Part shown: positions 1 through 61,885 of the stretch, one piece after another
How the letters are laid out: each line of letters starts with the position of its first letter
Numbering within the stretch: position 1 is the first letter of the stretch
Virus record (IMG/VR): IMGVR_UViG_3300032213_001974
Location: 1-61,885 of that record
DNA from: a virus
Taxonomy: Duplodnaviria > Caudoviricetes
Length of the DNA: 61,885 nucleotides
Direction: 5' to 3' (one strand)
Notes under the pieces: model-generated
Database searches by the model: none
What the model was told of the DNA's origin: nothing
The model's input: the letters and a program-made list of their open reading frames with translations, nothing else
Translations under genes and position numbers: made by a program

Positions 1-117
1 GTCGTGCCAGTCGTGCCAGTCGTGCCAGTCGTGCCAGTCGTGCCAGTCGTGCCAGTCGTGCCAGTCGTGCCAGTCGTGCCAGTCGTGCCAGTCGTGCCAG
101 TCGTGCCAGTCGTGCCA
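1..117. repeat. 9-bp tandem repeat (GTCGTGCCA)x13, left contig end
   Basis: 13 perfect units read directly; an identical 117-bp tract ends the contig. Confidence 0.98.
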
Positions 118-398
118 GCATTACGGGCTTGGCGAAGGATCTCCGCCTTCTGGGCGTTGGCCTCGGCAACGGATCGCTGCAAAAGGCGCTCCGAGTTGAC
201 TTCGTCTTCAGCAGAACGAATCCCGGAACCACGAGTCGCTTTCTCGTTCACACCTGCCTGAGCCCCGACTAAGTAAAGCTGCTCTGCGGCCCTGTCAAAG
301 CCAGCGCGCCTAGCGCGGCGAGCTTCCCGCTTCAAAGTCTGCGACTGCGATGAAAGTTGTCGCGGCGGGGTAGATAGGTTACCAGTCATCAACGGCAT
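1..398 (-). CDS. N-terminal part of a junction-spanning putative virion/ejection protein with a (GTT)n tract
   Basis: ATG at 398, open frame MPLMTGNLSTPPRQ...RQARNAGTTGTT runs off the left end; promoter-like motif directly upstream; absent from the ORF track. Confidence 0.75.
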   Translation of the reverse strand, partial: MPLMTGNLSTPPRQLSSQSQTLKREARRARRAGFDRAAEQLYLVGAQAGVNEKATRGSGIRSAEDEVNSERLLQRSVAEANAQKAEILRQARNAGTTGTTGTTGTTGTTGTTGTTGTTGTTGTTGTTGTTGT

Positions 399-433
399 TC
401 CGGAATAGTAACGGGGATTCCGGATTCATTCAA
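399..433 (-). promoter_or_regulatory. sigma70-type promoter, probably leaderless transcript
   Basis: TTGAAT-N17-TACTAT-N6-ATG. Confidence 0.6.
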
Positions 434-453
434 TAGCCAAGTCAATCTAAATC

Positions 454-762
454 TTAGTTGAACTGGGCGTTTCTAGCTGCGTGATAGTCTGCGTGGTAGT
501 GGCGAAGGGCGTGGCAGTTGGCGCATAGCGGTATGCACTTTTCGATCTCCGCCATAATCGCTTCTCGCCCGAAGCCTTTGTTTACCATCGTGGCGATGGT
601 GGCTACCTTGTCCCGCAAGTGGTGGAAGTGGATCGCCGCGCCGTGTGAGTAGCCGCAGTCAGTGCAAGACAGCGTGTTCTTGTACTCGAAGAACCAGTCC
701 TTGTTCCGCCTCGCCGAGTTGCGACGGGCTTCGCGGTGCTTGTCTGGGTCTACGTAAGGCAT
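454..762 (-). CDS. HNH endonuclease
   Basis: CxxC...HFHH...LCANCHALRH zinc-binding HNH signature. Confidence 0.85.
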   Translation of the reverse strand: MPYVDPDKHREARRNSARRNKDWFFEYKNTLSCTDCGYSHGAAIHFHHLRDKVATIATMVNKGFGREAIMAEIEKCIPLCANCHALRHYHADYHAARNAQFN

Positions 763-781
763 ATTAATGTCTTACAATTAA

Positions 782-1063
782 CTACCACTTAATTTTGTCA
801 GCCCACCATGCCGCGCTAAGTTTTCCCTTGGCGATGTTCTTCATGTGGCGCGCTCGGAAGGCTTCCCGGCGTTTGCGGTAAGAGGCAGACTCGCCTTCTT
901 TCTTGGGGGACCCAGACACGCCCTGCTGGCCAAAGCGGATCGTTTTTACGGTTTCGCCTGCCTTGGCGACCACTACGTGGGACTTGGTAGGGTGGCTCGG
1001 AGTTCGCTTCGGCTTGTTGTAGCCGGAAACTCCAGCGCGTTCTAGGCGAGGGTCTTTGCTCAT
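782..1063 (-). CDS. small basic phage hypothetical protein
   Basis: 93-aa ORF with own promoter; KTIRFGQQG...FRARH...SAAWWADKIKW pattern familiar from phage proteins. Confidence 0.75.
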   Translation of the reverse strand: MSKDPRLERAGVSGYNKPKRTPSHPTKSHVVVAKAGETVKTIRFGQQGVSGSPKKEGESASYRKRREAFRARHMKNIAKGKLSAAWWADKIKW

Positions 1064-1101
1064 AGGCAGGAAAGTATATCCGGTTACCGCGTCCGGAGCA
1101 A
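1064..1101 (-). promoter_or_regulatory. sigma70-type promoter, very short leader
   Basis: TTGCTC-N17-TATACT-N9-ATG. Confidence 0.6.
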
Positions 1102-1232
1102 GCCTTTCGTACTTGCGGCTTCAGCCCGCCCAGTTTGAGTCCAAAGACTTGGCTGGGCTCTTGCTGCGTCTATCACGTTCTCTGAGCCTGTGCGCTCCTC
1201 CAGATTCTCCAGAAGCAGGCCATTGAAATAGG

Positions 1233-1304
1233 TGCTCTCTGAAGGAATCGAACCTCCATTAGCCGGGTAGAAACCGGGAGTCCTATCCGTTGAACGAAGA
1301 GAGC
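1233..1304 (-). tRNA. tRNA-Arg(UCU)
   Basis: acceptor GCTCTCT/AGAGAGC, D-arm GTTC-AACGGATA-GGAC, anticodon loop TT-TCT-AC, T-arm GGAGG-TTCGATT-CCTTC; CCA not encoded. Confidence 0.85.
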
Positions 1305-1310
1305 TTAAAG

Positions 1311-1385
1311 TGGTCGCGGGGGCGAGAATCGAACTCGCGTCACGACGGCTTATGAGACCTCGGGAGAACCAGCACTCTCCCCGCA
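1311..1385 (-). tRNA. tRNA with CAU anticodon (Met/fMet-like or Ile2), atypical D-arm
   Basis: acceptor TGCGGGG/CCCCGCG-A-CCA, loop CT-CAT-AA, T-arm GCGAG-TTCGATT-CTCGC; no U8, shrunken D-arm, bulged anticodon stem. Confidence 0.75.
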
Positions 1386-1394
1386 GTTGAAAGT

Positions 1395-1465
1395 TGGGGC
1401 CGAAGTGGGGTTCCACACCCACATTTCCCAGTCAAAACTGGGGTCCTAGTGTTGGACGATTCGGC
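1395..1465 (-). ncRNA. tRNA-like RNA (degenerate, possibly Gln-UUG derived)
   Basis: four intact stems (GCCGAA/TTCGGC, GTCC/GGAC, CCCAG/CTGGG, GTGGG/CCCAC) ending in CCA, but 6-nt anticodon loop TTTTGA and non-canonical T-loop TGTGGAAC. Confidence 0.6.
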
Positions 1466-1471
1466 GTTGAA

Positions 1472-1525
1472 GTCGTCTCTCCGACTGTCACGGTGGTCGC
1501 TGTTTGCGGCCCAAGCCCACACCGT
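1472..1525 (-). ncRNA. C4-antisense-like structured RNA
   Basis: GGTG...CACC stem, unpaired GTGACA, then GTCGGAGAGACGAC hairpin, resembling the 3' end of the C4 antisense RNA motif as I recall it. Confidence 0.45.
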
Positions 1526-1542
1526 TTGCATCAGGCGCAAAA

Positions 1543-1953
1543 TCATTTTCCGATGGAGTCAACGAAGCGCCAAGCTTCTTTCTCCTGCTCGCGCACCCAC
1601 TTGTTCGGGTCACGAAAATCAGGGGCGACATACATTCGCCGCTCAGGCCAGTAGCGGTCAACACGGGGAGGACGCTCCGCTACTAGCGTGTGCTGTGTTG
1701 GGGTGGCGACAGGTGCCGGGCGCTGGGACAAAATCACTCTCTGCGCTTCGCATGCAGGCAGTGGTGCAGGAGGCTCGCTGCGTTTTGTGGCGGGTTCCGC
1801 CGATAGCGTCAAAGACACCAAAGCCAAGGTGAGCAGCCCGCGGAGGAGAAAGCCAAAGGCAAAGCTGAACAAGCAGGCGAGAGGTATGAGGGCATCGACA
1901 AGGCGGAGAGGTTCGCCAAAAGATGGGAGGAACTTGGAGCGCGTTACAGGCAT
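1543..1953 (-). CDS. hypothetical membrane protein
   Basis: hydrophobic N-terminal segments; start moved to ATG 1953 because a promoter sits directly upstream. Confidence 0.6.
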   Translation of the reverse strand: MPVTRSKFLPSFGEPLRLVDALIPLACLFSFAFGFLLRGLLTLALVSLTLSAEPATKRSEPPAPLPACEAQRVILSQRPAPVATPTQHTLVAERPPRVDRYWPERRMYVAPDFRDPNKWVREQEKEAWRFVDSIGK

Positions 1954-1989
1954 GGCGGGACTATCGCACGAAAACCGCGGAGCCGTCAA
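1954..1989 (-). promoter_or_regulatory. sigma70-type promoter (extended -10), leaderless
   Basis: TTGACG-N18-GATAGT-cccgcc-ATG with TG one base upstream of -10. Confidence 0.55.
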
Positions 1990-2040
1990 CACAAAAGTTG
2001 CGCCCGCTCCGCCGACAAAACCTAGTAGAACTGCGCTACT

Positions 2041-2145
2041 AAACCGCTACACTACTATAGAGGAAGGAAAAAGTTTACGTTCCCCCTGCATACATGTGCG
2101 TAGTCTCTTATTCTTTTTAGGCGGAGCCCTGTAGTGTAGCGGTTT
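2041..2145. repeat. inverted-repeat-bounded element, copy 1
   Basis: AAACCGCTACACTAC...GTAGTGTAGCGGTTT (15-bp perfect IR) around a 75-nt core shared with 36734-36829. Confidence 0.9.
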
Positions 2146-2303
2146 CGTCGATCGACTCGCTTACCCGCTACGCCCCGCCGCTCTAGGCGAAACCCGGATT
2201 CAAAACTAATCAGGAATCCCTTTGAAACGATTGTTGGAGACACGAATCCGTTATTAGGAATTCCTAATTCGTGACTCGTGATTCCTGATTAGTACTTCTC
2301 AGG

Positions 2304-4061
2304 TCATTCATCCAGCAGCATGCTGTGGTGTGACTGGCTAATGACATCCAGTTTTTTGTAAGTATAATTTTTCCTAAGCACGGCCATCCCGTCGTCATTT
2401 TTTATCGGTTCCACAGCCAGAAAACTGAACCGTTCGCGGGCCAATTCGAGCATGATGAAGCCAGCATCCGCCAAGTCGGGCGAGTGTCCCATTCGCTTTT
2501 TGAAGTCCGCCTTGCTCTCTACCTTCATCCTCAATCCGCTGCTCCCCTTTACTGTTTCGTAATTCCGGGCGCACATGTCCTTCGCCATTTCGTTGGGGAT
2601 TCCCCGTAGCTGGCGGCAGCGGATCAGCTCCTTGCCTACGAACCAAAGCTCGCTGACACGGTTGGCGTAGAGTTCTTTCGCCTCGCGCCTGTCATTCATC
2701 GAGACGCGCTTGGAAGAGGCAGACCCTTGGAAGTTCACGCGCAGGATCTGAGGCGACCACTCTGTTGCCAGTACGTCACAGAAGGGATTGCCCGCACTGG
2801 TGGCGTCAACTGCGAGGTTCTCTGGCAGGATGCCCCGCTTCTCGCAGTGCGCCTTGACCTGCTGGACAATCTGGAAAGTTCGCGGCACTGCCTTGTTGTT
2901 GGCGTCGTCAAATAGCTTGACGTACTCCTTGAACTGCAAGACGAACTGTCCAAGGTTGTCGTAGCCCAGCTCGCCGAACATCAGCATCGTGTCGTCCCCG
3001 CCGTTTGTGAAAGACGGGTCGAGTGCTGCGACCTTCACGATTCCGGTCAGTTGCTCGGACGAGCAGGCGCTGGATCGGTTCAGCTCTGATTCGGTGTAGA
3101 TGCCTTCCGCCTCGTCAGAGTCGAAAAAGATGGCGCGATACATTCGCATGTAGCCGCGACTGTTCGGACCCATCTGTTCCTTGCTGACTTCCACGCCCTC
3201 GCGGGTAGGGAGGTAGGGATACGGTGGTTCGTCAAAGTCGAAGTTGGGCGACTGCTCCGCGTCAAAGCGTAAGAAAAGCCCACCGTACTTGGTGCGCCAT
3301 TGCAGCGCGACGTGCGGGTCCACGCTGTCCCAGCCGCCTACTGGCTCCGACCACACACCGAAGGCATCAAAGCGGGAGTTCGGGTTGGACGCGGCGCGGA
3401 GGCGGAAGTACGGATTCTGCGTCATGTTGGACAGACCCGCCTGCACGATCGCCTCGGACAATTCTGAAAGCTCGTCGGCGATCAGGATGACACGCTCATT
3501 GTGCATCCCGATCAACTTACCCACGGCATCGCGGGTCTGCTTCTTTTCCGCGGCGATCAGGCGAATGCCTGCCGTTTCAAGGATGGTTCCGTCCGGCGTG
3601 ACGTAGGCAGCTGACCCGATAGAGTCTCGAACCTTGATCGGGATTCCGTCAACGGCATCCAGAAGCTTGATAATCGCACCCCAGATACGGGTTCGTGATG
3701 CCTGAAGCGTGGTGGAGGTAACCAGAACCAGCGTCTCGGAAGGAGCGCAAAGCCATTCCACAATCGCGTAGGCGGCAAGGGTGTAGGACTTGCCCGAACC
3801 AGCAGACCCTCCAAGGGCTAGATACTTCTCACGAACGCAGGCGCGGACTGTCTGCTCCGCCCACTTGTGCTTGACGCAAAGCGGTTTCTCCTGATCGTTG
3901 TTCCAGAGAATGTCAGCGATTTCCCAGAAGCAGTGTTCCCGGACTCCGGGGAACTCGTGGTGGCGAAAAGCGTAGAGATAGGCGGTCAGCACGTTGCATG
4001 GTGCGATGGACAGTCCGCTGATTTCCCAGCTGCCGTCCACTTGAAGTTGAAGTCGGGCCAT
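2304..4061 (-). CDS. terL: terminase large subunit
   Basis: Walker A GSAGSGKS, Walker B ILIADE, SNP coupling motif, RNase H-like ALDPS...GGDD and SPDLAD; likely start ATG 4061. Confidence 0.92.
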   Translation of the reverse strand: MARLQLQVDGSWEISGLSIAPCNVLTAYLYAFRHHEFPGVREHCFWEIADILWNNDQEKPLCVKHKWAEQTVRACVREKYLALGGSAGSGKSYTLAAYAIVEWLCAPSETLVLVTSTTLQASRTRIWGAIIKLLDAVDGIPIKVRDSIGSAAYVTPDGTILETAGIRLIAAEKKQTRDAVGKLIGMHNERVILIADELSELSEAIVQAGLSNMTQNPYFRLRAASNPNSRFDAFGVWSEPVGGWDSVDPHVALQWRTKYGGLFLRFDAEQSPNFDFDEPPYPYLPTREGVEVSKEQMGPNSRGYMRMYRAIFFDSDEAEGIYTESELNRSSACSSEQLTGIVKVAALDPSFTNGGDDTMLMFGELGYDNLGQFVLQFKEYVKLFDDANNKAVPRTFQIVQQVKAHCEKRGILPENLAVDATSAGNPFCDVLATEWSPQILRVNFQGSASSKRVSMNDRREAKELYANRVSELWFVGKELIRCRQLRGIPNEMAKDMCARNYETVKGSSGLRMKVESKADFKKRMGHSPDLADAGFIMLELARERFSFLAVEPIKNDDGMAVLRKNYTYKKLDVISQSHHSMLLDE

Positions 4062-4130
4062 ATTTTTCTTGCAAGGGTCCCGTGAATTGTGCATGTTTCG
4101 AGCTGTCAATACCAGCCTATACAATGACGT

Positions 4131-4307
4131 ATGAATGAAGAACGCTTCCTTACGTGGTTCATCGCGAACCAATCCGACCTCGAAGAAGCCCGCGCCGATG
4201 TCGAGGAAATCCTAGAGAACGTCTACCGCAGGTTGAAACTCACCGAGGATTCTCCGCAAGTGGAACTGCTTCACGAATACCTGTTCAACGGATACGAACC
4301 GCTGTGA
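4131..4307 (+). CDS. hypothetical protein (58 aa), first gene of the replication block
   Basis: MNEERFLTWF...YEPL*, stop overlaps next GTG; preceded by TTCGAG-N17-TACAAT-N5. Confidence 0.6.
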   Translation: MNEERFLTWFIANQSDLEEARADVEEILENVYRRLKLTEDSPQVELLHEYLFNGYEPL

Positions 4308-4597
4308 TCATCGCAATCGACTACGACCGGACTTGGTCAGCAGACCCCACTACTTGGAATGCAGTCTACAAGCTTCTGCGGGAGCGGGGCCACCAAGTGA
4401 TCATGGTAACCGGGCGCAAACAGTGGTCCGACGACATGAAGTACGGCAACCTCCCCGCCGATCTGAGAATCTACTACACGAACGGACAACTTAAAGAGTG
4501 GTCGCTTAGAACCCAGCGGGGACCCAAAGTAGACATCTGGATCGACGACATGCCCGGCATGATCCAAAACTGCAAGATCCTCCAAGGAGACCTATGA
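4304..4597 (+). CDS. minimal HAD-superfamily phosphatase
   Basis: IAIDYDRT (DxD), VIMVTGR, WIDD motifs; start GTG 4304. Confidence 0.75.
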   Translation: MIIAIDYDRTWSADPTTWNAVYKLLRERGHQVIMVTGRKQWSDDMKYGNLPADLRIYYTNGQLKEWSLRTQRGPKVDIWIDDMPGMIQNCKILQGDL

Positions 4598-5136
4598 GCA
4601 CCGCCCACCCCACCGCAGTAAAGAAGAAGGCCTTGAAGCTCTGGCGCGACGGGCACAAGACCGCGTCCATCTCCAGAGCGGTAGGCGTATCAGTCGCCAC
4701 GATCACGCGTTGGGCGAGGGAAGCCAAAGCAGTTCGCCGAGGTTCCGTGGAGGAACTGGTGGACGATACCGACTTCGTCCTGCCAATCGAAAAGGACGAG
4801 TCCATCCCGCTGGTACGCATCCAAGAGTCGGAGAAACGTGACGCCGTTTTGGCGACTGCGGTTCAGACTGCGGCTACTCCCGCCGACCAGTACAACGCCT
4901 TTGTCGCGGCGAAAGGAACCGAGATTCTCCAGCAGGCACTCAACAGCGGCGTCCTCGTCCCGAAGACCTACAGCGATATCCAGAAGCTGGACGCCATGAT
5001 TCGGGATAGTCTTGGCCTGAACAACAAGAAAGGTGGCGGAATCGGGGGCCGGATCAGCATTGACCTGAAGGTCCTCCAAGCCCAGCCCGCCAAGGGAACC
5101 ATCGAGGCCGAAGTCGTTGATCCGGAAGAGGACTAA
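4594..5136 (+). CDS. N-terminal HTH protein, candidate terminase small subunit
   Basis: HTH ALKLWRDGHKTASISRAVGVSVATITRW, helical middle, C-terminal ISIDLKV...IEAEVV tail. Confidence 0.55.
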   Translation: MSTAHPTAVKKKALKLWRDGHKTASISRAVGVSVATITRWAREAKAVRRGSVEELVDDTDFVLPIEKDESIPLVRIQESEKRDAVLATAVQTAATPADQYNAFVAAKGTEILQQALNSGVLVPKTYSDIQKLDAMIRDSLGLNNKKGGGIGGRISIDLKVLQAQPAKGTIEAEVVDPEED

Positions 5137-5191
5137 AATTTCTGAGATTTTTATTGACCCGGAGTCCGGATTCTGGGATACGTGGTTCGTG

Positions 5192-5350
5192 ATGAACAAA
5201 GACGAACTAAAAATGCTGGTGGGCGGAATCACCGCCGCCGCTGAAGCCCTAGACCTGACCTTTGAAGAAGTGATGGAAGCTTTGGAAGACGGACAAGCCC
5301 TGAACTGCAAGCAGCTCGACCAGCTACTGGATTACCGCGAAACCCTCTGA
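5192..5350 (+). CDS. hypothetical protein
   Basis: short ORF after TTGACC-N17-GATACG promoter-like motif. Confidence 0.5.
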   Translation: MNKDELKMLVGGITAAAEALDLTFEEVMEALEDGQALNCKQLDQLLDYRETL

Positions 5351-5353
5351 ACC

Positions 5354-5599
5354 ATGCAATTCGTAACTACCCCCATCCCGCCCTCGCGAGCAGGTCGCCG
5401 GAAAGGTTCCTACTCGGAACTCGGCAAGGCGATCCGTGGACTGGAAGTAGGACAAGCAGTCCTCGTTCCGGTCGCCGGGCCAGCCCATATCGGAAACATC
5501 CGCCGCCATGCGGCGAGAGTCGGAAGCGAAACCGGAAAGAAGTTCTCGGTGCGATTGGATGAAGCAGCTAACAAAGTAGGAGTCTGGAGGAAATCATGA
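5354..5599 (+). CDS. small putative DNA-binding protein
   Basis: PIPP..RRK..LEVGQ..KKFSVR..VWR pattern; stop overlaps next start. Confidence 0.6.
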   Translation: MQFVTTPIPPSRAGRRKGSYSELGKAIRGLEVGQAVLVPVAGPAHIGNIRRHAARVGSETGKKFSVRLDEAANKVGVWRKS

Positions 5600-6198
5600 G
5601 TGACATCAAGTTTGCAGAGTTCCCCAAGATGGCTAGGCTGTCTAGGGAAGCCATCATCACGGAAAAGATTGACGGCACGAATGCCCAGATCCTGATTACG
5701 CCGGAAGGCGAGATCAGGGCGGGATCTCGTAACCGCTGGATCACGCCGCAGTCTGACAATTACGGCTTCGCCTCATGGGTAGAAGCCCACAAGGAAGAGC
5801 TACTACAGCTCGGACCCGGTCGCCACTTTGGCGAGTGGTGGGGTGCTGGCATTCAACGACGCTACGACCTTAAAGAAAAGCGACTTAGCCTGTTCAATGT
5901 GACCCGGTGGTGCTTGCACGGCGAAGAGCCGCAGCAAATCCCAACAGGCAATCCGCTTGTCGAGAAGTTCCAAGATGTTCTTCCGCCCTGCGTTGGCCTT
6001 GTCCCGATTCTCTATCGCGGAATCTTCTCGACTGAAATCGTGGACTCAGTACTCAGCGATCTAGCGGAGGCTGGCAGCGTAGCGGCTCCGGGATTCCGGA
6101 ATCCGGAAGGCGTTGTCGTCTTCCACACAGCAGGACAGGTCGGGTTCAAGAAGACCCTTGAGAACGACGGAATCCCTAAATCACTTGTCAAGCCATGA
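5596..6198 (+). CDS. RNA ligase (Rnl2-like adenylyltransferase domain only)
   Basis: motif I TEKIDGTN, SRNR, FGEWWG.GIQ, LF, PEGVVV, terminal KK. Confidence 0.85.
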   Translation: MSDIKFAEFPKMARLSREAIITEKIDGTNAQILITPEGEIRAGSRNRWITPQSDNYGFASWVEAHKEELLQLGPGRHFGEWWGAGIQRRYDLKEKRLSLFNVTRWCLHGEEPQQIPTGNPLVEKFQDVLPPCVGLVPILYRGIFSTEIVDSVLSDLAEAGSVAAPGFRNPEGVVVFHTAGQVGFKKTLENDGIPKSLVKP

Positions 6199-6398
6199 GC
6201 CACAAAGGAAGCTGGTCCCGCGTAAACGATCGTAAAGCGTTCGCGAACAACTACGATGCGATCTTCCGTAAGAAGGAGCCCTACACGGTTGACGAACTCA
6301 AAGGCGTCAACAGCTATGACTTCTACAATCAGCGGTATAGCGAAGCTTGCCCATGCCACGAGTCACTTGAAACCGTACTCGACGACCCGGATACCTGA
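6195..6398 (+). CDS. hypothetical protein
   Basis: ATGA overlap with the ligase gene. Confidence 0.55.
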   Translation: MSHKGSWSRVNDRKAFANNYDAIFRKKEPYTVDELKGVNSYDFYNQRYSEACPCHESLETVLDDPDT

Positions 6399-6419
6399 AT
6401 CGTTTATCCCTTTGATTTT

Positions 6420-7052
6420 ATGAGAAACGTAAACTGCCCCAAGACAAGAGTCTTCGTCCGCTGCGATGCGTTCGGAGGTTCAGCCGACCGTTTCGAACCA
6501 GCGTGGCTCGTCTCGGTTAGGGCGATGCGGAACCGCCCGCTCTGCTTCCAAGTGTGGGTTGATAGGTTTGCAGCTTGCTTCGACAAAATCCCGCCGCAAT
6601 GCTTGTTCTGGTTTGAACCAGAAGACGGAGAATCTGCTCTGCCCCTGCACAAAGTACAGATGTGGGAATGTCTGTCTGGTTCGATAGAGTTGTGGCGCAA
6701 AGACCAACTCAACGACGTACCCGTACTGGTCAACCTTGGCAAGGGCATTCCTCCTATCGGTGGCCACTACTGGTTCACACTCGACTACCTACCGGAAGGT
6801 CAGGCACAAGGGATCTTCGATGTCGGTGACTCCGAACTTCTTGAAGAACACAAAGAAGGAAACGTAATCCGTCTGTCCAATGGACAGATCGCTATTTACC
6901 CGAACAACCGGATCAAGTGGCTGCCTGTTTCGCTCACTGGTAAAGACGCCGCCGCGGCAATCCCGGACTGGGACGTGGCAACTAACGCCCAGTGGGACGA
7001 GTGGTGGTCTGACTCGGACGAGATCCTTGGAGATGCAAAATGGGCCTACTAA
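6420..7052 (+). CDS. phage hypothetical protein
   Basis: 210-aa ORF in operon; VQMWECLS and NGQIAIYPNNR motifs. Confidence 0.75.
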   Translation: MRNVNCPKTRVFVRCDAFGGSADRFEPAWLVSVRAMRNRPLCFQVWVDRFAACFDKIPPQCLFWFEPEDGESALPLHKVQMWECLSGSIELWRKDQLNDVPVLVNLGKGIPPIGGHYWFTLDYLPEGQAQGIFDVGDSELLEEHKEGNVIRLSNGQIAIYPNNRIKWLPVSLTGKDAAAAIPDWDVATNAQWDEWWSDSDEILGDAKWAY

Positions 7053-7064
7053 GCTATTACAACT

Positions 7065-7253
7065 ATGACCGCAACTTACACCTACCCTCCCGCCGTTACC
7101 CAGCGCTTCGCCAAGTTGCTTGACCTAGTCAACGACGAACGCAAGAAGCGCAAGGACATCATCGAACGCCTGAAGCTGATCGTCCAGAACCCCATGGCGG
7201 ATGAACACTCAGTCTCTGAACTCGAACGCCTGATCGCTGCCAACGAAAAATGA
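7065..7253 (+). CDS. hypothetical protein
   Basis: operon position, helical basic peptide. Confidence 0.55.
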   Translation: MTATYTYPPAVTQRFAKLLDLVNDERKKRKDIIERLKLIVQNPMADEHSVSELERLIAANEK

Positions 7254-7356
7254 TCTACTACGCGCTGTTTCTCCTTGTGCTGCTGGTGCTCGCTCTGTAC
7301 GATCCCGGCGATGACTCCGACAATTTCGGAGGTCCTGACAACATCCACTCCTACTA

Positions 7357-7674
7357 ATGGCCAGCCCATCAAAAGCAAAAGGCAACCGCGCCGAAGTCAA
7401 GCTCGTCAAGTATCTCGAATCTGAAGGACTTGACGCGAAACGCGCGTGGGGTTCCAACGGTCGGGCGATGGGCGAGCATGAAGAGGTGGACGTGAAATCC
7501 GCTGGATGTCGCATCCAAGTCAAGGCGCGCAAGGCTTTGCCCGCAATCATCACCAGCGCCTTAACCGAACATGTGGATGCAGCAGTCCTCATGGAAGACA
7601 GGCGGACTCCAGTGGTGGTGATTCGGTTGGCGTCCTTCGCTAAGATTCTTAAAGATCATGGCTGGAACTTCTAA
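7357..7674 (+). CDS. Holliday junction resolvase (Hjc-like PD-(D/E)xK nuclease)
   Basis: KAKGNRAE...G..AKR...DV...IQVK. Confidence 0.8.
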   Translation: MASPSKAKGNRAEVKLVKYLESEGLDAKRAWGSNGRAMGEHEEVDVKSAGCRIQVKARKALPAIITSALTEHVDAAVLMEDRRTPVVVIRLASFAKILKDHGWNF

Positions 7675-8011
7675 GAGGCGATACCGCCACCCGAAAGCTA
7701 CAGTCGGGTTCCGCGAACCCGCGCGTGGTGATGACCACAACTTTTCGGACGTGGACCGGGCACTGCACAAGTGGCTCATGGCTCATGATTCCGGATACCG
7801 GAAGCAGAGATATCTCACTAATCAACGTGAAGACGAAGGCGACGGAATTCCCCCAGCGTGACGGGACTGTTCTCTACGGCATCCAAATCAGGCGACCAAT
7901 CGCCCGCTGGGTGGATTTCACCCGTAACGGAAAGATTGATCTTTACAAAGACCCCCGAGCGCGGGATGACATGCGCGAGTACTTGAGAAAGCTACCAGAT
8001 CCCAAGAGATC

Positions 8012-8578
8012 ATGAAACTAGACAACCTCCTTTCTCTCCACGAAGAGACCACCACCCGATGCCGCGAGATCATGCGGCAGAAAAACATGGACTACTCCGG
8101 AGGCGACGGCGACCCGTTCGCCAACTTCCGAATCGCGGAATCCTTTGGCTTGCATCCTGTTACCGGAATCATTCTCCGGATGACGGACAAGCTCCAGCGC
8201 GTGCGCGCCTTCATCAAGAACGGAGTCTGTGCCGTGGATGGCGAATCCGTGGACGACGCTTGCGATGACTTGGTCAACTATGCGATCCTCATGAAGGGGT
8301 TGCTTAGGGAAGAGCGCGCCAGCAAAGCAGTCCCCGGACACGAGACCCTCGAAGCTTCCTATGAAACGGTTACCGGGAACCCACCGGAAGAAAAGTGGTT
8401 CAATATTCCTAACGAAGTAGAACCCCAATACAGGCGTCTGAACTCTGGAGAAAGAATCAAAACGGGAGATCAGTTCAAGACGGACCTCAGACCAGAGTGG
8501 TCTGCCGTAAGCGCTTTCCTCGTGGGGAGTCCGTTTGATTACTGGGATGGTAAACTTGAAGTACGTCGCCCACTATGA
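8012..8578 (+). CDS. DUF1599/nucleotide-modification-associated domain protein
   Basis: KNMDYS..DPFANF...RMTDKLQR...ESVDDACDDLVNYAIL. Confidence 0.75.
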   Translation: MKLDNLLSLHEETTTRCREIMRQKNMDYSGGDGDPFANFRIAESFGLHPVTGIILRMTDKLQRVRAFIKNGVCAVDGESVDDACDDLVNYAILMKGLLREERASKAVPGHETLEASYETVTGNPPEEKWFNIPNEVEPQYRRLNSGERIKTGDQFKTDLRPEWSAVSAFLVGSPFDYWDGKLEVRRPL

Positions 8579-8856
8579 ACTCCTACCCAGTCAAAGGTCG
8601 CCACGGCCCATCCATGACCTTCCACGAACAGGAAGATGGGACCTATTATGTCGAGCTGGTCGGTGAGTGCCGCGAGTACTCCAGATGCGGTTTCGAGGAT
8701 ACCCCGGAAGGGCGCGTCTATCGGTTCATTGATCCTCCGGGTGGGCCGTTCGTTCATGTGGGCCACCATCTGGACGACTTCAACCGCGAAGCACCCAAGA
8801 AGAAAATCACGGCAATCATCAGCGAGAACGATCGCTGGATACTCGAAGTAGAATGA
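8575..8856 (+). CDS. hypothetical protein
   Basis: ATGA overlaps on both sides; FIDPPGGPF motif. Confidence 0.65.
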   Translation: MNSYPVKGRHGPSMTFHEQEDGTYYVELVGECREYSRCGFEDTPEGRVYRFIDPPGGPFVHVGHHLDDFNREAPKKKITAIISENDRWILEVE

Positions 8857-10205
8857 AGACCCTATTCCCGGCGCAGGAGAAAGCAGTCAAGCTGCTGGTA
8901 TCCTCAATCATCGAACGCGGAAGCGCGTTGAATTCTTCTTGTACTGGTTCAGGCAAGACGGTCATGGCGTGCGCCGTAGCCCGCAAGCTCCACTGCCCGG
9001 TTGCTGTGATCGCCCCCAAGGCGACCCTCACCAGCTGGAAGCGTGAACTGGCTGAGTGGGGCATTGATCCGGTGTTCGTGACGAACTACGAGAAGATCCG
9101 TAATGGGTCGGCGCATCTGAAGAAGCCCTCGAAGAAGATCATGAAGTGGGTGTTGCCGGAAGGCACACTGGTGATCTTCGACGAGTGCCAACGCGCCAAG
9201 TCGCCATGGACCCAGAGTAGTCAGCTTCTGATCTCCGCGAAGATGCAGGGCATACGCACGCTGCTGCTTTCTGCCACTGCGGCGGAAGACCCGACTGAGA
9301 TGCGAGCGATCGGCTATGCCTTGGACTTGCATGGCTTGAACCGCGGCACTGAACTGCTGCCCAGCTGGGACAAGTGGATGAAGTCTTTCGGCTGCTTCCA
9401 AGATCAGTGGAAGAACTGGAGGCCCGGACCAGCCAAGAAACTTGAGCCACTGCACGAGCGCCTCTACCGGGACCGTGCAGTGCGAATCACTGAGCGCGAC
9501 CTGCCGGAAGCCTTCCGCGAGAACTGGGTGCTTGAAGACCCGATCGAGTTCGGTGCGGTCTCGAAGATCAAGAAGTTCTACGACGACGCGGGCGTTACCA
9601 CGGAAGTCATCGACGAGTTGATGGACCACATGGACGCATTCGAGAAAGAAGACCGCGCCAAGGCAAGAGACAAAGATGCGAAGGTCACCATGATGCTCAC
9701 CCGCATGCTCCGTGCCCGCCAGCTCACTGAGGCCCTCAAGGTTCCCGACATTGTCGAGATGACCAAGGACATGATCGAGGAGCACAAGTCAGTGGTGATC
9801 TTCGTGAACTTCCGCGAAACTCTTGACGCTTTGGTCCCGGCTATTGAAGCCACTCTCAAGATGGAAGTGGGCTACGTCTGCGGTGGGCAGAACGCGGAAG
9901 AGCGGCAGGATTACGTGGACCGCTTCCGTGATGACAAGCTCCGCGTCATTGTCCTGAACTCTGAAGCCGGGGGCACTGGAATCGACGGATTGCAGGACAC
10001 TCACGGAGTGTACCCCCGAGTATCGCTGATCTCCCTCTCCTTTAACGCCAAGACTTTCAAACAAGTGTTGGGCCGAATCCACCGGGCAAACTCAAAAAGT
10101 GACGCTCTCCAGAAGATTTTGGTTGCCAGCGGCACGATTGAGGAATATGTCTTGAAAGCGATCCACAAGAAGCTCTCCAATCTGGAGGCTTTGCACGGCG
10201 CGTAG
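8853..10205 (+). CDS. superfamily 2 helicase
   Basis: TGSGKT, DECQ, SAT, GGTGID, QVLGRIHR. Confidence 0.9.
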   Translation: MKTLFPAQEKAVKLLVSSIIERGSALNSSCTGSGKTVMACAVARKLHCPVAVIAPKATLTSWKRELAEWGIDPVFVTNYEKIRNGSAHLKKPSKKIMKWVLPEGTLVIFDECQRAKSPWTQSSQLLISAKMQGIRTLLLSATAAEDPTEMRAIGYALDLHGLNRGTELLPSWDKWMKSFGCFQDQWKNWRPGPAKKLEPLHERLYRDRAVRITERDLPEAFRENWVLEDPIEFGAVSKIKKFYDDAGVTTEVIDELMDHMDAFEKEDRAKARDKDAKVTMMLTRMLRARQLTEALKVPDIVEMTKDMIEEHKSVVIFVNFRETLDALVPAIEATLKMEVGYVCGGQNAEERQDYVDRFRDDKLRVIVLNSEAGGTGIDGLQDTHGVYPRVSLISLSFNAKTFKQVLGRIHRANSKSDALQKILVASGTIEEYVLKAIHKKLSNLEALHGA

Positions 10206-10213
10206 AATCTACC

Positions 10214-10615
10214 ATGAACAACACAACCGAATGCCTATTCATCGGCGGACCCCGCGAGGGTGCCACACTCCAGATTCCGGATCTCGTGAACAGCGTCTTC
10301 GCCATCTCGGCGGAGGAAGCTGTCACAGAATCTGAGAGTCCCACACAGAGCGCTTCGCTCCAGAAGGACTATGGCTATCGCCGGATTGGTGAGACCAACG
10401 TCTTCGCCCACTCATCCCTCAATGACGAGCAGGTCGAAGCGATCATTGCCAACGAGACCGAACTGGATGACGAAGAAGAGTTTGACGACGAGTTTGAGGA
10501 AAAGCTTCTTGGCATCCGCGAACTGGTAACTGCTGCTCTCGCCCTGACGCAGCCTGACAGCGAGGCGACTCCGCTCCTCTTCGAAGCTATCGGAGAACTC
10601 AACGACATCCTCTAA
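10214..10615 (+). CDS. acidic hypothetical protein
   Basis: FIGGPREG N-terminus, Asp/Glu-rich tract. Confidence 0.65.
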   Translation: MNNTTECLFIGGPREGATLQIPDLVNSVFAISAEEAVTESESPTQSASLQKDYGYRRIGETNVFAHSSLNDEQVEAIIANETELDDEEEFDDEFEEKLLGIRELVTAALALTQPDSEATPLLFEAIGELNDIL

Positions 10616-10797
10616 CGCTGAGGCCACCCACGGCAAGAAAGGAGCACCGAAATGAAGAAAGAAGCTGACCGACGTTGGATACGCCGGATTGTTCTCTGGT
10701 TGTGCGAGCCTGACCGACCATCTCTCGCGTGGCACTTAGAAGTCCCGCGCTGGAAATCCTGCCTCATCGACTGGGGGCGGATTTTTACTTTTGGAAT

Positions 10798-11346
10798 ATG
10801 GAAACCGTGATTCCACCTGACATGTCCTGCTGGTTTATTTCGGACGCCCACTTTGGGCATGAGAACATCGCAAACTTTGCCGATCGCCCGATTGTTTCGG
10901 AGGCCGACAACGTGCGGTGGATCACTGAATGCTGGACCAGCGTCGTTAGCAAGAAAACCTCCGGGGACAGATCAGACATTGTCTTCTGCCTCGGCGACAT
11001 GGCCTTCAATGAGCGCAGCCTCGGCATTGTCCACGCAATGCCGGGGCGGAAGGTCCTGATCAAGGGCAACCACGATGTCCACAGCCCACAAGAACTGGAA
11101 GTCTACAAGCAGATCCACGGACTCCTGAAGTACAAGGGCATGTGGCTCAGTCACCCGCCCATCCACGATCAGGAACTCCGGGGCAAGCCCAACATTCACG
11201 GGCACGTCCACAGCGCCACGCTTGGTGACCCGCGTTATTTCAACATCTGCCCTGAAAACATCTACCCCAAGTTCGGCAGGCCGATGATCAACCTTGACGA
11301 ACTCCGGGCTTGGGTATCTCAATACTACTCACCATTACACGCATGA
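10798..11346 (+). CDS. calcineurin-like metallophosphoesterase
   Basis: SDAHFGH, LGD, GNHD, SHPP, HGHVH. Confidence 0.9.
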   Translation: METVIPPDMSCWFISDAHFGHENIANFADRPIVSEADNVRWITECWTSVVSKKTSGDRSDIVFCLGDMAFNERSLGIVHAMPGRKVLIKGNHDVHSPQELEVYKQIHGLLKYKGMWLSHPPIHDQELRGKPNIHGHVHSATLGDPRYFNICPENIYPKFGRPMINLDELRAWVSQYYSPLHA

Positions 11347-12473
11347 ACCAAGTAGACCACGCCTCACGAGGGCACCACGATTTCGGACCCTCCTCCCTGA
11401 AGTACGTCTCGGCGTGCCGGGGATGGAAGTCCCGTAACGTCTCCAACCCCGCCGCTGAGAAGGGAACCCGGATTCACGAAGCAGTAGAGATGCGTGACGC
11501 ATCAGGACTCCACGATGAAGACGAAGTCGCGATCTATGACAAGCTGATCGAAGGCGAGGAGCGCTGGATCCAGAACATCTTCGGCGACACTCCTGTGGAG
11601 ATCCACAAGGAAGTCGCGTTGGACATGGAACTCCCCTACGAGTCCAGCAACTACGGCACCTCCGATCTGGTGGTCATTGGCGGAAACACCTGCCTCAACC
11701 TAGACCACAAAACCGGGATCGGCGAGATCGACCCGGTCGAGGAAAACTGGCAGGCGTTCAATTACGCCATTGGAGTCTTTCAGCGTTGGCCGGAAGTGGA
11801 AACCATCCACAGCGTGTTCCTGATTCCGCAGCGAGGCGAGGAGCTTCATGGAACCTTCACCCGTTCCCAGCTTGAAGAGCTGGAGGACAAGGTGGCGACC
11901 GTGATTCTGGAAGGCAAGATCACCCGCCTCCGCTGGGAGAAGGGCCAGCCTCCGCTGGAGGAACTCAACCCGAACAACGGATGCACTTACTGCATGTTCG
12001 CTGATCGGTGCCCAGCCCTCGGCCACATCGCCTTGGAGATCGCCACCAAGTATGAACCGGAATGGCTTCCCGAAGGACCGATCAGGTCTTCCGAAGTCGA
12101 AGATCCGGAGATGCTGGGCAAGCTCTACACCATCGCCTCCATCGTGGAGAAGTGGGCGGAAGGCATCAAGCGCAAGGGAGTCCTGTCTGCTCTCGACGGA
12201 TTAGTGCCTACGGGATTCAAGATTCGGTCAATGGGATGCACCCGCAAGGTGACGAACCCTGCTGATTTCTTGGATGTCGCCGAGAAGCTCGGGCTGGCTC
12301 GCGAACAAATTTTGGCCTTGGCTGATTTTCCTGTTGCCAAAGTCCGGGATCTGTATTCTTCTACCGCCAAGCGAGGACAGAAGACCGCCTACGCTGAACA
12401 GTTCGAGGAGGCGATGGTCGCTTCCGGAGCTGTCGAGATTGGGTCTGAACGAGTAACCCTCACCAAAGAGTAA
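11343..12473 (+). CDS. Cas4/DUF2800-like PD-(D/E)xK exonuclease
   Basis: PSS..C, GTRIH, GTSD, DHKTG, WQ..Y, CxxC..RC. Confidence 0.82.
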   Translation: MNQVDHASRGHHDFGPSSLKYVSACRGWKSRNVSNPAAEKGTRIHEAVEMRDASGLHDEDEVAIYDKLIEGEERWIQNIFGDTPVEIHKEVALDMELPYESSNYGTSDLVVIGGNTCLNLDHKTGIGEIDPVEENWQAFNYAIGVFQRWPEVETIHSVFLIPQRGEELHGTFTRSQLEELEDKVATVILEGKITRLRWEKGQPPLEELNPNNGCTYCMFADRCPALGHIALEIATKYEPEWLPEGPIRSSEVEDPEMLGKLYTIASIVEKWAEGIKRKGVLSALDGLVPTGFKIRSMGCTRKVTNPADFLDVAEKLGLAREQILALADFPVAKVRDLYSSTAKRGQKTAYAEQFEEAMVASGAVEIGSERVTLTKE

Positions 12474-12475
12474 TC

Positions 12476-12784
12476 ATGGACATCGAACAACTAAAACTGG
12501 TCCTCCAATCCGTGGATGGAGTCACTGAAGGCGCGAAGCAGATTGGTATTGGGTGGCTCGCGCTGGATTTCTTGAAAGACCTGCTAGGCTACGGCTTGGG
12601 GTTCTACGGGATTAGCAAAGCCACCAAGCTTATTTACACCATCGTAGAAGGCATGATCGCTACGTCCCGCTTGGGAGAAATCCGAGACATAGTAGTGCCG
12701 GGTCAAAGAGGCACAAGTGTGTCCCGAGGCGAACTCAACAGAATCTTTGAAGCCTGCCGCGCGGGCGTTACGCGAGGCGAGTAA
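12476..12784 (+). CDS. hypothetical membrane-associated protein
   Basis: operon position, hydrophobic centre. Confidence 0.55.
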   Translation: MDIEQLKLVLQSVDGVTEGAKQIGIGWLALDFLKDLLGYGLGFYGISKATKLIYTIVEGMIATSRLGEIRDIVVPGQRGTSVSRGELNRIFEACRAGVTRGE

Positions 12785-12867
12785 CTTTCCCTGACAGGGC
12801 CTCCTCGGAGCAGGTCCTACCCAAGCCACCCGGCAAAGCTCCCTCTCACAAACCGTTACACAACAAT

Positions 12868-13548
12868 ATGGCTACCAAATCATTCGTATCAACCACCGAA
12901 GCCCCTGAAGAAACCACTGCGCTCGCAGCAGCTCCGGCCCCCGCCGCAGCCTACGCGGCCAGTGACATCGAGTTGCCGCGCCTCCAGTTCGTTCAGAAGA
13001 TGACCGACCTCGACTTCGAAGCCCCAGTGGGTTCCGTAGTCCTGAATCGGGAAAGCGTTCTCTACCGTCCCGGAGTCAAGGTTCCGGCGATCGTGGTTGC
13101 CGCACAGAAGTTCTGGAAGCAGGACATCCCGTTCGACAGCGACCAGCAACCTGTGTTCCTCGGTTCGCAGGAAGCAGCGGATCAGTTCCTCCGTGAGGAG
13201 AGCAATGAGTTCAGCTTCATCACCTGCGCTTACATCTCGCTCCTCATTCAGAAGACTACTGATGCCGTGGATCCTGATGCGTTTCCGTTTGACCTCGACG
13301 GTGAACAGTGGGCTATCGGAAAGTTCTTCGCCCAGAAGAAGTCGTACGATACCACGTTCAAGCGTCTCGCTACCTTCGAGGCGTTCAACCCCGGCAAGCA
13401 GATCGCCGACGTGGTGTGGAACCTGTCAAGTGACCTCGTCACCAAGGGTTCGTATAAGTGGTACGTTCCGGGGCTGTCGCCCACCAAGGGAATCGTCGGA
13501 CCCGAAACCGCGGCCTTCGTTGGCCGTCTCTCGGGAGGTGCCCAGTAA
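12868..13548 (+). CDS. putative ssDNA-binding/annealing protein
   Basis: DIELPRLQFVQ N-terminus, aromatic beta-rich C-terminus; lies between exonuclease and PolA. Confidence 0.5.
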   Translation: MATKSFVSTTEAPEETTALAAAPAPAAAYAASDIELPRLQFVQKMTDLDFEAPVGSVVLNRESVLYRPGVKVPAIVVAAQKFWKQDIPFDSDQQPVFLGSQEAADQFLREESNEFSFITCAYISLLIQKTTDAVDPDAFPFDLDGEQWAIGKFFAQKKSYDTTFKRLATFEAFNPGKQIADVVWNLSSDLVTKGSYKWYVPGLSPTKGIVGPETAAFVGRLSGGAQ

Positions 13549-13853
13549 TGAGTACCTTTGTTCCACCATCCCCGAAGGAGCTGCTGTCGGCCTACATCGT
13601 GGAGATCGACCAGCACATCAATGAGATGGACGACAGTATCGTTCAGATCAACCATGCGCTGGCTGCTACGCAGGCACGACTTCACGCGCTGCTGTGCGCC
13701 AAGAGCGTACTGGAGGACAAACTGGTTGACTGGGATAATCTTCCCGAGACCAGCGACACTCCTAGCCTACAAGAGGAGCAGCTCGAATTCCCGTTTCCCC
13801 AAACGGACGAGCTACCCGACAATATCGTACCGTTCACTCACGGGGTAAACTGA
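13548..13853 (+). CDS. acidic coiled-coil protein with QLEFPF motif
   Basis: TAATG overlap with previous gene. Confidence 0.65.
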   Translation: MSTFVPPSPKELLSAYIVEIDQHINEMDDSIVQINHALAATQARLHALLCAKSVLEDKLVDWDNLPETSDTPSLQEEQLEFPFPQTDELPDNIVPFTHGVN

Positions 13854-13862
13854 GTCACCAAA

Positions 13863-13897
13863 GGCGGGTGGGTAGCAGGTCGCTATCCACCCGTTTT
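13863..13897 (+). terminator. hairpin/likely intrinsic terminator before polA
   Basis: GGCGGGTGGGTAGC-AGGTC-GCTATCCACCCGTT-TT. Confidence 0.6.
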
Positions 13898-13920
13898 ACT
13901 TCCTACAGACCACTCAAATC

Positions 13921-15666
13921 ATGATCAACTACGCAGTAGACTTTGAAACTTTCTACTCGGACGAATGCTCTGTCCGAATCCTCGGAAACCGAGGTTACTT
14001 TTCTCACCCCGAGTTTGACGCCTACATGGTGTCCGTTGTCGGCAGCGATGGCTACGAATACTGTGGTCACCCGAAGCTGTTTGACTGGAGCCTGCTTGCA
14101 GGCAACCGGGTTCTCTCACACAACGCCTCCTTCGACGAGAGTCTCTACCTGTTCGGCGTGGAGCAAGGCTGGTATCCCGCTGTAGACTTCGCCGAGTGGC
14201 ACTGCACTGCGGACTTGTGCGCCTACTTCAACATCCCCCGCTCGCTGAAAGGCGCAGTTAAGTGGATCTGGAAAGAGGAAATGCCGAAGACCACCCGCGA
14301 TAACATGAAGAATCGACGCTGGGAACTCATGTCGCCCGAGTTCAAAGCAGAGGTCACCGAATACGCCCTCAAGGATTCGCGTTACTGTCTCCGTGTGTGG
14401 GATGAACTCGAAGGCAGCTGGCCAGAGCAGGAGCGCTGGGTATCCAAGCACACCCGCGACATGATGCGCCGCGGCCTTCCGATGGACCTCGACCTCCTCC
14501 GCCAGAACCTGATCAACGCGAAGCGTGTTCTATTCGACGCCGAGAACATGATCCCATGGGCTGGGGAAAAGCCCCTCCTGTCGCCCAAGGCGTTCGCAGA
14601 AGAGTGCAAGAAGTACGGCATTGATCCCCCGGCGAGCCTCGCCATCGACAGTGAAGAAGCGGATAGCTGGATCGAGACCTATGGAGAGATTCTTCCATGG
14701 GCGACGGCAGTGCGCAGTTGGCGCAGCGTCAACTCTCTCGTGAAGAAGCTTGAGAGTTTCGACAATGGCACGCTCGACGGACGCTACTACGGCGGCATGA
14801 TGTACTGCGGGGCACACACGAAGCGATTCAGTGGGTCTGGAGGTAACGGGAACATGCAGAATCTACCAAAAAAGGTCATGCACGGTGCGAACATCCGGAA
14901 CATGATCAAGGCGAATCCGGGGCACAAGCTGGTGGTAGTTGATCTTTCGCAGATCGAGGTTCGCACAGTCCTGTGGCTGGCGCAGGACTACAAGGCGATG
15001 GTGATGCTTCGAAAGATTCCGGACATTTACACGGCATTCGCCATCATGTTCGGCCAGTGGTCTGAAGAGCAAGGCGACCTCAAGAAGGTGAATCCGGCAC
15101 TGCGTGATCGGTTCAAGACTGTTGGTCTCGGAGTTCAGTTCGGGGCGTCCGCTGGCAAAGTGGCGTCAATCACCGGGCAACCAGAGTCAGAAGCAGCAGC
15201 GTTTATTAACGCCTATCTGAAGGCTCTGCCGTCTGTGCCGCGCCTGTGGAAGTCCCTGAAGTCATCTCTTGCCGCAGCCCGGAAGGACGGGGTCCTCGAA
15301 TTCCTGCTCCCATCGGGCAACCGCCTGATTTACCGCGACGTGAAAGCGTGCGGAGCGCGTAGCACTACGGCGACGATCGTCAAGAACGGCAGTCCGATGA
15401 CTGTCCGGCTGTGGCACGGCTCACTGATCGAGAATCTGGCGCAGTCTCTGGCCCGAGACATCTTCGTGGACGCCGTTCGCCGGGTGGAGGCGCGGGGTTA
15501 CAAGCTGATCCTACACGTCCACGACGAACTTGTGGTAGAGATTCCTGAAGAGGAGTCTCAGAAATGTCTGGACGATTGCCTAGAAATCCTGTCTACTCCC
15601 CCCAGTTGGATTCCTGATATCCCTCTCTCCGCCGAAGGAAAAATCCTAGACCGCTACGAAAAGTAA
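13921..15666 (+). CDS. polA: family A DNA polymerase with 3'-5' exonuclease
   Basis: DFET, HNASFD, YALKD; motif A DLSQIEVR, motif B R..FKTVGLGVQFG, motif C VHDE. Confidence 0.95.
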   Translation: MINYAVDFETFYSDECSVRILGNRGYFSHPEFDAYMVSVVGSDGYEYCGHPKLFDWSLLAGNRVLSHNASFDESLYLFGVEQGWYPAVDFAEWHCTADLCAYFNIPRSLKGAVKWIWKEEMPKTTRDNMKNRRWELMSPEFKAEVTEYALKDSRYCLRVWDELEGSWPEQERWVSKHTRDMMRRGLPMDLDLLRQNLINAKRVLFDAENMIPWAGEKPLLSPKAFAEECKKYGIDPPASLAIDSEEADSWIETYGEILPWATAVRSWRSVNSLVKKLESFDNGTLDGRYYGGMMYCGAHTKRFSGSGGNGNMQNLPKKVMHGANIRNMIKANPGHKLVVVDLSQIEVRTVLWLAQDYKAMVMLRKIPDIYTAFAIMFGQWSEEQGDLKKVNPALRDRFKTVGLGVQFGASAGKVASITGQPESEAAAFINAYLKALPSVPRLWKSLKSSLAAARKDGVLEFLLPSGNRLIYRDVKACGARSTTATIVKNGSPMTVRLWHGSLIENLAQSLARDIFVDAVRRVEARGYKLILHVHDELVVEIPEEESQKCLDDCLEILSTPPSWIPDIPLSAEGKILDRYEK

Positions 15667-15667
15667 A

Positions 15668-17803
15668 ATGTTCCGCTGCATCAAGAACCATCGAAGCGAT
15701 CGGGCAGACCTGATTCCCGATCCCTTCAATTTCAAGGGCGATTGCCCTGCCTTAAACAAGGAAGACCTGCGCAAGTGGCAGGGTAACGAAGACACGAATC
15801 ACCTTTTCTACTCGCTCTGCGAGGGGGTGAACCCGAACATCCGAATCAAGATCGACAACCCGGTAGCCCGGATCGCTGGATTCATCGCGGACTACGACGT
15901 TCCTGCACCAGACGACTTCGAGCTGCGCTTGAACGAAAACAAGCGGGTGGTCCTCATGCCGACCTACGCCCACCGCACGCGCAGCGGCAACTTCCGCCTG
16001 ATCTGGCTATTCCCCGAGCCGCTGGTCATTGCGGAGGATTACGTGAAGCCATTCATTGCGGAGTTCGCCAAGGACATCAATGCCCCGGCGATGTCTGCGG
16101 GCTTCGACAAGTGCTCGTTGAACCCGGCGCAGTACTACGAAGTAGGCTACGACTGGAAGCACACCGGGGACACCGTCCCACCGGAGTTCATTACCCGCGC
16201 CCTGTTCAATACCACGGCTCGGAAGACCATCGGCACCGACATCAACGTGCCGATCGAGTCTGTGGAGGAAGAATGCCTCCGCCGCTGGGCGAATCGCCTG
16301 CCAGTCGGCCTGAAGATCGGCCAGCGCGTCCCACTATTCTGGATTGACGACGGCGTGGAGCGCGAAGGAGGTATGGTAGGCGAACACGGCATCATCTGCT
16401 TCAGCGACCGGGCCGGGAAAGGCTTCGTGAGTTGGGCTGAGATTCTCGGAAGCGCCTTCGTCTCCTCTTTCGAGCAGAAGAAAGTGACCACGGCAGTCTC
16501 GGACGTATGGTACGACGGCAAACGCTACTACCGCTTCACTTCAAACGGTCTGTTTGATTTCCCCAAGGAGGACTTGACCATGGAACTGCGGTCCATCGGC
16601 CTCGCTGCCGAGAAAAAGAAGGGTCAGAGGGTCTCAGAAGTAGAACAAGCCTTACTCTACATTCAAGCGCACAACCGAATCCACGGCTGCGCTCCGATCC
16701 TGCACGAGAAAGACCGGATCGTGAAAGTCAACGGCTCCGTAGTACTCAACAGCAACCGCAACAAGTGCGTTGTTCCGGCTGAAGCCGCCACTGAGAAAGA
16801 CTTCCCGTTCCTTTCCAGCTTCTTCCAGCACTTCTTGGACGATCCAGACAGCTCTAACCCAACGGACTATTTGTTCGCGTGGATGAAGCGGGCGTATGAG
16901 TCGCTTCACCACGGGCACTTGTTCCAAGGACAGGCGGTGATCCTCGTTGGACCTACTGGCATGGGTAAGACCCTGTTCAGCAACAGGATTCTGGCGGGTC
17001 TACTGGGCGGCGCTGCTACGGCGAGTGACTACCTGCAAGCTCGGACGCAGTTCAACAAGGAACTCGCTGAGAATCCGGTGTGGTCAATCGACGATACGGC
17101 ATCTGCCACCAATGCTGCGGATCACCGCAAGTTCACCGAGCTTCTCAAGGCGCGAATCGCCAACCCGATGATCGACGTGATGGCGAAGTACCAAGACAGC
17201 GTTCGTATTCCTTGGGCTGGGCGAATCATCATCTCGCTCAACGAAGACGTGCAGTCCCTCGCCGTAGTTCCGTCACTCGACGTGAGCAACGCGGATAAGT
17301 TGCTCGGATTCCGGGTGAGCACGCTGCACAAGCCGAAGTTCCCACCCAACCACGAGCTTGAGAAGATCATCTCAGCCGAGTTGCCCTACTTCGCCCGCTT
17401 CCTGCTGGACTGGGACGTTCCTGAGCGTGTCGTGGGCAATGCCCGCTTCGGCGTGGATCACTACATGCACCCGTTCATCATGAACGCGGCTCGTGATAAC
17501 GGAAGCCGGGCTCCCGCCATCGAAGCGATCGAAATGTTCGCCCGCGTCCACCGCGAGGCGACTGGACATTCCGAATGGAGGGGCACTGCCACCATGCTGC
17601 GCTCGTTGTTCAACGACTACGCGGATCTCAGCGGACTCAGCTTCAGCCGCGACCAGTACGCACTGGCTCGTGGGCTGGCCTCCGCCGAGGAAGCCTACAA
17701 CACTGGCATGCCGAATGCCCGCCCTGTGACTTCCGAGTCACGCGGCAAGGGCAAGCGGTACACGATCGACCTCGACAAGAAATACGACGACGAAGAAGAC
17801 TGA
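15668..17803 (+). CDS. primase-helicase (primase-like N-terminus, P-loop ATPase C-terminus)
   Basis: ADYD and T.SGN.RLIW primase-like motifs; Walker A GPTGMGKT, QFN, Walker B WSIDD. Confidence 0.82.
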   Translation: MFRCIKNHRSDRADLIPDPFNFKGDCPALNKEDLRKWQGNEDTNHLFYSLCEGVNPNIRIKIDNPVARIAGFIADYDVPAPDDFELRLNENKRVVLMPTYAHRTRSGNFRLIWLFPEPLVIAEDYVKPFIAEFAKDINAPAMSAGFDKCSLNPAQYYEVGYDWKHTGDTVPPEFITRALFNTTARKTIGTDINVPIESVEEECLRRWANRLPVGLKIGQRVPLFWIDDGVEREGGMVGEHGIICFSDRAGKGFVSWAEILGSAFVSSFEQKKVTTAVSDVWYDGKRYYRFTSNGLFDFPKEDLTMELRSIGLAAEKKKGQRVSEVEQALLYIQAHNRIHGCAPILHEKDRIVKVNGSVVLNSNRNKCVVPAEAATEKDFPFLSSFFQHFLDDPDSSNPTDYLFAWMKRAYESLHHGHLFQGQAVILVGPTGMGKTLFSNRILAGLLGGAATASDYLQARTQFNKELAENPVWSIDDTASATNAADHRKFTELLKARIANPMIDVMAKYQDSVRIPWAGRIIISLNEDVQSLAVVPSLDVSNADKLLGFRVSTLHKPKFPPNHELEKIISAELPYFARFLLDWDVPERVVGNARFGVDHYMHPFIMNAARDNGSRAPAIEAIEMFARVHREATGHSEWRGTATMLRSLFNDYADLSGLSFSRDQYALARGLASAEEAYNTGMPNARPVTSESRGKGKRYTIDLDKKYDDEED

Positions 17804-17804
17804 C

Positions 17805-18071
17805 ATGCTAGCCCAACCCCGCATCTCACAGGCTGCCTTTTCGGGAACCCCGAAGAGGCGGCTGTACTTCATCTCCTACGAAGCCTCCTTCGTGGAAATC
17901 TCAATTACAGAGAAAGGCGAAGTGCAGATGGACGCCAACTTGCTACAAGACCCTCCACCGGGCGTCTTGGGTGAGTGGATCGAGCAGGTCGCAAAGGACG
18001 CAGCAGAGTCCTATGGAGGCGATGCCAACCAACTGAGCGACACAATCGTCAAAGCCCTCGCTGACACATGA
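17805..18071 (+). CDS. hypothetical protein
   Basis: tight operon spacing. Confidence 0.55.
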   Translation: MLAQPRISQAAFSGTPKRRLYFISYEASFVEISITEKGEVQMDANLLQDPPPGVLGEWIEQVAKDAAESYGGDANQLSDTIVKALADT

Positions 18072-18496
18072 AGCATGCAAGAAAAGTTCGCGTGTTCGAC
18101 GCCTGTTGGAACGCCACGATTGACGTGGTGTGGAACCTTGACTACGACAAGTTTCTAGTCCTCCTCGGCAGGACCTACGAAACTTTTCTCCTCGATGACA
18201 CGCCTACTGATGGCCAGTGCATCCAGTTTGACGGACCCAAAGGTGGAGCAGACGTTCTGATTTACCTCAGAACGTGGGATTCCAACCCGTCAAGCTGGGG
18301 CGCACTCGCCCATGAGTGTTTCCACGCCTGCAATATCCTGCTCGCAGAGCGCGGACAGAAGTTCGACGCGTCCAATGACGAGGCGTACGCATACTTCTTC
18401 AGCTCAACGATCGAAAGGATCGGAGAGCTGATAGAGAAAAAGGAGCGCCTGCTTAACCAAGCGGCGCAGCGACGTAAGCGCGCACGGAGCCGCTAG
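18068..18496 (+). CDS. putative zincin-like metallopeptidase
   Basis: LAHECFH...NDEAYAY. Confidence 0.65.
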   Translation: MKHARKVRVFDACWNATIDVVWNLDYDKFLVLLGRTYETFLLDDTPTDGQCIQFDGPKGGADVLIYLRTWDSNPSSWGALAHECFHACNILLAERGQKFDASNDEAYAYFFSSTIERIGELIEKKERLLNQAAQRRKRARSR

Positions 18497-18704
18497 TCAG
18501 CGTGAAAGCCGTGAAGTTGCCGTACAGGACAAAGTTCGCTGGGTAAGCAAATCCTGTAGCGGCATCACCAGATCCGGTCAGATCGGTGAGCGTCGAGAAA
18601 GTTGTGGCAGTGATACAGTGAATCGCGGCGAACTGCCCGGTGACTGCGGTAGTTCCGGTTTCAGTGACAGATCCGCTAAGGAAGATGGGTTGCTTGACTA
18701 ACAT
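18453..18704 (-). CDS. small beta-rich virion protein
   Basis: Thr/Gly-rich; start ATG 18704 just after previous stop; 3' end overlaps convergent gene. Confidence 0.6.
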   Translation of the reverse strand: MLVKQPIFLSGSVTETGTTAVTGQFAAIHCITATTFSTLTDLTGSGDAATGFAYPANFVLYGNFTAFTLTSGSVRAYVAAPLG

Positions 18705-18705
18705 A

Positions 18706-19662
18706 TTAGTAGATGTTGTAGGGGTGGGAGGCTCCTTCACCGAAGCCGGACATTTGAATCATCGGTCGGGCGGAACCGCGAGAAGCATCAAGCTCGTCTT
18801 CGAGCATCTGCCTGCATACGCCCCAGTGGTAATTGGCTCGCTGCACGTCTGCATTGTCCTCGGCGATCCGGCCAAGCAGCGCGTGCTTGATGGCGTTGAT
18901 GTTTGCGAGGTGGATGATTTCGTCACCAGAGGTGAGGAACGGAGCCTTCCGCTTGACGAGAAGAGTAACTACAGAATCCGTCTGAGCACCAGTCACCTTG
19001 AATCGGCGGAACTGGGTAGTGCCACTCCCCGCAGGGGCAGTAGCGATTTCCATTCGGGTATCTCCATCTACTCTAAAGGATACTGCGAATGGAAGGTTAT
19101 CGAAAGTAATGGACGTGATTGTGTTTATCGCCTGACTAAACTCAACAGTAACTCCCGAGATAGAAGCGCTAATTTGCTGACCGCCTGAAGTCTGTGTGCC
19201 AGTAATCGTGATTGTCACTCCTTCCAAGTCTTCAGCAGCCACTGAGGAACCCGTCGTAAGATTGTACAGGAACACTTGGTCGATCCCCGGCGAAATGTCC
19301 TCTGGATCTGTTACTTCAAAAACGGTTGTGAGGTCCTTGGTGACCGGGTGGTAGCCCAAGTCAATCAGTCCGTAGAATCCCGGAATCTGGTCTTGCCTGC
19401 CGATCTGGCGAATGTCGTGCCACATGTTCCGCACTGGGCGAGGGAGATCGTCCACGGTAGCAGACAGCACCGCTTCGGTGTCCTCTGGCAAGCTGATGTA
19501 CCCGTTACCAGCGTCCAGCTGGATCTCGTACACGGTATCACGCCACATGCCCATAGAATAAACCCTTGGTAGGACCTGATTCAATGCGGCAAGGAAATCT
19601 CCATCCGGCTCAATGTATTGGCCGAGCTGCTGGGAAATCTGGGCTGCTGTCAGGGCGGGCAT
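18706..19662 (-). CDS. putative head-tail adaptor/tail structural protein
   Basis: 318 aa with helical N- and C-termini around a beta insert; structural block. Confidence 0.5.
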   Translation of the reverse strand: MPALTAAQISQQLGQYIEPDGDFLAALNQVLPRVYSMGMWRDTVYEIQLDAGNGYISLPEDTEAVLSATVDDLPRPVRNMWHDIRQIGRQDQIPGFYGLIDLGYHPVTKDLTTVFEVTDPEDISPGIDQVFLYNLTTGSSVAAEDLEGVTITITGTQTSGGQQISASISGVTVEFSQAINTITSITFDNLPFAVSFRVDGDTRMEIATAPAGSGTTQFRRFKVTGAQTDSVVTLLVKRKAPFLTSGDEIIHLANINAIKHALLGRIAEDNADVQRANYHWGVCRQMLEDELDASRGSARPMIQMSGFGEGASHPYNIY

Positions 19663-19697
19663 GGCTCAAGAATACTGGTAAATGGTAAGGGATTCAA
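19663..19697 (-). promoter_or_regulatory. sigma70-type promoter, leaderless
   Basis: TTGAAT-N17-TATTCT-N6-ATG. Confidence 0.65.
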
Positions 19698-19703
19698 GAT
19701 TCG

Positions 19704-19889
19704 TTACACGGGCTTCGGTGAATTTCCACCACACGTGAGACACGGAACAACCAAGGTTTGACCCTGAAAAGTATTCCCATCCGGCTTGCCTTTCACTCGA
19801 AACCGAATTTTTGCCGCTTTTGCCAGCTGACCCTCTGTTGGTCGCGGCAGTCGAATTCCTTCTTTAGGGAGAGCAAATGGATCATTCAT
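19704..19889 (-). CDS. small hypothetical protein with CxxC
   Basis: ATGA overlap with upstream gene. Confidence 0.55.
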   Translation of the reverse strand: MNDPFALPKEGIRLPRPTEGQLAKAAKIRFRVKGKPDGNTFQGQTLVVPCLTCGGNSPKPV

Positions 19890-21049
19890 GCTGGTGGGAT
19901 GTATGTAGAACCAGAGTATTGGGGCTTATTTCCATAGGGTCCATTTCCGCGACAGGTAAACCGAAAATTGCGGATTTCAACCACGCCAACGATACCAGCG
20001 GGCACAGTCACTTCGGTGCTCCAAGGAGAAAACCAACTTGCGTCATCGGGATCTTCCGCATTTCCGGGGCCTGACCACGTGTATGACTTTGCCGTAACCG
20101 TGGGAGCGTCACCCGAATAGCCTTCCTCAGCGTACCCATCGGGGAAGAAAACCTCGTCCCATTCAAGCGAGAAGGTAGTTCCAGTGTGGTCCGAGGGAAT
20201 CCTGAAGCGATAGCGCCCCTTGGTTTCGGTCTCTGCCTCGGGGCAATCCAAGGCTGGCTCATACACCACGGGATCAGCATCAGGATCCACCGGGCAAAGA
20301 GTGTATACAATAGAGCGACCAGCCAAATAGGTGCCTCCGGGAGTCCACGTGGCATCAGCCATGACAATGTCCACCTCAGACTGAAGGTCTCCCACGGTCC
20401 ACCGATTCGAGTAAGTATCCGTAGCTGACCAAGTCTGGGTTCCCGCTGTTTCTGAGTAGGTGATCGTAGACCCACTGCCAACCGGATTAGAGAAATTGCA
20501 TGCGCTCGACGGGCAAGCTGTTCCCGGCGTCGTGACAGCAGGAAGACCTTCGTAAGTAGTTGTAGTGGAGCTCGTGCAAACTACCGGGGGCGTGTCCGAA
20601 TCGTAAGTGGAGCTCGCGGTGTAAACCTGAGAAAGGATAGCGCCTTCATCTGGCGGATCATCGTAAGTAGTCGTTGTTGTCGAGGTCTCGCTTGAATTGG
20701 AAGTGATATGCTGGCGACAAATCCGACCACCTTCAGTGGTGACCATTTCCTTCGTCCAGTTTTCGTTTGAAGACCGACTGGTTGAAAAGCTCGTGGTCCG
20801 GTCACTGTAGTCCGTGCTGAAGCTGTTCGAGTAGTTGCAGGAACGATCAAGGTTTTTCCAACGGGCGTACTGCATATTGCAGTCGAAGCCATCCAAAAAT
20901 GCGTTTATGAAAAAGTAGCAGTCGATGGCGAAGAACGCTTCCTTATTCTCGATTTCAATCTCGGGAGTAGGGCAATCAGGCATCCCGCAGCACCCGCAGT
21001 ATCCGAGGCGGGTATTCCAGTCTTCAAGAGTTTCAATGGTGTCTGGCAT
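19886..21049 (-). CDS. Cys/Thr-rich putative tail protein
   Basis: start ATG 21049 overlaps previous stop; CGCCGMPDC N-terminus. Confidence 0.65.
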   Translation of the reverse strand: MPDTIETLEDWNTRLGYCGCCGMPDCPTPEIEIENKEAFFAIDCYFFINAFLDGFDCNMQYARWKNLDRSCNYSNSFSTDYSDRTTSFSTSRSSNENWTKEMVTTEGGRICRQHITSNSSETSTTTTTYDDPPDEGAILSQVYTASSTYDSDTPPVVCTSSTTTTYEGLPAVTTPGTACPSSACNFSNPVGSGSTITYSETAGTQTWSATDTYSNRWTVGDLQSEVDIVMADATWTPGGTYLAGRSIVYTLCPVDPDADPVVYEPALDCPEAETETKGRYRFRIPSDHTGTTFSLEWDEVFFPDGYAEEGYSGDAPTVTAKSYTWSGPGNAEDPDDASWFSPWSTEVTVPAGIVGVVEIRNFRFTCRGNGPYGNKPQYSGSTYIPPA

Positions 21050-21564
21050 CAACCGCGAGTGTAAGAGAGAGAACCGGGACAGTGACTTACTTGAAAGTTT
21101 CCACAACCTGCCGAGCGGAAAGTATCATCGAGGAAATCACCTAAGTCAATGTAAAGCTTGCCGTCTTCATTTGTCGCAGTAGGGATATCATTGGAGGGTA
21201 TTGCAGCCCCGTAGCGTACGTTAGCCCCTGTGACGTTTCCTCCGGGCAGGAGCACGCCGTCTATCAGCGTGGCGGTGAAATCAACTTCAAGATATAGGTG
21301 GCTTTCGTCAGTCGGCGATGACGGGATAGAGAAGTCAGGAACAGTTTCATTTCCTGTGCCTCCGGATACGGTTCCGCCGCGGAGCATAGTAGCAGACCCA
21401 TCGGTGTATGTCGTGCCAAATGGGCAGGTTGAATTCCCACTAGAGCTCCCACTGGGATCGCGCTCTTGAATCTCAGATCCCGGACCTACTTCGTAGCTGT
21501 AGGCGGGGGCCTGAAATCCGGAAAATGCAGGAGTGCTATTTACTGGAGCTACGTCGTAGATCAT
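21049..21564 (-). CDS. putative tail protein
   Basis: likely start MIYDVAP overlapping the upstream stop. Confidence 0.6.
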   Translation of the reverse strand: MIYDVAPVNSTPAFSGFQAPAYSYEVGPGSEIQERDPSGSSSGNSTCPFGTTYTDGSATMLRGGTVSGGTGNETVPDFSIPSSPTDESHLYLEVDFTATLIDGVLLPGGNVTGANVRYGAAIPSNDIPTATNEDGKLYIDLGDFLDDTFRSAGCGNFQVSHCPGSLSYTRG

Positions 21565-22766
21565 GGTACCGCAGTCGTAGGTCGGTAGACAGTGAGAGTT
21601 TTTCGGAGATACCCGCCGCGGAACGGCTGCTGCTCGTCCGAGGCAATAATAGAAGCTGGCCAGTCTGTAGGAATAGTAGCAGCAAACGTGCGCTCCGATC
21701 CAGCATTCTGGTCGAAGACAGGGTCCGTGTTTCCGGTATTCGCACTGACTGTCACAGAACCATGGAGACACGCTCCAACTGACAAGCCATACAACGGCGA
21801 GTTGTACACGATCGGAAGCGGGCGCATCGTCTGAGGGTCAGACAGCGTGTGCGGCGCTATGCTCCACGCTTCAACCACTTGAGCCTTGCACGGACCACTG
21901 TATCCCTCGCGCAAGTAGTACGGGCGAGAGTAGTATCTCGAAGACCCATCCCGTAGCAACCAGTCCATGGTCTCGATTCCTTCGAGAACCGGGGGCCAGC
22001 TGTAGTCCGCAGTAGTGTAGTAAGTTCGGCCACTTGTGACGAAGTCGCTTGGCAGCACGTCTCGGACAGAAACGGCGAACCAGTTCGCGCTCAGAGCGCG
22101 ACCCTCGCGGAAAGTTCCGTTCGACTGTAGCCCCCAAAAGGAATTTGTCTTGGAGGCGAACAGGTTCTCGATGGTCGAACCGCCAACGCTCTCGCCACGG
22201 TAGTAAAGTGTTTGAGTCGTGGACAGATTCCTTCCGCTGAACTCGTCGAAGTCATTCTGGATCAAGTCAACACGCTTAACGAATACCTGTTGGTCTATGA
22301 TGAAAATGGAATCGAGTTCCTTATCCCCGGTTCGGATTTCCTTGCGCTCGGCGAGCACGTAGCTACTAGAGAAAAGATCGACAGGAACATTCGGTTGGGC
22401 TGTTCCCATGGCTGGGGAAGCGCTGTCGAAGTCATCGCGAAGCGTGATGTAGGTTCGTGATACCGCGTCAAAGCGGGTGCCGCCGATGTCGGCCTGAGTA
22501 AACTCCCAGTTGTAGTCATCCTGATTCTCGCGGGGTGCTGCCCAATAGAAGCGGAACATCAAGCCCTGCTCATCCACTGCTGGCTGGGCGTAGCAAAAAA
22601 GATGGTTCGGGTACTTGTTAGAATCCGGATGCGGAGTTCCGTATTCCGGAATCGTGATCTTGGAAGTGTCTACGGTCTGCGAAATAACAGTATCCGCAAC
22701 TTTCGGAGATACGAAGTTGCGGAGCTTCTGTCTTACTGGAGACAAATCTGAAACAGAGATAGGCAT
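21561..22766 (-). CDS. putative tail/baseplate-like structural protein
   Basis: 401-aa beta-rich ORF coupled to neighbours. Confidence 0.65.
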   Translation of the reverse strand: MPISVSDLSPVRQKLRNFVSPKVADTVISQTVDTSKITIPEYGTPHPDSNKYPNHLFCYAQPAVDEQGLMFRFYWAAPRENQDDYNWEFTQADIGGTRFDAVSRTYITLRDDFDSASPAMGTAQPNVPVDLFSSSYVLAERKEIRTGDKELDSIFIIDQQVFVKRVDLIQNDFDEFSGRNLSTTQTLYYRGESVGGSTIENLFASKTNSFWGLQSNGTFREGRALSANWFAVSVRDVLPSDFVTSGRTYYTTADYSWPPVLEGIETMDWLLRDGSSRYYSRPYYLREGYSGPCKAQVVEAWSIAPHTLSDPQTMRPLPIVYNSPLYGLSVGACLHGSVTVSANTGNTDPVFDQNAGSERTFAATIPTDWPASIIASDEQQPFRGGYLRKTLTVYRPTTAVP

Positions 22767-23935
22767 TAGGTTAGGCGAATTTTGACTGCTCCTGCTGCGG
22801 TGTAGTACAGAGATCCTACAGCGATGCCGCCGCTGGCTGCACCCGCGTCGTCAGCATACGGGCCGAGCGGAGAAGATAGAACTGCAATCGTGCCAAGCCC
22901 AAGAGTTGTGCGCTGAGCGCTCGCGCTCACGTCGTCGAGGAGGGCGCGGCCTGCGGCGGTGCAGGTAATCTCTTCCACATTACCAGATCCTGAAGAAGAC
23001 CTGCCAAGAAGCTTGTCAGTCGCGGACACGTTCTGCATCTTTGCGTACGTGACAGCGTCATTTGCGATCGTAGCAACAAACGAGCTTGTTCCAGAACCAG
23101 TCACGTCTCCAGTCAGTGTGATAGCCGCAGAAGTGGCGACTGCGCCGAGTCCAAGAGTAGCGCGTTGGGCGCTCGCATCAGCGTCGTCAAGAATAGCGCG
23201 GCCTGCGGCAGTGCAGGTGATTTCTTCCACGTTGCCTGTGCTCGCGGATCTACCAAGCAGGCAGTTGGCGGAAGCGGTCTGAAGCTTGCCATACGTCACT
23301 ACGTTCGCAGAGATTGTCGCGGAGAATGTTCCAGTGCCCGATCCAGTGATGTCTCCAGTAAGGGAGATCGTTTGATCTCCGGTGTTGCTGCCCGAGCTGG
23401 TGCCGCTGAATGTCCCGCTTTGAGTGGCGAGAGTCCCGAGTCCAAGAGTAGACCGGGCACTCGAAGCAGTGGTGTCATCCAGCAGCGTGAGGGCGAACGA
23501 GGTGATCGTTCCGAGAGACGCGGCTGACGAGCTGGTGTAATAGACAAACTTGTCAGCGGCTGGAGTCAGTCCGTCAAAAGCGTCGATGATCGCAGGGACT
23601 GACGACAAGTCGGTGTACGGGACTGAAGAAGTAGGTGAATAGGTTCCGGAGCCAGTACGCTTTACGTAGCCATTGGAGGACAAGCCTGATAGGCCAGTTA
23701 GCTCTGTTCCCACAGTTAGAGTGGAAGAAGAGAAGACGAGACCAGTGCCAAGGGAGATTGTCTGGGCGACTCCGGTTCCAGAACTATAGCGACCCAGTAG
23801 GCGAGCAGTCGGGACACTCGCAACCTGTGCAAACGACACAGTGATTTCGTCCGTGCCACCGGAAGCGTGAGAAGATGCGTGCAGTGCTGGGAATCCAGTG
23901 TCAGATACAATGAGAGTGACTCGGTCGATTGGCAT
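22766..23935 (-). CDS. tail fibre protein
   Basis: Ser/Gly/Thr-rich; duplicated GNVEEITCTAAGRA.LDD..ASAQR.TLGLG module. Confidence 0.8.
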   Translation of the reverse strand: MPIDRVTLIVSDTGFPALHASSHASGGTDEITVSFAQVASVPTARLLGRYSSGTGVAQTISLGTGLVFSSSTLTVGTELTGLSGLSSNGYVKRTGSGTYSPTSSVPYTDLSSVPAIIDAFDGLTPAADKFVYYTSSSAASLGTITSFALTLLDDTTASSARSTLGLGTLATQSGTFSGTSSGSNTGDQTISLTGDITGSGTGTFSATISANVVTYGKLQTASANCLLGRSASTGNVEEITCTAAGRAILDDADASAQRATLGLGAVATSAAITLTGDVTGSGTSSFVATIANDAVTYAKMQNVSATDKLLGRSSSGSGNVEEITCTAAGRALLDDVSASAQRTTLGLGTIAVLSSPLGPYADDAGAASGGIAVGSLYYTAAGAVKIRLT

Positions 23936-23938
23936 GGT

Positions 23939-24256
23939 TCAGGGCTCTGAAGGAGCAGTGTAGCTGAAAGCAGCGCCATCGAAGGCATATCCCTCGGGCA
24001 TCTCGACAATACAGCGTTCAGGGAATGTGGTCTTGGCGAGCTGGGTGTTGACCGCGATGCCCAGAGCGGTGTTGCCTGTGAAGCGATCAAGGTTGAGCGG
24101 CACGTTGGCGTTGAGGCTGACCACGATCTCCTGTGGATCGCGGTCCCAGAACTGGTGGTAGCACTCAGCTTGGGTGACGGCGTAATGCCTCGCCGCCTTG
24201 GTCTGCTTGAGTGCCAGTTCGCGGTTGAATTCGACGGGTGTGAGTGGTTCGATCAT
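23939..24256 (-). CDS. hypothetical protein, possible fibre chaperone
   Basis: small gene between two fibre genes. Confidence 0.55.
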   Translation of the reverse strand: MIEPLTPVEFNRELALKQTKAARHYAVTQAECYHQFWDRDPQEIVVSLNANVPLNLDRFTGNTALGIAVNTQLAKTTFPERCIVEMPEGYAFDGAAFSYTAPSEP

Positions 24257-24264
24257 GGCAGTAG

Positions 24265-26298
24265 TTATCCGTTTACCCAGTTGGTTCCGTTGTAGAAAAC
24301 TTTTGTGACAGTTGATCCGCCTCCAGCTGCGTTTGCCATGAAGACAGGTATTGCAACTCCATCCGTAATAAATGCGGTGTCGCCTTGGGTTGCTGCTGGA
24401 AGAGTGGCGAAGGTGTATCCTTTGAGTCGAACTGTGTTGCCTGAAATGATCTTACCTGCCGTTTGGATTCCGCCAGCACCTGGATCAGATGTCGTCCCAA
24501 ATCCGACACCTCCAGAGGTGGACATGTAAAACGAGTTGGTGGCAGCGTCGTTTGCAAAGCTGAAAGGCGTTGCAGTAATGGACGTATTCGCGTCGTTGAG
24601 TCGCTGGATTTGAAACCTGTTTGAAAGATTACCAAACCGCATCACACGTTGCCCGGAAGTATTGTTTAGGGCGTTGACATACACAAACGCCTCATTGTTG
24701 GCGGTCGCAGTTACGTAAGATCCAGTGATTCCGCTTGATGTCAGGAAGTTCCTCCCGGAGCTGTCCGTCACCATGGTCAAATTACAGGTGGCATCGGTCG
24801 CGGTGAAGACTGTGCCTGAGCCTGAGCGGGACAATGTCGGAGTGGTCAGCGTCGGACTTGTTGCGAAAACAAGCGATCCTGATCCTGTCTCGTTGGTGAT
24901 GGCAGCGGCGAGGTTCGCGCTGGTCGGAGTGGCAAGGAATGTTGCAACTCCGGTTCCGAGTGATGTCAGCCCGGTTCCGCCTTTGGTGGCAGGAAGCGCG
25001 GTCGTCAAAGCCGTGGCAAGATTTTCGCCAGATGGAGTCCCGAGGAATATGCCAACTCCTGTGCCTAAACCTGAGAATTGGCTGACTGATGGCGTTTGCC
25101 AGTCTCCAGTCTCCACGCCATTTGCATAGAGTAAACTTCCTGGACTCCTTTGAAATGCAAGTTGACCTGCAAAATCTGGAGTTGCCGCTAGCTTTTCGGT
25201 TTCGTCATTGAAAACACGGGTCAATTTTCCACCCGTAACCGCCGTCATAAAATTCGCGCTGGTCGGAGTTGCGAGAAATGTAGCAACTCCGGTTCCGAGT
25301 CCGCTCACGCCTGTTGAGATAGGCAGTCCTGTCCCGTTTGTCAGCGTGATCGAAGATGGTGTGCCTGCTGCTCCTCCAGTCCGAATGAGTGTTGCCGCGC
25401 TTCCCGTGCCGTTGCGGAACGACGGGTTGCCGGATGAGTCAGAATACCATGCGGAACGTCCAGCGATGACAGTCGGTGCGGTGCCGTTGAGGGTGACGAA
25501 ATGACCTGCTTGGCCTCCTGTCGGGACGCTGGCAAAGTGGCCGTTATTGACTGCGTCACCTGAGACGTTGGCAGTTCCGTCGAAGGAAATGCCGAAGATG
25601 TTTCGGGCGGTTGCAAGCGCGGTGGCAGTGGCGGCGTTTCCAGTTACGTCGCCAGTTGAGGTTATGTTAGATGCTGCAATAGTTGAGCAGGAAATACTCC
25701 CAGCGCAGGCAATTCCATTCACTCCGACATCAATTCCATCGAAATTAAAACCTGACGACCATTCTCCCACATTTGTTCCAATACCTTTGAGAAGATTGCC
25801 AGTATCAAGGTCGACTCCGAGTTGACCGATAAAATCCGGCGTTGCTGCATCCACGGCGGCTTGGTTTGCAAACGCGCGGGTGACTTTCAAGCCCGTCAAT
25901 CCGCTGCCGTTTCCTGTCGGGGTCAGGTAATCCGTGCCAGCAGTTGCAACCGCTACGTCCGTGCCGTTGCCTTTCAGCAGGCCGTTCAGCGTCGTCGTGG
26001 TCGAGGTGCTGATGGAGTTCGGGCCTGCGGGTCCAGTGGCTCCCGTAGCTCCCGTAGCTCCCGTAGCTCCCGTAGCTCCCGTAGCTCCCGTAGCTCCCGT
26101 AGCTCCCGTAGCTCCGCGAGGAATACCAAAGTTGAAGACCGCCGCAGTGGACGTGCCACTGTTAGTCACAGTGGCGTTCGACCCGGCAGACAACGTGGTA
26201 GTAGTCCCAATCGAGATGGTTCCAGACGGACCAGTAGCGCCGACATCCGACAGGACCAGCGTTACATCGTCACCAACAGAATCTACAAGAAGTGGCAT
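24265..26298 (-). CDS. tail fibre protein with collagen-like segment
   Basis: (GAT)n repeat, three GLGTGV..FL.TP repeats, two TPDF.GQL modules. Confidence 0.85.
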   Translation of the reverse strand: MPLLVDSVGDDVTLVLSDVGATGPSGTISIGTTTTLSAGSNATVTNSGTSTAAVFNFGIPRGATGATGATGATGATGATGATGATGATGPAGPNSISTSTTTTLNGLLKGNGTDVAVATAGTDYLTPTGNGSGLTGLKVTRAFANQAAVDAATPDFIGQLGVDLDTGNLLKGIGTNVGEWSSGFNFDGIDVGVNGIACAGSISCSTIAASNITSTGDVTGNAATATALATARNIFGISFDGTANVSGDAVNNGHFASVPTGGQAGHFVTLNGTAPTVIAGRSAWYSDSSGNPSFRNGTGSAATLIRTGGAAGTPSSITLTNGTGLPISTGVSGLGTGVATFLATPTSANFMTAVTGGKLTRVFNDETEKLAATPDFAGQLAFQRSPGSLLYANGVETGDWQTPSVSQFSGLGTGVGIFLGTPSGENLATALTTALPATKGGTGLTSLGTGVATFLATPTSANLAAAITNETGSGSLVFATSPTLTTPTLSRSGSGTVFTATDATCNLTMVTDSSGRNFLTSSGITGSYVTATANNEAFVYVNALNNTSGQRVMRFGNLSNRFQIQRLNDANTSITATPFSFANDAATNSFYMSTSGGVGFGTTSDPGAGGIQTAGKIISGNTVRLKGYTFATLPAATQGDTAFITDGVAIPVFMANAAGGGSTVTKVFYNGTNWVNG
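26042..26113. repeat. 9-bp tandem repeat (CCCGTAGCT)x8 encoding Gly-Ala-Thr
   Basis: 8 perfect units read directly. Confidence 0.95.
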
Positions 26299-26624
26299 TA
26301 GTCGATTGGGGAAATATCTCCGATAATAGTCAGCTCGCCGTAGATGGGGCGATTGATGTTCGAGTTTCGGCTATACGCTACGTCGTAGACGTAGGTGAGA
26401 TTCGGGGAAAGGAGGCGAGTCTTGGTGCGGTTGAGTACGAACGTATAGACGCCCGGCGCATCCTCGGCGACTTCAAAACTGGTGACGACTGGGGTCTTGT
26501 ACTTCAGGCGAACGGCGCAAGTGAAATCGACCCCGGTTACAGGATCGTCATTATCGTCCAAGAAGGTGATCGCGAATCCGTAATCACTATCCCGGCTAAT
26601 AGTTCTGTTGATATTAGTTGCCAT
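26298..26624 (-). CDS. Ig/BppU-like fibre attachment protein
   Basis: 108-aa beta protein ending YVYDV...GELTI, upstream of fibres. Confidence 0.55.
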   Translation of the reverse strand: MATNINRTISRDSDYGFAITFLDDNDDPVTGVDFTCAVRLKYKTPVVTSFEVAEDAPGVYTFVLNRTKTRLLSPNLTYVYDVAYSRNSNINRPIYGELTIIGDISPID

Positions 26625-27171
26625 CGTTGTAAGCGGCGATTGCGTCGGCGTAAATCTCGGCGAGCTTGGCGTAGTTAAGCGAGTAGAAACTCCATTCGCG
26701 CTCGTTAGAGCCGAAGAAAGGTTCGCAGATTACTGCGGGGCATCCGGTAAGGCGAAGGAAAGAACCTCCGCGGTCGTTCGCGTCGATGGGCTTTGGTCCA
26801 CGGTTCTTGAAACCGGACAAGCCCTTGGTGTGCGCGGAGATCAGAGCAGAAGCGAGGCGGGCACCCTTGTTCGAGCTATGCCAGAACAAATACTCAAAGC
26901 CATTGGCGCTGGAGTCGGCGCTATTGAAGTGGAGTTCAATGGCGATGTCAGCGTCATAACTGGCGATCTGAGCCGCAACGTCACGCATGGCAGCCGTGTA
27001 TCCGTTGCCCTTGTAGTGATCAATGATCTCGGATTCAATGCCGCGAATGCGGAGAGCTTCCTTCAGGAAGCCAGCAAGAGTGTGGTTGTAAGACCATTCC
27101 GTGATTCCTGATACGGATTCGGCTCCGTCGTCTCCATCTCGGCTATGACCTACGCAGATTGCGACTTTCAT
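26614..27171 (-). CDS. endolysin, N-acetylmuramoyl-L-alanine amidase (Amidase_3)
   Basis: VAICVGH, E, IELHFNS, VICEPFF; start ATG 27171. Confidence 0.92.
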   Translation of the reverse strand: MKVAICVGHSRDGDDGAESVSGITEWSYNHTLAGFLKEALRIRGIESEIIDHYKGNGYTAAMRDVAAQIASYDADIAIELHFNSADSSANGFEYLFWHSSNKGARLASALISAHTKGLSGFKNRGPKPIDANDRGGSFLRLTGCPAVICEPFFGSNEREWSFYSLNYAKLAEIYADAIAAYNDGN

Positions 27172-27206
27172 AGGCGAATGATACCGCAATGCCTTGACTA
27201 ATACAA
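27172..27206 (-). promoter_or_regulatory. sigma70-type promoter, leaderless, for endolysin
   Basis: TTGTAT-N17-TATCAT-N6-ATG. Confidence 0.6.
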
Positions 27207-27208
27207 CC

Positions 27209-27700
27209 TCAATCCCCGTGGTAGTAGCATTCCGGAGTCTTCTTGAAGAAGTCTCCGAAGAACTTCCATGGATAGCCAAGAGTCGCCACAGCGCCGAAGT
27301 AGACGCCGGACAGGGCGAAGCCTTCCAGCTTCATCAGGTTGTAGAAGATCGCGTTGGCGTCTTCCTGACTAAGTGGAAAGCAGTCGGCGCTCAGATACTG
27401 GTAGAGCGCGTCGTGGACAACGGACCCACCAAGATTCGTTGGAGTGTCCGGAGTTCCAAACCACTTGCCAGCAACGGCGATCTTGGGCGAGGATCCGTTC
27501 CAGTTGTAGAACTTACGAACGGTAATCGTGTTGCCATTCAGGTTGAGCCACTCGGTTCCGCGATCGTCGCGAAAAGAATGGTTACCAAGCTGGCGGTCCA
27601 CGCGCACAGAAAAATCTTCGAGCAACTCAAAGCGGTACTTGCTACCAAACTTGGCAGGCAGTTCGCGGTAGGCGAGCTTACTTACTGATTCTATTATCAT
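27209..27700 (-). CDS. DUF1353-like protein
   Basis: WNGSSP...SVVHDALY...ANAIF...YFGAVATLG. Confidence 0.7.
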   Translation of the reverse strand: MIIESVSKLAYRELPAKFGSKYRFELLEDFSVRVDRQLGNHSFRDDRGTEWLNLNGNTITVRKFYNWNGSSPKIAVAGKWFGTPDTPTNLGGSVVHDALYQYLSADCFPLSQEDANAIFYNLMKLEGFALSGVYFGAVATLGYPWKFFGDFFKKTPECYYHGD

Positions 27701-28305
27701 TTAGCTGGAGCGAATCTGCCGAAGAATTTAGAAGCCGCTTTAATATCTTGTTCACGAGTATCCCCCATCTTTACCTCTGGAACTGGGCCTCGCGCTTGTA
27801 GGATCTGCCTTTGCGCCAAAGCTAAAGCATTCCGGCGTAATTTTATTTCCTCTTCTGCGGCGCGTTGATCTAAATAAGCGTCCGATATGTTTTCAGCAAG
27901 CGCGGATAAAGTAGAGGTGGGCCTTTGAATTGCCGAGGATACTACATCCCCTAGGGCAGAAAGGTAGTTTCCGGGTTCCGCGGCGGTTTCTAGCTTTTCT
28001 TTAGTGGCTTCTTTTGTTTGCCTCCTTAACTCGGGGTCTGAAACAGCCCTTACGGCATCTACTCCCCAAAGAATTGCTGGGACCTCTGCGGCAACTCCCA
28101 ATGCGCTTCCTGCTGTACCCAAGCTGCGAGCAACTTGTGGTAGTGCAGCAGGGACACTCTTGCCCAAAGAAGCGAGCACGCTTGGCACAACGCGTGAAGC
28201 GGCTACCTCACCGATCTTTGCCCCTAAAGCTAATTGAGAGGCGGCATCGGCAACACTTTCGCTATTTTGTACTGCAGATTCTACTTTAGAGTACTTGGGC
28301 ACCAC
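27697..28305 (-). CDS. Ala-rich hypothetical protein, possibly reached by -1 frameshift
   Basis: 202-aa ORF with only a GTG start; overlaps upstream ORF in its -1 frame. Confidence 0.65.
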   Translation of the reverse strand: MVPKYSKVESAVQNSESVADAASQLALGAKIGEVAASRVVPSVLASLGKSVPAALPQVARSLGTAGSALGVAAEVPAILWGVDAVRAVSDPELRRQTKEATKEKLETAAEPGNYLSALGDVVSSAIQRPTSTLSALAENISDAYLDQRAAEEEIKLRRNALALAQRQILQARGPVPEVKMGDTREQDIKAASKFFGRFAPAK

Positions 28306-28439
28306 AGCGTTTCCTGTATCAGGCTCCCCTCCGGGACCCCCAAGAACTTTTTTGGTATCCTCGGACGGGGTTCTTTAGCTAGTCGAACTAGGCCCCCTTC
28401 CACGGCCTCAACAAAGCTTTTTGCAGGAACGCTTGGCAT
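28281..28439 (-). CDS. 52-aa ORF containing an A-AAA-AAG slippery site
   Basis: TAATG coupling to upstream gene; MPSVPAKSFVEAVEGG... Confidence 0.55.
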   Translation of the reverse strand: MPSVPAKSFVEAVEGGLVRLAKEPRPRIPKKFLGVPEGSLIQETLWCPSTLK

Positions 28440-28780
28440 TACTTGTTAGTTCTACTAGCACGAATCTCAGCGATCAGGTTGTTGAGGGCTTCCGTGTACG
28501 CCTCACGACTTTCGTGGGACTTCAGAAGCTCTCCGTGCTGGTTCTCGATCTGGTTCTGAAGCGAGATGCGAACCTCTTTTTGGAGATCCTGAACGCCCTT
28601 CCACAGGGTCACTACAGCGAAAGAGAGAATCCCCACGACTGTGAGTTGTCCCCCATTCGTGATAAGTTGCTGGGATTCGCCCGTAGCGATCTCAGTAGCA
28701 ATATTGGAAAAAGCAGAAGCCGCATACAGCACGGCGGCAAGTATGAAAGATCCCACTGATTTTACAAGCCACTCGTTCAT
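28439..28780 (-). CDS. candidate holin or inner-membrane spanin
   Basis: two hydrophobic segments then coiled coil; near endolysin. Confidence 0.55.
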   Translation of the reverse strand: MNEWLVKSVGSFILAAVLYAASAFSNIATEIATGESQQLITNGGQLTVVGILSFAVVTLWKGVQDLQKEVRISLQNQIENQHGELLKSHESREAYTEALNNLIAEIRASRTNK

Positions 28781-28914
28781 TTGGATGGAAGCACAGCCCG
28801 TGGAGCTGAAATTGTAACGTCGTAACGAAGACCAGTGTATGGCCCGTCAAAGCTGACCTTAGTCCCGCAGGAGGTGAGGGACAGGGCGATCAGGAGGCAG
28901 GCAAGGAATTTCAC
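28777..28914 (-). CDS. small lipoprotein (45 aa), candidate spanin
   Basis: MKFLACLLIALSLTSC lipobox; GTGA and ATGA overlaps with both neighbours. Confidence 0.7.
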   Translation of the reverse strand: MKFLACLLIALSLTSCGTKVSFDGPYTGLRYDVTISAPRAVLPSK

Positions 28915-29138
28915 GACATGCCTCCCATACGCTTCTCGACAGCGGAGCCGAAGTCAGCCTCCTCTTCAGGCGCTTCCTGTTCAGCTTCTTCAGATTCCGT
29001 GATCGGGTTGTTCTCGACAGAAAGCGGAATCAACATTCCTTCAGACACCGCGTAGGTCGTCATGAAGTCAATGGTTTCGCCCTCGGCAAGTTCCGGGACA
29101 TCGAGCCCGGCAGGGATTGGAAAGGAAGGATCAGGCAT
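28911..29138 (-). CDS. acidic hypothetical protein
   Basis: 75-aa ORF in structural block. Confidence 0.6.
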   Translation of the reverse strand: MPDPSFPIPAGLDVPELAEGETIDFMTTYAVSEGMLIPLSVENNPITESEEAEQEAPEEEADFGSAVEKRMGGMS

Positions 29139-29157
29139 GGGAGTGGGAAAGGGGGTG

Positions 29158-29200
29158 AACTATGAGCCCCAGTAAGGTAGCGCGTCTGAGGCTCATAGTT
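29158..29200. other. intergenic hairpin
   Basis: AACTATGAGCCCCAG...CTGAGGCTCATAGTT. Confidence 0.6.
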
Positions 29201-29223
29201 CTTTGTAGTCCGAAGACCGGGGA

Positions 29224-29658
29224 TTAGGCGTCGTTGGAGACGTGGTACCAGCGGGTTCCGTTCGACAGGAGCCAAGCGGACTTACCAGTAGCGACAACAA
29301 GAGTGTCCGCCTCGGCAGTGCCCGTCAGAATCTTCTCAGATCCGGGGGTATCCAGAGTCAGGTTTCCTGATGCGGTGTTGAGTACAATCACTTCACGGAG
29401 CGTGCCAGCAACAGCGGGCAGCGTGACCGTAGGAGTGGTGCCAGTGACAACCGACATCTTCGTGTTGATTGTCTCCGTGGTGGCGACAGCGTCATCAACT
29501 TCGGAGGCGAGTAGCCCAACGGAGCGGAGGGAACCCAGCGTGGTTGTCTTAGCGCCAACAGGCTGCGCCGAGATGTCATAGACATGAAGCAAGTCGCCAG
29601 CGAGCAGGGCGGAAGTAGCCAGCGTGCTTAGAATAGGGGCGTCGTCGAGAGTAGGCAT
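29224..29658 (-). CDS. putative capsid decoration/minor head protein
   Basis: follows capsid gene; TVTLPA...IVLN..SG...L.SNGTRW beta pattern. Confidence 0.6.
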   Translation of the reverse strand: MPTLDDAPILSTLATSALLAGDLLHVYDISAQPVGAKTTTLGSLRSVGLLASEVDDAVATTETINTKMSVVTGTTPTVTLPAVAGTLREVIVLNTASGNLTLDTPGSEKILTGTAEADTLVVATGKSAWLLSNGTRWYHVSNDA

Positions 29659-29674
29659 AGGAAGGAAAGGGAAA

Positions 29675-29709
29675 GAGCCCGGCCCACTTGTTTAGAGTGA
29701 ACCGGGCTC
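29675..29709 (-). terminator. hairpin/leaky terminator after capsid gene
   Basis: GAGCCCGGTTCACT...AGTGGGCCGGGCTC followed by TTTCCCTTTCC. Confidence 0.6.
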
Positions 29710-29715
29710 GGGTGA

Positions 29716-31050
29716 TTAGGCAGCAGGGGTGGTGCTGGTGCGCTTGAACAGGATGACGTAACCGAAGTTCGTCTTGATCGGCTTGGAGGCAGAGGCGAGG
29801 ACACCGCGGAAGAAACCGATGGTTCCGTCTGGGTTGATGGTCTCGTTCTGGATGTTCAGCCAGTTGAACTTGCCCTTGTAGTCGGTAGGCAGGAAGCTGA
29901 CACCAGCGCCGCCCGAGGAGATCGGGTTGGGGATCTGGATTTCCATGACTTCCTCGTGGAGCACGTAAGCCGCTTCGTAGTCAGCGGTATCGTACGAGGC
30001 ATTCATGATCAGCACACCGTTGGAGTAGACCTCTGGGCGAACCCGAGTGATCGTAGCACCAGAGATGCTGTAGCGCGGGGCGAAGTCATCGACCAAGTGG
30101 TAGTAGCCGCGGAAGGACTTTTCGATGCCAAGCGGGGCGAGGAGGTCGGAGACCTTCGCGCTGTTGTAGCGAGCGTCATCCCGGAATCCTGCTTCGGTCA
30201 TCAGCGAGTAGCTGGCTTCCGAGCTGAGAACCAGACCGAAGACCGGGCGGGCGTTTTCACGACCGTAGGCTTTGGCACCAGCACCTTGGCGAACGGCCTG
30301 ATAGTAAATCTTATCAAGGACCTTGTTCGAGATGTTGGCGGTTGGAGTGACATCCGCGTTGGAAGCACCGGAAGTCGTGATCTTAACATCAGTGACCTGC
30401 ACACCTTCGAAGAGGTCGTCCGCGGTGGAGTCACCATCGGAGTTGACCGTGGTGAGGATCGGTGTCGCAGCCGAAAGGCAGGGAACGAAGTTGGCGGAGA
30501 GGCGCTCGTACTCGTCGCGGTCGCGCTCGATCCAGCTGCGCATGGTGGAATCCTTGAGGATGTCCATGATAGCGCCGAGCTGCTCTTGGCGGTAGGCGGC
30601 GAAGCGGAGGTCTTCCACGTTGATGCGCGGGGACTGCACCGTGGCGCGCTGAAGGTTGAAGGTCTTCAGCTTGCGAGTAAAGTCAATGCGAGCGGTCTTG
30701 TTGAACGGACCGACGTTGTCGATGGACGAACCAGCGATAAGGGCCGAGCTGTTGAGCGCGGTGTTATCGGAGGTAAGAGCCGAGGAAGCCATGTTCGCCC
30801 AGTTAAGGCCGAGCACGTCAAAGGTTCCAGTGTTGCTTCCGTCGTTGAGCGGAAGGGCGCGGTCATAGATCAGCACGTTGCGCTGATAACCGAGGCCATC
30901 GACGAACTCAGACTTGCGGATAAGATCCATCCAAGGCGACATGCCGAGGGTCTGGCGGTGAATGTCGCTGCCGATACGGTTAGCCTCCTGAGTGAGGATT
31001 TCGTTGATCGCAGCGGTAGAAGAAGAACCGGGTGGGAATGAACCAGCCAT
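29716..31050 (-). CDS. major capsid protein
   Basis: 444 aa, strongly biased codons, portal-scaffold-capsid order, own promoter and 3' hairpin. Confidence 0.75.
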   Translation of the reverse strand: MAGSFPPGSSSTAAINEILTQEANRIGSDIHRQTLGMSPWMDLIRKSEFVDGLGYQRNVLIYDRALPLNDGSNTGTFDVLGLNWANMASSALTSDNTALNSSALIAGSSIDNVGPFNKTARIDFTRKLKTFNLQRATVQSPRINVEDLRFAAYRQEQLGAIMDILKDSTMRSWIERDRDEYERLSANFVPCLSAATPILTTVNSDGDSTADDLFEGVQVTDVKITTSGASNADVTPTANISNKVLDKIYYQAVRQGAGAKAYGRENARPVFGLVLSSEASYSLMTEAGFRDDARYNSAKVSDLLAPLGIEKSFRGYYHLVDDFAPRYSISGATITRVRPEVYSNGVLIMNASYDTADYEAAYVLHEEVMEIQIPNPISSGGAGVSFLPTDYKGKFNWLNIQNETINPDGTIGFFRGVLASASKPIKTNFGYVILFKRTSTTPAA

Positions 31051-31228
31051 TGTAGTAAGTAGTAGGGGGTGTTAGAAACAGAATCGCGGTAACACTCGTT
31101 ATCGCAGTGATCTTTGTTGCTGGAGAAACACAACAGCGGCACAAGTGCCTATCTCCGATTCTGCTTTCCTGACTACTTATAGAAGGGTTGCCTACCCAGC
31201 GAAGGAATTTCGTCGTTCAGCTGCGGGT

Positions 31229-31258
31229 AAGATACCCGATAACCGATAAAACATTCAA
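31229..31258 (-). promoter_or_regulatory. sigma70-type promoter for capsid gene (about 170-nt leader)
   Basis: TTGAAT-N18-TATCTT. Confidence 0.6.
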
Positions 31259-31280
31259 TGATAAAGTGCGGCAGGGCACG

Positions 31281-31319
31281 AAATAAAAAGTCCTGACCCG
31301 CGGTAAGCGGATCAGGACT
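31281..31319 (-). terminator. intrinsic terminator after scaffold gene
   Basis: AGTCCTGATCCGC-TTACC-GCGGGTCAGGACT-TTTTATTT. Confidence 0.85.
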
Positions 31320-31344
31320 ATGGAATAGTGGTTCGTGATAAGTG

Positions 31345-32496
31345 TTACCTGATTCCGGCAAAGGCGCGCTCGACAGCGTCAGCGAAGTTCACTCCGGGAT
31401 CGGCGGAAGGGGTTGCCGATGGCTGGTTTCCTCGTGCGCCCACGCCGGGATTGGCGTTGCGGTAGGCGTCCAGATCGTTCGTGAGCTGTTCGATCTCGTC
31501 CAGTGCAGCCTTATACGCCGCGGCTACCTTGGGTAGCGCCCGGCCAGAGAAAGCGTTATAGGACTTGTTGGCAACATCAAGTGATTCCAGATCGGTCTCG
31601 ACAACCGCGGCCTTGATGGCTGCCAAGTCTACGCCACCGATCGTCTTGAGGAACGGCAGCTTTGCTTCGACACGGCGGAAGACCAGATCGGTTGCTTCCT
31701 TGCGAGCAGTAGCACGGGTGGCGGCAGCTTCTTGTTCGGACTCGGCCTTACGGGCTTCCAGCTCGGCAAGCGCCTGCTCCTTGTTGTCGTGAAGCAGTTG
31801 ACGCTGTTCGAAAATCGCTGGAAGCTTTTCGGCGAGAGCGTAAATCTTGAGTTTGTCGCGCTCGTTGACGCCAGCAAGAAGGATCTCGAAAGCCTCGTCC
31901 TGTTCGGTCTGGTCAGTGAGGGCGAGGGCGTCGAGGATCTCGTCGGCGTTGATCTCGTACTTCGCGGCGATAGCGTCGGCGGTGAGGGCGACTTCCTTGA
32001 GGGGCTCGGTCACCACAGTGCGGTAAGCTTCGGTCGCCTCCAAGCGGGAAAGCTGAAGCTCAGACTCATAGCTGGCGATCTTCGCCTTGAGTTCCTCGGA
32101 GATGTTTCCACTGCCTTCAAGTTCCTTGAGGCGTGCTTCGGCCTGTGCCGCTTTCTGTTCGATGGCAATGCGCGCCTGCTTCTCGGCTTTCAGTTCGGTG
32201 CGGAGTTCCTTGAACCGGAGACCAGCGGACTTGGACATGCCGCTGGTGTCAGCGGGCTCATCTTCCTCGACAGGAGTCTCGGTCTCTTCGTCAAGCGGGA
32301 GAACGACAGCAGCTTCTTCGGGAGTCTCTTCGACCTCGGATACGGGTTCGGTTTCTGGAACCCCTACCTCGACAACTTCAGGAGTCTCGACTTCGGCTTC
32401 GGAGGGTTCGAATGATTGACTCTCGCTACCGAAAGCAGCGGCAAGGGCTTCTTCAAAGGAGCTACCAAAGGCTCCGGATTCGTTTGGATCAGGCAT
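31345..32496 (-). CDS. capsid scaffolding protein
   Basis: acidic N-terminus, long coiled coil, directly upstream of capsid gene. Confidence 0.7.
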   Translation of the reverse strand: MPDPNESGAFGSSFEEALAAAFGSESQSFEPSEAEVETPEVVEVGVPETEPVSEVEETPEEAAVVLPLDEETETPVEEDEPADTSGMSKSAGLRFKELRTELKAEKQARIAIEQKAAQAEARLKELEGSGNISEELKAKIASYESELQLSRLEATEAYRTVVTEPLKEVALTADAIAAKYEINADEILDALALTDQTEQDEAFEILLAGVNERDKLKIYALAEKLPAIFEQRQLLHDNKEQALAELEARKAESEQEAAATRATARKEATDLVFRRVEAKLPFLKTIGGVDLAAIKAAVVETDLESLDVANKSYNAFSGRALPKVAAAYKAALDEIEQLTNDLDAYRNANPGVGARGNQPSATPSADPGVNFADAVERAFAGIR

Positions 32497-32501
32497 ATGT
32501 G

Positions 32502-32852
32502 TTAGTCTTCGGATTCATCCATTCCGATGTGGGACCATTCGTCCGGCAGCGTAGGATTGAAATTCTCTGGGGCGCGCGTTAGCTTTTCCAAATCAAGGTA
32601 AAAATCGTTGTAGCCTGCAACAGTTGCCGCACGGAGTGGGATCATGGCGGGGACCTTGAACAGGTCCGCAGAGGTCAGGCGGGAGGAGTTCAGCAGCAGA
32701 TTGACCGCCGCAGAGAACACTGGGTCTGTTAGGATTTCCCTGAGTCTTTCGATGTTGCCGATGTTTTGGAACCACTGGGCGTGGCTTGGGGCCTTGAGCA
32801 ATCGGGATGGTGGGGCTTCCGCTTTTTCCGCGGGCTTCTTGCGAGCTGCCAT
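32502..32852 (-). CDS. hypothetical protein between portal and scaffold
   Basis: 116-aa ORF with promoter TTGAAT-N18-TAAGGT-N6-ATG (32853-32888). Confidence 0.65.
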   Translation of the reverse strand: MAARKKPAEKAEAPPSRLLKAPSHAQWFQNIGNIERLREILTDPVFSAAVNLLLNSSRLTSADLFKVPAMIPLRAATVAGYNDFYLDLEKLTRAPENFNPTLPDEWSHIGMDESED

Positions 32853-32890
32853 GAGTGGACCTTACCCGAATAGGGCATAAAGATTCAAGG

Positions 32891-35110
32891 TTAAAGCGCG
32901 GGCGGCTGCAACTTTGCGGCTTGCGCTGCGTCCTTGAGGGCGAGAGACTGCTGGAACTTCATCTCCTCGCGGCGCTCCTTGGCCTCTGCCTGCTGCTGGA
33001 GCAGCTGCATGCGGAGCTGGAGTTCCTGATTCTTGAGGAGCTGCTGCTGGAGCTTGGGGTCTTCCTGCGGCGCGGCCTGTCCTTCTTGGGCGGGGGCTTC
33101 GCGCTGCATCTTCTGCTGCTGGCGGAGGAGGTTGTTGAGGACCATCCCAGCGTTCGCCATGACCTCGCGGGCGCTGGCGGCGAAGGACTGCGCGGCTGGG
33201 TCTTCCGAGATAAACTCGGTGTGCGCCCCGCTGTGGTCGGTAATGAGCTGCATGACTGGCAGGACCTGCATCGGGTCCGCCTGCCCGGCGTCAAGGGCAG
33301 CCATGAACTGCTGAAGGAGCGGGAGGTGCGCGCGAAGATGGGTCTCGTGCATCTCGGTCGGGAGAACCTCAATCGGCCTGCCCATCTCCATGATGGCGTT
33401 CTCCAGATCGGCGGTCTTCGCCTCGCTGTTGGGCCGAGCAACGTCTGCCGGGCTTGCGTAGCGGGCGGCGCTGTCATACCCGACACGGGCGGCAACCCTA
33501 TCAAATACAAGGTTTTTCCGCCCGGTCTCGTCGAAAAGTGGCATCAGCTGCTCTAGGTCATTTAGAGCAGCCGAGCGCGCAGAGGCATTACCGGAACCGA
33601 TTGCCTTGACTGCGGTGGTTGATGCGAAGTCGATCGCCTTGACGATCTCGGCGGGAACACCGCGAGCTTCGCAACGATCGAAGAAATCTCTTACGGCGCG
33701 ATCATCGCGCGGGCCGTTGATCAGGCGCTTGACAACCTCGCGGAGCAGGCGTCTCCAGCTCGAATAGAAAAGGTTCAGGTTGCTGGCGGTCAGGCGGGTG
33801 GCGGCTTCAAGCTCGGCTTCCACCTGAAGCTTGGTGCGGTAAGGCGAGCCAGCTGCCGCACCGCGGGTCGTGAAGAAGTCCAAGTTCTGCGACATCTGCT
33901 CGGTCACATCGTTGATGACCGGGATGACTGCTTGGCTGATGTTCGGCATTGCCTTCTCGACCAGCTGGATGTTGGGCGAGAGGACCGTGTAAGGTCCGTA
34001 GTAGGTGAGGCTGAGTTCGTCCAGAGCGCGCTGGCTGTCCGGCTGGATCATCACCGAAGAGGCGAGCATCGCCCCATCAACCGCTTGGCTGCGCAGGCGA
34101 TTGCTGACTTGGACGTGGGGGAAAATCTTCTGGCCCAACCCGCGAACGCTGTGGTAGGTGCCGTTGGTTCCGACTCCGTTCGTGAAGAACACAAAGGCTT
34201 CTTCAGGGGCGGCGAAACGCTCAACCGCCTTGAACATGAACTCCTTGGGCTGGACTTCGGTGACGATGAAGTGGCTGACAGATCCCTTGAACTCGCGAAC
34301 GAGGACATGCAGGATCGGGACCGAGGTGGCTTGGATCCCGTTGTAGAGGTCGTTGTTCTTCAGCTGGGATTCGAGGCGTTCCCACTCGCCCATCGCTTGG
34401 CCCATGACGCTGCCAGTGGAAGCGGTCAGCATAGCGCGCTTGACTTCGGCGACATTCCATCCGAGCTGCTCGGCCTTCTTCTCGTCGCGGATGAAGCTGT
34501 ACAGCTCGTGGAGCATGTAGTTGCGGCGGAACACGGCGACCTCGACGCTGCTTTCGGAGGCGAGGGTTTGGCGAGGGATCAGGCAGTCGCCGAATCCGCA
34601 GACGCGGAAGCGCCAGTCCTGTGTGTTCTCGAAGTAGGTGATGCCAACACCGTGCATCACGAATTCGTTGACGAGGCGGAGGTAGCTGGTGTGGAACTCA
34701 GGCCAGTCGCGCAGGGATCGGGAAAGCTCTTCCGCGATTACTGTTTCGTCGTGCATCTTGTCGGCTTCTTCGCCAACAGTGCTCGTCACGTTGACGAGGG
34801 TTTGGACCGCGTTGATCAGGTCCACGTAGCCGGATACGGCGACATCGAGGTAGCGACCTGCTTCACCGAAGTTCAGGTTGGTGCGCTGGCCTTGGCCAGT
34901 GGAGCGGAGCAAGGCGGGGTCGTAGGGCGGGGCTCCGTCGAAGACGGCTTGCACACGGGCGCGGTTGACGCTGGAACGCTCGTCGGCTTTCTTGAGGACG
35001 GTGAAGATGGCGGCGGCGGAGGCTGCGTCCTTCAGGCGTGATTCGACCGGAGGCTTCCCCTTTTCATCGAGGTTCAGCAGTTCGAGTTCGTTCAGTCCGG
35101 TCATCGACAT
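32891..35110 (-). CDS. portal protein
   Basis: 739 aa, Gln-rich C-terminal coiled coil as in podoviral portals, head-module position; promoter TTGCAT-N18-GATACT-N7-ATG upstream. Confidence 0.75.
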   Translation of the reverse strand: MSMTGLNELELLNLDEKGKPPVESRLKDAASAAAIFTVLKKADERSSVNRARVQAVFDGAPPYDPALLRSTGQGQRTNLNFGEAGRYLDVAVSGYVDLINAVQTLVNVTSTVGEEADKMHDETVIAEELSRSLRDWPEFHTSYLRLVNEFVMHGVGITYFENTQDWRFRVCGFGDCLIPRQTLASESSVEVAVFRRNYMLHELYSFIRDEKKAEQLGWNVAEVKRAMLTASTGSVMGQAMGEWERLESQLKNNDLYNGIQATSVPILHVLVREFKGSVSHFIVTEVQPKEFMFKAVERFAAPEEAFVFFTNGVGTNGTYHSVRGLGQKIFPHVQVSNRLRSQAVDGAMLASSVMIQPDSQRALDELSLTYYGPYTVLSPNIQLVEKAMPNISQAVIPVINDVTEQMSQNLDFFTTRGAAAGSPYRTKLQVEAELEAATRLTASNLNLFYSSWRRLLREVVKRLINGPRDDRAVRDFFDRCEARGVPAEIVKAIDFASTTAVKAIGSGNASARSAALNDLEQLMPLFDETGRKNLVFDRVAARVGYDSAARYASPADVARPNSEAKTADLENAIMEMGRPIEVLPTEMHETHLRAHLPLLQQFMAALDAGQADPMQVLPVMQLITDHSGAHTEFISEDPAAQSFAASAREVMANAGMVLNNLLRQQQKMQREAPAQEGQAAPQEDPKLQQQLLKNQELQLRMQLLQQQAEAKERREEMKFQQSLALKDAAQAAKLQPPAL

Positions 35111-35195
35111 CGGGCGAAGTATCGGGGGATAAGCCGCTTCAATGCAAGACGAATCACGAATCAGGTATCATTTTTCGTGATACCTGATTCCGGGT

Positions 35196-35405
35196 TCACG
35201 GTCGGGCGAGGATCTTGAGTTCGAAATCGTAGTGGTAGCGGGAGTTGTTGTCGCCCCAAGCCACCTCAAGGAGGGAGCCAGTAGGGCGGACTGCGAAGCC
35301 GTAAACGATGCCCTTGGTGTGCGGGTTGGTCAGCATGGTGACCTGAGTCCCGAAAGGGAATCGGGATACAAGGTTGTGGAACGTGGTAAGTGATTCGGGG
35401 TTCAT
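35196..35405 (-). CDS. small beta-barrel-like hypothetical protein
   Basis: likely start MNPESLT at 35405; FPFGTQV...GIV...VAW...HYDFEL. Confidence 0.55.
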   Translation of the reverse strand: MNPESLTTFHNLVSRFPFGTQVTMLTNPHTKGIVYGFAVRPTGSLLEVAWGDNNSRYHYDFELKILARP

Positions 35406-35412
35406 GGACGTG

Positions 35413-35700
35413 TCAGAATGGCAACCCGTTCGGGCAATAGATGACTTGGAAAGCTGGTTTGGCTTTGGGCTTCGGAGGCCGCGGCGGCGGGTCACCTTTG
35501 TACTCTTTGTACCAGTAGGTACGGGCACTTGCCTCTTCACGGTCTGCGCGGTCAAGGAACGACTGCCGTTGTTCTGGTGTTTTGCAGATAGCTGCGCAGT
35601 CACGGAGGTAGGAAGCGTGGTCACGAAGACTTTTCTTTGCTGCCGGTGAGTGGTAACGGGTAACTGATTTGGGATTCATGATGAGTTGCTGGGATGCCAT
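35413..35700 (-). CDS. hypothetical protein
   Basis: 95-aa ORF ending LPF. Confidence 0.5.
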   Translation of the reverse strand: MASQQLIMNPKSVTRYHSPAAKKSLRDHASYLRDCAAICKTPEQRQSFLDRADREEASARTYWYKEYKGDPPPRPPKPKAKPAFQVIYCPNGLPF

Positions 35701-35770
35701 TTGCTGGGCCTAGGATGACCCTGTAGCGCGTTTGTGGGTGCGGGTGAGGATGCAAGTGCCAAAAACGAGG

Positions 35771-36670
35771 TTATCGAAGGTGTGGAGGCCATGTCGGTTT
35801 CGGGGGTGCTCCGCCCGCAGCAAGGCGGGCTTGCTCGGCGTCATAGGCTGGCACATGCTGCGGGAGGAGAAGGTCGCGGGGATCTGTCGAACGCTCGAAT
35901 TTGACGGGGCATACCGAGATCGGCTCGGGCTCTGGAGCGTAGGCGCTTTCGTAGTTGCCCGCGAGTTCGGCGATCTGGCGCTTGTTGAGGCGGACCTTTC
36001 GCCCGAGATTGTCGGTCACGACGATGCTCCAGTCGTTGCTGAACTTCAGCTCCCGTACTTGCGCTATGTGGCGGTAGTTTGAGAAGTACCGCACTACGGA
36101 GTCGCCAGAGACGTGGAACCCGTAGCCGAGGAAGTCGTCGTGAGACCTGTAGCCGTCATCCGCAGGAAGGTGAGCACCGATAAGGTCGCACCGCCCGTTG
36201 AAGTAGTGAACGATGGCCGTGTTGGTGAGATGGGTGTAGTAGCCCTTCTTCGCGTGCCACACGCGATACCGCCTCTCGTTTGGCATGCTGGCTTCCGTGT
36301 ACGCCACAGGCTTGAGGTTGCTGCGGCGATAACAGTTCCCCGCTCGGTCGAACAAGTTCTTCGGGAATTCGGGGATCTCAAGGAAGGAAATCTCTGAGGT
36401 GCCGAAGCCGAACAGCTTGCCTCGCAAGGTTTGCTGTGACACGACGCGGTTGGCTCCGCTGGCGTGCAGGAGGCGAAACCATTTGTTGTTGGCCGTTTGG
36501 CGAATGGGTTCCTCGGGACCGAGCTTGGCTTTTGGCCCGCGTTTTGACTGCTTCACCCGAATGGGGTGCCCCAGCTCTGTGAAGCGATGGGCGGGGAACT
36601 CGGCGAGTTCGTAAGTCTGAGCGGAGTGTGATCCTTGGGCGACTGTCGGGTCGGTTACAATTTCGAACAT
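35771..36670 (-). CDS. protein with three NUMOD4-like repeats, no nuclease domain seen
   Basis: three units of the form aromatic..EFP..F...G...R...G..R; promoter TTGACG-N18-TAAAGT-cccgcc-ATG (36671-36706). Confidence 0.55.
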   Translation of the reverse strand: MFEIVTDPTVAQGSHSAQTYELAEFPAHRFTELGHPIRVKQSKRGPKAKLGPEEPIRQTANNKWFRLLHASGANRVVSQQTLRGKLFGFGTSEISFLEIPEFPKNLFDRAGNCYRRSNLKPVAYTEASMPNERRYRVWHAKKGYYTHLTNTAIVHYFNGRCDLIGAHLPADDGYRSHDDFLGYGFHVSGDSVVRYFSNYRHIAQVRELKFSNDWSIVVTDNLGRKVRLNKRQIAELAGNYESAYAPEPEPISVCPVKFERSTDPRDLLLPQHVPAYDAEQARLAAGGAPPKPTWPPHLR

Positions 36671-36733
36671 GGCGGGACTTTACCACGAGATCCGCTACCG
36701 CGTCAAGAAGAATTTAAAACAGATTGTCTCGAA

Positions 36734-36829
36734 CAGTACACTACTATAAGAGAAGGAAAAAGTTTATATGCACGTGTACGCATGTGCGTAGTCTCTTATT
36801 CTTTTAAGGAGACAAGGAGTAGTGTACTG
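36734..36829. repeat. inverted-repeat-bounded element, copy 2
   Basis: CAGTACACTAC...GTAGTGTACTG (11-bp IR) around a 74-nt core; 25-nt and 15-nt blocks identical to copy 1. Confidence 0.9.
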
Positions 36830-37020
36830 GTCGCGAAAATCGACGCGGTAACCTGTTCGCCTAGGAGAATAAAACAATTCGCCAAAAATAAACCGAGTCG
36901 TATAGACTCTAGCTAGTTACTATTAAATTATGGTCGCGGTGTATTGCGGTAGAAAAAACTTAGTTACTTGCAGGACAAAATAAACGGGGCTCTGTCTGTC
37001 ATACATTTTACTAGTATAGA

Positions 37021-37049
37021 TTGACCTCTCATTTCTATATGAGTACTAT
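37021..37049 (+). promoter_or_regulatory. near-consensus sigma70 promoter facing the early region
   Basis: TTGACC-N17-TACTAT in AT-rich DNA. Confidence 0.65.
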
Positions 37050-37491
37050 TTAAGGTATCACTTTGGGTTCTCTAAACGGGGCAAAAATGATCCCTAAAAT
37101 AGGCCCTAAGAGGGGAAAAAACGAACCCGGAATCCCGCCTGACGGACCCCGGATTTCGCCCTCACTTTGTAAGCCAAAGCCATCGCCTACCCGCGCCAAG
37201 CCGATCTGAAATTTGCTCGACGATTTTCGCCCGGAACTAAGCAAATCTTACCACAAAAATTATCCAGAAATTACAGAGAAAATTTTTTGTGACCTATATA
37301 CACAACACAACACAACGCCCACGAAAAACTACCTACCCCACCGCCGCCCCATCAGGAACCACGAATCAGGTATCACTTATCACTTACCCTGTATCCTGAT
37401 TCCTTATTAGTGATTCCTGATAAGACCCCCGTCCCTCCCCCCTATGTGAAGGGCGACGATGCCTTTCTTCCAACAAACCAACAAAAGAAAA

Positions 37492-37944
37492 ATGAAAACT
37501 GAAATCGTAATCGACAAGGCAATCCTTGCCAACCTCTGCAGCGTAATGAATGCATCCATGGATGCGTTCGTCCGCTTGGAAAACAAATGGATTGTCACGC
37601 TTGGCAAAGTGTGGAATGCCTTCCTATCGTCGAAAGACGGCGGGGTAAACCACTGGACTTACTTCGACGAAGGGGGATTCGCGACGAAAGGGGCAGCGCG
37701 GGAATTCCGCGCATACGTAAAACTTGCAGCGGAGAAGGGGGGATGGAATCCCGTCTATGTCGCAAGTTTCTTGCCTAGCGTGGATGAATTATTCGTCATG
37801 CGCAAGCGGGAGGCTGGAGAGAAGCGCACCGTTAAGGTAAAGTTCTCTGATGCGCAGATTGCCGCTGTCAAAAAGATGGCAAAGGCCTGCGACCTATCGA
37901 AGGAAGACATCAAAAAGCTGATTGTTGCAATGCGCGCCAAGTGA
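37492..37944 (+). CDS. first early gene, hypothetical basic protein
   Basis: ATG after A/C-rich leader; followed by hairpin. Confidence 0.7.
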   Translation: MKTEIVIDKAILANLCSVMNASMDAFVRLENKWIVTLGKVWNAFLSSKDGGVNHWTYFDEGGFATKGAAREFRAYVKLAAEKGGWNPVYVASFLPSVDELFVMRKREAGEKRTVKVKFSDAQIAAVKKMAKACDLSKEDIKKLIVAMRAK

Positions 37945-37946
37945 TT

Positions 37947-37988
37947 GAAAGACGGGAGGTGTGACACTTTGTCGCACCTCCCTCTTTC
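37947..37988 (+). terminator. hairpin/terminator after first early gene
   Basis: GGGAGGTGTGACA-CTT-TGTCGCACCTCCC-TCTTTC. Confidence 0.65.
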
Positions 37989-38022
37989 GTTGTCCTACCC
38001 TTATTAGAAAAATCTAATAAGA

Positions 38023-38051
38023 TGAATCACGAATCACGAATCACGAATCAC
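38023..38051. repeat. heptamer tandem repeat (GAATCAC)x4
   Basis: read directly, between two operator copies; further units at 38114-38129. Confidence 0.9.
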
Positions 38052-38128
38052 TTACCCTGATTCGTGGTTCCCTTTTCCCATTACTAGAAATACCTAATAA
38101 GCCTCGCCTTATTCACGAATCACGAATC

Positions 38129-38374
38129 ATGAAAACATCACACATCGCTGACCCTATCCTCGCCGCCGAACTCGAAGCAGACTTCCCGGACGTGGACTAT
38201 CTCGCCAAGGAAACCCTTGCTGCTTGCGAGGAAGACTTCGCCAACCCGGATCTTCCGTTTGAAGTCGTCGCCTTCCGCGAAAGCTGTTGCGACACTATCC
38301 GACACAACCTCGGCGACGGGGAAGACGGGGATTCCATCGCCCTCGCCGCAATCCGCCGTTTCTGGGATGTCTAA
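38129..38374 (+). CDS. acidic early protein
   Basis: 81 aa, flanked by operators. Confidence 0.65.
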   Translation: MKTSHIADPILAAELEADFPDVDYLAKETLAACEEDFANPDLPFEVVAFRESCCDTIRHNLGDGEDGDSIALAAIRRFWDV

Positions 38375-38426
38375 TCTCAACCATCCCTTATTAGGTTTTC
38401 CTGATAAGGGATTCTCCTATTCCACC

Positions 38427-38744
38427 ATGAAATCAAAACCATCGCCAGTCAAAGGCCAGAAGCTCTACCGTTTCTGGGGCAAGCTCGAAACCGGAACCTT
38501 TATCGAGGAGTCAATCGCCGAGGGCGCAAGCGCCCCGACGTGGCTTGTTCGAAACGACACCCGACGAATCCGCTGCGCTGTGGGCTCGTGGTTCCTGACA
38601 GAGAAGGAGGCTCTTCAAGATGAACTCGACGCTGTCAAGAGCAGCACCAAGTTTCAGCGGGAATCCATCGCCATCGCCAAGCAGCAGATCGCGGAGAACC
38701 GTGAGAACGCCAAGCAACTCCGTGCCCGTATCGCCAAACTCTAA
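38427..38744 (+). CDS. early hypothetical protein
   Basis: likely start ATG 38427 after operator. Confidence 0.65.
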   Translation: MKSKPSPVKGQKLYRFWGKLETGTFIEESIAEGASAPTWLVRNDTRRIRCAVGSWFLTEKEALQDELDAVKSSTKFQRESIAIAKQQIAENRENAKQLRARIAKL

Positions 38745-38765
38745 CCTTTATTAGATTTATCTAGT

Positions 38766-38948
38766 ATGAACCACCCGAAAGCAATCGACCCAAGGGACAG
38801 GCATACCGCACCTGATCCCAAGGCAGCCCGCCGGGAGATGAACCGGATCGCCCGCGCCAAGCGCGAGACTCCGGAAGAGTATGCCGCCCGCGTGATCCGC
38901 GATCTCGAGATAAAGGAGGAATACTCCGAAGACTACGAAGAACTGTGA
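38766..38948 (+). CDS. early hypothetical protein
   Basis: ATG overlaps operator. Confidence 0.6.
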   Translation: MNHPKAIDPRDRHTAPDPKAARREMNRIARAKRETPEEYAARVIRDLEIKEEYSEDYEEL

Positions 38949-39021
38949 CTCTTACTAGGTTTTTCTAAAAACAGAAGCTATCGCCCATAGCAGCAGAAAG
39001 CGGGGCACCCAATCAAACCAT

Positions 39022-39684
39022 ATGAAAACATACACGTCTAAAAAATTGAAGCAGATCCTCGCCGACCACGCTGCCTATCTCCGTGAACCGGCACAAGGCA
39101 AACGAGCCAACCTCTCCAGAGCCAACCTCTACGGAGCCGGCCTCTCCAGAGCCAACCTCTCCAGAGCCAACCTCTACGGAGCCGGCCTCTCCAGAGCCAA
39201 CCTCTACGGGGCCGACCTCTCCAGAGCCGGCCTCTCCAGAGCCAACCTCTCCGGAGCCGACCTCTCCAGAGCCGACCTCTCCGGAGCCAACCTCTCCGGA
39301 GCCAACCTCTCCGGAGCCGACCTCTCCGGAGCCGACCTCTCCAGAGCCGACCTCTCCGGAGCCAACCTCTCCGGAGCCAAGCTTCCGGTATTCCAGATCC
39401 CCCAAGGGGAAACACTTACCGTGTTCAAGAAACTTTCAAGTGGGGTCATAGCCAAGCTGCTGGTTCCTGCCGAGGCGCGCCGCACGGCTACTCCGATCGG
39501 GCGCAAGTGTCGGGCGGAGTGGGTAGAAGTGCTCGAAGGAACTGGTGTCTCCGGTCACGACAACACGACAGCTTACTCGCCCGGCACGATTGTCAGACCA
39601 GACAAGTATGACGATGACATCCGTGTGGAATGTACAAGCGGGATTCATTTCTTCCTGACTCGTGAGGAAGCCGAAGCCTACTGA
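39022..39684 (+). CDS. pentapeptide-repeat protein with C-terminal KCRA...GIHFF domain
   Basis: 18 A(N/D/G)L(S/Y)(G/R) units encoded by 15-bp repeats at 39106-39375. Confidence 0.92.
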
Positions 39685-40039
39685 TTCTCCCTGAACCAAA
39701 CTGAAATAAACCAATGAGCACCAACCGATTCATCCGCACGCTTCTCGCAGGCGGAACCCTCGCCATCCCGGAAGCGGACCCGCTTCATATTCTCCGGGAT
39801 CCTCGCCTATCCCGCTACACGCTGAAGACTCGTGGCAACGGTGGGATTGTGTATGTTTTCGTCATCCCTAACAACTGATCTCACCATGAACCAAACCACT
39901 GCCGCAGTTGACGCTGCACTCCGTTACCTTGCGTCACGCAAGGCGCTCCAAAAACTCGCCACTCCCTGCCCGGTGATCGGGCGGGATGTGGTTCTCTACA
40001 AACCAACCAAGTAACCCCTTATTAGATTTATCTATTATT

Positions 40040-40441
40040 ATGAAACAACACTACGAAAAAGTCATGCGGGATATCGAATCCCGCCTCGCCGTCACCAAGG
40101 AAGCCCTCGACCTGCTCGACAAGGAGCATGAGCAGCTCGCCGCTAAGCGTGTCCACTTGCAATCCGACAGAGGCATCATGGAAAGCGTGCTCTACGATCT
40201 GGAGCACATCTGCTACAACGCCGGATACCTGCGCGCACCAACCCCTGAACCAGAGTGGGAGTTCTTTCAAGAGGGTACCGATTACTTCTGGGCGTACCCC
40301 AAGGACGGCGTCGAAGGGTTGTTTTACGTCAGAGGCAACCCGTCGTGGGTTGACTCTGCGCAGACCAAAGACGAGACTATCCGCTATTCGGATTCGGCCC
40401 AGCGAATCACGAATCTCCCACCCGGAATCCCGATGCCATGA
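40040..40441 (+). CDS. early hypothetical protein
   Basis: ATG directly after operator; C-terminus resembles that of 40621..40998. Confidence 0.65.
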   Translation: MKQHYEKVMRDIESRLAVTKEALDLLDKEHEQLAAKRVHLQSDRGIMESVLYDLEHICYNAGYLRAPTPEPEWEFFQEGTDYFWAYPKDGVEGLFYVRGNPSWVDSAQTKDETIRYSDSAQRITNLPPGIPMP

Positions 40442-40620
40442 GCTACGCAATCGAAACCGCAATCCTCTTCTCCATCGGAACCCCTGCCGCGTTCATCGCC
40501 GGGGGTTTCCCGATTCGTCAGGCGTTCATCGCCGGGCTGCTCGCCCTCGTGATGCTTGCCTTGTTCTATCTAGCATCCTTCATCGGGTGCTGCCTGTAAT
40601 TAGAAATACCTAGTAAGACA

Positions 40621-40998
40621 ATGTGCAAACACTGCAAACCAAAAGAAGCCACGCCTGCGGCAGAAGCAGGCACCCCCGAGTACGCCGTCTATGCGGCACT
40701 CAAGAACATTGTGGATCGTCGGCTCCTGTCCCCATTGGATGACGCCAACGATGAAGCCATGGAAGCACTTGCCGCTTACGAGGAATCCCGAACCCGGAAT
40801 CCGGAATCTCCGACACCGGAGTTCAGGTATTTCACCCCCAAGATGGGGCGTGACTTCTTCTGGAAGTTTCGAACAATAGATGGGAAGGCATGGTGCCGCC
40901 CAGATATGGAGCCTTATTGGAGCGACTCGGTGTGCAAATTGAGAGACATGGACAACGACGAGACCATCGAAATCCCTAACCCCGATCAGGAACCATGA
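40621..40998 (+). CDS. early hypothetical protein
   Basis: ATG after operator; MCKHC start. Confidence 0.65.
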   Translation: MCKHCKPKEATPAAEAGTPEYAVYAALKNIVDRRLLSPLDDANDEAMEALAAYEESRTRNPESPTPEFRYFTPKMGRDFFWKFRTIDGKAWCRPDMEPYWSDSVCKLRDMDNDETIEIPNPDQEP

Positions 40999-41447
40999 AT
41001 CTGGAATACGGAAAGCGATACATTCGCAGGGATGGCGAGGTGACTGGGCCACTGGTAGTGGGTGGCTCCCACCGTGTGCCATTCGTAGACTCACTAACGG
41101 AACACGCGTATCCAGCAAACGGACGGTGGTTCATCTCATGCGATGAATCACGCCTCGACCTAGTGTCAGAATACAATAGCCCCTCCGGAGGCTCGCTATC
41201 CGGAAAACCTAATAAGATGAAAACCAACATTGAACTATCCTTGGTCGTTCTCGACCAGTCCGCCCCTGCCTCGCCAATCCTCGGTCGCGTCTACCGCAAC
41301 CGCCAAGGCGAGACAATTACCATCACCGCCAGCTCCACCTATGGAGGGTTGACCACCTTCCTCGGCAGCAATGGCTGCTGGTATAACAGCGACGGAACCC
41401 AGTGCGGCGCGCCTGTTGAGTCACGCCACACCCTCATTGAACTCTAA
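40995..41447 (+). CDS. early protein with two copies of a G..Y..R.G...NG...DL domain
   Basis: internal repeat; internal ATG at 41217 preceded by operator half-site. Confidence 0.65.
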   Translation: MNLEYGKRYIRRDGEVTGPLVVGGSHRVPFVDSLTEHAYPANGRWFISCDESRLDLVSEYNSPSGGSLSGKPNKMKTNIELSLVVLDQSAPASPILGRVYRNRQGETITITASSTYGGLTTFLGSNGCWYNSDGTQCGAPVESRHTLIEL

Positions 41448-41458
41448 CTCCTACGACA

Positions 41459-42055
41459 ATGACAAGACGACAATGGTTTGAAACTTTGCCCGCCCCCTAT
41501 GCCGAGCGGGCTATCAGGAACGCCGAAAGATACGGCGCGCCACTTGAGGCACCACAGGACAACCTGAGTGGGGCCATAGCCGGGTCCTTTGATTGGTCGG
41601 ATACCCCGGAAGGGAATATCTTCTGGAGAGACGTACATCGCGGAGAACTCCCACCCATCCCCGACGTAACGGAACCTGCGACAGCAGCTTCCGGGCTTCA
41701 GGTCCGCGTGGGTTACAGATACCGGACTCGGGATGGCATGACTACTGGCTACGTCGAACCATCCGGCTGCATAGGCCAACCGTTCCTGTACAGAGTCCCT
41801 GTCGATACCTACCACCTCGTTCGTTTCGTCAGCCCGAACGGAAACTGGATGGGCGATGGGTCACCAAGCGATTACGACCTAGTCGAAGAGATCCCCCCTA
41901 CCAAGAAGATGAAGTATCGCATCACTGAGGTGCGCCACTTCTTCCTCGAAGCAGAGGATGAGATCGAGGCAGACCGGATGTTCCGGGTTGCCAGCAACCC
42001 GGAGCGCAAGTTCCGGATGCACACAGAGGATCGCACGATCCATGATGACGCCTGA
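41459..42055 (+). CDS. early multi-module protein
   Basis: FDWSDTPEG..FW module plus a third G.RY.TRDG domain. Confidence 0.65.
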   Translation: MTRRQWFETLPAPYAERAIRNAERYGAPLEAPQDNLSGAIAGSFDWSDTPEGNIFWRDVHRGELPPIPDVTEPATAASGLQVRVGYRYRTRDGMTTGYVEPSGCIGQPFLYRVPVDTYHLVRFVSPNGNWMGDGSPSDYDLVEEIPPTKKMKYRITEVRHFFLEAEDEIEADRMFRVASNPERKFRMHTEDRTIHDDA

Positions 42056-42104
42056 CTTGTGGCAGAAACAGGAACTGACAACACTAAAAGAAAAAACTAA
42101 TAAG

Positions 42105-43427
42105 ATGAACGTTATTACATACACCACAACCGGAAAGCTTGTCGCCGTTGGTGACACAGTGGAGTTCGACTACCTCACGAAAAGAGAAGCCTACCCCGGC
42201 GACGTGATCGACGACAAGGTCTGCCTAGGCGGAACATGGATTCCGGTATCCGGAACCGTGATTGCCCATAACGGAATCCGGATTCCGTTGTCTGAAGCTG
42301 TTGAAATTACAATCGAAGGAGAAACCAAATACGCCATGAGCACAGAAACAATCGAGATTGATGGAGAGTTGTACCTGAAGCGGGATTGCTTCCGCCTTGT
42401 TGATCACTACCGTGATCGCCGCAGCGGCGGTGATTGGGTAGCGGAGGAACCGGAATACGGCTACGTCTACATGGAAGACTTCGACTGCTGGGCAAACGAC
42501 GAATTGGTTCACGACTGCTACGGCAATAGCTGTGCCTACTGGGACGAAGACGGCGAGTGGTGGCACGGCTGCTGGTACTCGTACGACTGGCTCAACGAGG
42601 AGACCTTCATCTGCGACTGCTGTGGTGACCGCTACAGCAATGAGGAATACGCTGAGGACGGCAACTGCAATAACTGTCACGAACCAGAGACCGGGTTGCG
42701 TTCTTACAACGACAAGACCAGTACGACCTTCCGCCCGGAGAAGGACATCCCCCTGAAGTTCGGCATCGAGCTGGAGGTGGAGTGCTACGACGCAGACGAA
42801 GGAGTCGAACTCTGCGAGTCCATCTTCCCGGACCAGTATGTGGTCTACAAGGAAGACGGTTCACTGGAAGAAGGGGGCTTCGAGATCGTGACCCGGCCCG
42901 ACGCACCCGAGGTTCACAAGCGTATCTTCGCCAAGTTCCTAGGCGACAACCGTGTCCGGCACAATTTGACCAGCTGGAACGGCGGTCGCTGCGGGGTCCA
43001 TATCCATGTCAGCCGCGCGCCGCTCAGTCCTCTGTGGATCGGTCGCATCCTTGTCATGATCAACTCGCCTTCCATGAAGTCGATTGTCGGCAAGGTGTCA
43101 GGTCGGTACAACACGACCTATGCCGAGATCAAGAACAAGAAGCTGATCCACGGCAAGAAGGGCAAGGACGAGCGCAAGTACGACGCAGTCAACAACTCGC
43201 CCCGCCACACGATCGAGTTCCGTCTGTTCCGTGGCACGCTGGTGAAGGAGTCCTTCCTGCGCTACATCGAGTTCGTCGAGTCGGTGCTGGCCTTCACCAG
43301 TCCCGCCACCACCAGCAACCGCGACGTGGCGGAGCCGAAAAAGTATCTTGACTTTGTGTCCTCGCGGCGCAAGGATTACAAGAACTTGTATGAGTTCCTC
43401 AAGGTCAAGTGCTTCTACGAAGCCTGA
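42105..43427 (+). CDS. putative amidoligase (COOH-NH2 ligase) 1 with zinc ribbon
   Basis: FGIELEV, KEDGSL..GFEIVT, CGVHIHVS, KYDAVN, TIEFRLFRGTL; CxCC/CxxC upstream; likely start 42105. Confidence 0.85.
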   Translation: MNVITYTTTGKLVAVGDTVEFDYLTKREAYPGDVIDDKVCLGGTWIPVSGTVIAHNGIRIPLSEAVEITIEGETKYAMSTETIEIDGELYLKRDCFRLVDHYRDRRSGGDWVAEEPEYGYVYMEDFDCWANDELVHDCYGNSCAYWDEDGEWWHGCWYSYDWLNEETFICDCCGDRYSNEEYAEDGNCNNCHEPETGLRSYNDKTSTTFRPEKDIPLKFGIELEVECYDADEGVELCESIFPDQYVVYKEDGSLEEGGFEIVTRPDAPEVHKRIFAKFLGDNRVRHNLTSWNGGRCGVHIHVSRAPLSPLWIGRILVMINSPSMKSIVGKVSGRYNTTYAEIKNKKLIHGKKGKDERKYDAVNNSPRHTIEFRLFRGTLVKESFLRYIEFVESVLAFTSPATTSNRDVAEPKKYLDFVSSRRKDYKNLYEFLKVKCFYEA

Positions 43428-43516
43428 TCCCTTACTAGAAATAACTGATAAGACGCTGCGGGTGCAGCAGAAAACACCCACCAACATCTGAACTAAAACA
43501 AACTACTACTACTACT

Positions 43517-44572
43517 ATGTGTCTTGCACTCTACAAACCTGCCGGTATCGCCCCTGATTGGAACGCCCTCGAAACGGGAATGATGTACAACTCAGACGGA
43601 GCTGGCTTCGCTGTCGCCGTCGACGGTCAACTCATTGTCGAGAAGGGCTTCTTCAAGTTCGAGCATTTCAAGAAAGCGCTCGAACCATTCGGCGAACACG
43701 CAGCGATCATCCACTTCCGCATCTCCACCCACGGCAAGGTCAATCAGGCCAACTGCCATCCGTTTGACATGCGCACCTTCGGTGACTCGGGCGGCACCCC
43801 GCTTGCTGTCATCCACAACGGCATGTTCTTCGAGGCGTCCAACGACAACCCGGCGTTCAGCGATACGTGGCACATCTGCCGTGACATCCTCCACCCGATG
43901 TGGCTCAATGACGAGGGCTACTTCAAGCGCCCCGAGTTCATTCAGATGGGCGACATGATGGTCGGTCGTTCCAACAAGCTGGTGTTCCTCAATGCCAATG
44001 GCGACTTCGCCATCTGGGGCGAGGGCAACGGTCACTGGAACGGTGGCGCGTGGTGGTCCAACCGCAGCTACGAGGACTGGTCTGTCGCCGATCCGCGTGG
44101 TGCTTATGGCTCGCGCAAGAAGCAGTCTTGGACAAGCGTCAAGAATCCAGATGGCTCTTGGAGCTACAAGGCTATCAAGGACGAGGCTGAGTCTCCACTT
44201 GTAACCGAGGACCGAAAGGTTATCGGGTATGCCCCAGCATCCAAGACCCTGTCCGAGCAGGACATCGACCTCATGGAAGAGGACGAGTGGAGAGACTACC
44301 TGTCTGCGAGGACACTCAAGGAATCCGAAGGTGGTTGGGGCGTGGACGACGAACCGGAAGAAGAGGATATCTACAACTTGATCCTTGCTGAGATCGGCGA
44401 GGAGAACGAGTGGATTATCGAAGAGCTGTCCGAGTGTGGCTACACGATCAGTGATCTGGAGATGATGGCTTCCCGCAAGGACGGAGTCGGAGCATTGAAG
44501 GACGAGCTGGAAAGCATCTACGGAATCGCAATCCCGAACAAGGAAACCCTGAAGCGTATCTCGCACGTATGA
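43517..44572 (+). CDS. class II (Ntn) glutamine amidotransferase with acidic tail
   Basis: Met-Cys start, N.DGAG, HFRISTHG, NCHPF, HNG, SDT. Confidence 0.9.
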   Translation: MCLALYKPAGIAPDWNALETGMMYNSDGAGFAVAVDGQLIVEKGFFKFEHFKKALEPFGEHAAIIHFRISTHGKVNQANCHPFDMRTFGDSGGTPLAVIHNGMFFEASNDNPAFSDTWHICRDILHPMWLNDEGYFKRPEFIQMGDMMVGRSNKLVFLNANGDFAIWGEGNGHWNGGAWWSNRSYEDWSVADPRGAYGSRKKQSWTSVKNPDGSWSYKAIKDEAESPLVTEDRKVIGYAPASKTLSEQDIDLMEEDEWRDYLSARTLKESEGGWGVDDEPEEEDIYNLILAEIGEENEWIIEELSECGYTISDLEMMASRKDGVGALKDELESIYGIAIPNKETLKRISHV

Positions 44573-44884
44573 AAACAATCCTAACCGCATGGCTGGTCAT
44601 CTGTGTCCTGCTGGTCCTCGTCACCGGGGACCTGCGGGCGCTGCTCCCAGCGGGTGTATCACTCGCCATTATCCTGATAACCAAAGCATGATCTATCACA
44701 TCATCCCAATCAACGACATCAAACCACACACTCCATCACCTGACTGTTTCTGCCAACCAGTTCAATCAGCAACGGAACCCTTCGTCTCCTTCGACCACAA
44801 TGCGGCGGATGGGCGAGAGGCTACCGAGCGACGAACCGGGAAAGCAGTGAAGGGAAAAGGTTGGACCATTACAAAACAGACACC

Positions 44885-45145
44885 ATGAACCTGAAAGGTA
44901 TACCAACTCCTGTAACCAATCGCAATAAAGGGCGCATCAACCTTCACTACGTATTAATCAAGGACCCCAAGGACGGGACTTTTGTTGGGGCCGACGTATG
45001 TGCTGACCTAGAACGACGCGCCGCAGTATGGCGATCTATGGCAGCGCGTGGGTACGCTATCGCCATGGGGGACGCTGACCCGCCTGACATTGATGACTAC
45101 ATCACCGACTACAACGAGCTGACACTACAACTTGACACACCATGA
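44885..45145 (+). CDS. early hypothetical protein
   Basis: ATGA overlaps with neighbours. Confidence 0.5.
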   Translation: MNLKGIPTPVTNRNKGRINLHYVLIKDPKDGTFVGADVCADLERRAAVWRSMAARGYAIAMGDADPPDIDDYITDYNELTLQLDTP

Positions 45146-45399
45146 AATACGAAACGCTAGACGCGATTGTCGTCACCACTCCAGACAAGCGGGAATCCCT
45201 GCGCCTCTCACTCACCGAATCCGTTGCCGGGCATCGGGCGCTGGTGTGGTCTTTCCCATTCGGGAAGACCACCTCGTTCGAAGCGGCACATGATCCGGAG
45301 AAAGCATCAGCTGTCAACTACGCCATGGCTTCCATGCTCGGGGATGACGGGTCCATGCTTGAGGATCTCGATACGTTCACCAACCACCACTGCAACTGA
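45142..45399 (+). CDS. early hypothetical protein
   Basis: ATGA overlap, operon position. Confidence 0.55.
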   Translation: MKYETLDAIVVTTPDKRESLRLSLTESVAGHRALVWSFPFGKTTSFEAAHDPEKASAVNYAMASMLGDDGSMLEDLDTFTNHHCN

Positions 45400-45400
45400 T

Positions 45401-47647
45401 ATGCCAGAAGAACCTACAATATCTCTACTCAGAGCGAGTGCGGTGTACGATAGGCTGATAGCGGATTCTTGCAATGCCATACTTACTGGCATTGGTAGTT
45501 CGTTTGCTAGCACATTGGAGCCACGGCAGCAAGAAATCCTCGACCCCGCACCTGTAATCAACTACGACGTATGGGAAGAGTTTGAATGCAATGACAATGC
45601 ATACTTTTATGCAGCCCATGTCCCTGTGGTATCTGACAGGTGCCTTGTGGTATCTGATGATGGCCCTATGGTATCTGACGAGTACCTTGTGGTATCTGAT
45701 GATGGCCCTACGGTCTATGATCCAAGTTTCAATGCAGTAAGAGCCGACACAACAACACCAGCAACCGCAATGCTAACTATGAAATACATATACGAATACG
45801 AAGGCCGACCAGTCATCATTGGTGACCGGATCGGGGAATACACAATCGCGGATTTCAGCGGAGACCTAGTTCGTGTAGAAGAAGTCTTGCCGGAATCTGT
45901 TCGTTACGAAAAGTACACAAACTGGGCGTGGGCGCGCCTTCTAGGCGTCATACCAAACCCTATCCCGGAATCCGGAATCTTTAATCGCATTACAGGTGAG
46001 AGGATTTCCTGCGAAGCTGGGACTGTACTGCCTGACGGAAGTACCATCCAGTGGTTTGACGAGAGTAGCAAAAACATCTACTGCGGAATCATGAATCATT
46101 CCGGACTCGTAAGTAGCACGTTCACTGCTGACTCTCTGACCAAGATGGGCTTGGAGATCCGCCACAACATGACTGCGGATATTATCAAGCAGGTACCACG
46201 ATTCCTGCGCAAGGGAGTTACCTGTATCAAGGTGGGTAGATCGTTCGTGCCAGCCGAGCAGGCAGTCTGGAGTCGCGGAGAGAAGAAATACATTCGCCTC
46301 GACAACGCAGTGCAGATCGACCTGACTTGGATGTCCAAGGATAACCCGAAGCTGGTCCAGTTTCTGGATGGGAGTTACGGGATGCCGGGTTCCGGGTACG
46401 CGATTACCGGAGGTCCGAACGCCGGGCAATTCGTTCGTAACCGGGCAGAGCGTGCGCAATGCGGCGATAGGTGGTACCCAGTCGTAGAACTGATTCCGGT
46501 TTACTACCGGGATGTTGAGCCTTGGGATTACCGCTTGACTGAGCCTGTCAATGACGACGGCTTTGAAAAGGTCAATGGTGAGTGGTGCTTGGCTGGTTAC
46601 TCGGTAACCCTAGCAGACGGGTCCGTGTGCGCTCGCCACCGCGCGTACCGGGTGCTCACTGGTTTTCGACCAGAGCCGCTAAGCGGTTGCACGGAAGAGT
46701 GGATTCTTCGCGAGACACTTGAAGACGTGGCGCGGTACTGCCCGGAGTGTGGGGCTTGGTCATTGCTCTCCTTTATGGCGGGTAGCGAGTGCAGGAGCTG
46801 CGCCGCCCGTAGTCGCACCCGCATCCGCAACTACTCGAACAACTACGCCAATAGTCTGATTCCTGAAGAGGACATCCCGATCAAGTTCGGCATCGAACTC
46901 GAAGTGGGGACCGACAAGGGAACCGGCATTGAACAGTGTGCGACCACCATGGCGGACGCACTCAGCGATCGTGAGGACTTTGCGAATTACGGAGTCTTCA
47001 AGATGGACGGGTCGATTCAGTGTGGCGGATTCGAGGTGGTGACAAGACCGGACTCGCCTGCCGTCCACAAGCGGATCTGGTCCAAGGCTCTCGCCGTGCC
47101 GAAAGTCCGCGAGCAGATGTCCAGCTGGAGCAACCGTTACTGCGGCATGCACATCCACGTCAGCCGCGCACCGCTAAGTACTCTGTGGATCGGGCGTATC
47201 TTGGTGACGATCAACTCCCCGGACATGTCCTCCTTGGTGACGGCAGTCGCCGGGCGCGGGTCAATGAATTACGCGCAGCGTGAAGACAAGCGCCTAACCA
47301 GTGGCAAGAGCCGCTACGGCGACAGGTACGAAGCGGTCAACACTACTGGGCAACATACCATCGAGTTCCGGATCTTCCGTGGCACGTTGGACCCCAAGGG
47401 GTTTGTCCGCAACGTGGAGTTCGTTGAAGCGGTGCTCGACTTCACCCGCCCTGCGAGCACCAGCCTGCGGGACATCGGCAAGGTCGAGAGCTTCGTGGAG
47501 TTCATCAAGAAGTCCCGCAAGGCTTACCCAGTCTTGTTCGACTTCCTGACCACCAAGGGATTCATCGACGACCCTAAAGTGGAATACAGGGCGGGCAAGA
47601 AATCAGTGCGTGTCCAGCGACATATGGATGAGCCTACCCCGTTCTAA
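45401..47647 (+). CDS. putative amidoligase (COOH-NH2 ligase) 2 with long N-terminal extension and zinc ribbon
   Basis: FGIELEV, KMDGSI..GFEVVT, CGMHIHVS, RYEAVN, TIEFRIFRGTL; CPEC...CRSC; start uncertain (45401, 45770 or 45779). Confidence 0.85.
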   Translation: MPEEPTISLLRASAVYDRLIADSCNAILTGIGSSFASTLEPRQQEILDPAPVINYDVWEEFECNDNAYFYAAHVPVVSDRCLVVSDDGPMVSDEYLVVSDDGPTVYDPSFNAVRADTTTPATAMLTMKYIYEYEGRPVIIGDRIGEYTIADFSGDLVRVEEVLPESVRYEKYTNWAWARLLGVIPNPIPESGIFNRITGERISCEAGTVLPDGSTIQWFDESSKNIYCGIMNHSGLVSSTFTADSLTKMGLEIRHNMTADIIKQVPRFLRKGVTCIKVGRSFVPAEQAVWSRGEKKYIRLDNAVQIDLTWMSKDNPKLVQFLDGSYGMPGSGYAITGGPNAGQFVRNRAERAQCGDRWYPVVELIPVYYRDVEPWDYRLTEPVNDDGFEKVNGEWCLAGYSVTLADGSVCARHRAYRVLTGFRPEPLSGCTEEWILRETLEDVARYCPECGAWSLLSFMAGSECRSCAARSRTRIRNYSNNYANSLIPEEDIPIKFGIELEVGTDKGTGIEQCATTMADALSDREDFANYGVFKMDGSIQCGGFEVVTRPDSPAVHKRIWSKALAVPKVREQMSSWSNRYCGMHIHVSRAPLSTLWIGRILVTINSPDMSSLVTAVAGRGSMNYAQREDKRLTSGKSRYGDRYEAVNTTGQHTIEFRIFRGTLDPKGFVRNVEFVEAVLDFTRPASTSLRDIGKVESFVEFIKKSRKAYPVLFDFLTTKGFIDDPKVEYRAGKKSVRVQRHMDEPTPF
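45620..45724. repeat. 21-bp tandem repeat x5 with 42-bp higher-order period
   Basis: core C(C/T)TRTGGTATCTGA; units 2 and 4 differ at one base. Confidence 0.9.
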
Positions 47648-47649
47648 GC

Positions 47650-47925
47650 ATGATCGAGTTCCTGCTTACCTGCTCCAGACTTGGGGCGACACGCTGCTCC
47701 ACCTTCGCCGTGCTGGTCGCGGCGGGGGTGGATGGGGTCAACTCGAAAGAGCTGGCCGAAGTGCTCAAGGTCCCTGTCCGCTTTGCCAAGTCGGCACTGA
47801 GGCGGGCAGAGACCGAGGGCTTGCTTAACAAAACAAACTGGCTCCGCAACGGTTTCGTGGTTTACCGCTTGACCGGACTCGGAGGATCCAGAGTGACAGA
47901 ATTGAAGAAAGCATTTACACCATGA
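47650..47925 (+). CDS. winged-helix DNA-binding protein
   Basis: SKELAEVLKVP...ALRR...GLL...VYRLT..G. Confidence 0.65.
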   Translation: MIEFLLTCSRLGATRCSTFAVLVAAGVDGVNSKELAEVLKVPVRFAKSALRRAETEGLLNKTNWLRNGFVVYRLTGLGGSRVTELKKAFTP

Positions 47926-48076
47926 ACAAACAACTGCTATACCGACTGGCAGGGGGCTCGCTCCCCTGCCCTGCTGAAGTAAGGGCTGCCTCCCACCGAC
48001 TGGTGGTTGGCGGTTCCGACAGCGACGACATCAAGATCGTCTCCGACTACATCAAAACACTAGACACACAAGACAC

Positions 48077-48826
48077 ATGAAACACGCACAAGAACTGAAG
48101 ACCCTACTCGATTCCGGAATCACGATTCAGGAAGTCGCATCCCGGTTGGGGATCAAGGTAAGCTACGCTAACATGATCCGAAGCAGGATGAAGATCGAAG
48201 CCCCTGCCTGCTCCGAAACCAGCAAGGCCCGCCGCATCATGGACATCGCCAAGTTGATGGGCGAGGGCAAGTCGGACTGGGAAATCGCGAACGCCTTGGA
48301 CATCTCCGCCCAGAGGTTGGCCTACCTCCAGCTGGGCGGTGGGTTGCGTGAACCACGCAAGCGTGGACGAAAGCCCAACAGCGCACAGCGCCCGGAGCAG
48401 ATCAAGAAACTGCTGGGCGAGGGCAAGTCGGCACCTGAAGTAGCCAAGGAACTCGGCATCAAACCGAACACCATCTATCAGGTGTGCAGCCGCAACAAGA
48501 TTCCGATCCCCAAGTCCTCGTCAGCGAGGAAGAAAGCCCTCGATGCGGAGATCATCCGCCTGCGGGAACTTGGAATCAATGACGCGGGAGTGGCGCACAT
48601 CACTGGCCTCAACCCGGATCTGCTCTACACCTACCAGCCGAAGGGCAGAGGCCGACCCAAGAACAGCAACGATGAACTGGTGATCGAGGCGCTACGTCGA
48701 GGCGATAGCGTGGACGAGATCAGTCTTTCGTTGAACCTGATGCCGGGAACGGTGATCAATTATGGGCGAAGACACGGGTTCTCGTTCAAGAAGAGTTATG
48801 TCCTTAAAGAAGGAGGTGTGGCATGA
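48077..48826 (+). CDS. multi-HTH protein with AT-hook-like motifs
   Basis: four to five L..G.S..EIA..L.I units; RKRGRKP and KGRGRPK. Confidence 0.75.
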   Translation: MKHAQELKTLLDSGITIQEVASRLGIKVSYANMIRSRMKIEAPACSETSKARRIMDIAKLMGEGKSDWEIANALDISAQRLAYLQLGGGLREPRKRGRKPNSAQRPEQIKKLLGEGKSAPEVAKELGIKPNTIYQVCSRNKIPIPKSSSARKKALDAEIIRLRELGINDAGVAHITGLNPDLLYTYQPKGRGRPKNSNDELVIEALRRGDSVDEISLSLNLMPGTVINYGRRHGFSFKKSYVLKEGGVA

Positions 48827-48869
48827 ACCCGGAATCACTTACCCCGCACTAGACGAATAACCACACATC

Positions 48870-48907
48870 AAAAGCGGCACCTGCTTCACGGCGGGTGCCG
48901 CTTTTTT
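48870..48907. terminator. bidirectional intrinsic terminator between convergent blocks
   Basis: AAAAGCGGCACCTGC-TTCACG-GCGGGTGCCGCTTTTTT. Confidence 0.9.
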
Positions 48908-48911
48908 GCGT

Positions 48912-51900
48912 TCACGGCTTCAGCACTTGAACTGCCGGGTACTTGAGCGACTCCGCTACGATCAGTTTCAGGCGACCTGCGCCATTGCCATCCGCCTTCT
49001 GGCCTGCGTCGTAGTAATCCTTGAGGTCATCGCGGGATGGAGTCCAGCGGTCAGTGACGTTATTCAGCGCCTTATTCAGTCGGTCCTTGGAGAATCCGGC
49101 CTCATTACTTGTGCTGAACAGCTGACCTCGGGTCATGCCCATATTCTCGTATGACCGCATCATTTCAGCAGCACGCCCGAATGCAGCGACTCGCGCGCGG
49201 TTGGCTTTCTGAACTGCTTCGGTAATCTGGTCTCCATCAAGCGGAGATCGGGATTTCAGGATTCCAGTTGCTCGGCGGGACTGCGAGTAGGTCAAGGCTG
49301 CACTGCGGATCGCCCGATTGTGGTAGGTGCTGACATCTTCAACGCGGGGGCGAACTCCGAGCAGTTCTCCAGCGAAGATCTCAAGGCGATTGCTGGCCTT
49401 GTCGTCCTCGGTTACTGGCTTCTTAGAACCCTTCTCGCCCGACATCAAGTTCTCCACGAAGCTAGCTACGGGTGGTTTGTACCCTTGGCTTAGCGCATAT
49501 GTAGTGCGGGTAATCAGCGCCTCAAGGAAAGGAGTGTCTCCCGTGGTGATCGGATTGCCCTTCTCGTCCTTGTTGTTGAGTGATTCCATCGCCGCTCCAA
49601 TCGCGATTTGGTCGCCAATCAGCTGGCCAGTCACCCATTTCGCGGCTACCGCGGGTATCTCCGCTTCCTTACCAGTGCGAATCAGTTCATATGACCGCAT
49701 GATCAGGTCAGTGTAGATCGCAGTCGGGTTGATGAAGGTCATGTCCAGCGAGCGGATCTTGTCACCTACCTGCGTGAAGTAAACCGTGTTGCCCTTCTGC
49801 CAGTCGGCGAGGCCCTCGCGCAGGGCTTGGTCGCGGCGAAGCTCGTCGCCGTTGCGCGGCAGGAAGTAGTTCAAGATGCTGTCCGCTGTTACGTCCTCGT
49901 CGTCTCCGAAAGCGGCGGCGAAAGCGAGGCTGACTACGCCTGCCACAGTAAGCGGCATCAGCGTGAGCGTGGTCAGGAAACCAGCAAGGCGCTGGTTTCC
50001 TCGCTTGCGGATGACCTCGTTATCGCTGGCGCGTTCCTCGCTGGAGAGCTTAACTGTCTCGATCATGACGCGGGCGACTTCCGCCTTGAAGCGTGCGAAC
50101 GGCGCGATCAGGGAACCGAGGCCGGACTTGGTGAAGCTGGTGACTACCGGGAAAACCTGCGAGTGAGTCTGCGTGGTGCGCAGGACTTTGGCCGCGGCTT
50201 CCTTCTTGAGGCGGGCTTCCGTCCAAGTCTCATCACCTTTGTAGGCTTCACGCAGGACTGCAAGTTCGTTCTCGAACATACCGATGCGGAGGTTGGACGA
50301 GATCGTGTTGTTCAAGTTCGCACCGAAGGCGAGGGTCTTGGGCACGACCCCAACGGCTTTCTTCCAGTAGGCTTCGCCCTGTGCGGCGAGCGCGCTGCGC
50401 TCCACCTTGTTGAGTGCGGCTTCCGCGTCCGTGGCGAGGCCAGCAATCTGATCGCGCAGCGCCTGCGTGCTGGACTCGTCACCGAGTACGCCGAGTTCGA
50501 TAAGCTCGCGGATGTACGCCTCGTGCTCCCCCGGAGTCTTGGCGAAAGACGATCCCTTCGACTGGAACCACCGCTTAAAGTTGAGTGGGTTTAGCAGTAC
50601 ACCTTGGAGCGGAGCAAAGAATGCAAAATCGGACACGGCATTTCTGGTGTAGAATCCGACCGACAGCAGTGTCTTTGCCGCCATCGCGCCTCCCGCAGCT
50701 GCCCGCAGGACCTTGATACCGTTACGCACCGCCTGATCGGCAGTGTCTTCCAGCTCGGGGGAGCTTTTTGAGAAGATCGTATCGAAGGCTTTCTTGAACT
50801 CTGGTGGGCCATAAGCTCCATCGAGCGGTGCGTCGTACGCTGGGTTCGCCCCGGAGAGTTTGACGTAGCCCTTCTGGTTGGCGACGACCGGGTCCTTGGT
50901 GATCCATCCGCCGTCAAGCCCAGCCTCAAGCGTGCTTGTCAGCAGGTCCTGATTGGCGGCGAGCTTGGAGACGCTGATCAGCGAACGAGTTGCCGCTTCA
51001 ATAGGGTCGGTGATTTCTCCGAGAGCGGCGCGTAGCCAAGCCGGGAGTTCGCTCTTCTCCATGAAGCGACCAAGCTCCTGACGCAGCTCATTGGCGCGAG
51101 CAGAGCGGACTACTGGTTCCGTAGCTCCTTCCTCGAACAACGCCTTCTCGACATCCACTGCGAGAATTTGCCCAGTGGCGAGACTCGCCGCGTTTTTGTC
51201 CATGCTGGCGACGAACTCGTCGAACATGACTTGAGCCCGAGCAGGCGTGTCACGCAGGACCGCAGCCTTGATCTCTGCTGGCGAGAACTCCGGATGCTCC
51301 TTCTTGATTTCAGCTTCCAGTGTCTTGCTGGCCTTGTTGGTGTAGTGCCTGAGTGCGTCGTCGCGGATCTTCTGGAAGTCGATCATGGAGTTGCCGACCT
51401 GCGCGATACCAGCGGACTTCAGCAGCTTGGTCCAGCCAGTCTGCGTAAAGGCATAGTAGGAGCGTGTCAGGTAGATCCCCATGTTGGCGTCGATCACGGC
51501 GCGGATATCATCCGGCGTGAACGGGTTGGTGGCGATCTTTCCGGAAGCCTTGTCGATTGCGGCGCGTGCGTCCTCGATTACCTTGACTACCTTCGGTGGC
51601 AGCTTGGCTTTCGCTTCGGCGGCTGCGGCGCGGGCCTTGTCGGCGATCAGCTGATATTCCTTGACCACGCGACTCTTATGGCGTGCAACCGAATCAGCGA
51701 TCCCCTTATCATGAATCAGCTTGTCCGATTCAGTCTTTGCGGAATCCTCGAATGTCTTCTCAATGTTCGCGATCTCGCCGTCCAGCACCGCTTCGATCTG
51801 GGCCATGCGCGCCTTGGAGATCACCAGTCCGGTGTCGCCCATCGCGTTGCGGACCAGTGTCAGGTTCTCATCGTTGATGACTCCGGACTTGATGAACGCC

Positions 51901-54900
51901 TGCATCTGGTTGTTGAACTGTTCGGCGATGCGGGCTACCAGACGCAGCTGGCTGTCACGACTTCCAACCAGCGCCTTGACGGAGCTTGGCAGGTCGCCCT
52001 TGAACAGGCGGCTGAACTTGCCACCCACGTCGTAGGAGTTGTCGCCGTAGTTCTTCACAGGCAGGCTGAAGCGTCCGGTGACATCGTCACGGCGAAGCAC
52101 GTTGAGCTGCTCCTCGAAACCAGTCGGCTCGGCAGGCGACACCAACTGGTCATAGACGCGGGTGGCACGCTGCACTGAAGCGGCGATCTGGCTGTCTTCG
52201 ATACCGCGGATGCGGGTAGTCAGCTTGGCAATGAACGCTTCGAGCGCACGCAGCATGCGGGAAAGTATGCCGGGGTTGCGGCGATAGAACGAGTAGTCGC
52301 TTTCGCTGATGAAACCGCTGCGGGCCTTCTCGATTTCCATGCGGACGAACTCGTCAGCGAGTTCGCGGATGCCGAGCTTTCCGGAGGCGCGGTCTTCCCG
52401 GATCCTTTCGAACCGGGCAGCTGCGTCCGGGATACTCGCCGAGTAGTAGCGATCCGCTACCTCCCACAGCTTGGCAGCTGGGAGGGTGGTGGCGATGTAG
52501 TCGATGTCCGCATCGCTCAGGGTGCTGAACGCGGCGAGGTGGGCGATCTCGTGGTTGACGGCAGCACGGACAAAGCGGCGGGCGTTGAAGTCATCCAGTC
52601 CAGCAATCGCGTTGGCGAGCAGCTGTGGATTCACGAACACGGTATCAGGAGAGCTGGGTCGGGCGACCATCATTCCTCTCGCTGATTCGTCATACTGAAT
52701 CGTGATTCCGGATGGGGATTCTTGGGTGAGCAGCTTGGACATCTCGTCCTGCTCGACCGTGGTGGCTGTGATTTCTGGAAGCTCCCTGCTTGTCTGCTGA
52801 TCCCGGGACATCGCCACATCTTCGCTGATGCGTGTGCCATAGGGGCGCATGTTCGCCATGCCAACCAGCTTGGTCAGATCGTTCAGCGCCTTGGAGAGCT
52901 GGTCGGTCGGGCTGCCGGTCAGGAAGCGGGTGAGGAAGTCGAGGAAGCGGCGGAAGAATCCACGCTCCGGAGCGGTTTCGTAGATCGCCTTCTGGAAGTC
53001 CGGGGAAGTGAAAGCGTAGCTGACAAATTCCTCAAGTGATGCGAGACCTGCGAGCACCTGCTGCGAGTTGCCGTTGTAGGCGGACTTGATCCGCCCACGC
53101 AAGGCGTCGAGTTTCGCCACCAGCGCACGGGCACCGGCGGAGTCCGGGCTCTTGATCACCGAGACGGTGACCGCGTGGAGCATCTCGTGAACCAGAACGT
53201 CCGCCAGCCCGCGACCGTTGGAAGCGGCGAGGTTGAGGAAGATCGTATTGGATTCAGGAGAGTACTTGCCTGCCCACCCGGTATTGGGGAGGTTGACGAT
53301 CTCGATGTTCGCCTTGGCTAGAATATCGCGCTTGGCCTTGAGGAGCGAAGCAACTTCCTTGAGGCGAAGCGGAACCTTGTCGAGGGCTTCGATGGCGGAC
53401 AGGATGCTACCGCCCCGGAGGCCGAGGTCTTCCGCGTCCAGCAGGTTGTTGCGGAGGTTGGTTGCCGGATCGCTTGGAACCGCAGCAGATTCAAAGACTG
53501 CCTTGATGTCCTCGCCCACCTTGAAGTTGCGCTTCTTGGAGGCCAGCAAGGTCTGAAGCGTGTCACCGAAACGACGGAACTGTGCCTGCTTCTCCTGCGT
53601 GTAGCGGTTGTCGATCTCGCCAGCGCGGGCCGCGGCAAGCATGGTGCGGAGAACCGGGCGGGTGTATGTTGCGCCAGAGGGCAGCGAAATGACGGAGCTG
53701 TCGCTGTCCTTAGCTTTGATGTCTCCGGACTCTACAAGGCTACGAAGTTCTGCTGCCTTCTTCTTGTACTTCCTGCGGGTAGAAGCAGAGTAATCCGGAT
53801 TAAGTGCGCGCTCGTTAAGCTCCGCGATGATGCTTCGTGCGTCTTCTAGGCTGACGAACTGACTGGGAAAAACTTCATAGCGCCCCGCTTTGGATTCTAC
53901 AGATACTCCTTGCGGCTCTTCTGGAGTGAAGAACCTTTCAGGAACTGGGCGTGAGACTACGGTGCGACTTGGCCCCGGTTCGGATGGGAAGAGGTACTTC
54001 TGCATCTCCACCATCTCGGGCGAGAGAGTCTTGGACTTAGCTGCGCGATCCGCTTCACGCTTGGAAGCAAGGTCCTGCTTCAGTCCGATCTGCGCAGCTT
54101 GTTCGCGAACAAAGGCTTCGAAGTCGGCGATTGGCTTGAGCGTGGCTTCCACGACGCGGCGCATTTCCAGACCCTTGTTGGAGAGCAGGAACTGCTTGGC
54201 GCGCTGGGCTGCGGCGCGCATGTCTGCGGACAACTCGTTGCGGAATACGTCAATGAGCGCTTCTGTTGGCAGTGACTCTGCTTTGGTTACACCAAACGTA
54301 GTAGCGGCACGCTCGAATGCTTTGCGAACCTGTGGATTGGAGTCGATGTTGCTAGTTACCGCAGTGATTACTTCATCTAGCGAGGTTGGCTTTTCAGACT
54401 CTTCAATCACGTCATAGATAGTGGCCACTGCTTCTACAGCAGCGTTGTCTACACCCATGTAGAGGGGCCTCGCAATAGCTGCGTACATACTCGCCGCAAG
54501 TTCATCAGCGTCTACCTGTGAAAGGATAGCTGGAGTATCCGCGGCTTCAACACGAGCAGTCGGATCAATGAAGCTGCCTTGCTCCTTGATACGGTTGAAG
54601 TACTTCTTCTCGACTTGGGCGATAGTAGTCTTCAGCGAATTCGGGCGGCGGATCGTGGTACCATCCGCCAGCTTCTTGAAGAAGCGGGTGTTTACCCCTT
54701 CGTCTGTGCCGTTGAGTTCTGACACAAGACGATCGGCGTAGACCTTCATCGCCTGATCGGCGTTGAGCTTGGTCTTGCCCTTGGTGCTGAAGGTCTTGAT
54801 AAGCTGCGCCTGAGCGGCAGGGCCTACCTGCTTCAGGAGAAACTTGACTGGGTCCCGGCCAGCAGCGAGTTGTTCTTCGACCCGGATAGCCAAGGCAAAC

Positions 54901-57900
54901 TCGCGGAGGTCGCGGTGATAGCGGGCAAGTACTGCGAAAGCAAAGTCGGACTCATCGAACCCGTTTGCCCGGAGCTTCTGGTTGGTAGACTCAAGGATGT
55001 TCGCGTAGTTGGAGACCTGCCCGCCAAGAAGCAGCAGGCTCGCGTCGTTCATCCACACTTCCTCACCAAGTGCAATTCCGCCAGAAGACTTCTGTCCACT
55101 TGGGGATTTACCAAATAGGCGGGTAAGACTGGGTGGAACCTTCGGAAGAGACTCTGTGAACTCCACGTAAGGGCGGCTCAAGTTGTCCGGTCCGCCGACA
55201 AACTGAATCTCTTCCGGCACATAGGCGGACATCGGAGCCTTGAGGTCTCCTGCGCGCCTGACAACAGTGCCGTCAGGCAGTTCAACCTTGGTCACATACC
55301 GAGAGCTGTTGACTTTGATGCTTGGATTACGCTGTTCCAACTGAGCTTTGGGCACTCTGATGGAGAAGCCATTGTTCAACAGCCATGCAGTCATCTGCGG
55401 CGAGTTGGTGTGGAACCCAACTAGCTCTCCGTTTTCGCGTGTTACTGCGAGCTCGATGTTTACAACTTCTCCGCCTTCACGCGCGCGAGCAACAAGTTCG
55501 CGTTTCGCCTGACGCACTTCTCCGGAATCTGGTTCGCGTTCAAACTGGTAGTCGCCATTAATCAGGCGGTCCGCAATCTGCCCTTCCACACGCAGAATGG
55601 CGTCCCGCACACGCTTCACTGCGGCGCGGGCTGCTGGCTTGCGCTTTGCATCCGCTTGCTCCAGTTCGTTCAGGCGGGTTTCAAGACTGGCTTCAAGAGC
55701 AATCTTGGAAGCTTGTAGTTTCTGGCCGATGGAACTGAGGCGCACAGCAAGCGGAAACGTGATGTCCAGATCCTCGCTCGTCACGTCTGTTGGCTGCACG
55801 GGCGCTTCGTATACTGGATAAGCCGCCTGCACGTCGCGCTTCAGCGAACGGTAGAACGGTCCAGTGTACCCGAGATAACCGTAAGACTGCGAAGACAGTG
55901 CTGACTGCAACTGGTTGAGCTTGGGAACTTCGCCTTTTTCCAGATATCCTTGGTAGAGGACGTAGTCCGCATGACTCAAGAACCCAGCGGGCGAAGACGT
56001 GTCCGCAAGAAACTCGCGGGTGCTACGCTGTCCTTTGCCAAGGGACTTCAGGGCACTGGTCTTGTCGAGCAGAGGCTCAACGTCAAGCATAGTGAACTTC
56101 GCTGCCGCTGCGGCAACTTTGTCAGCGGCGGCTTGGCGCAGTTTCTTCTTGCTCGCCTTTGCGGCGGCTTCCTCGGCGAGTACTTCGTCTAGGATTGAGC
56201 GGGGCGAGAGGTCTTCTTGATCTTCACTGTCCCTTGGTGCAACTCCTTCAGGAGCGTTGCTTTCTGCTGGTCGCTTAGAGGTGACACCTTTGACAGCAGG
56301 AGCTTTACCTGCTTTGCTGACTTCTGCTGGGGCATTTTCGGTAGTAGTTGGGGTTCCGGGCGGGCGCACCGAAGAACGGTAGCCAAAAGTTTTTGGTGCC
56401 GCTGCGGGTTCAACAGGGGCTGCGCTCACTGCTTCGACTGCCGCATCGAGTAGCGCCTTCGGATTCTCCGAAGTCTCAAGTACTTCGACAACTGCCTGCA
56501 CGGCACGGGCCTTGGCGACCTTGCGCTTGGTGGCAGTAGTTGCGGGCTTCTCAGTTGCAGAGGGCTCAGGCACTTCGACCATAGCTGCGGCGAGAACTTC
56601 TTCCACCGCTTCAGGAGTCACGATTGGGGAGACAATTTCCCCTACGGCGAATTCAAGGAGATCAGCCTTCTCGGATTCCAGTTCTGCCTTGGCCGCGTCA
56701 GCCTCGGCGATGACTCCAGTAGCCTCGTCAAGTTTCGCCTGATAGACGCCAGCGAGCGCTGCGTCCTTGGGAGTCTTGTCTTCCTTCGCATTGAGGTCGG
56801 CGAGTGCCTTAGTGTAGAAGTCAAAGCGCTGGCGGGCATCCGCAGTGGTGCTGTCGTACGCGGCGAGATCGTTGTCGATCTCCTCGACACGGGCTCCGAT
56901 CTGCTGGTACCTGCCCTGCCTTGCGAAGCTTCGCTGCTGGAAAGCAGCACGCTCTTCGGGAGTGGTGTTATCGAACAGCGTCTTGATCGAGCGCTCTGCT
57001 GGAGACAACTGCGCATCGCGGGAAGCTGCTTCGGCTTCAGGAACAAAGCCGAACTCCATCTGTGCCTTGTCGATCAGCTGCGAGTCTTCAGGCGCAAGTT
57101 CCACGTTGCCGCCAAGGCGGACGCCGAGATCGTTCCAGCGAGCCATGAACGGGAATTCAAACTGGCCAGCAGTTTCCACAACGTCGCCTTCAACGGGCGA
57201 GAGATTCTGCGGAGCTACGGTTGTGGCGGGATTAGGGGCGGCTTCGTAGCGACCGTAGTAAGTGCCAGAAGGTTCGGTGATTGCGGCGTTACCAGAAGTG
57301 ATCGTGCTGCCTACCTGCTTGATCTGGTCGTCGATTCCGGAACGACGAGCCCGGAGCTGGGCGAGTACTTCCTTCTGACTGTCCGTCTGTCCCTCTTCCG
57401 GGATTCCGGATTCCACTTTCGTGATAAGGGCGTCGAGGCGGGCAGCAGTAGTCTGAAGCTCGCGGGTGCGACGGATCTGGTCCGCGGTCTGGGCGTCAAC
57501 TTCCGGAACTGGAAGACCAAGCGGGCGAGTCTTGTTGACCTGACTGCGGGCAAACACGTCGAACTCTTCCGCGTCGGCAGCGGCTTGAGCCTGTGCGGCA
57601 GCTTCTTCGTCTGCGGCGAACTGAGTGAAGCGAGTGCGGATGGTCTCCTTGTTCTGCTGGGCAATGTCCAGCTGGCGCTGGAGGAACGCAGCGGTGGCTG
57701 GAGCGCCGTTCGCCTTGAGGTTCTCGATCGTTCGACCGAGATAGCTGGCTTCAAACTCAGCCTGCTTGTACGCCGGATCAGCAAGGTAACGCTGCTCTGC
57801 AAGAGAGACCACTTCGCCAGCGCTGCCGAGAGCAAACCCGAAGGAAGCTGCAAGGGCAGCAGAGCGGGTGCTGTCGGTCAGGTCAAAGTTCTTTCCAGTC

Positions 57901-60149
57901 ACTGCGGACTGGACCACGTCACTTGCGACGGTCTGGATGAACTCTTCCGCGCCTTCACCGATGGCTCCGAAGAGTACTTCCTTCGCGGGGGCGAGAGCAG
58001 TCTTGACCACGTCTTTGGCGAACGTGTCGAAGTCAGCGAGGCTGATCTGCGAACGTACTTCAGGCGAAAGCTTCTCTACGCCCTTGACTACGTCGTCGTA
58101 GTAGGACTTCAGCTTGCCGAGGCTGATGCCGCGACCAGTGGCGAGTGTTTCCACACCAGCCAGTTTACCTCCGCCAATGCGGTTGAAGCCGAGCGTTACG
58201 GCATTCGACCAGAACGCGGACAGCGCGGCGGCTTCAGTGGCGATGCTCTCCACCTGTTCAGGGGAGAACTTCTTGGAACCGTCCGGAGCCAGCTGCGCTT
58301 CAAGTGAACTACGAGTGCTGGAGTAGGTAGAGCCAAACTCGCGGGCTCCTTGGGAAGTGAGCCAGCCGATTTCGTTCGGGGCTGCCTTGAGGGCTTTCGC
58401 GAAACCATCTGCGGCGGACTTGCCGACAACTGACACGGTCCTGCCAGCAGCGCGTTTGGTGAAGTTGGCGAGTAACTCTGCGGTCTCTGCGCCTAGAAGG
58501 GTGCTGGCGGCAACGCGGCCACTGGTGGAGGCGAGCTTTCCTGCGGCTCCAGCTACGCGGCCCGCGCCACGAGAGATGAAGATGTCAGCGGCGAGCTGCG
58601 GGACCTGCTCGACGAGCTGCTGTGCCCATCCGAAGTCTTTGCCGAACACACCAGCAAGAGCCGCGTTTGCAGACTGCTCTTCGCTGATCTTTTCGCTGAT
58701 GCTGTATCCGAGGTCCTTGATCGGCTTCGAAAGCGGGCCGGGCAGGGTAGCCCCCACTGCCGGGATCAGGTCAGTTACTACGCGAAGGGTAGCCAAGCCA
58801 AGGCTCTCTGCTCGGTTGGCAGCGCCGTTGTACTTCCCGCTTGCGGCGATCTGTTCGATGATTTCGCCCTCGGACTTGCCAGCATCCTTGGCCTTCTGGT
58901 AGTCATCTGCAATGCTGCCGTCCGCTTGGATTAGCTGTGGAATAAGCTCCTTGGCATAGGCGTTCAGATTCGCCTCGCGCTCTTTGGACATGATCGCGCG
59001 CTGTTCTTTGGAAACAGGCAGCGCGTCCAAGGTCTTGTTGAAAAGCTCCTTGTTGACTTGGATCCTTTTCGGGATCGCGTACATGCCAGTGGACAGGCGA
59101 CGGGCGGACGCGGCGGGGTTCTTCTCGTCGAACTCTACAGAGTCGATGCCGCGGGCGACTGTGAAGTCCCGCACGGCGGAAAGGATTTCGTCAGGCGCAG
59201 CGTTGCGCCCAAGCTCGTCGCGGGACAGGCGATCGGCGATAGCTTCGACGGTCTGTGGAGCGGTCTCAAACTTCATTGGCCCACCACCAGCCACCTGATT
59301 GATCATGCCGCCGACTCCCTTGATCACCGTAGCAGGAATCCCGAATACGGTATCAACTACCGTCTTGCCGGTAGTGCGGTTGTCTGAGTTGAAGCCTTTG
59401 ACTGCTGCTTCCAGATCCTGCATGACACCCGGATCGCGGTTGGCGAGTGCCACGATCTGTGATTCCAGATCGCTCTTGCGCTCCAGCTGGGCAGGAGTCA
59501 CGTCGAGTCCGGGGATCTTGCGGAAAGAACGCTGCACTTCAAGAAGCGCGCGACTGTCAATCAAATCCGGATTCGCGGCAGCGTAGGAGGCGATGGTGTT
59601 GTCGTCCAGCTCGCCAAGAGCTGGATCAGCAATCACACGATACTTGCCGTCTTCGACCACCGTGGCGAACTTCGCCCTGCCCGACTTGATCGCGTAACGC
59701 TTGGCGTTGTTGAGGAAGTCTTCGCCAAGATACGGTTCTGCTTCCTTGCGGAGTCCTTCAAGGCGAGCGGCGTAGGCTTCCTGATCGGTGATGATTTCGG
59801 TGCCCGCCTGCTTCTTTGCGGCGAGGTAGCTCTTCACCTTCATCGCACCGTCGTTGTCTCCTTCGTCGGAGAGCTTGTCGCCAGCAAGGGCAAGAACGTT
59901 GTCGGGCTGCGGGCGCATCACGAATCCCTTATAGGATTCCTGAAACTCGGCATCATCAGCCGGGGCGGGAATTACACCTTTGTCCAAGGCATACTGGAAC
60001 GCATTGCGATCCATCTCGTCATTCAGCTCTGGCGTGAGCTGGCCTGCGCGAAGATACTCGGCGCGGCTGTAATCGTTGAAACGGCGAAGAGATTCAACTT
60101 GGTCGGCAATAGGATTCTTGGCGGACCAGTCGGAGTATGTATCGGGCAT
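48912..60149 (-). CDS. giant (3745 aa) putative internal virion/ejection polyvalent protein
   Basis: Ala-rich helical protein, hydrophobic segments near both ends, two HExxH motifs (HEMLH, HEIAH) with downstream Glu. Confidence 0.75.
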   Translation of the reverse strand: MPDTYSDWSAKNPIADQVESLRRFNDYSRAEYLRAGQLTPELNDEMDRNAFQYALDKGVIPAPADDAEFQESYKGFVMRPQPDNVLALAGDKLSDEGDNDGAMKVKSYLAAKKQAGTEIITDQEAYAARLEGLRKEAEPYLGEDFLNNAKRYAIKSGRAKFATVVEDGKYRVIADPALGELDDNTIASYAAANPDLIDSRALLEVQRSFRKIPGLDVTPAQLERKSDLESQIVALANRDPGVMQDLEAAVKGFNSDNRTTGKTVVDTVFGIPATVIKGVGGMINQVAGGGPMKFETAPQTVEAIADRLSRDELGRNAAPDEILSAVRDFTVARGIDSVEFDEKNPAASARRLSTGMYAIPKRIQVNKELFNKTLDALPVSKEQRAIMSKEREANLNAYAKELIPQLIQADGSIADDYQKAKDAGKSEGEIIEQIAASGKYNGAANRAESLGLATLRVVTDLIPAVGATLPGPLSKPIKDLGYSISEKISEEQSANAALAGVFGKDFGWAQQLVEQVPQLAADIFISRGAGRVAGAAGKLASTSGRVAASTLLGAETAELLANFTKRAAGRTVSVVGKSAADGFAKALKAAPNEIGWLTSQGAREFGSTYSSTRSSLEAQLAPDGSKKFSPEQVESIATEAAALSAFWSNAVTLGFNRIGGGKLAGVETLATGRGISLGKLKSYYDDVVKGVEKLSPEVRSQISLADFDTFAKDVVKTALAPAKEVLFGAIGEGAEEFIQTVASDVVQSAVTGKNFDLTDSTRSAALAASFGFALGSAGEVVSLAEQRYLADPAYKQAEFEASYLGRTIENLKANGAPATAAFLQRQLDIAQQNKETIRTRFTQFAADEEAAAQAQAAADAEEFDVFARSQVNKTRPLGLPVPEVDAQTADQIRRTRELQTTAARLDALITKVESGIPEEGQTDSQKEVLAQLRARRSGIDDQIKQVGSTITSGNAAITEPSGTYYGRYEAAPNPATTVAPQNLSPVEGDVVETAGQFEFPFMARWNDLGVRLGGNVELAPEDSQLIDKAQMEFGFVPEAEAASRDAQLSPAERSIKTLFDNTTPEERAAFQQRSFARQGRYQQIGARVEEIDNDLAAYDSTTADARQRFDFYTKALADLNAKEDKTPKDAALAGVYQAKLDEATGVIAEADAAKAELESEKADLLEFAVGEIVSPIVTPEAVEEVLAAAMVEVPEPSATEKPATTATKRKVAKARAVQAVVEVLETSENPKALLDAAVEAVSAAPVEPAAAPKTFGYRSSVRPPGTPTTTENAPAEVSKAGKAPAVKGVTSKRPAESNAPEGVAPRDSEDQEDLSPRSILDEVLAEEAAAKASKKKLRQAAADKVAAAAAKFTMLDVEPLLDKTSALKSLGKGQRSTREFLADTSSPAGFLSHADYVLYQGYLEKGEVPKLNQLQSALSSQSYGYLGYTGPFYRSLKRDVQAAYPVYEAPVQPTDVTSEDLDITFPLAVRLSSIGQKLQASKIALEASLETRLNELEQADAKRKPAARAAVKRVRDAILRVEGQIADRLINGDYQFEREPDSGEVRQAKRELVARAREGGEVVNIELAVTRENGELVGFHTNSPQMTAWLLNNGFSIRVPKAQLEQRNPSIKVNSSRYVTKVELPDGTVVRRAGDLKAPMSAYVPEEIQFVGGPDNLSRPYVEFTESLPKVPPSLTRLFGKSPSGQKSSGGIALGEEVWMNDASLLLLGGQVSNYANILESTNQKLRANGFDESDFAFAVLARYHRDLREFALAIRVEEQLAAGRDPVKFLLKQVGPAAQAQLIKTFSTKGKTKLNADQAMKVYADRLVSELNGTDEGVNTRFFKKLADGTTIRRPNSLKTTIAQVEKKYFNRIKEQGSFIDPTARVEAADTPAILSQVDADELAASMYAAIARPLYMGVDNAAVEAVATIYDVIEESEKPTSLDEVITAVTSNIDSNPQVRKAFERAATTFGVTKAESLPTEALIDVFRNELSADMRAAAQRAKQFLLSNKGLEMRRVVEATLKPIADFEAFVREQAAQIGLKQDLASKREADRAAKSKTLSPEMVEMQKYLFPSEPGPSRTVVSRPVPERFFTPEEPQGVSVESKAGRYEVFPSQFVSLEDARSIIAELNERALNPDYSASTRRKYKKKAAELRSLVESGDIKAKDSDSSVISLPSGATYTRPVLRTMLAAARAGEIDNRYTQEKQAQFRRFGDTLQTLLASKKRNFKVGEDIKAVFESAAVPSDPATNLRNNLLDAEDLGLRGGSILSAIEALDKVPLRLKEVASLLKAKRDILAKANIEIVNLPNTGWAGKYSPESNTIFLNLAASNGRGLADVLVHEMLHAVTVSVIKSPDSAGARALVAKLDALRGRIKSAYNGNSQQVLAGLASLEEFVSYAFTSPDFQKAIYETAPERGFFRRFLDFLTRFLTGSPTDQLSKALNDLTKLVGMANMRPYGTRISEDVAMSRDQQTSRELPEITATTVEQDEMSKLLTQESPSGITIQYDESARGMMVARPSSPDTVFVNPQLLANAIAGLDDFNARRFVRAAVNHEIAHLAAFSTLSDADIDYIATTLPAAKLWEVADRYYSASIPDAAARFERIREDRASGKLGIRELADEFVRMEIEKARSGFISESDYSFYRRNPGILSRMLRALEAFIAKLTTRIRGIEDSQIAASVQRATRVYDQLVSPAEPTGFEEQLNVLRRDDVTGRFSLPVKNYGDNSYDVGGKFSRLFKGDLPSSVKALVGSRDSQLRLVARIAEQFNNQMQAFIKSGVINDENLTLVRNAMGDTGLVISKARMAQIEAVLDGEIANIEKTFEDSAKTESDKLIHDKGIADSVARHKSRVVKEYQLIADKARAAAAEAKAKLPPKVVKVIEDARAAIDKASGKIATNPFTPDDIRAVIDANMGIYLTRSYYAFTQTGWTKLLKSAGIAQVGNSMIDFQKIRDDALRHYTNKASKTLEAEIKKEHPEFSPAEIKAAVLRDTPARAQVMFDEFVASMDKNAASLATGQILAVDVEKALFEEGATEPVVRSARANELRQELGRFMEKSELPAWLRAALGEITDPIEAATRSLISVSKLAANQDLLTSTLEAGLDGGWITKDPVVANQKGYVKLSGANPAYDAPLDGAYGPPEFKKAFDTIFSKSSPELEDTADQAVRNGIKVLRAAAGGAMAAKTLLSVGFYTRNAVSDFAFFAPLQGVLLNPLNFKRWFQSKGSSFAKTPGEHEAYIRELIELGVLGDESSTQALRDQIAGLATDAEAALNKVERSALAAQGEAYWKKAVGVVPKTLAFGANLNNTISSNLRIGMFENELAVLREAYKGDETWTEARLKKEAAAKVLRTTQTHSQVFPVVTSFTKSGLGSLIAPFARFKAEVARVMIETVKLSSEERASDNEVIRKRGNQRLAGFLTTLTLMPLTVAGVVSLAFAAAFGDDEDVTADSILNYFLPRNGDELRRDQALREGLADWQKGNTVYFTQVGDKIRSLDMTFINPTAIYTDLIMRSYELIRTGKEAEIPAVAAKWVTGQLIGDQIAIGAAMESLNNKDEKGNPITTGDTPFLEALITRTTYALSQGYKPPVASFVENLMSGEKGSKKPVTEDDKASNRLEIFAGELLGVRPRVEDVSTYHNRAIRSAALTYSQSRRATGILKSRSPLDGDQITEAVQKANRARVAAFGRAAEMMRSYENMGMTRGQLFSTSNEAGFSKDRLNKALNNVTDRWTPSRDDLKDYYDAGQKADGNGAGRLKLIVAESLKYPAVQVLKP

Positions 60150-60180
60150 CGGGGTGCAGCTAGGTGGTTAGTGATTCCTG

Positions 60181-61035
60181 TTACCGGAATCGTGATTTGT
60201 CATCTACCTTGGGGGCTGTCGGGGCAGCGGTAGCAAAATTCTGTCGGAGAGCTTTGCGGCGGATCTCAGCCGCAGCGGAATAAATTTCGGTGTCGGACTT
60301 GCCGCTGTAGGCATCGGAAGTTGCAGGATCGTAACGATCAATCACGTCCAATGCAAGTTCCTTATCCTTCAAGTTCTTGAACACTACCGGATTCCCGACG
60401 ATGTCGCCTTCCGGTCCGATCTGGATGTCCTTGATCCGGTCGAGGAAATCCAACTCTGCCTTGGCGAGCTTTTCCTTTTCCTCTTTCTGTTCCTTGAGAA
60501 GCTTGTCTCTTTTTTCTAGATCCTTGTCTAGCCTGTCAAGTTCCTGATTTCTAAGTGACCTGATCTGGTATGTACTCATCGCGTCTTCAGCAGCGATTTC
60601 AGGCTCCGCGGCCTGCGCAGCGAAGCGATACCTCGCCTGAAGTTCCGGCGAGTAGATAAGGGAAGAGGCAAAGCCCATAGCTGCCCGGTTGATGCGGGCG
60701 CGCTTGGTCTTGGGATCGAGAGTGGTGTCATCGAGGATGCTTTCGAAGGACTGCATCGCAGCGGGCGCTTGGGCGATTGCATCCCGCTTGACCTGCGCGG
60801 CGCGACGGGCTTCTTCCAACGCAAGTCGGTCGCCTTCGAGGCGGACATTGTTGAGTTCCAACTGCTGGGCCTGCTGTTGCGCCTTGAAGCGCTTGTCCTG
60901 TACAGCCAGCTGCTCGTCAAGCACTCCCGAGGAAAGGAAGTTCTTTCGGCGCTGCGAGAGAAACGGGTTCGCCTGAATGTCGCCGAACAAGTTCGACGTA
61001 AAGGCGGCGGTATCTGGCTGGAAGGGGGCTGGCAT
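60181..61035 (-). CDS. putative internal virion protein
   Basis: Gln/Ala-rich coiled coil directly upstream of the giant gene. Confidence 0.6.
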   Translation of the reverse strand: MPAPFQPDTAAFTSNLFGDIQANPFLSQRRKNFLSSGVLDEQLAVQDKRFKAQQQAQQLELNNVRLEGDRLALEEARRAAQVKRDAIAQAPAAMQSFESILDDTTLDPKTKRARINRAAMGFASSLIYSPELQARYRFAAQAAEPEIAAEDAMSTYQIRSLRNQELDRLDKDLEKRDKLLKEQKEEKEKLAKAELDFLDRIKDIQIGPEGDIVGNPVVFKNLKDKELALDVIDRYDPATSDAYSGKSDTEIYSAAAEIRRKALRQNFATAAPTAPKVDDKSRFR

Positions 61036-61038
61036 ATG

Positions 61039-61885
61039 TTATTGGCCTTGGAGTCCGCGGTTGAACTCACGAATAGATTCGCGCCCTCTTTTCAGGAAGG
61101 GGGCGAGCCTTTGCTGGATAGTCTTCTGGCGGTCTACTTCGTCAGGGTTGAATGAAGGAGGGTTCAACACTGGATCTTTAGCTAATGATTTTTTGATACC
61201 TTCAGCAGCTGTGTACAGAGCGATTTGGGTGGCGTCCCCAACCTGACCCGCTTTACGAATCAGGCGTCCGGTAACACGAGCCGGGTTGCTGGCGGAAATT
61301 TTCGGCTCAACTGGCACAGGGGCAGGCGGGACATAATCCTCAACCGGGGTACGTGGTCCCTGATACATGATTCGTGCTGCGCGTTGCTGGGCAGATTCGG
61401 CCTCGATAGCCTGCGGGGTAACCTTGGCTCCATAGCCGGGCGCTTGAGCGACTCCGCCGATAACGACTGGTTGCTTGGCTCTTTCGGCGTCTTGCTTGTC
61501 TGCTTCGCGTTTATCGAAGTAAGCGTTTAGCGGATCCAAAAGTTCCTTGAATGTCGGACCTTTCGCCGGGGCAGGTGCAGGAGCTGCCTGCTTTTTCAGG
61601 ACTTCCTTCGTGCTGCCCGGAATGCCAGTAGGATTGGCGAGCTTATTGTAGGCATCCTGCAAGGACTTGCGGCGAATGGCGTCTCCTTCTTCTCGCGTCT
61701 GCTCAACCTCGGGGTAGCGCAGCTTCAGGTAATCCATCTTGGGGGCTGAGGTTTCTGTCTTGGGCTTAGTCGTGCCAGTCGTGCCAGTCGTGCCAGTCGT
61801 GCCAGTCGTGCCAGTCGTGCCAGTCGTGCCAGTCGTGCCAGTCGTGCCAGTCGTGCCAGTCGTGCCAGTCGTGCCAGTCGTGCCA
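61039..61885 (-). CDS. C-terminal part of the same junction-spanning protein
   Basis: ...GTT-KPKTETSAPK-MDYLKLRYPE: the repeat is in frame with the listed 61039..61737 ORF; lies upstream of the 284-aa and 3745-aa genes. Confidence 0.75.
   Translation of the reverse strand, partial: GTTGTTGTTGTTGTTGTTGTTGTTGTTGTTGTTGTTGTTKPKTETSAPKMDYLKLRYPEVEQTREEGDAIRRKSLQDAYNKLANPTGIPGSTKEVLKKQAAPAPAPAKGPTFKELLDPLNAYFDKREADKQDAERAKQPVVIGGVAQAPGYGAKVTPQAIEAESAQQRAARIMYQGPRTPVEDYVPPAPVPVEPKISASNPARVTGRLIRKAGQVGDATQIALYTAAEGIKKSLAKDPVLNPPSFNPDEVDRQKTIQQRLAPFLKRGRESIREFNRGLQGQ
61769..61885. repeat. 9-bp tandem repeat (GTCGTGCCA)x13, right contig end
   Basis: 13 perfect units; encodes (Gly-Thr-Thr)n on the minus strand. 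Confidence 0.98.

Follow-up and report, generated by a model that had tools for sequence, protein, structure and literature searches.

The window, i.e., the whole 61,885-nt stretch of IMG/VR record IMGVR_UViG_3300032213_001974, assigned to a virus of Caudoviricetes, harbors two copies of a quasi-palindromic element of approximately 120 nt, located 34.7 kb apart in the same orientation (copy A at positions 2033-2153 and copy B at positions 36722-36841). Each copy consists of two 23-nt arms, forming 19 and 20 Watson-Crick pairs of 23 in A and B, respectively, and of an enclosed core. In copy A, the left arm (2033-2055, perfect part 2041-2055) is complementary to the right arm (2131-2153, perfect part 2131-2145) and the plus-strand core of 75 nt (2056-2130) contains invariant blocks at 2063-2077 and 2093-2117. 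In copy B, the left arm (36722-36744, perfect part 36734-36745) is complementary to the right arm (36819-36841, perfect part 36818-36829), with a core of 74 nt (36745-36818) and invariant blocks at 36752-36766 and 36781-36805. The GC content of the cores (0.44 in A and 0.365 in B) is below that of the genome (0.56), and their plus strand runs from a purine block through a small hairpin to a pyrimidine block; in copy B the inner hairpin has 10 bp (36767-36790) and is followed by a T-rich run on the same strand. The inner 8-11 nt of the arms are common to both copies, while the outer 12 differ.

Inspection of both loci confirmed every motif of the original prediction, with one correction on the -10 hexamers. 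The shared 12-mer CATGGCGGGACT is present at 1951-1962 and 36668-36679 in the same orientation, CGTCAA at 1984-1989 and 36701-36706 reads TTGACG on the minus strand, as expected of the proposed -35 hexamer, and ATCGAC occurs to the right of the element in both copies. The arms TACACTAC...GTAGTGTA pair 2048-2055 with 2131-2138 in A and 36737-36744 with 36819-36826 in B, enclosing 75 and 74 nt, respectively, and the two invariant core blocks correspond to the identical blocks GAAGGAAAAAGTTTA and CATGTGCGTAGTCTCTTATTCTTTT noted before. The copy-specific outer arms (AAACCGC/GCGGTTT and CAG/CTG) are perfectly complementary, and the whole arms, with their 23 nt, are longer than had been claimed. The 12-mer had also been interpreted as a gene start plus -10 sequence, which applies in part: the last three bases of the -10 hexamers lie inside it, and the remainder lies outside (GATAGT at 1960-1965 and TAAAGT at 36677-36682). 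The observation of a twin element is real and stronger than first stated. A and B are the only loci of the 61,885-nt window with arms complementary at 19/23 positions or more and a loop of 60-100 nt, and the same search returned zero loci in each of 20 shuffled windows. Self-BLAST aligned the copies with 84% identity across 75 nt (E = 4.8e-12), and TACACTAC occurs five times in the window versus 0.35 expected, a count attained in none of 100 shuffles.

The first gene to the left of copy A (1543-1953, minus strand, start codon ATG read as CAT at 1951-1953) encodes a 136-aa protein with a hydrophobic stretch, which had no PHROG or Pfam match but has homologues of 59-63% identity at the same place in two close relatives. 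The first gene to the left of copy B (35771-36670, minus strand) encodes a 299-aa protein, assigned to no known family by PHROG and Pfam searches and 62% identical to a homologue at the same place in G005; it heads a block of portal, capsid, tail and lysis genes that runs leftwards to ~18.7 kb. As originally stated, these two genes are unrelated. Both have leaderless starts and are preceded on the minus strand by predicted promoters (1960-1989 and 36677-36706), composed of TTGACG, an 18-nt spacer, a TG-extended -10 hexamer (GATAGT and TAAAGT, respectively) and 6 nt to the ATG. A sigma-70 consensus scan scored the copy A promoter at 9 of 12 matches with the TG present, and the identical build recurs at 398, 19662 and 32852, besides 36670; the scan and these three further promoters uphold the earlier promoter assignment. 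Each copy is thus predicted to lie upstream of a sigma-70-type extended -10 promoter driving a leaderless leftward mRNA, at a distance to the -35, counted from the perfect arm part, of 28 nt for B and 56 nt for A.

The large terminase gene (TerL; 2304-4062, minus strand; PHROG phrog_2, E = 4.4e-14) lies to the right of copy A, whose arm end (2153) is 151 nt past the TerL stop; the start was set at ATG 4062, since in the longest ORF the alignment with homologues begins only at about residue 24-50. A second compound inverted repeat (2205-2293; 14-nt arms, 61-nt loop, inner palindrome), unrelated to the element, begins 11 nt past this stop, with TTTT behind it on the minus strand; judged by eye, it probably forms the hairpin at the 3' end of the TerL transcript. 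To the right of copy B there is a 617-nt non-coding stretch. The phage also encodes its own DNA polymerase A, a helicase, a DUF5906 NTPase-domain protein (15668-17803), a 249-aa multi-HTH protein (48077-48826) and, 1.5 kb beyond copy A along the same direction of transcription, an HNH endonuclease. The operons headed by copies A and B hold portal-like, tail and lysis genes and the gene of a giant virion-type protein, which resembles polyvalent proteins (LPD38, LPD39 and LPD22 clusters) by language-model likeness only. None of the ORFs tested, including that of the giant protein, matched an RNA-polymerase family. ARAGORN detected a single tRNA-Arg(TCT) at 1231-1304 on the minus strand and no tRNA or tmRNA at the element.

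The original prediction was staked on related phages keeping the element, its arm complementarity and its spacing, and they do. In two close relatives both copies occupy matching positions, separated by 33.9 and 28.1 kb; copy A is present in a relative of intermediate distance, and distant relatives, with TerL about 58% identical, contain a diverged analogue two or three times in the same orientation. In particular, G001 and G002 each harbor two loci of ~220 nt at the same syntenic places, 86-87% identical within a genome, and G004 harbors three copies, 94-97% identical to one another, one of which adjoins an array of 27-nt tandem palindromic repeats. Overall, the copy number is two in the window and in four relatives and three in G004, and the conserved places are after TerL, which copy A directly follows in every genome carrying the element, and before the gene that opens the structural block. 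The left side was examined in eleven copies, ten of which have a leftward gene start or promoter immediately downstream. The element is the top dispersed non-coding repeat in five of the six whole genomes compared. Finally, the copies evolve in concert within each genome, and L005_B is partly converted, with a right arm like that of the A copy of the same genome. A 9-mer recurs five times per locus, in both orientations, in the G001 clade, whereas the repeated box of the window amounts to just one inverted 8-mer pair per copy. Genome G003 has no twin element despite sharing the replication genes (39-49% identical), and a correlation of the element with the replication module was accordingly discarded.

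A covariance model (R1) trained on all six close-clade copies, i.e., those of the window and of the two close relatives, matched the two close relatives with 130 and 128 bits among 81 TerL loci; the only other matches were the reverse-strand echoes of these two (E about 0.06) and two matches at E = 2, and the more distant analogues are not alignable to R1. A first scan with a two-block pattern recovered the known four and one chance match (L011), and a loose version, run over viral contigs (at least 115 stretches), gave chance-like matches apart from the known relatives (L187-L266 viewed). Among the matches listed, L213, L240 and L246 form one small group. Relatives of TerL number in the hundreds in metagenomes of marine and freshwater origin; in a search of 50,697 deposited phage records, neither TerL nor the element found a match and the DNA polymerase had relatives only about 25% identical, while in GTDB a single genome, a Phycisphaerae MAG, contained a TerL relative, a distant one with 32% identity.

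Comparison of the six close-clade copies revealed that 13 of the 23 arm pairs have changed on both sides and are still paired. Paired cells account for 85.5% of 138, versus 28-44% with the partners slid, and the observed covariation was reached by none of 500 shuffles on four of five measures and by two of 500 on the fifth. Arm pairing in the individual copies is 19/23, 20/23, 18/23 (twice), 17/23 and 23/23, and 19/21 in both L093 and L099. Just one pair varies on one side only, three of the 138 cells are G-U, and the mismatches are not enriched in wobble pairs; the compensation, almost purely from Watson-Crick to Watson-Crick, suggests a DNA-like pattern. In the same copies the arms turn over, but the core blocks of 25 and 15 nt do not vary. 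Selection on structure or symmetry, proposed earlier from the two copies, is thus well supported by the arm covariation and its upkeep in relatives.

With regard to strand, the consensus fold reaches -35.4 kcal/mol on the plus strand versus -27.4 on the minus strand, six inner pairs persist on the plus strand despite C/U or A/G changes, one of the states being G-U, and the inner stems form better on this strand through G-T/G-U pairs. The inner hairpin has only 4-5 bp in copy A and L093. Folding z-scores of the two copies are low on both strands, both as RNA (-3.3 and -6.2 on plus, -4.1 and -5.6 on minus) and as DNA (-2.2 and -6.1 on plus, -2.5 and -4.8 on minus). A family-wide strand preference was dropped, given that of 52 distinct inverted repeats after TerL (117 loci) 22 favour the plus strand, 29 the minus strand and one neither.

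The reading ranked first, tentatively and as a possibility rather than a probability, is that the element is a strand-specific fold-back used in replication, either a twin origin or a signal for priming. It would act as folded single-stranded DNA or as an extruded cruciform and give a twin origin-type, single-strand-initiation (priming) or fork-control signal, with the invariant core as the part read by a replication protein (candidates being the DUF5906-domain NTPase protein of the phage, or the host primase or polymerase) and with arms needed solely to close the fold. The copies would be co-oriented because the same strand turns single-stranded each time, and the leftward promoters, firing away from the element, may help to open it by negative supercoiling. 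This role is consistent with the arm covariation, which points to selection for the fold, with the DNA-like arm pattern and the strand-polar core, and with the conserved, co-oriented and multi-copy arrangement across relatives. The AT-richer core, the replication genes encoded by the phage itself, the fivefold 9-mer of the G001 clade, the G004 copy beside tandem palindromic repeats and the precedent of the two origins of phage SPP1 also speak for it.

On the other hand, the element does not lie beside the replication genes, G003 has the same genes without it, and the DUF5906 match covers the NTPase domain only, no primase or origin-binding domain being demonstrated. No consistent strand is favoured over the 52 inverted repeats after TerL, and the position of ten of eleven copies upstream of a leftward gene start or promoter would be incidental, whereas a transcriptional model explains it. 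The GC-skew analysis suggested in the original prediction was carried out, but the skew tracks gene orientation and adds nothing independent for or against origins. A midpoint test for two bidirectional origins was likewise abandoned: the points of gene-block convergence lie near the inter-copy midpoints in the window (18.6 vs 19.4 kb and 48.9 vs 50.3 kb), but off them in G001 (13.1 vs 18.05 and 44.5 vs 47.35). In a bolder form, which we regard as improbable, the copies would be a new type of strand-specific single-stranded-DNA initiation signal organising lagging-strand or concatemer synthesis across the phage family. Upon exposure of the plus (or minus) strand, the 23-bp arms would close on each other, and a short polypurine RNA primer would then be templated by the 3' half of the loop, which is rich in pyrimidines; either strand would yield a purine-rich primer, because the core runs from purine to pyrimidine on both.

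Second in rank, and already doubtful, is a structured RNA acting on late-operon expression, either a small plus-strand RNA originating inside the element or immediately to its left, or a folded part of a longer transcript, e.g., of the minus-strand TerL message at its 3' end, as an RNase III site or stabiliser. The low RNA folding z-scores on both strands, the better consensus fold on the plus strand with inner pairs kept through G-U, and the terminator-like 10-bp hairpin and U-rich run of copy B on the plus strand are in line with this proposal, and arms of 19-23 bp would presumably suit a double-strand RNase. In addition, an nACnnT hexamer ends exactly 9 nt before AAAAAG in all eight copies of the close clade and L093/L099. 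Nevertheless, this -10-like hexamer has neither the -35 nor the TG-extension of the other promoters of the phage, and its variable position is accounted for by stem covariation (pair 24-98); as a plus-strand sigma-70 promoter it was therefore rejected and is kept as a weak lead only. A transcript started there would lack the left arm and so could not explain the arm covariation, and no recognisable promoter left of the element that would include both arms was found by eye. Read-through on the minus strand is doubtful in view of terminator-like hairpins to the right of B and of the compound hairpin and T-run between TerL and A. The near absence of G-U in the arms and the short inner hairpin of A and L093 also argue against an RNA. 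At gathering scores, Rfam matched only the tRNA (1233-1304) in the whole window, and at E up to 5 no match overlapped either element. A conserved peptide was dismissed as well, since by eye the short core frames of both strands are interrupted or shifted from one copy or relative to the next.

Rather unlikely, and third, is a control cassette in which the fold-back insulates or terminates transcription arriving from the right, or binds a phage regulator, and the adjacent promoter starts each virion-gene operon; with such a cassette beside each promoter, both operons would be given the same timing. Phage late-activator sites would be a comparable case. Intergenic repeats present in several copies in a phage mostly have regulatory roles, both window copies precede a consensus-like leftward -35 at the distances given above, and by eye the same arrangement is present in L093, in both loci of G001 and in copies 2 and 3 of G004. 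Copy A always follows the leftward TerL, and locus B of G001 and G002 also follows leftward genes. The virion-type content of the operons headed by the copies agrees with such a control, and genome-specific 8-9-mer repeats in both orientations would fit a regulator co-evolving with its sites, for which the multi-HTH protein is at hand. The promoter-early stem-loop (PeSL) cassettes of T4-type phages, described as composite terminator/promoter sequences of small size (PMC4122927), provide a parallel. However, the promoter spacing differs between A and B by 28 nt, which is no whole number of helical turns, the repeated unit excludes the promoter in G001 and G004, copy 1 of G004 has no leftward gene start alongside, and in G003 a promoter comes right after TerL without a fold-back. 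Binding of a shared protein would also leave the copy-specific and yet complementary outer arms unexplained. The element is probably no canonical terminator: a terminator scan flagged the inner hairpin of copy B on the plus strand (36767-36790, tail GTCTCTTATT) and nothing in A, and in both copies the closed 23-nt arms have no T-run behind them on the plus or the minus strand, while the convergent junction of the phage itself has a classical GC-rich terminator with a T-run.

We consider it very unlikely that the element is a pac- or cos-like packaging or concatemer-processing site, or a hairpin by which genome ends are duplicated or resolved, beside the terminase gene. The position of copy A directly after TerL in every element-bearing genome and the HNH endonuclease gene nearby would fit, HNH genes beside terminase genes being typical of cos-type packaging, and of the 52 distinct inverted repeats located behind TerL (117 loci), 29 have arms of at least 12 nt. 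But with another complete copy 34.7 kb away the packaging units would be sub-genomic, a small terminase gene could not be identified (the neighbour of A codes for the hydrophobic 136-aa protein), and the 117-nt terminal overlap of the record sits in a 9-nt tandem repeat, far from both copies. The further idea that recombination between the copies would split the circle is geometrically true for direct copies. However, the public runs listed with this sequence comprised one DNA run, possibly from the source sample, and no RNA run, and when contigs of this DNA run were compared with positions 27001-46000, one contig crossed copy B unbroken and no alternative joint at the element was seen, such assembled contigs being blind to ends and rare forms. 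Least credible of all is a selfish or neutral palindromic repeat, MITE-like or spread by recombination and kept palindromic by template switching in replication: concerted evolution with the partly converted L005_B, absence from G003 and a pure Watson-Crick arm pattern, which fits hairpin-templated correction, are outweighed by the occupation of the same two syntenic places even in relatives whose TerL is about 58% identical, by core blocks that stay invariant while the arms turn over, by outer arm ends that differ between copies, the opposite of the conserved tips of transposons, and by the lack of a flanking direct duplication (by eye) and of a transposase or homing enzyme beside either copy.

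The element is undescribed and belongs to a phage family with no cultured member. Its fixed positions, compensatory changes and homogenisation suggest that it likely marks a key step of the infection cycle, possibly that at which replication starts or switches, or that at which virion-gene expression takes over, and it would thereby offer a short and concrete handle on the organisation of these phages. A twin origin or priming signal would extend the two-origin logic of SPP1 to an unrelated group, a control cassette would be a new form of hairpin-promoter module, and a new initiation signal, if true, would concern an entire phage family, uncultured and present in marine and fresh waters. Either way, the arms represent a clean natural example of structure conserved without sequence.

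Among known systems, Bacillus phage SPP1 has two similar origins, oriL and oriR, each composed of repeats and an AT-rich unwinding element, one of them located in a long intergenic stretch in the late genes, bracketed by transcription signals, and proposed to stall the fork and trigger concatemer synthesis (PMC6316719, PMC3485210). The apparent likeness lies in two similar cis sequences placed far apart in one phage genome, with repeats and an AT-rich part, and the differences in the direct-repeat boxes of SPP1, its known origin-binding protein and the location of oriL inside the gene of that protein. The element has 23-nt inverted, copy-specific arms instead, and neither copy is near replication genes; an AT-richer core is present in both window copies, but the repeated box is an inverted 8-mer pair only. 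PeSL cassettes of T4-type phages (PMC4122927, PMC2839356) combine a stem-loop with a host-type promoter, are repeated within the genome and prone to recombination, and in this composite nature may resemble the element; they are, however, small terminator-type stem-loops, which in many copies flank variable genes in hyperplastic regions. The element occurs in two or three copies at fixed syntenic places, is a 120-nt fold-back with a conserved 75-nt core, precedes its minus-strand sigma-70-type promoter by 28-56 nt, apparently without being terminator-like, and in distant relatives the repeat excludes the promoter.

The remaining comparisons concern ends of transposons, hairpin promoters, antitermination sites and single-strand initiation signals. 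With MITE or transposon ends there is little in common, as the inner parts of the arms are shared, the outer ones differ and no target-site duplication was seen. Phage N4 also has few co-oriented inverted-repeat copies and a giant virion protein, but its hairpin promoters have short stems and 3-nt loops and need the virion RNA polymerase, whereas the element has arms of 19-23 bp and a loop of 74-75 nt, and no ORF tested matched an RNA polymerase. A likeness to promoters of single-subunit RNA polymerases was rejected, being not conserved in L093 and with no such polymerase found among the ORFs tested. The nutL/nutR sites of lambda and putL/putR sites of HK022 are paired antitermination sites, located downstream of the promoter and acting as RNA; like the element, they are two phage-specific stem-containing copies, one per operon, with stems that co-vary between related phages, but the element is upstream of the only recognisable promoter of each operon. 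Finally, single-strand initiation signals, such as the minus-strand origin of filamentous phages, the sso of rolling-circle plasmids and Frpo of the F plasmid, are imperfect fold-backs of ~70-150 nt, active on one strand only, orientation-dependent and intergenic, in which structure is kept over stem sequence, and belong to replicons with an obligatory single-stranded stage. With no known sequence in common with them, the element may resemble these signals in its fold-back form, its intergenic position, the shared orientation of its copies and the conservation of structure over stem sequence.

The control element that the original prediction had described as duplicated 34.7 kb apart, with co-varying inverted repeats and promoter motifs alongside, is a conserved, co-oriented quasi-palindrome of ~120 nt that occurs in two or three copies; in the window these are copy A (2033-2153) and copy B (36722-36841). 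All the motifs originally listed are in place, with identical orientation in A and B. The inverted arms are also present and prove longer than had been proposed, namely 23 nt: 2033-2055 pairs with 2131-2153 in copy A (19/23 Watson-Crick pairs), and 36722-36744 with 36819-36841 in copy B (20/23). Within the window, only A and B combine arms complementary at no fewer than 19, that is at least 19/23, positions with a loop of 60-100 nt, and no such locus arose in 20/20 shuffles. The 8-mer TACACTAC occurs five times, versus 0.35 expected, and 0/100 shuffles contained as many. The cores are AT-richer than the genome, with GC of 0.44 (A, 75 nt) and 0.365 (B, 74 nt) versus 0.562, and they are polar, the first 22 nt being 77% purine and the 3' part pyrimidine-rich.

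At 61,885 nt, the window represents a complete virus record whose ends overlap by 117 nt; the overlapping sequence is part of a 9-nt tandem repeat (~20 units; 1-180 and 61715-61885), which makes its length ambiguous and the record ends uninformative on physical termini. A crude ORF map combined with PHROG, Pfam and NCBIfam scans delineated four gene blocks plus a further leftward one: the leftward large terminase gene, TerL (2304-4062); a rightward replication block (~4.1-18.5 kb) encoding an RNA ligase, a Snf2-type helicase, an exonuclease, DNA polymerase A and a 711-aa DUF5906 NTPase-domain protein; a leftward structural/lysis block (36,670 down to ~18.7 kb) with a portal-sized 739-aa gene, tail-like genes and an endolysin; a rightward early block (~37.4-48.8 kb) with a pentapeptide protein, two amidoligase-like proteins and a multi-HTH protein; and a leftward giant-gene block (1953 across the record ends to 48,912) with a 136-aa hydrophobic protein, tRNA-Arg, an HNH endonuclease and a 3,745-aa ORF. 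Among 50,697 deposited phage records, neither TerL nor the element DNA found a match and the DNA polymerase found relatives of only ~25% identity, so the phage family is an uncultured one.

The 3,745-aa ORF (48912-60149, minus strand) had no match in Pfam, PHROG and PDB sequence searches. By language-model likeness, its second half is nearest to the LPD38/LPD39 'polyvalent protein' clusters (scores 0.96-0.97) and its first half, weakly and under the tool's recognition threshold, to the LPD22/LPD14 clusters; a polyvalent-protein-like nature is thereby suggested as a lead only. Its homologues in four relatives (G001-G004) share 24-28% identity across 900-1,700 residues. In the early block, 489-aa and 826-aa paralogues (within 41958-47647) have weak Amidoligase_2 matches and a 100-123-nt stretch in common, and between them lies a protein with a weak class-II glutamine amidotransferase match. 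Seven copies of a 32-nt motif (repeat family D4; 37998, 38078, 38745, 40016, 41193, 42081 and 43429) contain the palindrome CTTATTAG-N5/6-CTAATAAG, and several directly precede the ATG of an early-block gene; the motif could serve as operator or as translational hairpin. The sequence GAATCACTTACCC, with its GAATCAC(G) repeats, has 35 matches with up to 3 mismatches (11.7 expected; 0/100 shuffles as high), found window-wide (e.g. 35384, 37377, 38045, 48832) and clustered in early-region intergenic DNA. The 249-aa protein (48077-48826) consists of several helix-turn-helix units, its top NCBIfam match being the CRISPR-repeat-binding protein Cbp1 HTH (E 1.6e-12, under the curated cut-off), and is a candidate for binding the repeated motifs of the genome.

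Past each copy of the element, the minus strand carries TTGACG and, across an 18-nt spacer, a TG-extended -10 (GATAGT in A, TAAAGT in B), with an ATG another 6 nt beyond; this build is the predicted promoter of a leaderless mRNA. Like-built promoters precede ORFs at 398, 19662 and 32852; with those at 1953 and 36670 they form a class, all on the minus strand (TTGAAT or TTGACG, 17-18-nt spacer, TAnnnT, 6 nt, ATG), whose architecture would imply leaderless mRNAs, and the other genes of the window have, by eye, ordinary Shine-Dalgarno sites. Copy A is flanked by the TerL stop on one side and, on the other, by the promoter of the block running from the 136-aa gene to the giant gene; copy B is flanked by the structural-block promoter and a 617-nt non-coding, AT-richer stretch (36842-37458; GC 0.447, within the genome's lowest-GC part). 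With the promoters so placed, each copy stands outside the transcript of a leftward virion-gene operon, upstream of the sole promoter that could be recognised for it; the element keeps to fixed places at the heads of leftward operons. The adjacent genes had been called unrelated, which holds for the proteins encoded left of A (136 aa) and of B (299 aa). The 617-nt stretch has promoter-like and terminator-like sites in both directions, including a rightward TTGACC-17-TACTAT and two minus-strand hairpins (37155-37124 and 36909-36895), and may hold small transcripts. TerL and copy A are separated by another, independent compound inverted repeat (2205-2293), which starts 11 nt past the TerL stop and has a T-run behind it when read on the minus strand; its 14-nt arms enclose a 61-nt loop holding a perfect palindrome, and its motifs are seen again at 37394-37424 and elsewhere (repeat families D5 and D17).

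One 21-mer from the core had exact matches in four IMG/VR stretches, representing two contigs (58,166 and 63,181 nt) with two copies each, spaced 33.9 and 28.1 kb apart. In both, one copy lies past TerL (89-92% identical) and the second ahead of the gene homologous to the 299-aa one (62% identical in G005). Across genomes, A and B copies each have their own version of a 15-nt middle segment and are therefore orthologous pairs, while several positions common to the copies within one genome point to concerted evolution. Across the six close copies of the window and these contigs, 13/23 arm pairs are altered on both sides with pairing kept, and 85.5% of 138 arm cells are paired versus 28-44% when partners were slid. 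The paired percentage, double-change counts and covariation score were matched in 0/500 shuffles, and the count of further pair types in 2/500, controls of limited weight as they rest on six related sequences. L005_B, one of the B copies, has lost part of its outer pairing, and its right arm is similar to the one in its genome's A copy. Further out, at 65-66% TerL identity, two metagenome contigs have a copy A homologue with 21-nt arms (19/21) quite unlike those of the window in sequence and an 84-nt core in which the purine and pyrimidine blocks are recognisable. In one of them, L093 (3580-3700, locus minus strand), the neighbour of copy A, translated by eye, is a ~48-aa lipoprotein-like ORF and not the 136-aa gene, so the gene at that position is replaceable. 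The fold of the element is selected or continually restored, and its core sequence is strongly constrained.

Among relatives with TerL 51-59% identical, long inverted repeats are frequent within 650 nt past TerL (52 distinct in 117 loci), with arms of 12-27 nt in 29 of the 52, lineage-specific arm sequences, and interiors that often hold an inverted AAAAAG(T)...(A)CTTTTT pair flanking a variable hairpin. A covariance model of the close copies did not find these repeats, which are candidate homologues of the element only. Five whole relatives (G001-G005) were compared against the window. G001 and G002 have two ~220-nt loci each, 86-87% identical inside the genome, one abutting the TerL stop and the other, locus B, ahead of a weak homologue of the 299-aa gene and flanked by co-directional leftward genes. 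In the G001 clade, one arm position shows C-G, T-A, T.G and C.A, and each locus holds five occurrences of a 9-mer, in both orientations, a pattern that looks more like a protein-site array than a base-paired stem. The three copies in G004 are co-oriented and 94-97% identical. One adjoins a series of palindromic 27-nt repeats in tandem; arrays of this and a 21-nt repeat (1-150, 330-480 and 62413-62920) flank one copy, near the divergence point of the early genes. G005 carries a pair belonging to the close copies, and no element was found in G003, despite a promoter-like site directly past TerL and the same replication genes.

A role in replication, as twin origin, single-strand initiation signal or fork-control signal, ranks first among the readings and is proposed tentatively; the element would act as a one-strand DNA fold-back or as a cruciform. 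The arms carry no strand signal, with Watson-Crick to Watson-Crick compensation, G-U in 3/138 cells and mismatches without wobble enrichment. This DNA-like pattern fits a replication role, together with the strand-polar and AT-richer core, co-orientation, concerted evolution and iteron-like neighbours. Against it, the midpoint test fails in G001, G003 manages without the element, and nearly all copies adjoin leftward promoters.

Folding z-scores versus shuffles were -3.3 to -6.2 for RNA on both strands and -2.2 to -6.1 for DNA. The consensus fold is stronger on the plus strand (-35.4 versus -27.4 kcal/mol; 39 versus 33 predicted pairs), where six inner pairs survive one-side changes through G-U; the inner part thus probably folds better on that strand, a preference drawn from few events since the inner blocks are nearly invariant. 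No Rfam family matched the element, and no tRNA was found at it. The usual terminator of this phage is also a poor description, the closed arms having no following T-run and the scan flagging only the inner hairpin of B, on the plus strand; a classical intrinsic terminator, bidirectional and with a GC-rich stem between an A-run and a T-run, marks the convergent junction of the early and giant-gene blocks (48,866-48,906). In 8/8 copies, AAAAAG is preceded at 9 nt by the end of a -10-like hexamer, nACnnT; the hexamer has neither a -35 nor a TG extension, stem covariation accounts for its variable base, and it is at most a weak promoter lead. A structured RNA, ranked second among the readings, is a doubtful possibility. 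A hairpin-plus-promoter control cassette of the PeSL kind, ranked third and unlikely, accounts directly for the leftward promoters beside nearly all copies, the very feature that counts against a replication role. That the copies are packaging sites, or selfish palindromes, is in each case highly improbable.

The element falls outside both the N4-type hairpin promoters and the MITEs. It is a phage cis element from an uncultured, widespread family, without Rfam membership. The replication role also has a precedent in Bacillus phage SPP1, with its two similar origin sequences (PMC6316719, PMC3485210), and the PeSL elements of T4-type phages are described as stem-loop/promoter cassettes (PMC4122927). 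The nearest counterparts of the element in appearance, and perhaps in mode of action, are either the SPP1-type twin origins or the PeSL-type cassettes, although its anatomy differs from both.

Follow-up and report, generated by a model that had tools for sequence, protein, structure and literature searches.

Gene content and layout

The window considered here is the whole stretch of DNA analysed, 61,885 nucleotides, the record of a complete uncultured 62-kb phage whose DNA polymerase is only ~25% identical to the closest ones from cultured phages. In it two ligases, here called ligA and ligB, lie on the same strand on either side of a glutamine amidotransferase (GATase), the open reading frames of all three being positioned as originally predicted, and the features of the region are as follows.

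42081..42112, + strand: palindromic motif copy, …CTAATAAG then ATG, directly before the ligA start
41958-43427, + strand: ligA open reading frame, from the ORF list
42105..43427, + strand: ligA, predicted A-type amidoligase, 440 aa (fold, invariant residues, phrog_16683 E 6.9e-25); residues 1-~168 beta-hairpin repeats, 170-191 CxxC...CxxC zinc ribbon, 213-440 catalytic domain
43429..43460, + strand: second palindromic motif copy, between ligA and the GATase gene, which lie 89 nt apart
43517..44572, + strand: GATase, predicted class II (Ntn) glutamine amidotransferase-like protein, 351 aa (phrog_25883 E 1.4e-17)
44589..44888, + strand: s99, small conserved protein (phrog_2864 E 1.6e-11)
44861..45145, + strand: s94, 94-aa ORF, possibly outside the system
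45142..45399, + strand: s85, 85-aa protein directly 5' of ligB, conserved in relatives
45167-47647, + strand: ligB open reading frame, from the ORF list
45401..47647 (748 aa) or 45779-47647 (622 aa), + strand: ligB, predicted B-type amidoligase (fold, invariant residues); zinc ribbon ~46739-46801, GS/YbdK-fold catalytic domain from ~46871

The order conserved in relatives is that of five genes, ligA-GATase-s99-s85-ligB. The ligA start at 42105 is supported by relatives whose first Met aligns with it and by the palindromic motif, which ends right before this ATG. For ligB there are two candidate starts: 45779 (beginning MKYIYEYEG) is favoured by one database gene call and by the gene calls of relatives, while 45401 (beginning MPEEP), in frame upstream, directly abuts the s85 stop at 45399, and from there the frame stays open in two diverged relatives.

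The palindrome, resembling TTATTAG-N7-CTAATAA (family D2), is present 8 times from 37998 to 43460, one copy preceding ligA and another the GATase gene, and the description of an 'operator-marked' early block is thereby upheld. The early place of the cassette, in the host-takeover region of the phage, is marked by this common motif.

Two ligases and their active sites

That the ligases flanking the GATase are paralogues is amply borne out: ligA and ligB share 136/302 identities (45%; BLASTP E 2e-80), including the peptides KFGIELEV and HIHVSRAPLS.LWIGRILV.INSP, and in each, as had been claimed, a CxxC...CxxC zinc ribbon precedes the catalytic domain. A search of the whole record yields exactly these two copies. 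Scanning with the Pfam profile Amidoligase_2 (PF12224), which had been suggested as a check, divides them, with ligB (27.1 bits) above the curated cut-off of 22 and ligA (21.3 bits) 0.7 bits short of it; among 26 ligases of the family 16 are matched at E<=0.001, the best at 6.8e-8. Overall the window proteins are supported by Pfam only marginally; the enzyme assignments draw on fold, on a profile search and on scans at the level of the family.

The AF2 models have pLDDT values of 94.4 (ligA) and 89.8 (ligB). Residues 213-440 of ligA match YbdK-like 1tt4_A at VIA Z 11.5 (rmsd 3.8, 211 aligned) and Escherichia coli glutamine synthetase (GS; 8pvg_A) at 11.2, residues 365-612 of ligB match 1tt4_A at 11.8, and matches to YbdK-like 1tt4_A, GS, GCL, Dop and PafA together span Z 9-11.8, with Foldseek giving the fold matches at E ~4e-5. 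In the models both ligases thus carry a glutamine-synthetase/GCS2-type catalytic fold, and each is confidently modelled as a zinc ribbon joined to a minimal carboxylate-amine ligase domain of the glutamine-synthetase/YbdK type. The fold shared with the YbdK/GCS2 ligases and GS (Z 11.5-11.8 to 1tt4_A, 11.2-11.4 to E. coli GS) goes with only ~13% identity and no sequence-level PDB match, and, in contrast to GS, the catalytic domain is much smaller (~225 residues), a zinc ribbon and hairpin array replacing the GS N-terminal domain.

Among 106 family members 18 columns are invariant, and ligA and ligB each keep all 18. Eight of them, E222, E224, E260, H299, H301, R334, E371 and R373 in ligA numbering, are the Glu, His and Arg residues of the catalytic sheet (an ExE strand, a later Glu, HxH and ExR) which we take, by analogy, to bind metal and ATP, and the first strand, GIELE, aligns with that of E. 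coli YbdK. The original statement that all motifs are intact holds for these columns, but in the metal-binding strand ligB has exchanged a Glu for Gly. The Glu in question (ligA E226) is present in 19/19 members of the A clade and in 88% of 67 other members, and is Gly in ligB and in 20/20 of the B clade, giving GIELEVG where the ligA-type motif is GIELEVE; at the corresponding place E. coli YbdK carries Gln. Around the B-clade Gly a new motif, G-[TC]-D-[KR]-G, is conserved, which looks like a change of function rather than decay. This feature of B-type ligases had gone unrecorded in the original prediction.

An old duplication

A single duplication gave rise to the A clade (19 rows, support 96) and the B clade (20 rows, support 99), and ligases of the two types occur on the same contig in at least 7 pairs. 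Columns conserved in both clades number 79, with 77 identical between them. On these comparisons the duplication is judged old and the copies diverged, an aspect of age that the first reading of the locus had not touched on. Both copies are predicted to be functional because the clades have been kept together and because so nearly all of their conserved columns agree.

The N-terminal regions that precede the zinc ribbons are a different matter and, as had been proposed, differ between the two proteins, those of ligA and ligB being unrelated orphans. When the N-terminal 314 aa of ligB were compared with 1.84 billion representatives, nothing matched beyond its own cluster except a single coiled-coil protein, and that match is spurious.

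The glutamine amidotransferase

The middle gene product begins MCLALYK, with the Cys2 nucleophile directly after the initiator Met, and of the 75 GATase ORFs listed 74 start with Met/Val-Cys. C2, R68, H100-N101-G102 and S115-D116-T117 are invariant in 48 homologues. The glutaminase domain takes up residues ~1-205, and the C-terminal extension is acidic and poorly conserved. Against the PDB the GATase profile finds the GlmS glutaminase domain (E 4.3e-10) ahead of PurF (1.2e-6), with stand-alone YafJ-like proteins behind, and its HfRmaThG and HNG segments coincide in the alignment with their GlmS counterparts; D116, which lies beyond the GlmS alignment, is presumably, from its motif, the glutamine-site Asp. 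The assignment to class II made at the outset is thus supported by the invariant Cys2, Arg, Asn-Gly and Asp and by the GlmS match, but the GATase_4 score of the window protein, 18.3 bits, is below the curated Pfam cut-off of 23. Among the 48 homologues GATase_4 is matched at E<=0.001 in 30 and GATase_6 in 11. Taken together, the product is an Ntn enzyme with a full class II glutamine site, and represents a divergent subfamily of class II GATases. Its conserved residues would fit a glutaminase and a gamma-glutamyl amidohydrolase alike.

The small genes

Between the GATase gene and ligB lie s99 and s85, two conserved genes that the original prediction had passed over. The core of s99 starts at an internal Met at 44688 and carries the motifs H..P.ND...H.....C.C.P and HN..DGRE; with its position unchanged it is 67-71% identical in the related loci L005 and L006 and 36% in L084. 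In L005 and L006 s85 is more conserved than any other gene of the block (89-91% identical, the ligases there being 49-73%), and in L084, at 39% identity, it again abuts a B-type ligase. It is represented by 7 clusters in a large protein collection, two of which come from contigs equal in length to two-ligase or ligA-type contigs, has no Pfam or PHROG match, and has a variable extreme C-terminus (HHCN, HHCNWDA, KHTTP). For s94, jackhmmer across the loci compared found no homologues beyond the window's own copies (the window itself and L001, which is cut from it). Neither s85 nor s99 was found in any single-ligase locus compared, and on that account both are placed outside the core mechanism.

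The cassette in other phages

A GATase gene adjoins the ligase gene in 77/79 viral loci, the 2 misses being cut by the locus end, and in 67/80 metagenome loci, where most of the 13 misses have the ligase at or near a contig end; in two of them, L100 and L152, the ligase is 160-340 nt from the end, too short for a GATase on that side. The gap from ligase stop to GATase start has a median of 18 nt over 93 distinct junctions and is <=30 nt in 73/93. No third gene family common to the loci was found across those surveyed, nor, as weak evidence, was any ligase-GATase fusion seen among the longer proteins. More than one ligase for a single GATase also occurs elsewhere, as lig-lig-GAT in L129 and L133 and as lig-GAT-x-lig in L161 and L162.

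Named phages have the pair as well. In tblastn, ligase and GATase point to identical records, those of Marvin-type and MEP401/402 phages, with E values as low as 4e-28 and 2e-20, BFVD fold matches include proteins of Tesla and tf, and the homologous genes are adjacent on one strand in Mycobacterium phage Marvin and relatives (gp105/106), OM43 phages MEP401 and MEP402, Caudoviricetes sp. MW202733 and Pseudomonas phage tf. Iyer et al. 2009 (Mol Biosyst) are said to have predicted the ligase-GATase pair and the phiEco32-type extended amidoligase systems. With the phiEco32-type systems the window shares the two core enzyme families and the proposal of envelope or protein modification, but it differs from the extended form in having no ATP-grasp_4 or GGACT partner: neither profile has a match in the complete record, their controls having matched in 13/14 and 9/14 genomes, respectively, and the expectation that ATP-grasp and cyclotransferase partners are missing is correct for these two families, the ones tested.

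The OM43 work lists the pair among auxiliary metabolic genes and cites the proposal that amidoligase systems modify host envelope or proteins (PMC10580990), and there and for other annotated phages the function of the cassette is given as not known (PMC10580990, PMC3517423). Directed evolution of a Pseudomonas phage is reported to have given missense changes in both cassette genes (PMC11450229). In the literature searched no biochemical study of the amidoligase-GATase pair was found.

The locus had been put forward as the best candidate in the window for an undescribed enzymatic system, and for that, as it was put, there is no support: ligase and GATase form a two-gene cassette that is very common in phages, widespread and already annotated in named ones, and what the window holds is an expanded form of a familiar module rather than a new kind of system. 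What sets it apart is the five-gene form, with its two old and diverged ligases, its two small genes and the Glu to Gly change of the B clade. Relative to the cassettes of Marvin, the MEP phages and tf, the window adds the second ligase, the small genes, the long orphan N-terminal regions and the ligB substitution.

What might the cassette do?

The reading preferred here, tentatively and at a little short of an even chance, is that early in infection the cassette amidates two different targets at their carboxylates, at the expense of glutamine. Each ligase would convert a carboxylate with ATP into an activated acyl-phosphate, and the Cys2 enzyme would hydrolyse glutamine and hand the ammonia to the ligase to yield a carboxamide, ligase and GATase together forming a heteromeric glutamine-dependent amidotransferase that would work in the manner of MurT/GatD. 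The likeness is a working analogy only, MurT having the Mur-ligase fold, GatD being a class I GATase and neither being homologous to the window proteins. MurT/GatD is described in PMC3267633 as a two-protein ATP- and glutamine-dependent system that turns carboxylate into amide, from co-transcribed genes. One ammonia donor would then serve both ligases, as had first been proposed. Most likely the two ligases would direct one chemistry at two distinct targets, because their catalytic domains are nearly alike but no relation is seen between their N-terminal hairpin and zinc-ribbon regions; candidate classes of target are a host protein, an envelope precursor or a metabolite. Without the acidic residue typical of the family, ligB may take another nucleophile or use s85 as adaptor or substrate. 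Against amidation, ligB is two or three small genes away from the GATase and may not use it, all 20 B-type ligases are without the Glu kept by most of the family, no ligase-GATase fusion turned up, which is weak evidence, and proteins of the class II GATase fold can also be gamma-glutamyl amidohydrolases.

Could the Ntn enzyme instead remove what the ligases attach? The ligases would then put glutamate, another amino acid or a peptide (possibly s85) on target amines, with the Ntn enzyme, as a gamma-glutamyl or isopeptide amidohydrolase, processing the tag or taking it off, as in EgtA/EgtC, PuuA/PuuD and PafA/Dop, an account that is somewhat unlikely but a serious rival, with several points in its favour. 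The glutamine-site residues suit a gamma-glutamyl group equally well, s85 is highly conserved and translationally abutted to ligB, and the B-type GIELEVG ends in Gly, as the PafA motif does too. The GS-like fold is common to PafA and Dop, which act on a protein substrate, and the matches (Dop Z 9.6-10.0, PafA 9.0-9.8) are about like those to several glutamine synthetases, though at 9.0-10.0 below YbdK and E. coli GS. However, s85 has no conserved C-terminus of the kind seen in Pup- or ubiquitin-type tags, the partner in the window is a Cys-Ntn enzyme and not a proteasome, s85 and s99 were not found in the single-ligase loci compared, and the GATase profile is nearest to true amidotransferase domains, ahead of YafJ-like proteins. 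Very improbable is the stronger form, in which the five-gene block would be a phage protein-tagging system, ligB, altered on its active-site strand by the Glu to Gly change and translationally coupled to s85, conjugating s85 to host proteins or using it as adaptor, the Ntn enzyme maturing or deconjugating and ligA retaining the ancestral amidating activity; were it true, a virus would have its own counterpart of pupylation, made from different parts.

The remaining readings shift the substrate or the role of ligB. With YbdK, GS, GCL, GmaS and naphthylamine GS as the closest solved folds, and the OM43 pair counted as metabolic (PMC10580990), the cassette might serve small-molecule metabolism, making or remodelling some soluble metabolite, for instance through amidation of a cofactor or precursor or by silencing a host signal that bears a carboxylate, with the ligases catalysing two steps or accepting two substrates; long, variable zinc-ribbon and hairpin arrays ahead of the catalytic domain are unusual in such enzymes, however, and no further pathway genes are conserved nearby, which leaves this improbable. 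A slim chance is allowed to hypermodification of DNA or nucleotides, in which a modified base would be decorated by the ligases and GATase, a role that has been proposed for amidoligase/amidotransferase genes of thymidine-hypermodification clusters. Zinc ribbons could bind nucleic acid, there is a weak match to DUF1599 ('nucleotide modification associated') at 8012-8578 (22.3 bits, under the cut-off of 25), and co-occurrence of amidoligase and amidotransferase genes with 5-HMUDK/aGPT-Pplase clusters is reported (PMC8989533). But the complete record has no Thymidylat_synt-family gene (control matched in 10/14 genomes), Pfam and PHROG scans show no kinase or pyrophosphorylase family in the replication block, and the cassette, as part of the early block, is 24 kb away from the polymerase gene. 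The slimmest chance goes to ligB as a non-catalytic regulatory or scaffolding paralogue, ligA alone working with the GATase: the lost Glu throughout the B clade and the distance of ligB from the GATase speak for it, but the retention of every family-invariant residue, the near-complete agreement with the A clade at conserved columns and the lack of that Glu in E. coli YbdK speak against it.

Perspective

By itself the finding adds a variant of a module and no new principle. The amidoligase-GATase pair is, though, among the most widespread phage enzyme modules without a known substrate, and the two-ligase clade is a natural experiment upon it, with catalytic cores that are nearly alike, different targeting regions, one defined active-site difference, one shared GATase and two small accessory proteins. 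It is a good set of constructs for substrate finding, and could decide whether the Ntn enzyme is an ammonia donor or cleaves a gamma-glutamyl group.

Two ligases around a class II amidotransferase

The three large open reading frames, for two amidoligases (A-type ligA and B-type ligB) and a class II (Ntn) glutamine amidotransferase-like protein (GATase), lie where the original prediction had placed them, and the observation behind it is confirmed. They belong to one run of five genes:

42105-43427 (+), ligA, 440 aa
43517-44572 (+), GATase
44589-44888, s99, 99-aa protein, phrog_2864
45142-45399, s85, 85-aa protein
45401 (or 45779)-47647 (+), ligB

Aligned pairwise, ligA and ligB are 45% identical across 302 columns (E 2e-80), and the alignment contains both the common peptides that had been quoted and the CxxC...CxxC ribbon ahead of each catalytic domain; the whole record holds exactly these two copies of the ligase. 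Pfam support for the window's own ligase and GATase proteins is marginal. AlphaFold models (pLDDT 94.4 for ligA and 89.8 for ligB) match the C-terminal ~225 residues of both to the glutamine synthetase/YbdK/glutamate-cysteine ligase/Dop-PafA fold, with Z of 9 to 11.8, well above unrelated rows, and a Foldseek E of about 4e-5. The ligase profile compared with PDB sequences returned zinc-finger noise only and no solved close relative, and none of 516 candidates was a longer, fused form of the ligase, a result that counts as weak evidence.

Across an alignment of 106 family members three of the four ribbon cysteines are invariant, the fourth being at least 90% conserved, as are G220, E222, E224, D251, S253, E260, C296, G297, H299, H301, R334, N363, E371, R373 and F375. 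Every one of these invariant residues is retained in both ligA and ligB.

The N-terminal regions are another matter, being unrelated to each other on pairwise alignment. Both models have a run of short beta-hairpins before the ribbon and, since distant family members carry further CxxC pairs at the equivalent positions, this array looks like a set of degenerate zinc knuckles. The N-terminal 314 aa of ligB, searched against 1.84 billion representatives, found no relatives beyond their own cluster, a single match to a coiled-coil protein being judged spurious; they had no usable match in the ESM Atlas and none in Pfam.

The GATase protein begins Met-Cys, and C2, R68, H100-N101-G102 and S115-D116-T117 are invariant in 48 homologues, the profile of which matches the glutaminase domain of GlmS (E 4.3e-10) and PurF (1.2e-6). 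On these grounds it is classed as a divergent protein of the class II, N-terminal-nucleophile amidotransferase fold whose glutamine (or gamma-glutamyl) site is intact. Complex prediction for ligA with GATase (scores 0.43, 0.00 and 0.00) gave no verdict either way.

One old duplication and a five-gene block

When the catalytic domains from 106 proteins are placed in a FastTree tree, ligA and ligB fall in a 39-row clade (support 100) that divides into an A clade with ligA (19 rows, support 96) and a B clade with ligB (20 rows, support 99). Seven pairs of proteins, the members of each coming from contigs of equal length and so putatively from one contig, have one member in either clade. This split, and the distribution of the pairs across it, reflect a single old duplication after which both copies were retained down to ~50% identity. 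That ligB is a decayed copy is unlikely, because the same residue is found in 77 of the 79 catalytic-domain columns that are at least 80% conserved in both clades. One of the two exceptions is E226 of ligA, which is Glu in 19/19 A-type and Gly in 20/20 B-type proteins, and Glu in 88% of the 67 members outside the two clades. It lies two residues past E224 in the first catalytic strand (219-226 in the ligA model) and, by strand alternation, would be on the same face as the two invariant glutamates. The aligned residue of E. coli YbdK is Gln, which makes E226 a family-specific rather than a universal catalytic residue; the hhalign comparison of the ligase profile with YbdK covers the first strand only (22 columns, probability 3%) and was used solely for the residue at this position.

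The order ligA, GATase, s99, s85, ligB recurs in all four distinct two-ligase contigs compared (the window and homologous loci L005, L006 and L084, the last with a near copy in L085). In every two-ligase locus compared s85 abuts the start of ligB; its product keeps 89-91% identity to its counterparts in L005 and L006, against 49-73% for the ligases of those two loci, while in L084 the figure is 39%. Only seven clusters of s85 occur in a large protein collection, two of them on contigs that agree in length with two-ligase or ligA-type contigs, and against the ESM Atlas it scored 0.76, under the usable level. Among the loci compared, a 94-aa ORF at 44861-45145 is present in the window only.

The ligase-GATase pair in other phages

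A ligase profile search of viral contigs found 383 relatives, the best 80 of which, representing 79 distinct loci, were examined. A GATase homologue adjoins the ligase on the same strand in 77 of these loci, the two misses being truncated by the locus end. The corresponding figure for a second, independent metagenome set is 67/80, and most of its 13 misses have the ligase at or near a contig end (L100 and L152 leave 160-340 nt beyond the ligase, too short for a GATase on that side). Over 93 distinct junctions the median gap between the two genes is 18 nt, with 73 at 30 nt or less, and clustering of all neighbouring ORFs gave no third family common to the loci; by adjacency, short gaps and the lack of such a family, ligase and GATase are a self-contained two-gene cassette. 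The next most frequent neighbouring families, terminase and primase-helicase, reflect phage kinship and were rejected as partners.

What had been put forward as the best candidate for an undescribed system is not one: its core is common in phages, and annotations of the pair exist for Marvin-type mycobacteriophages, OM43 phages MEP401/402 and Pseudomonas phage tf. The interpretation is supported in part. Passages of PMC10580990 and PMC3517423 term the function of the pair unexplored and refer back to what Iyer et al. predicted in 2009. Elsewhere the module has been multiplied differently (L129, 606-3426; L133, 4340-7752; L104; L107; L161/L162), the forms in other lineages being tandem ligase-ligase-GATase, two full ligase-GATase pairs, and ligase-GATase-x-ligase.

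The phage and its early block

At 61,885 bases and bounded by direct terminal repeats, the window is a complete virus record, laid out as follows:

Replication block (+): helicase, DUF2800 nuclease, family A DNA polymerase, DUF5906 primase-helicase, RNA ligase
Structural genes (-)
~36.7-48.8 kb (+): mostly unassigned small genes, with the ligases and GATase
37998, 38078, 38745, 40016, 40594, 41193, 42081, 43429: copies of a palindrome

The phage stands well apart from cultured ones: megablast found no near-identical DNA among them, and their DNA polymerases share no more than ~25% identity with its own. Distant relatives were found on four MAG contigs only. The portal-region protein (32891-35110) had no match when searched against phages.

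The description of the early block as operator-marked proved real, since a TTATTAG-N7-CTAATAA-like palindrome, AU-rich and with a consensus of about CTTATTAG-N7-CTAATAAG, is present there in eight copies (37998-43460), several directly before start codons and one in the gap between ligA and GATase. Several copies end 0-3 nt before an ATG, i.e. at the position of a ribosome-binding site, and the palindrome could be a phage promoter/operator or a translational hairpin of early genes. The ligA start at 42105 agrees with the starts of relatives and with a palindromic motif ending directly at the ATG. For ligB the start is uncertain: the database gene call is of 622 aa from MKYIYEYEG at 45779, while an in-frame MPEEP start at 45401 lies directly behind the stop of the preceding gene and two relatives keep the intervening stretch open, making 45401 the probable start. 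Inside this possible extension four to five 21-nt tandem repeats (45618-45722) encode VVSD-type heptads; L005 and L006 do not have them.

Several other genes deserve mention in their own right. In the early block a gene at 39022-39684 (+), built of about seventeen 15-nt tandem repeats, encodes a protein that joins a pentapeptide-repeat domain (E 4.6e-37) to DUF5758; DNA mimicry is frequent among pentapeptide proteins, which makes it a candidate anti-defence gene. The last gene of the block, at 48077-48826 (+), has an internal 50-nt direct repeat; its 249-aa product contains several helix-turn-helix units (HTH_7, E 1e-12) and is conserved in relatives, where it is 51-52% identical. Beyond it, one ORF of 3745 aa fills 48912-60149 (-); it matches nothing in Pfam, carries two HExxH-like motifs (VHEMLHA and NHEIAHL) and may specify a giant protein of the virion or one that is injected. 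An ORF at 61039-61884 (-), which adjoins the terminal repeat and leaves the window end, opens with at least 12 Gly-Thr-Thr triplets. In the replication block an RNA ligase (Pfam E 3.4e-14, phrog_548) is near a phrog_3704 protein, annotated as 'ferredoxin' (5596-6198 and 6420-7052, both +).

What the module may do

The phage has two ATP-grasp-independent ligase domains of the glutamine synthetase fold with family motifs complete, an Ntn enzyme whose glutamine site is complete, and tight coupling of genes with long retention of both ligase copies. Tentatively, and as a possibility still short of an even chance, we see in this a glutamine-dependent amidation of two targets, in which each ligase would turn a carboxylate into an activated acyl-phosphate, ammonia released from glutamine by the Ntn enzyme would convert this to a carboxamide, and the differing N-terminal arrays would direct the same chemistry to two targets. 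The main rival has the ligases adding glutamate or peptide tags and the Ntn enzyme acting as an amidohydrolase; the conserved residues fit it and amidation alike, and we hold it to be the less likely of the two. A role for such genes in DNA hypermodification, suggested for other phages in a passage of PMC8989533, is unlikely here given that the complete record lacks any thymidylate-synthase-family gene, that no such enzymes were found in the replication block and that the cassette is in the early block. In searches for COOH-NH2_lig (PF14395) and Tet_JBP (PF12851) the controls matched nowhere.

Whichever chemistry is performed, the parent phage module is well known, yet uncharacterised, and the cassette of the window is a conserved new variant of it that comprises a pair of ligases, a single GATase and two accessory proteins. 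The block is of value as a well-defined starting point toward the substrate of the ligase-GATase module.
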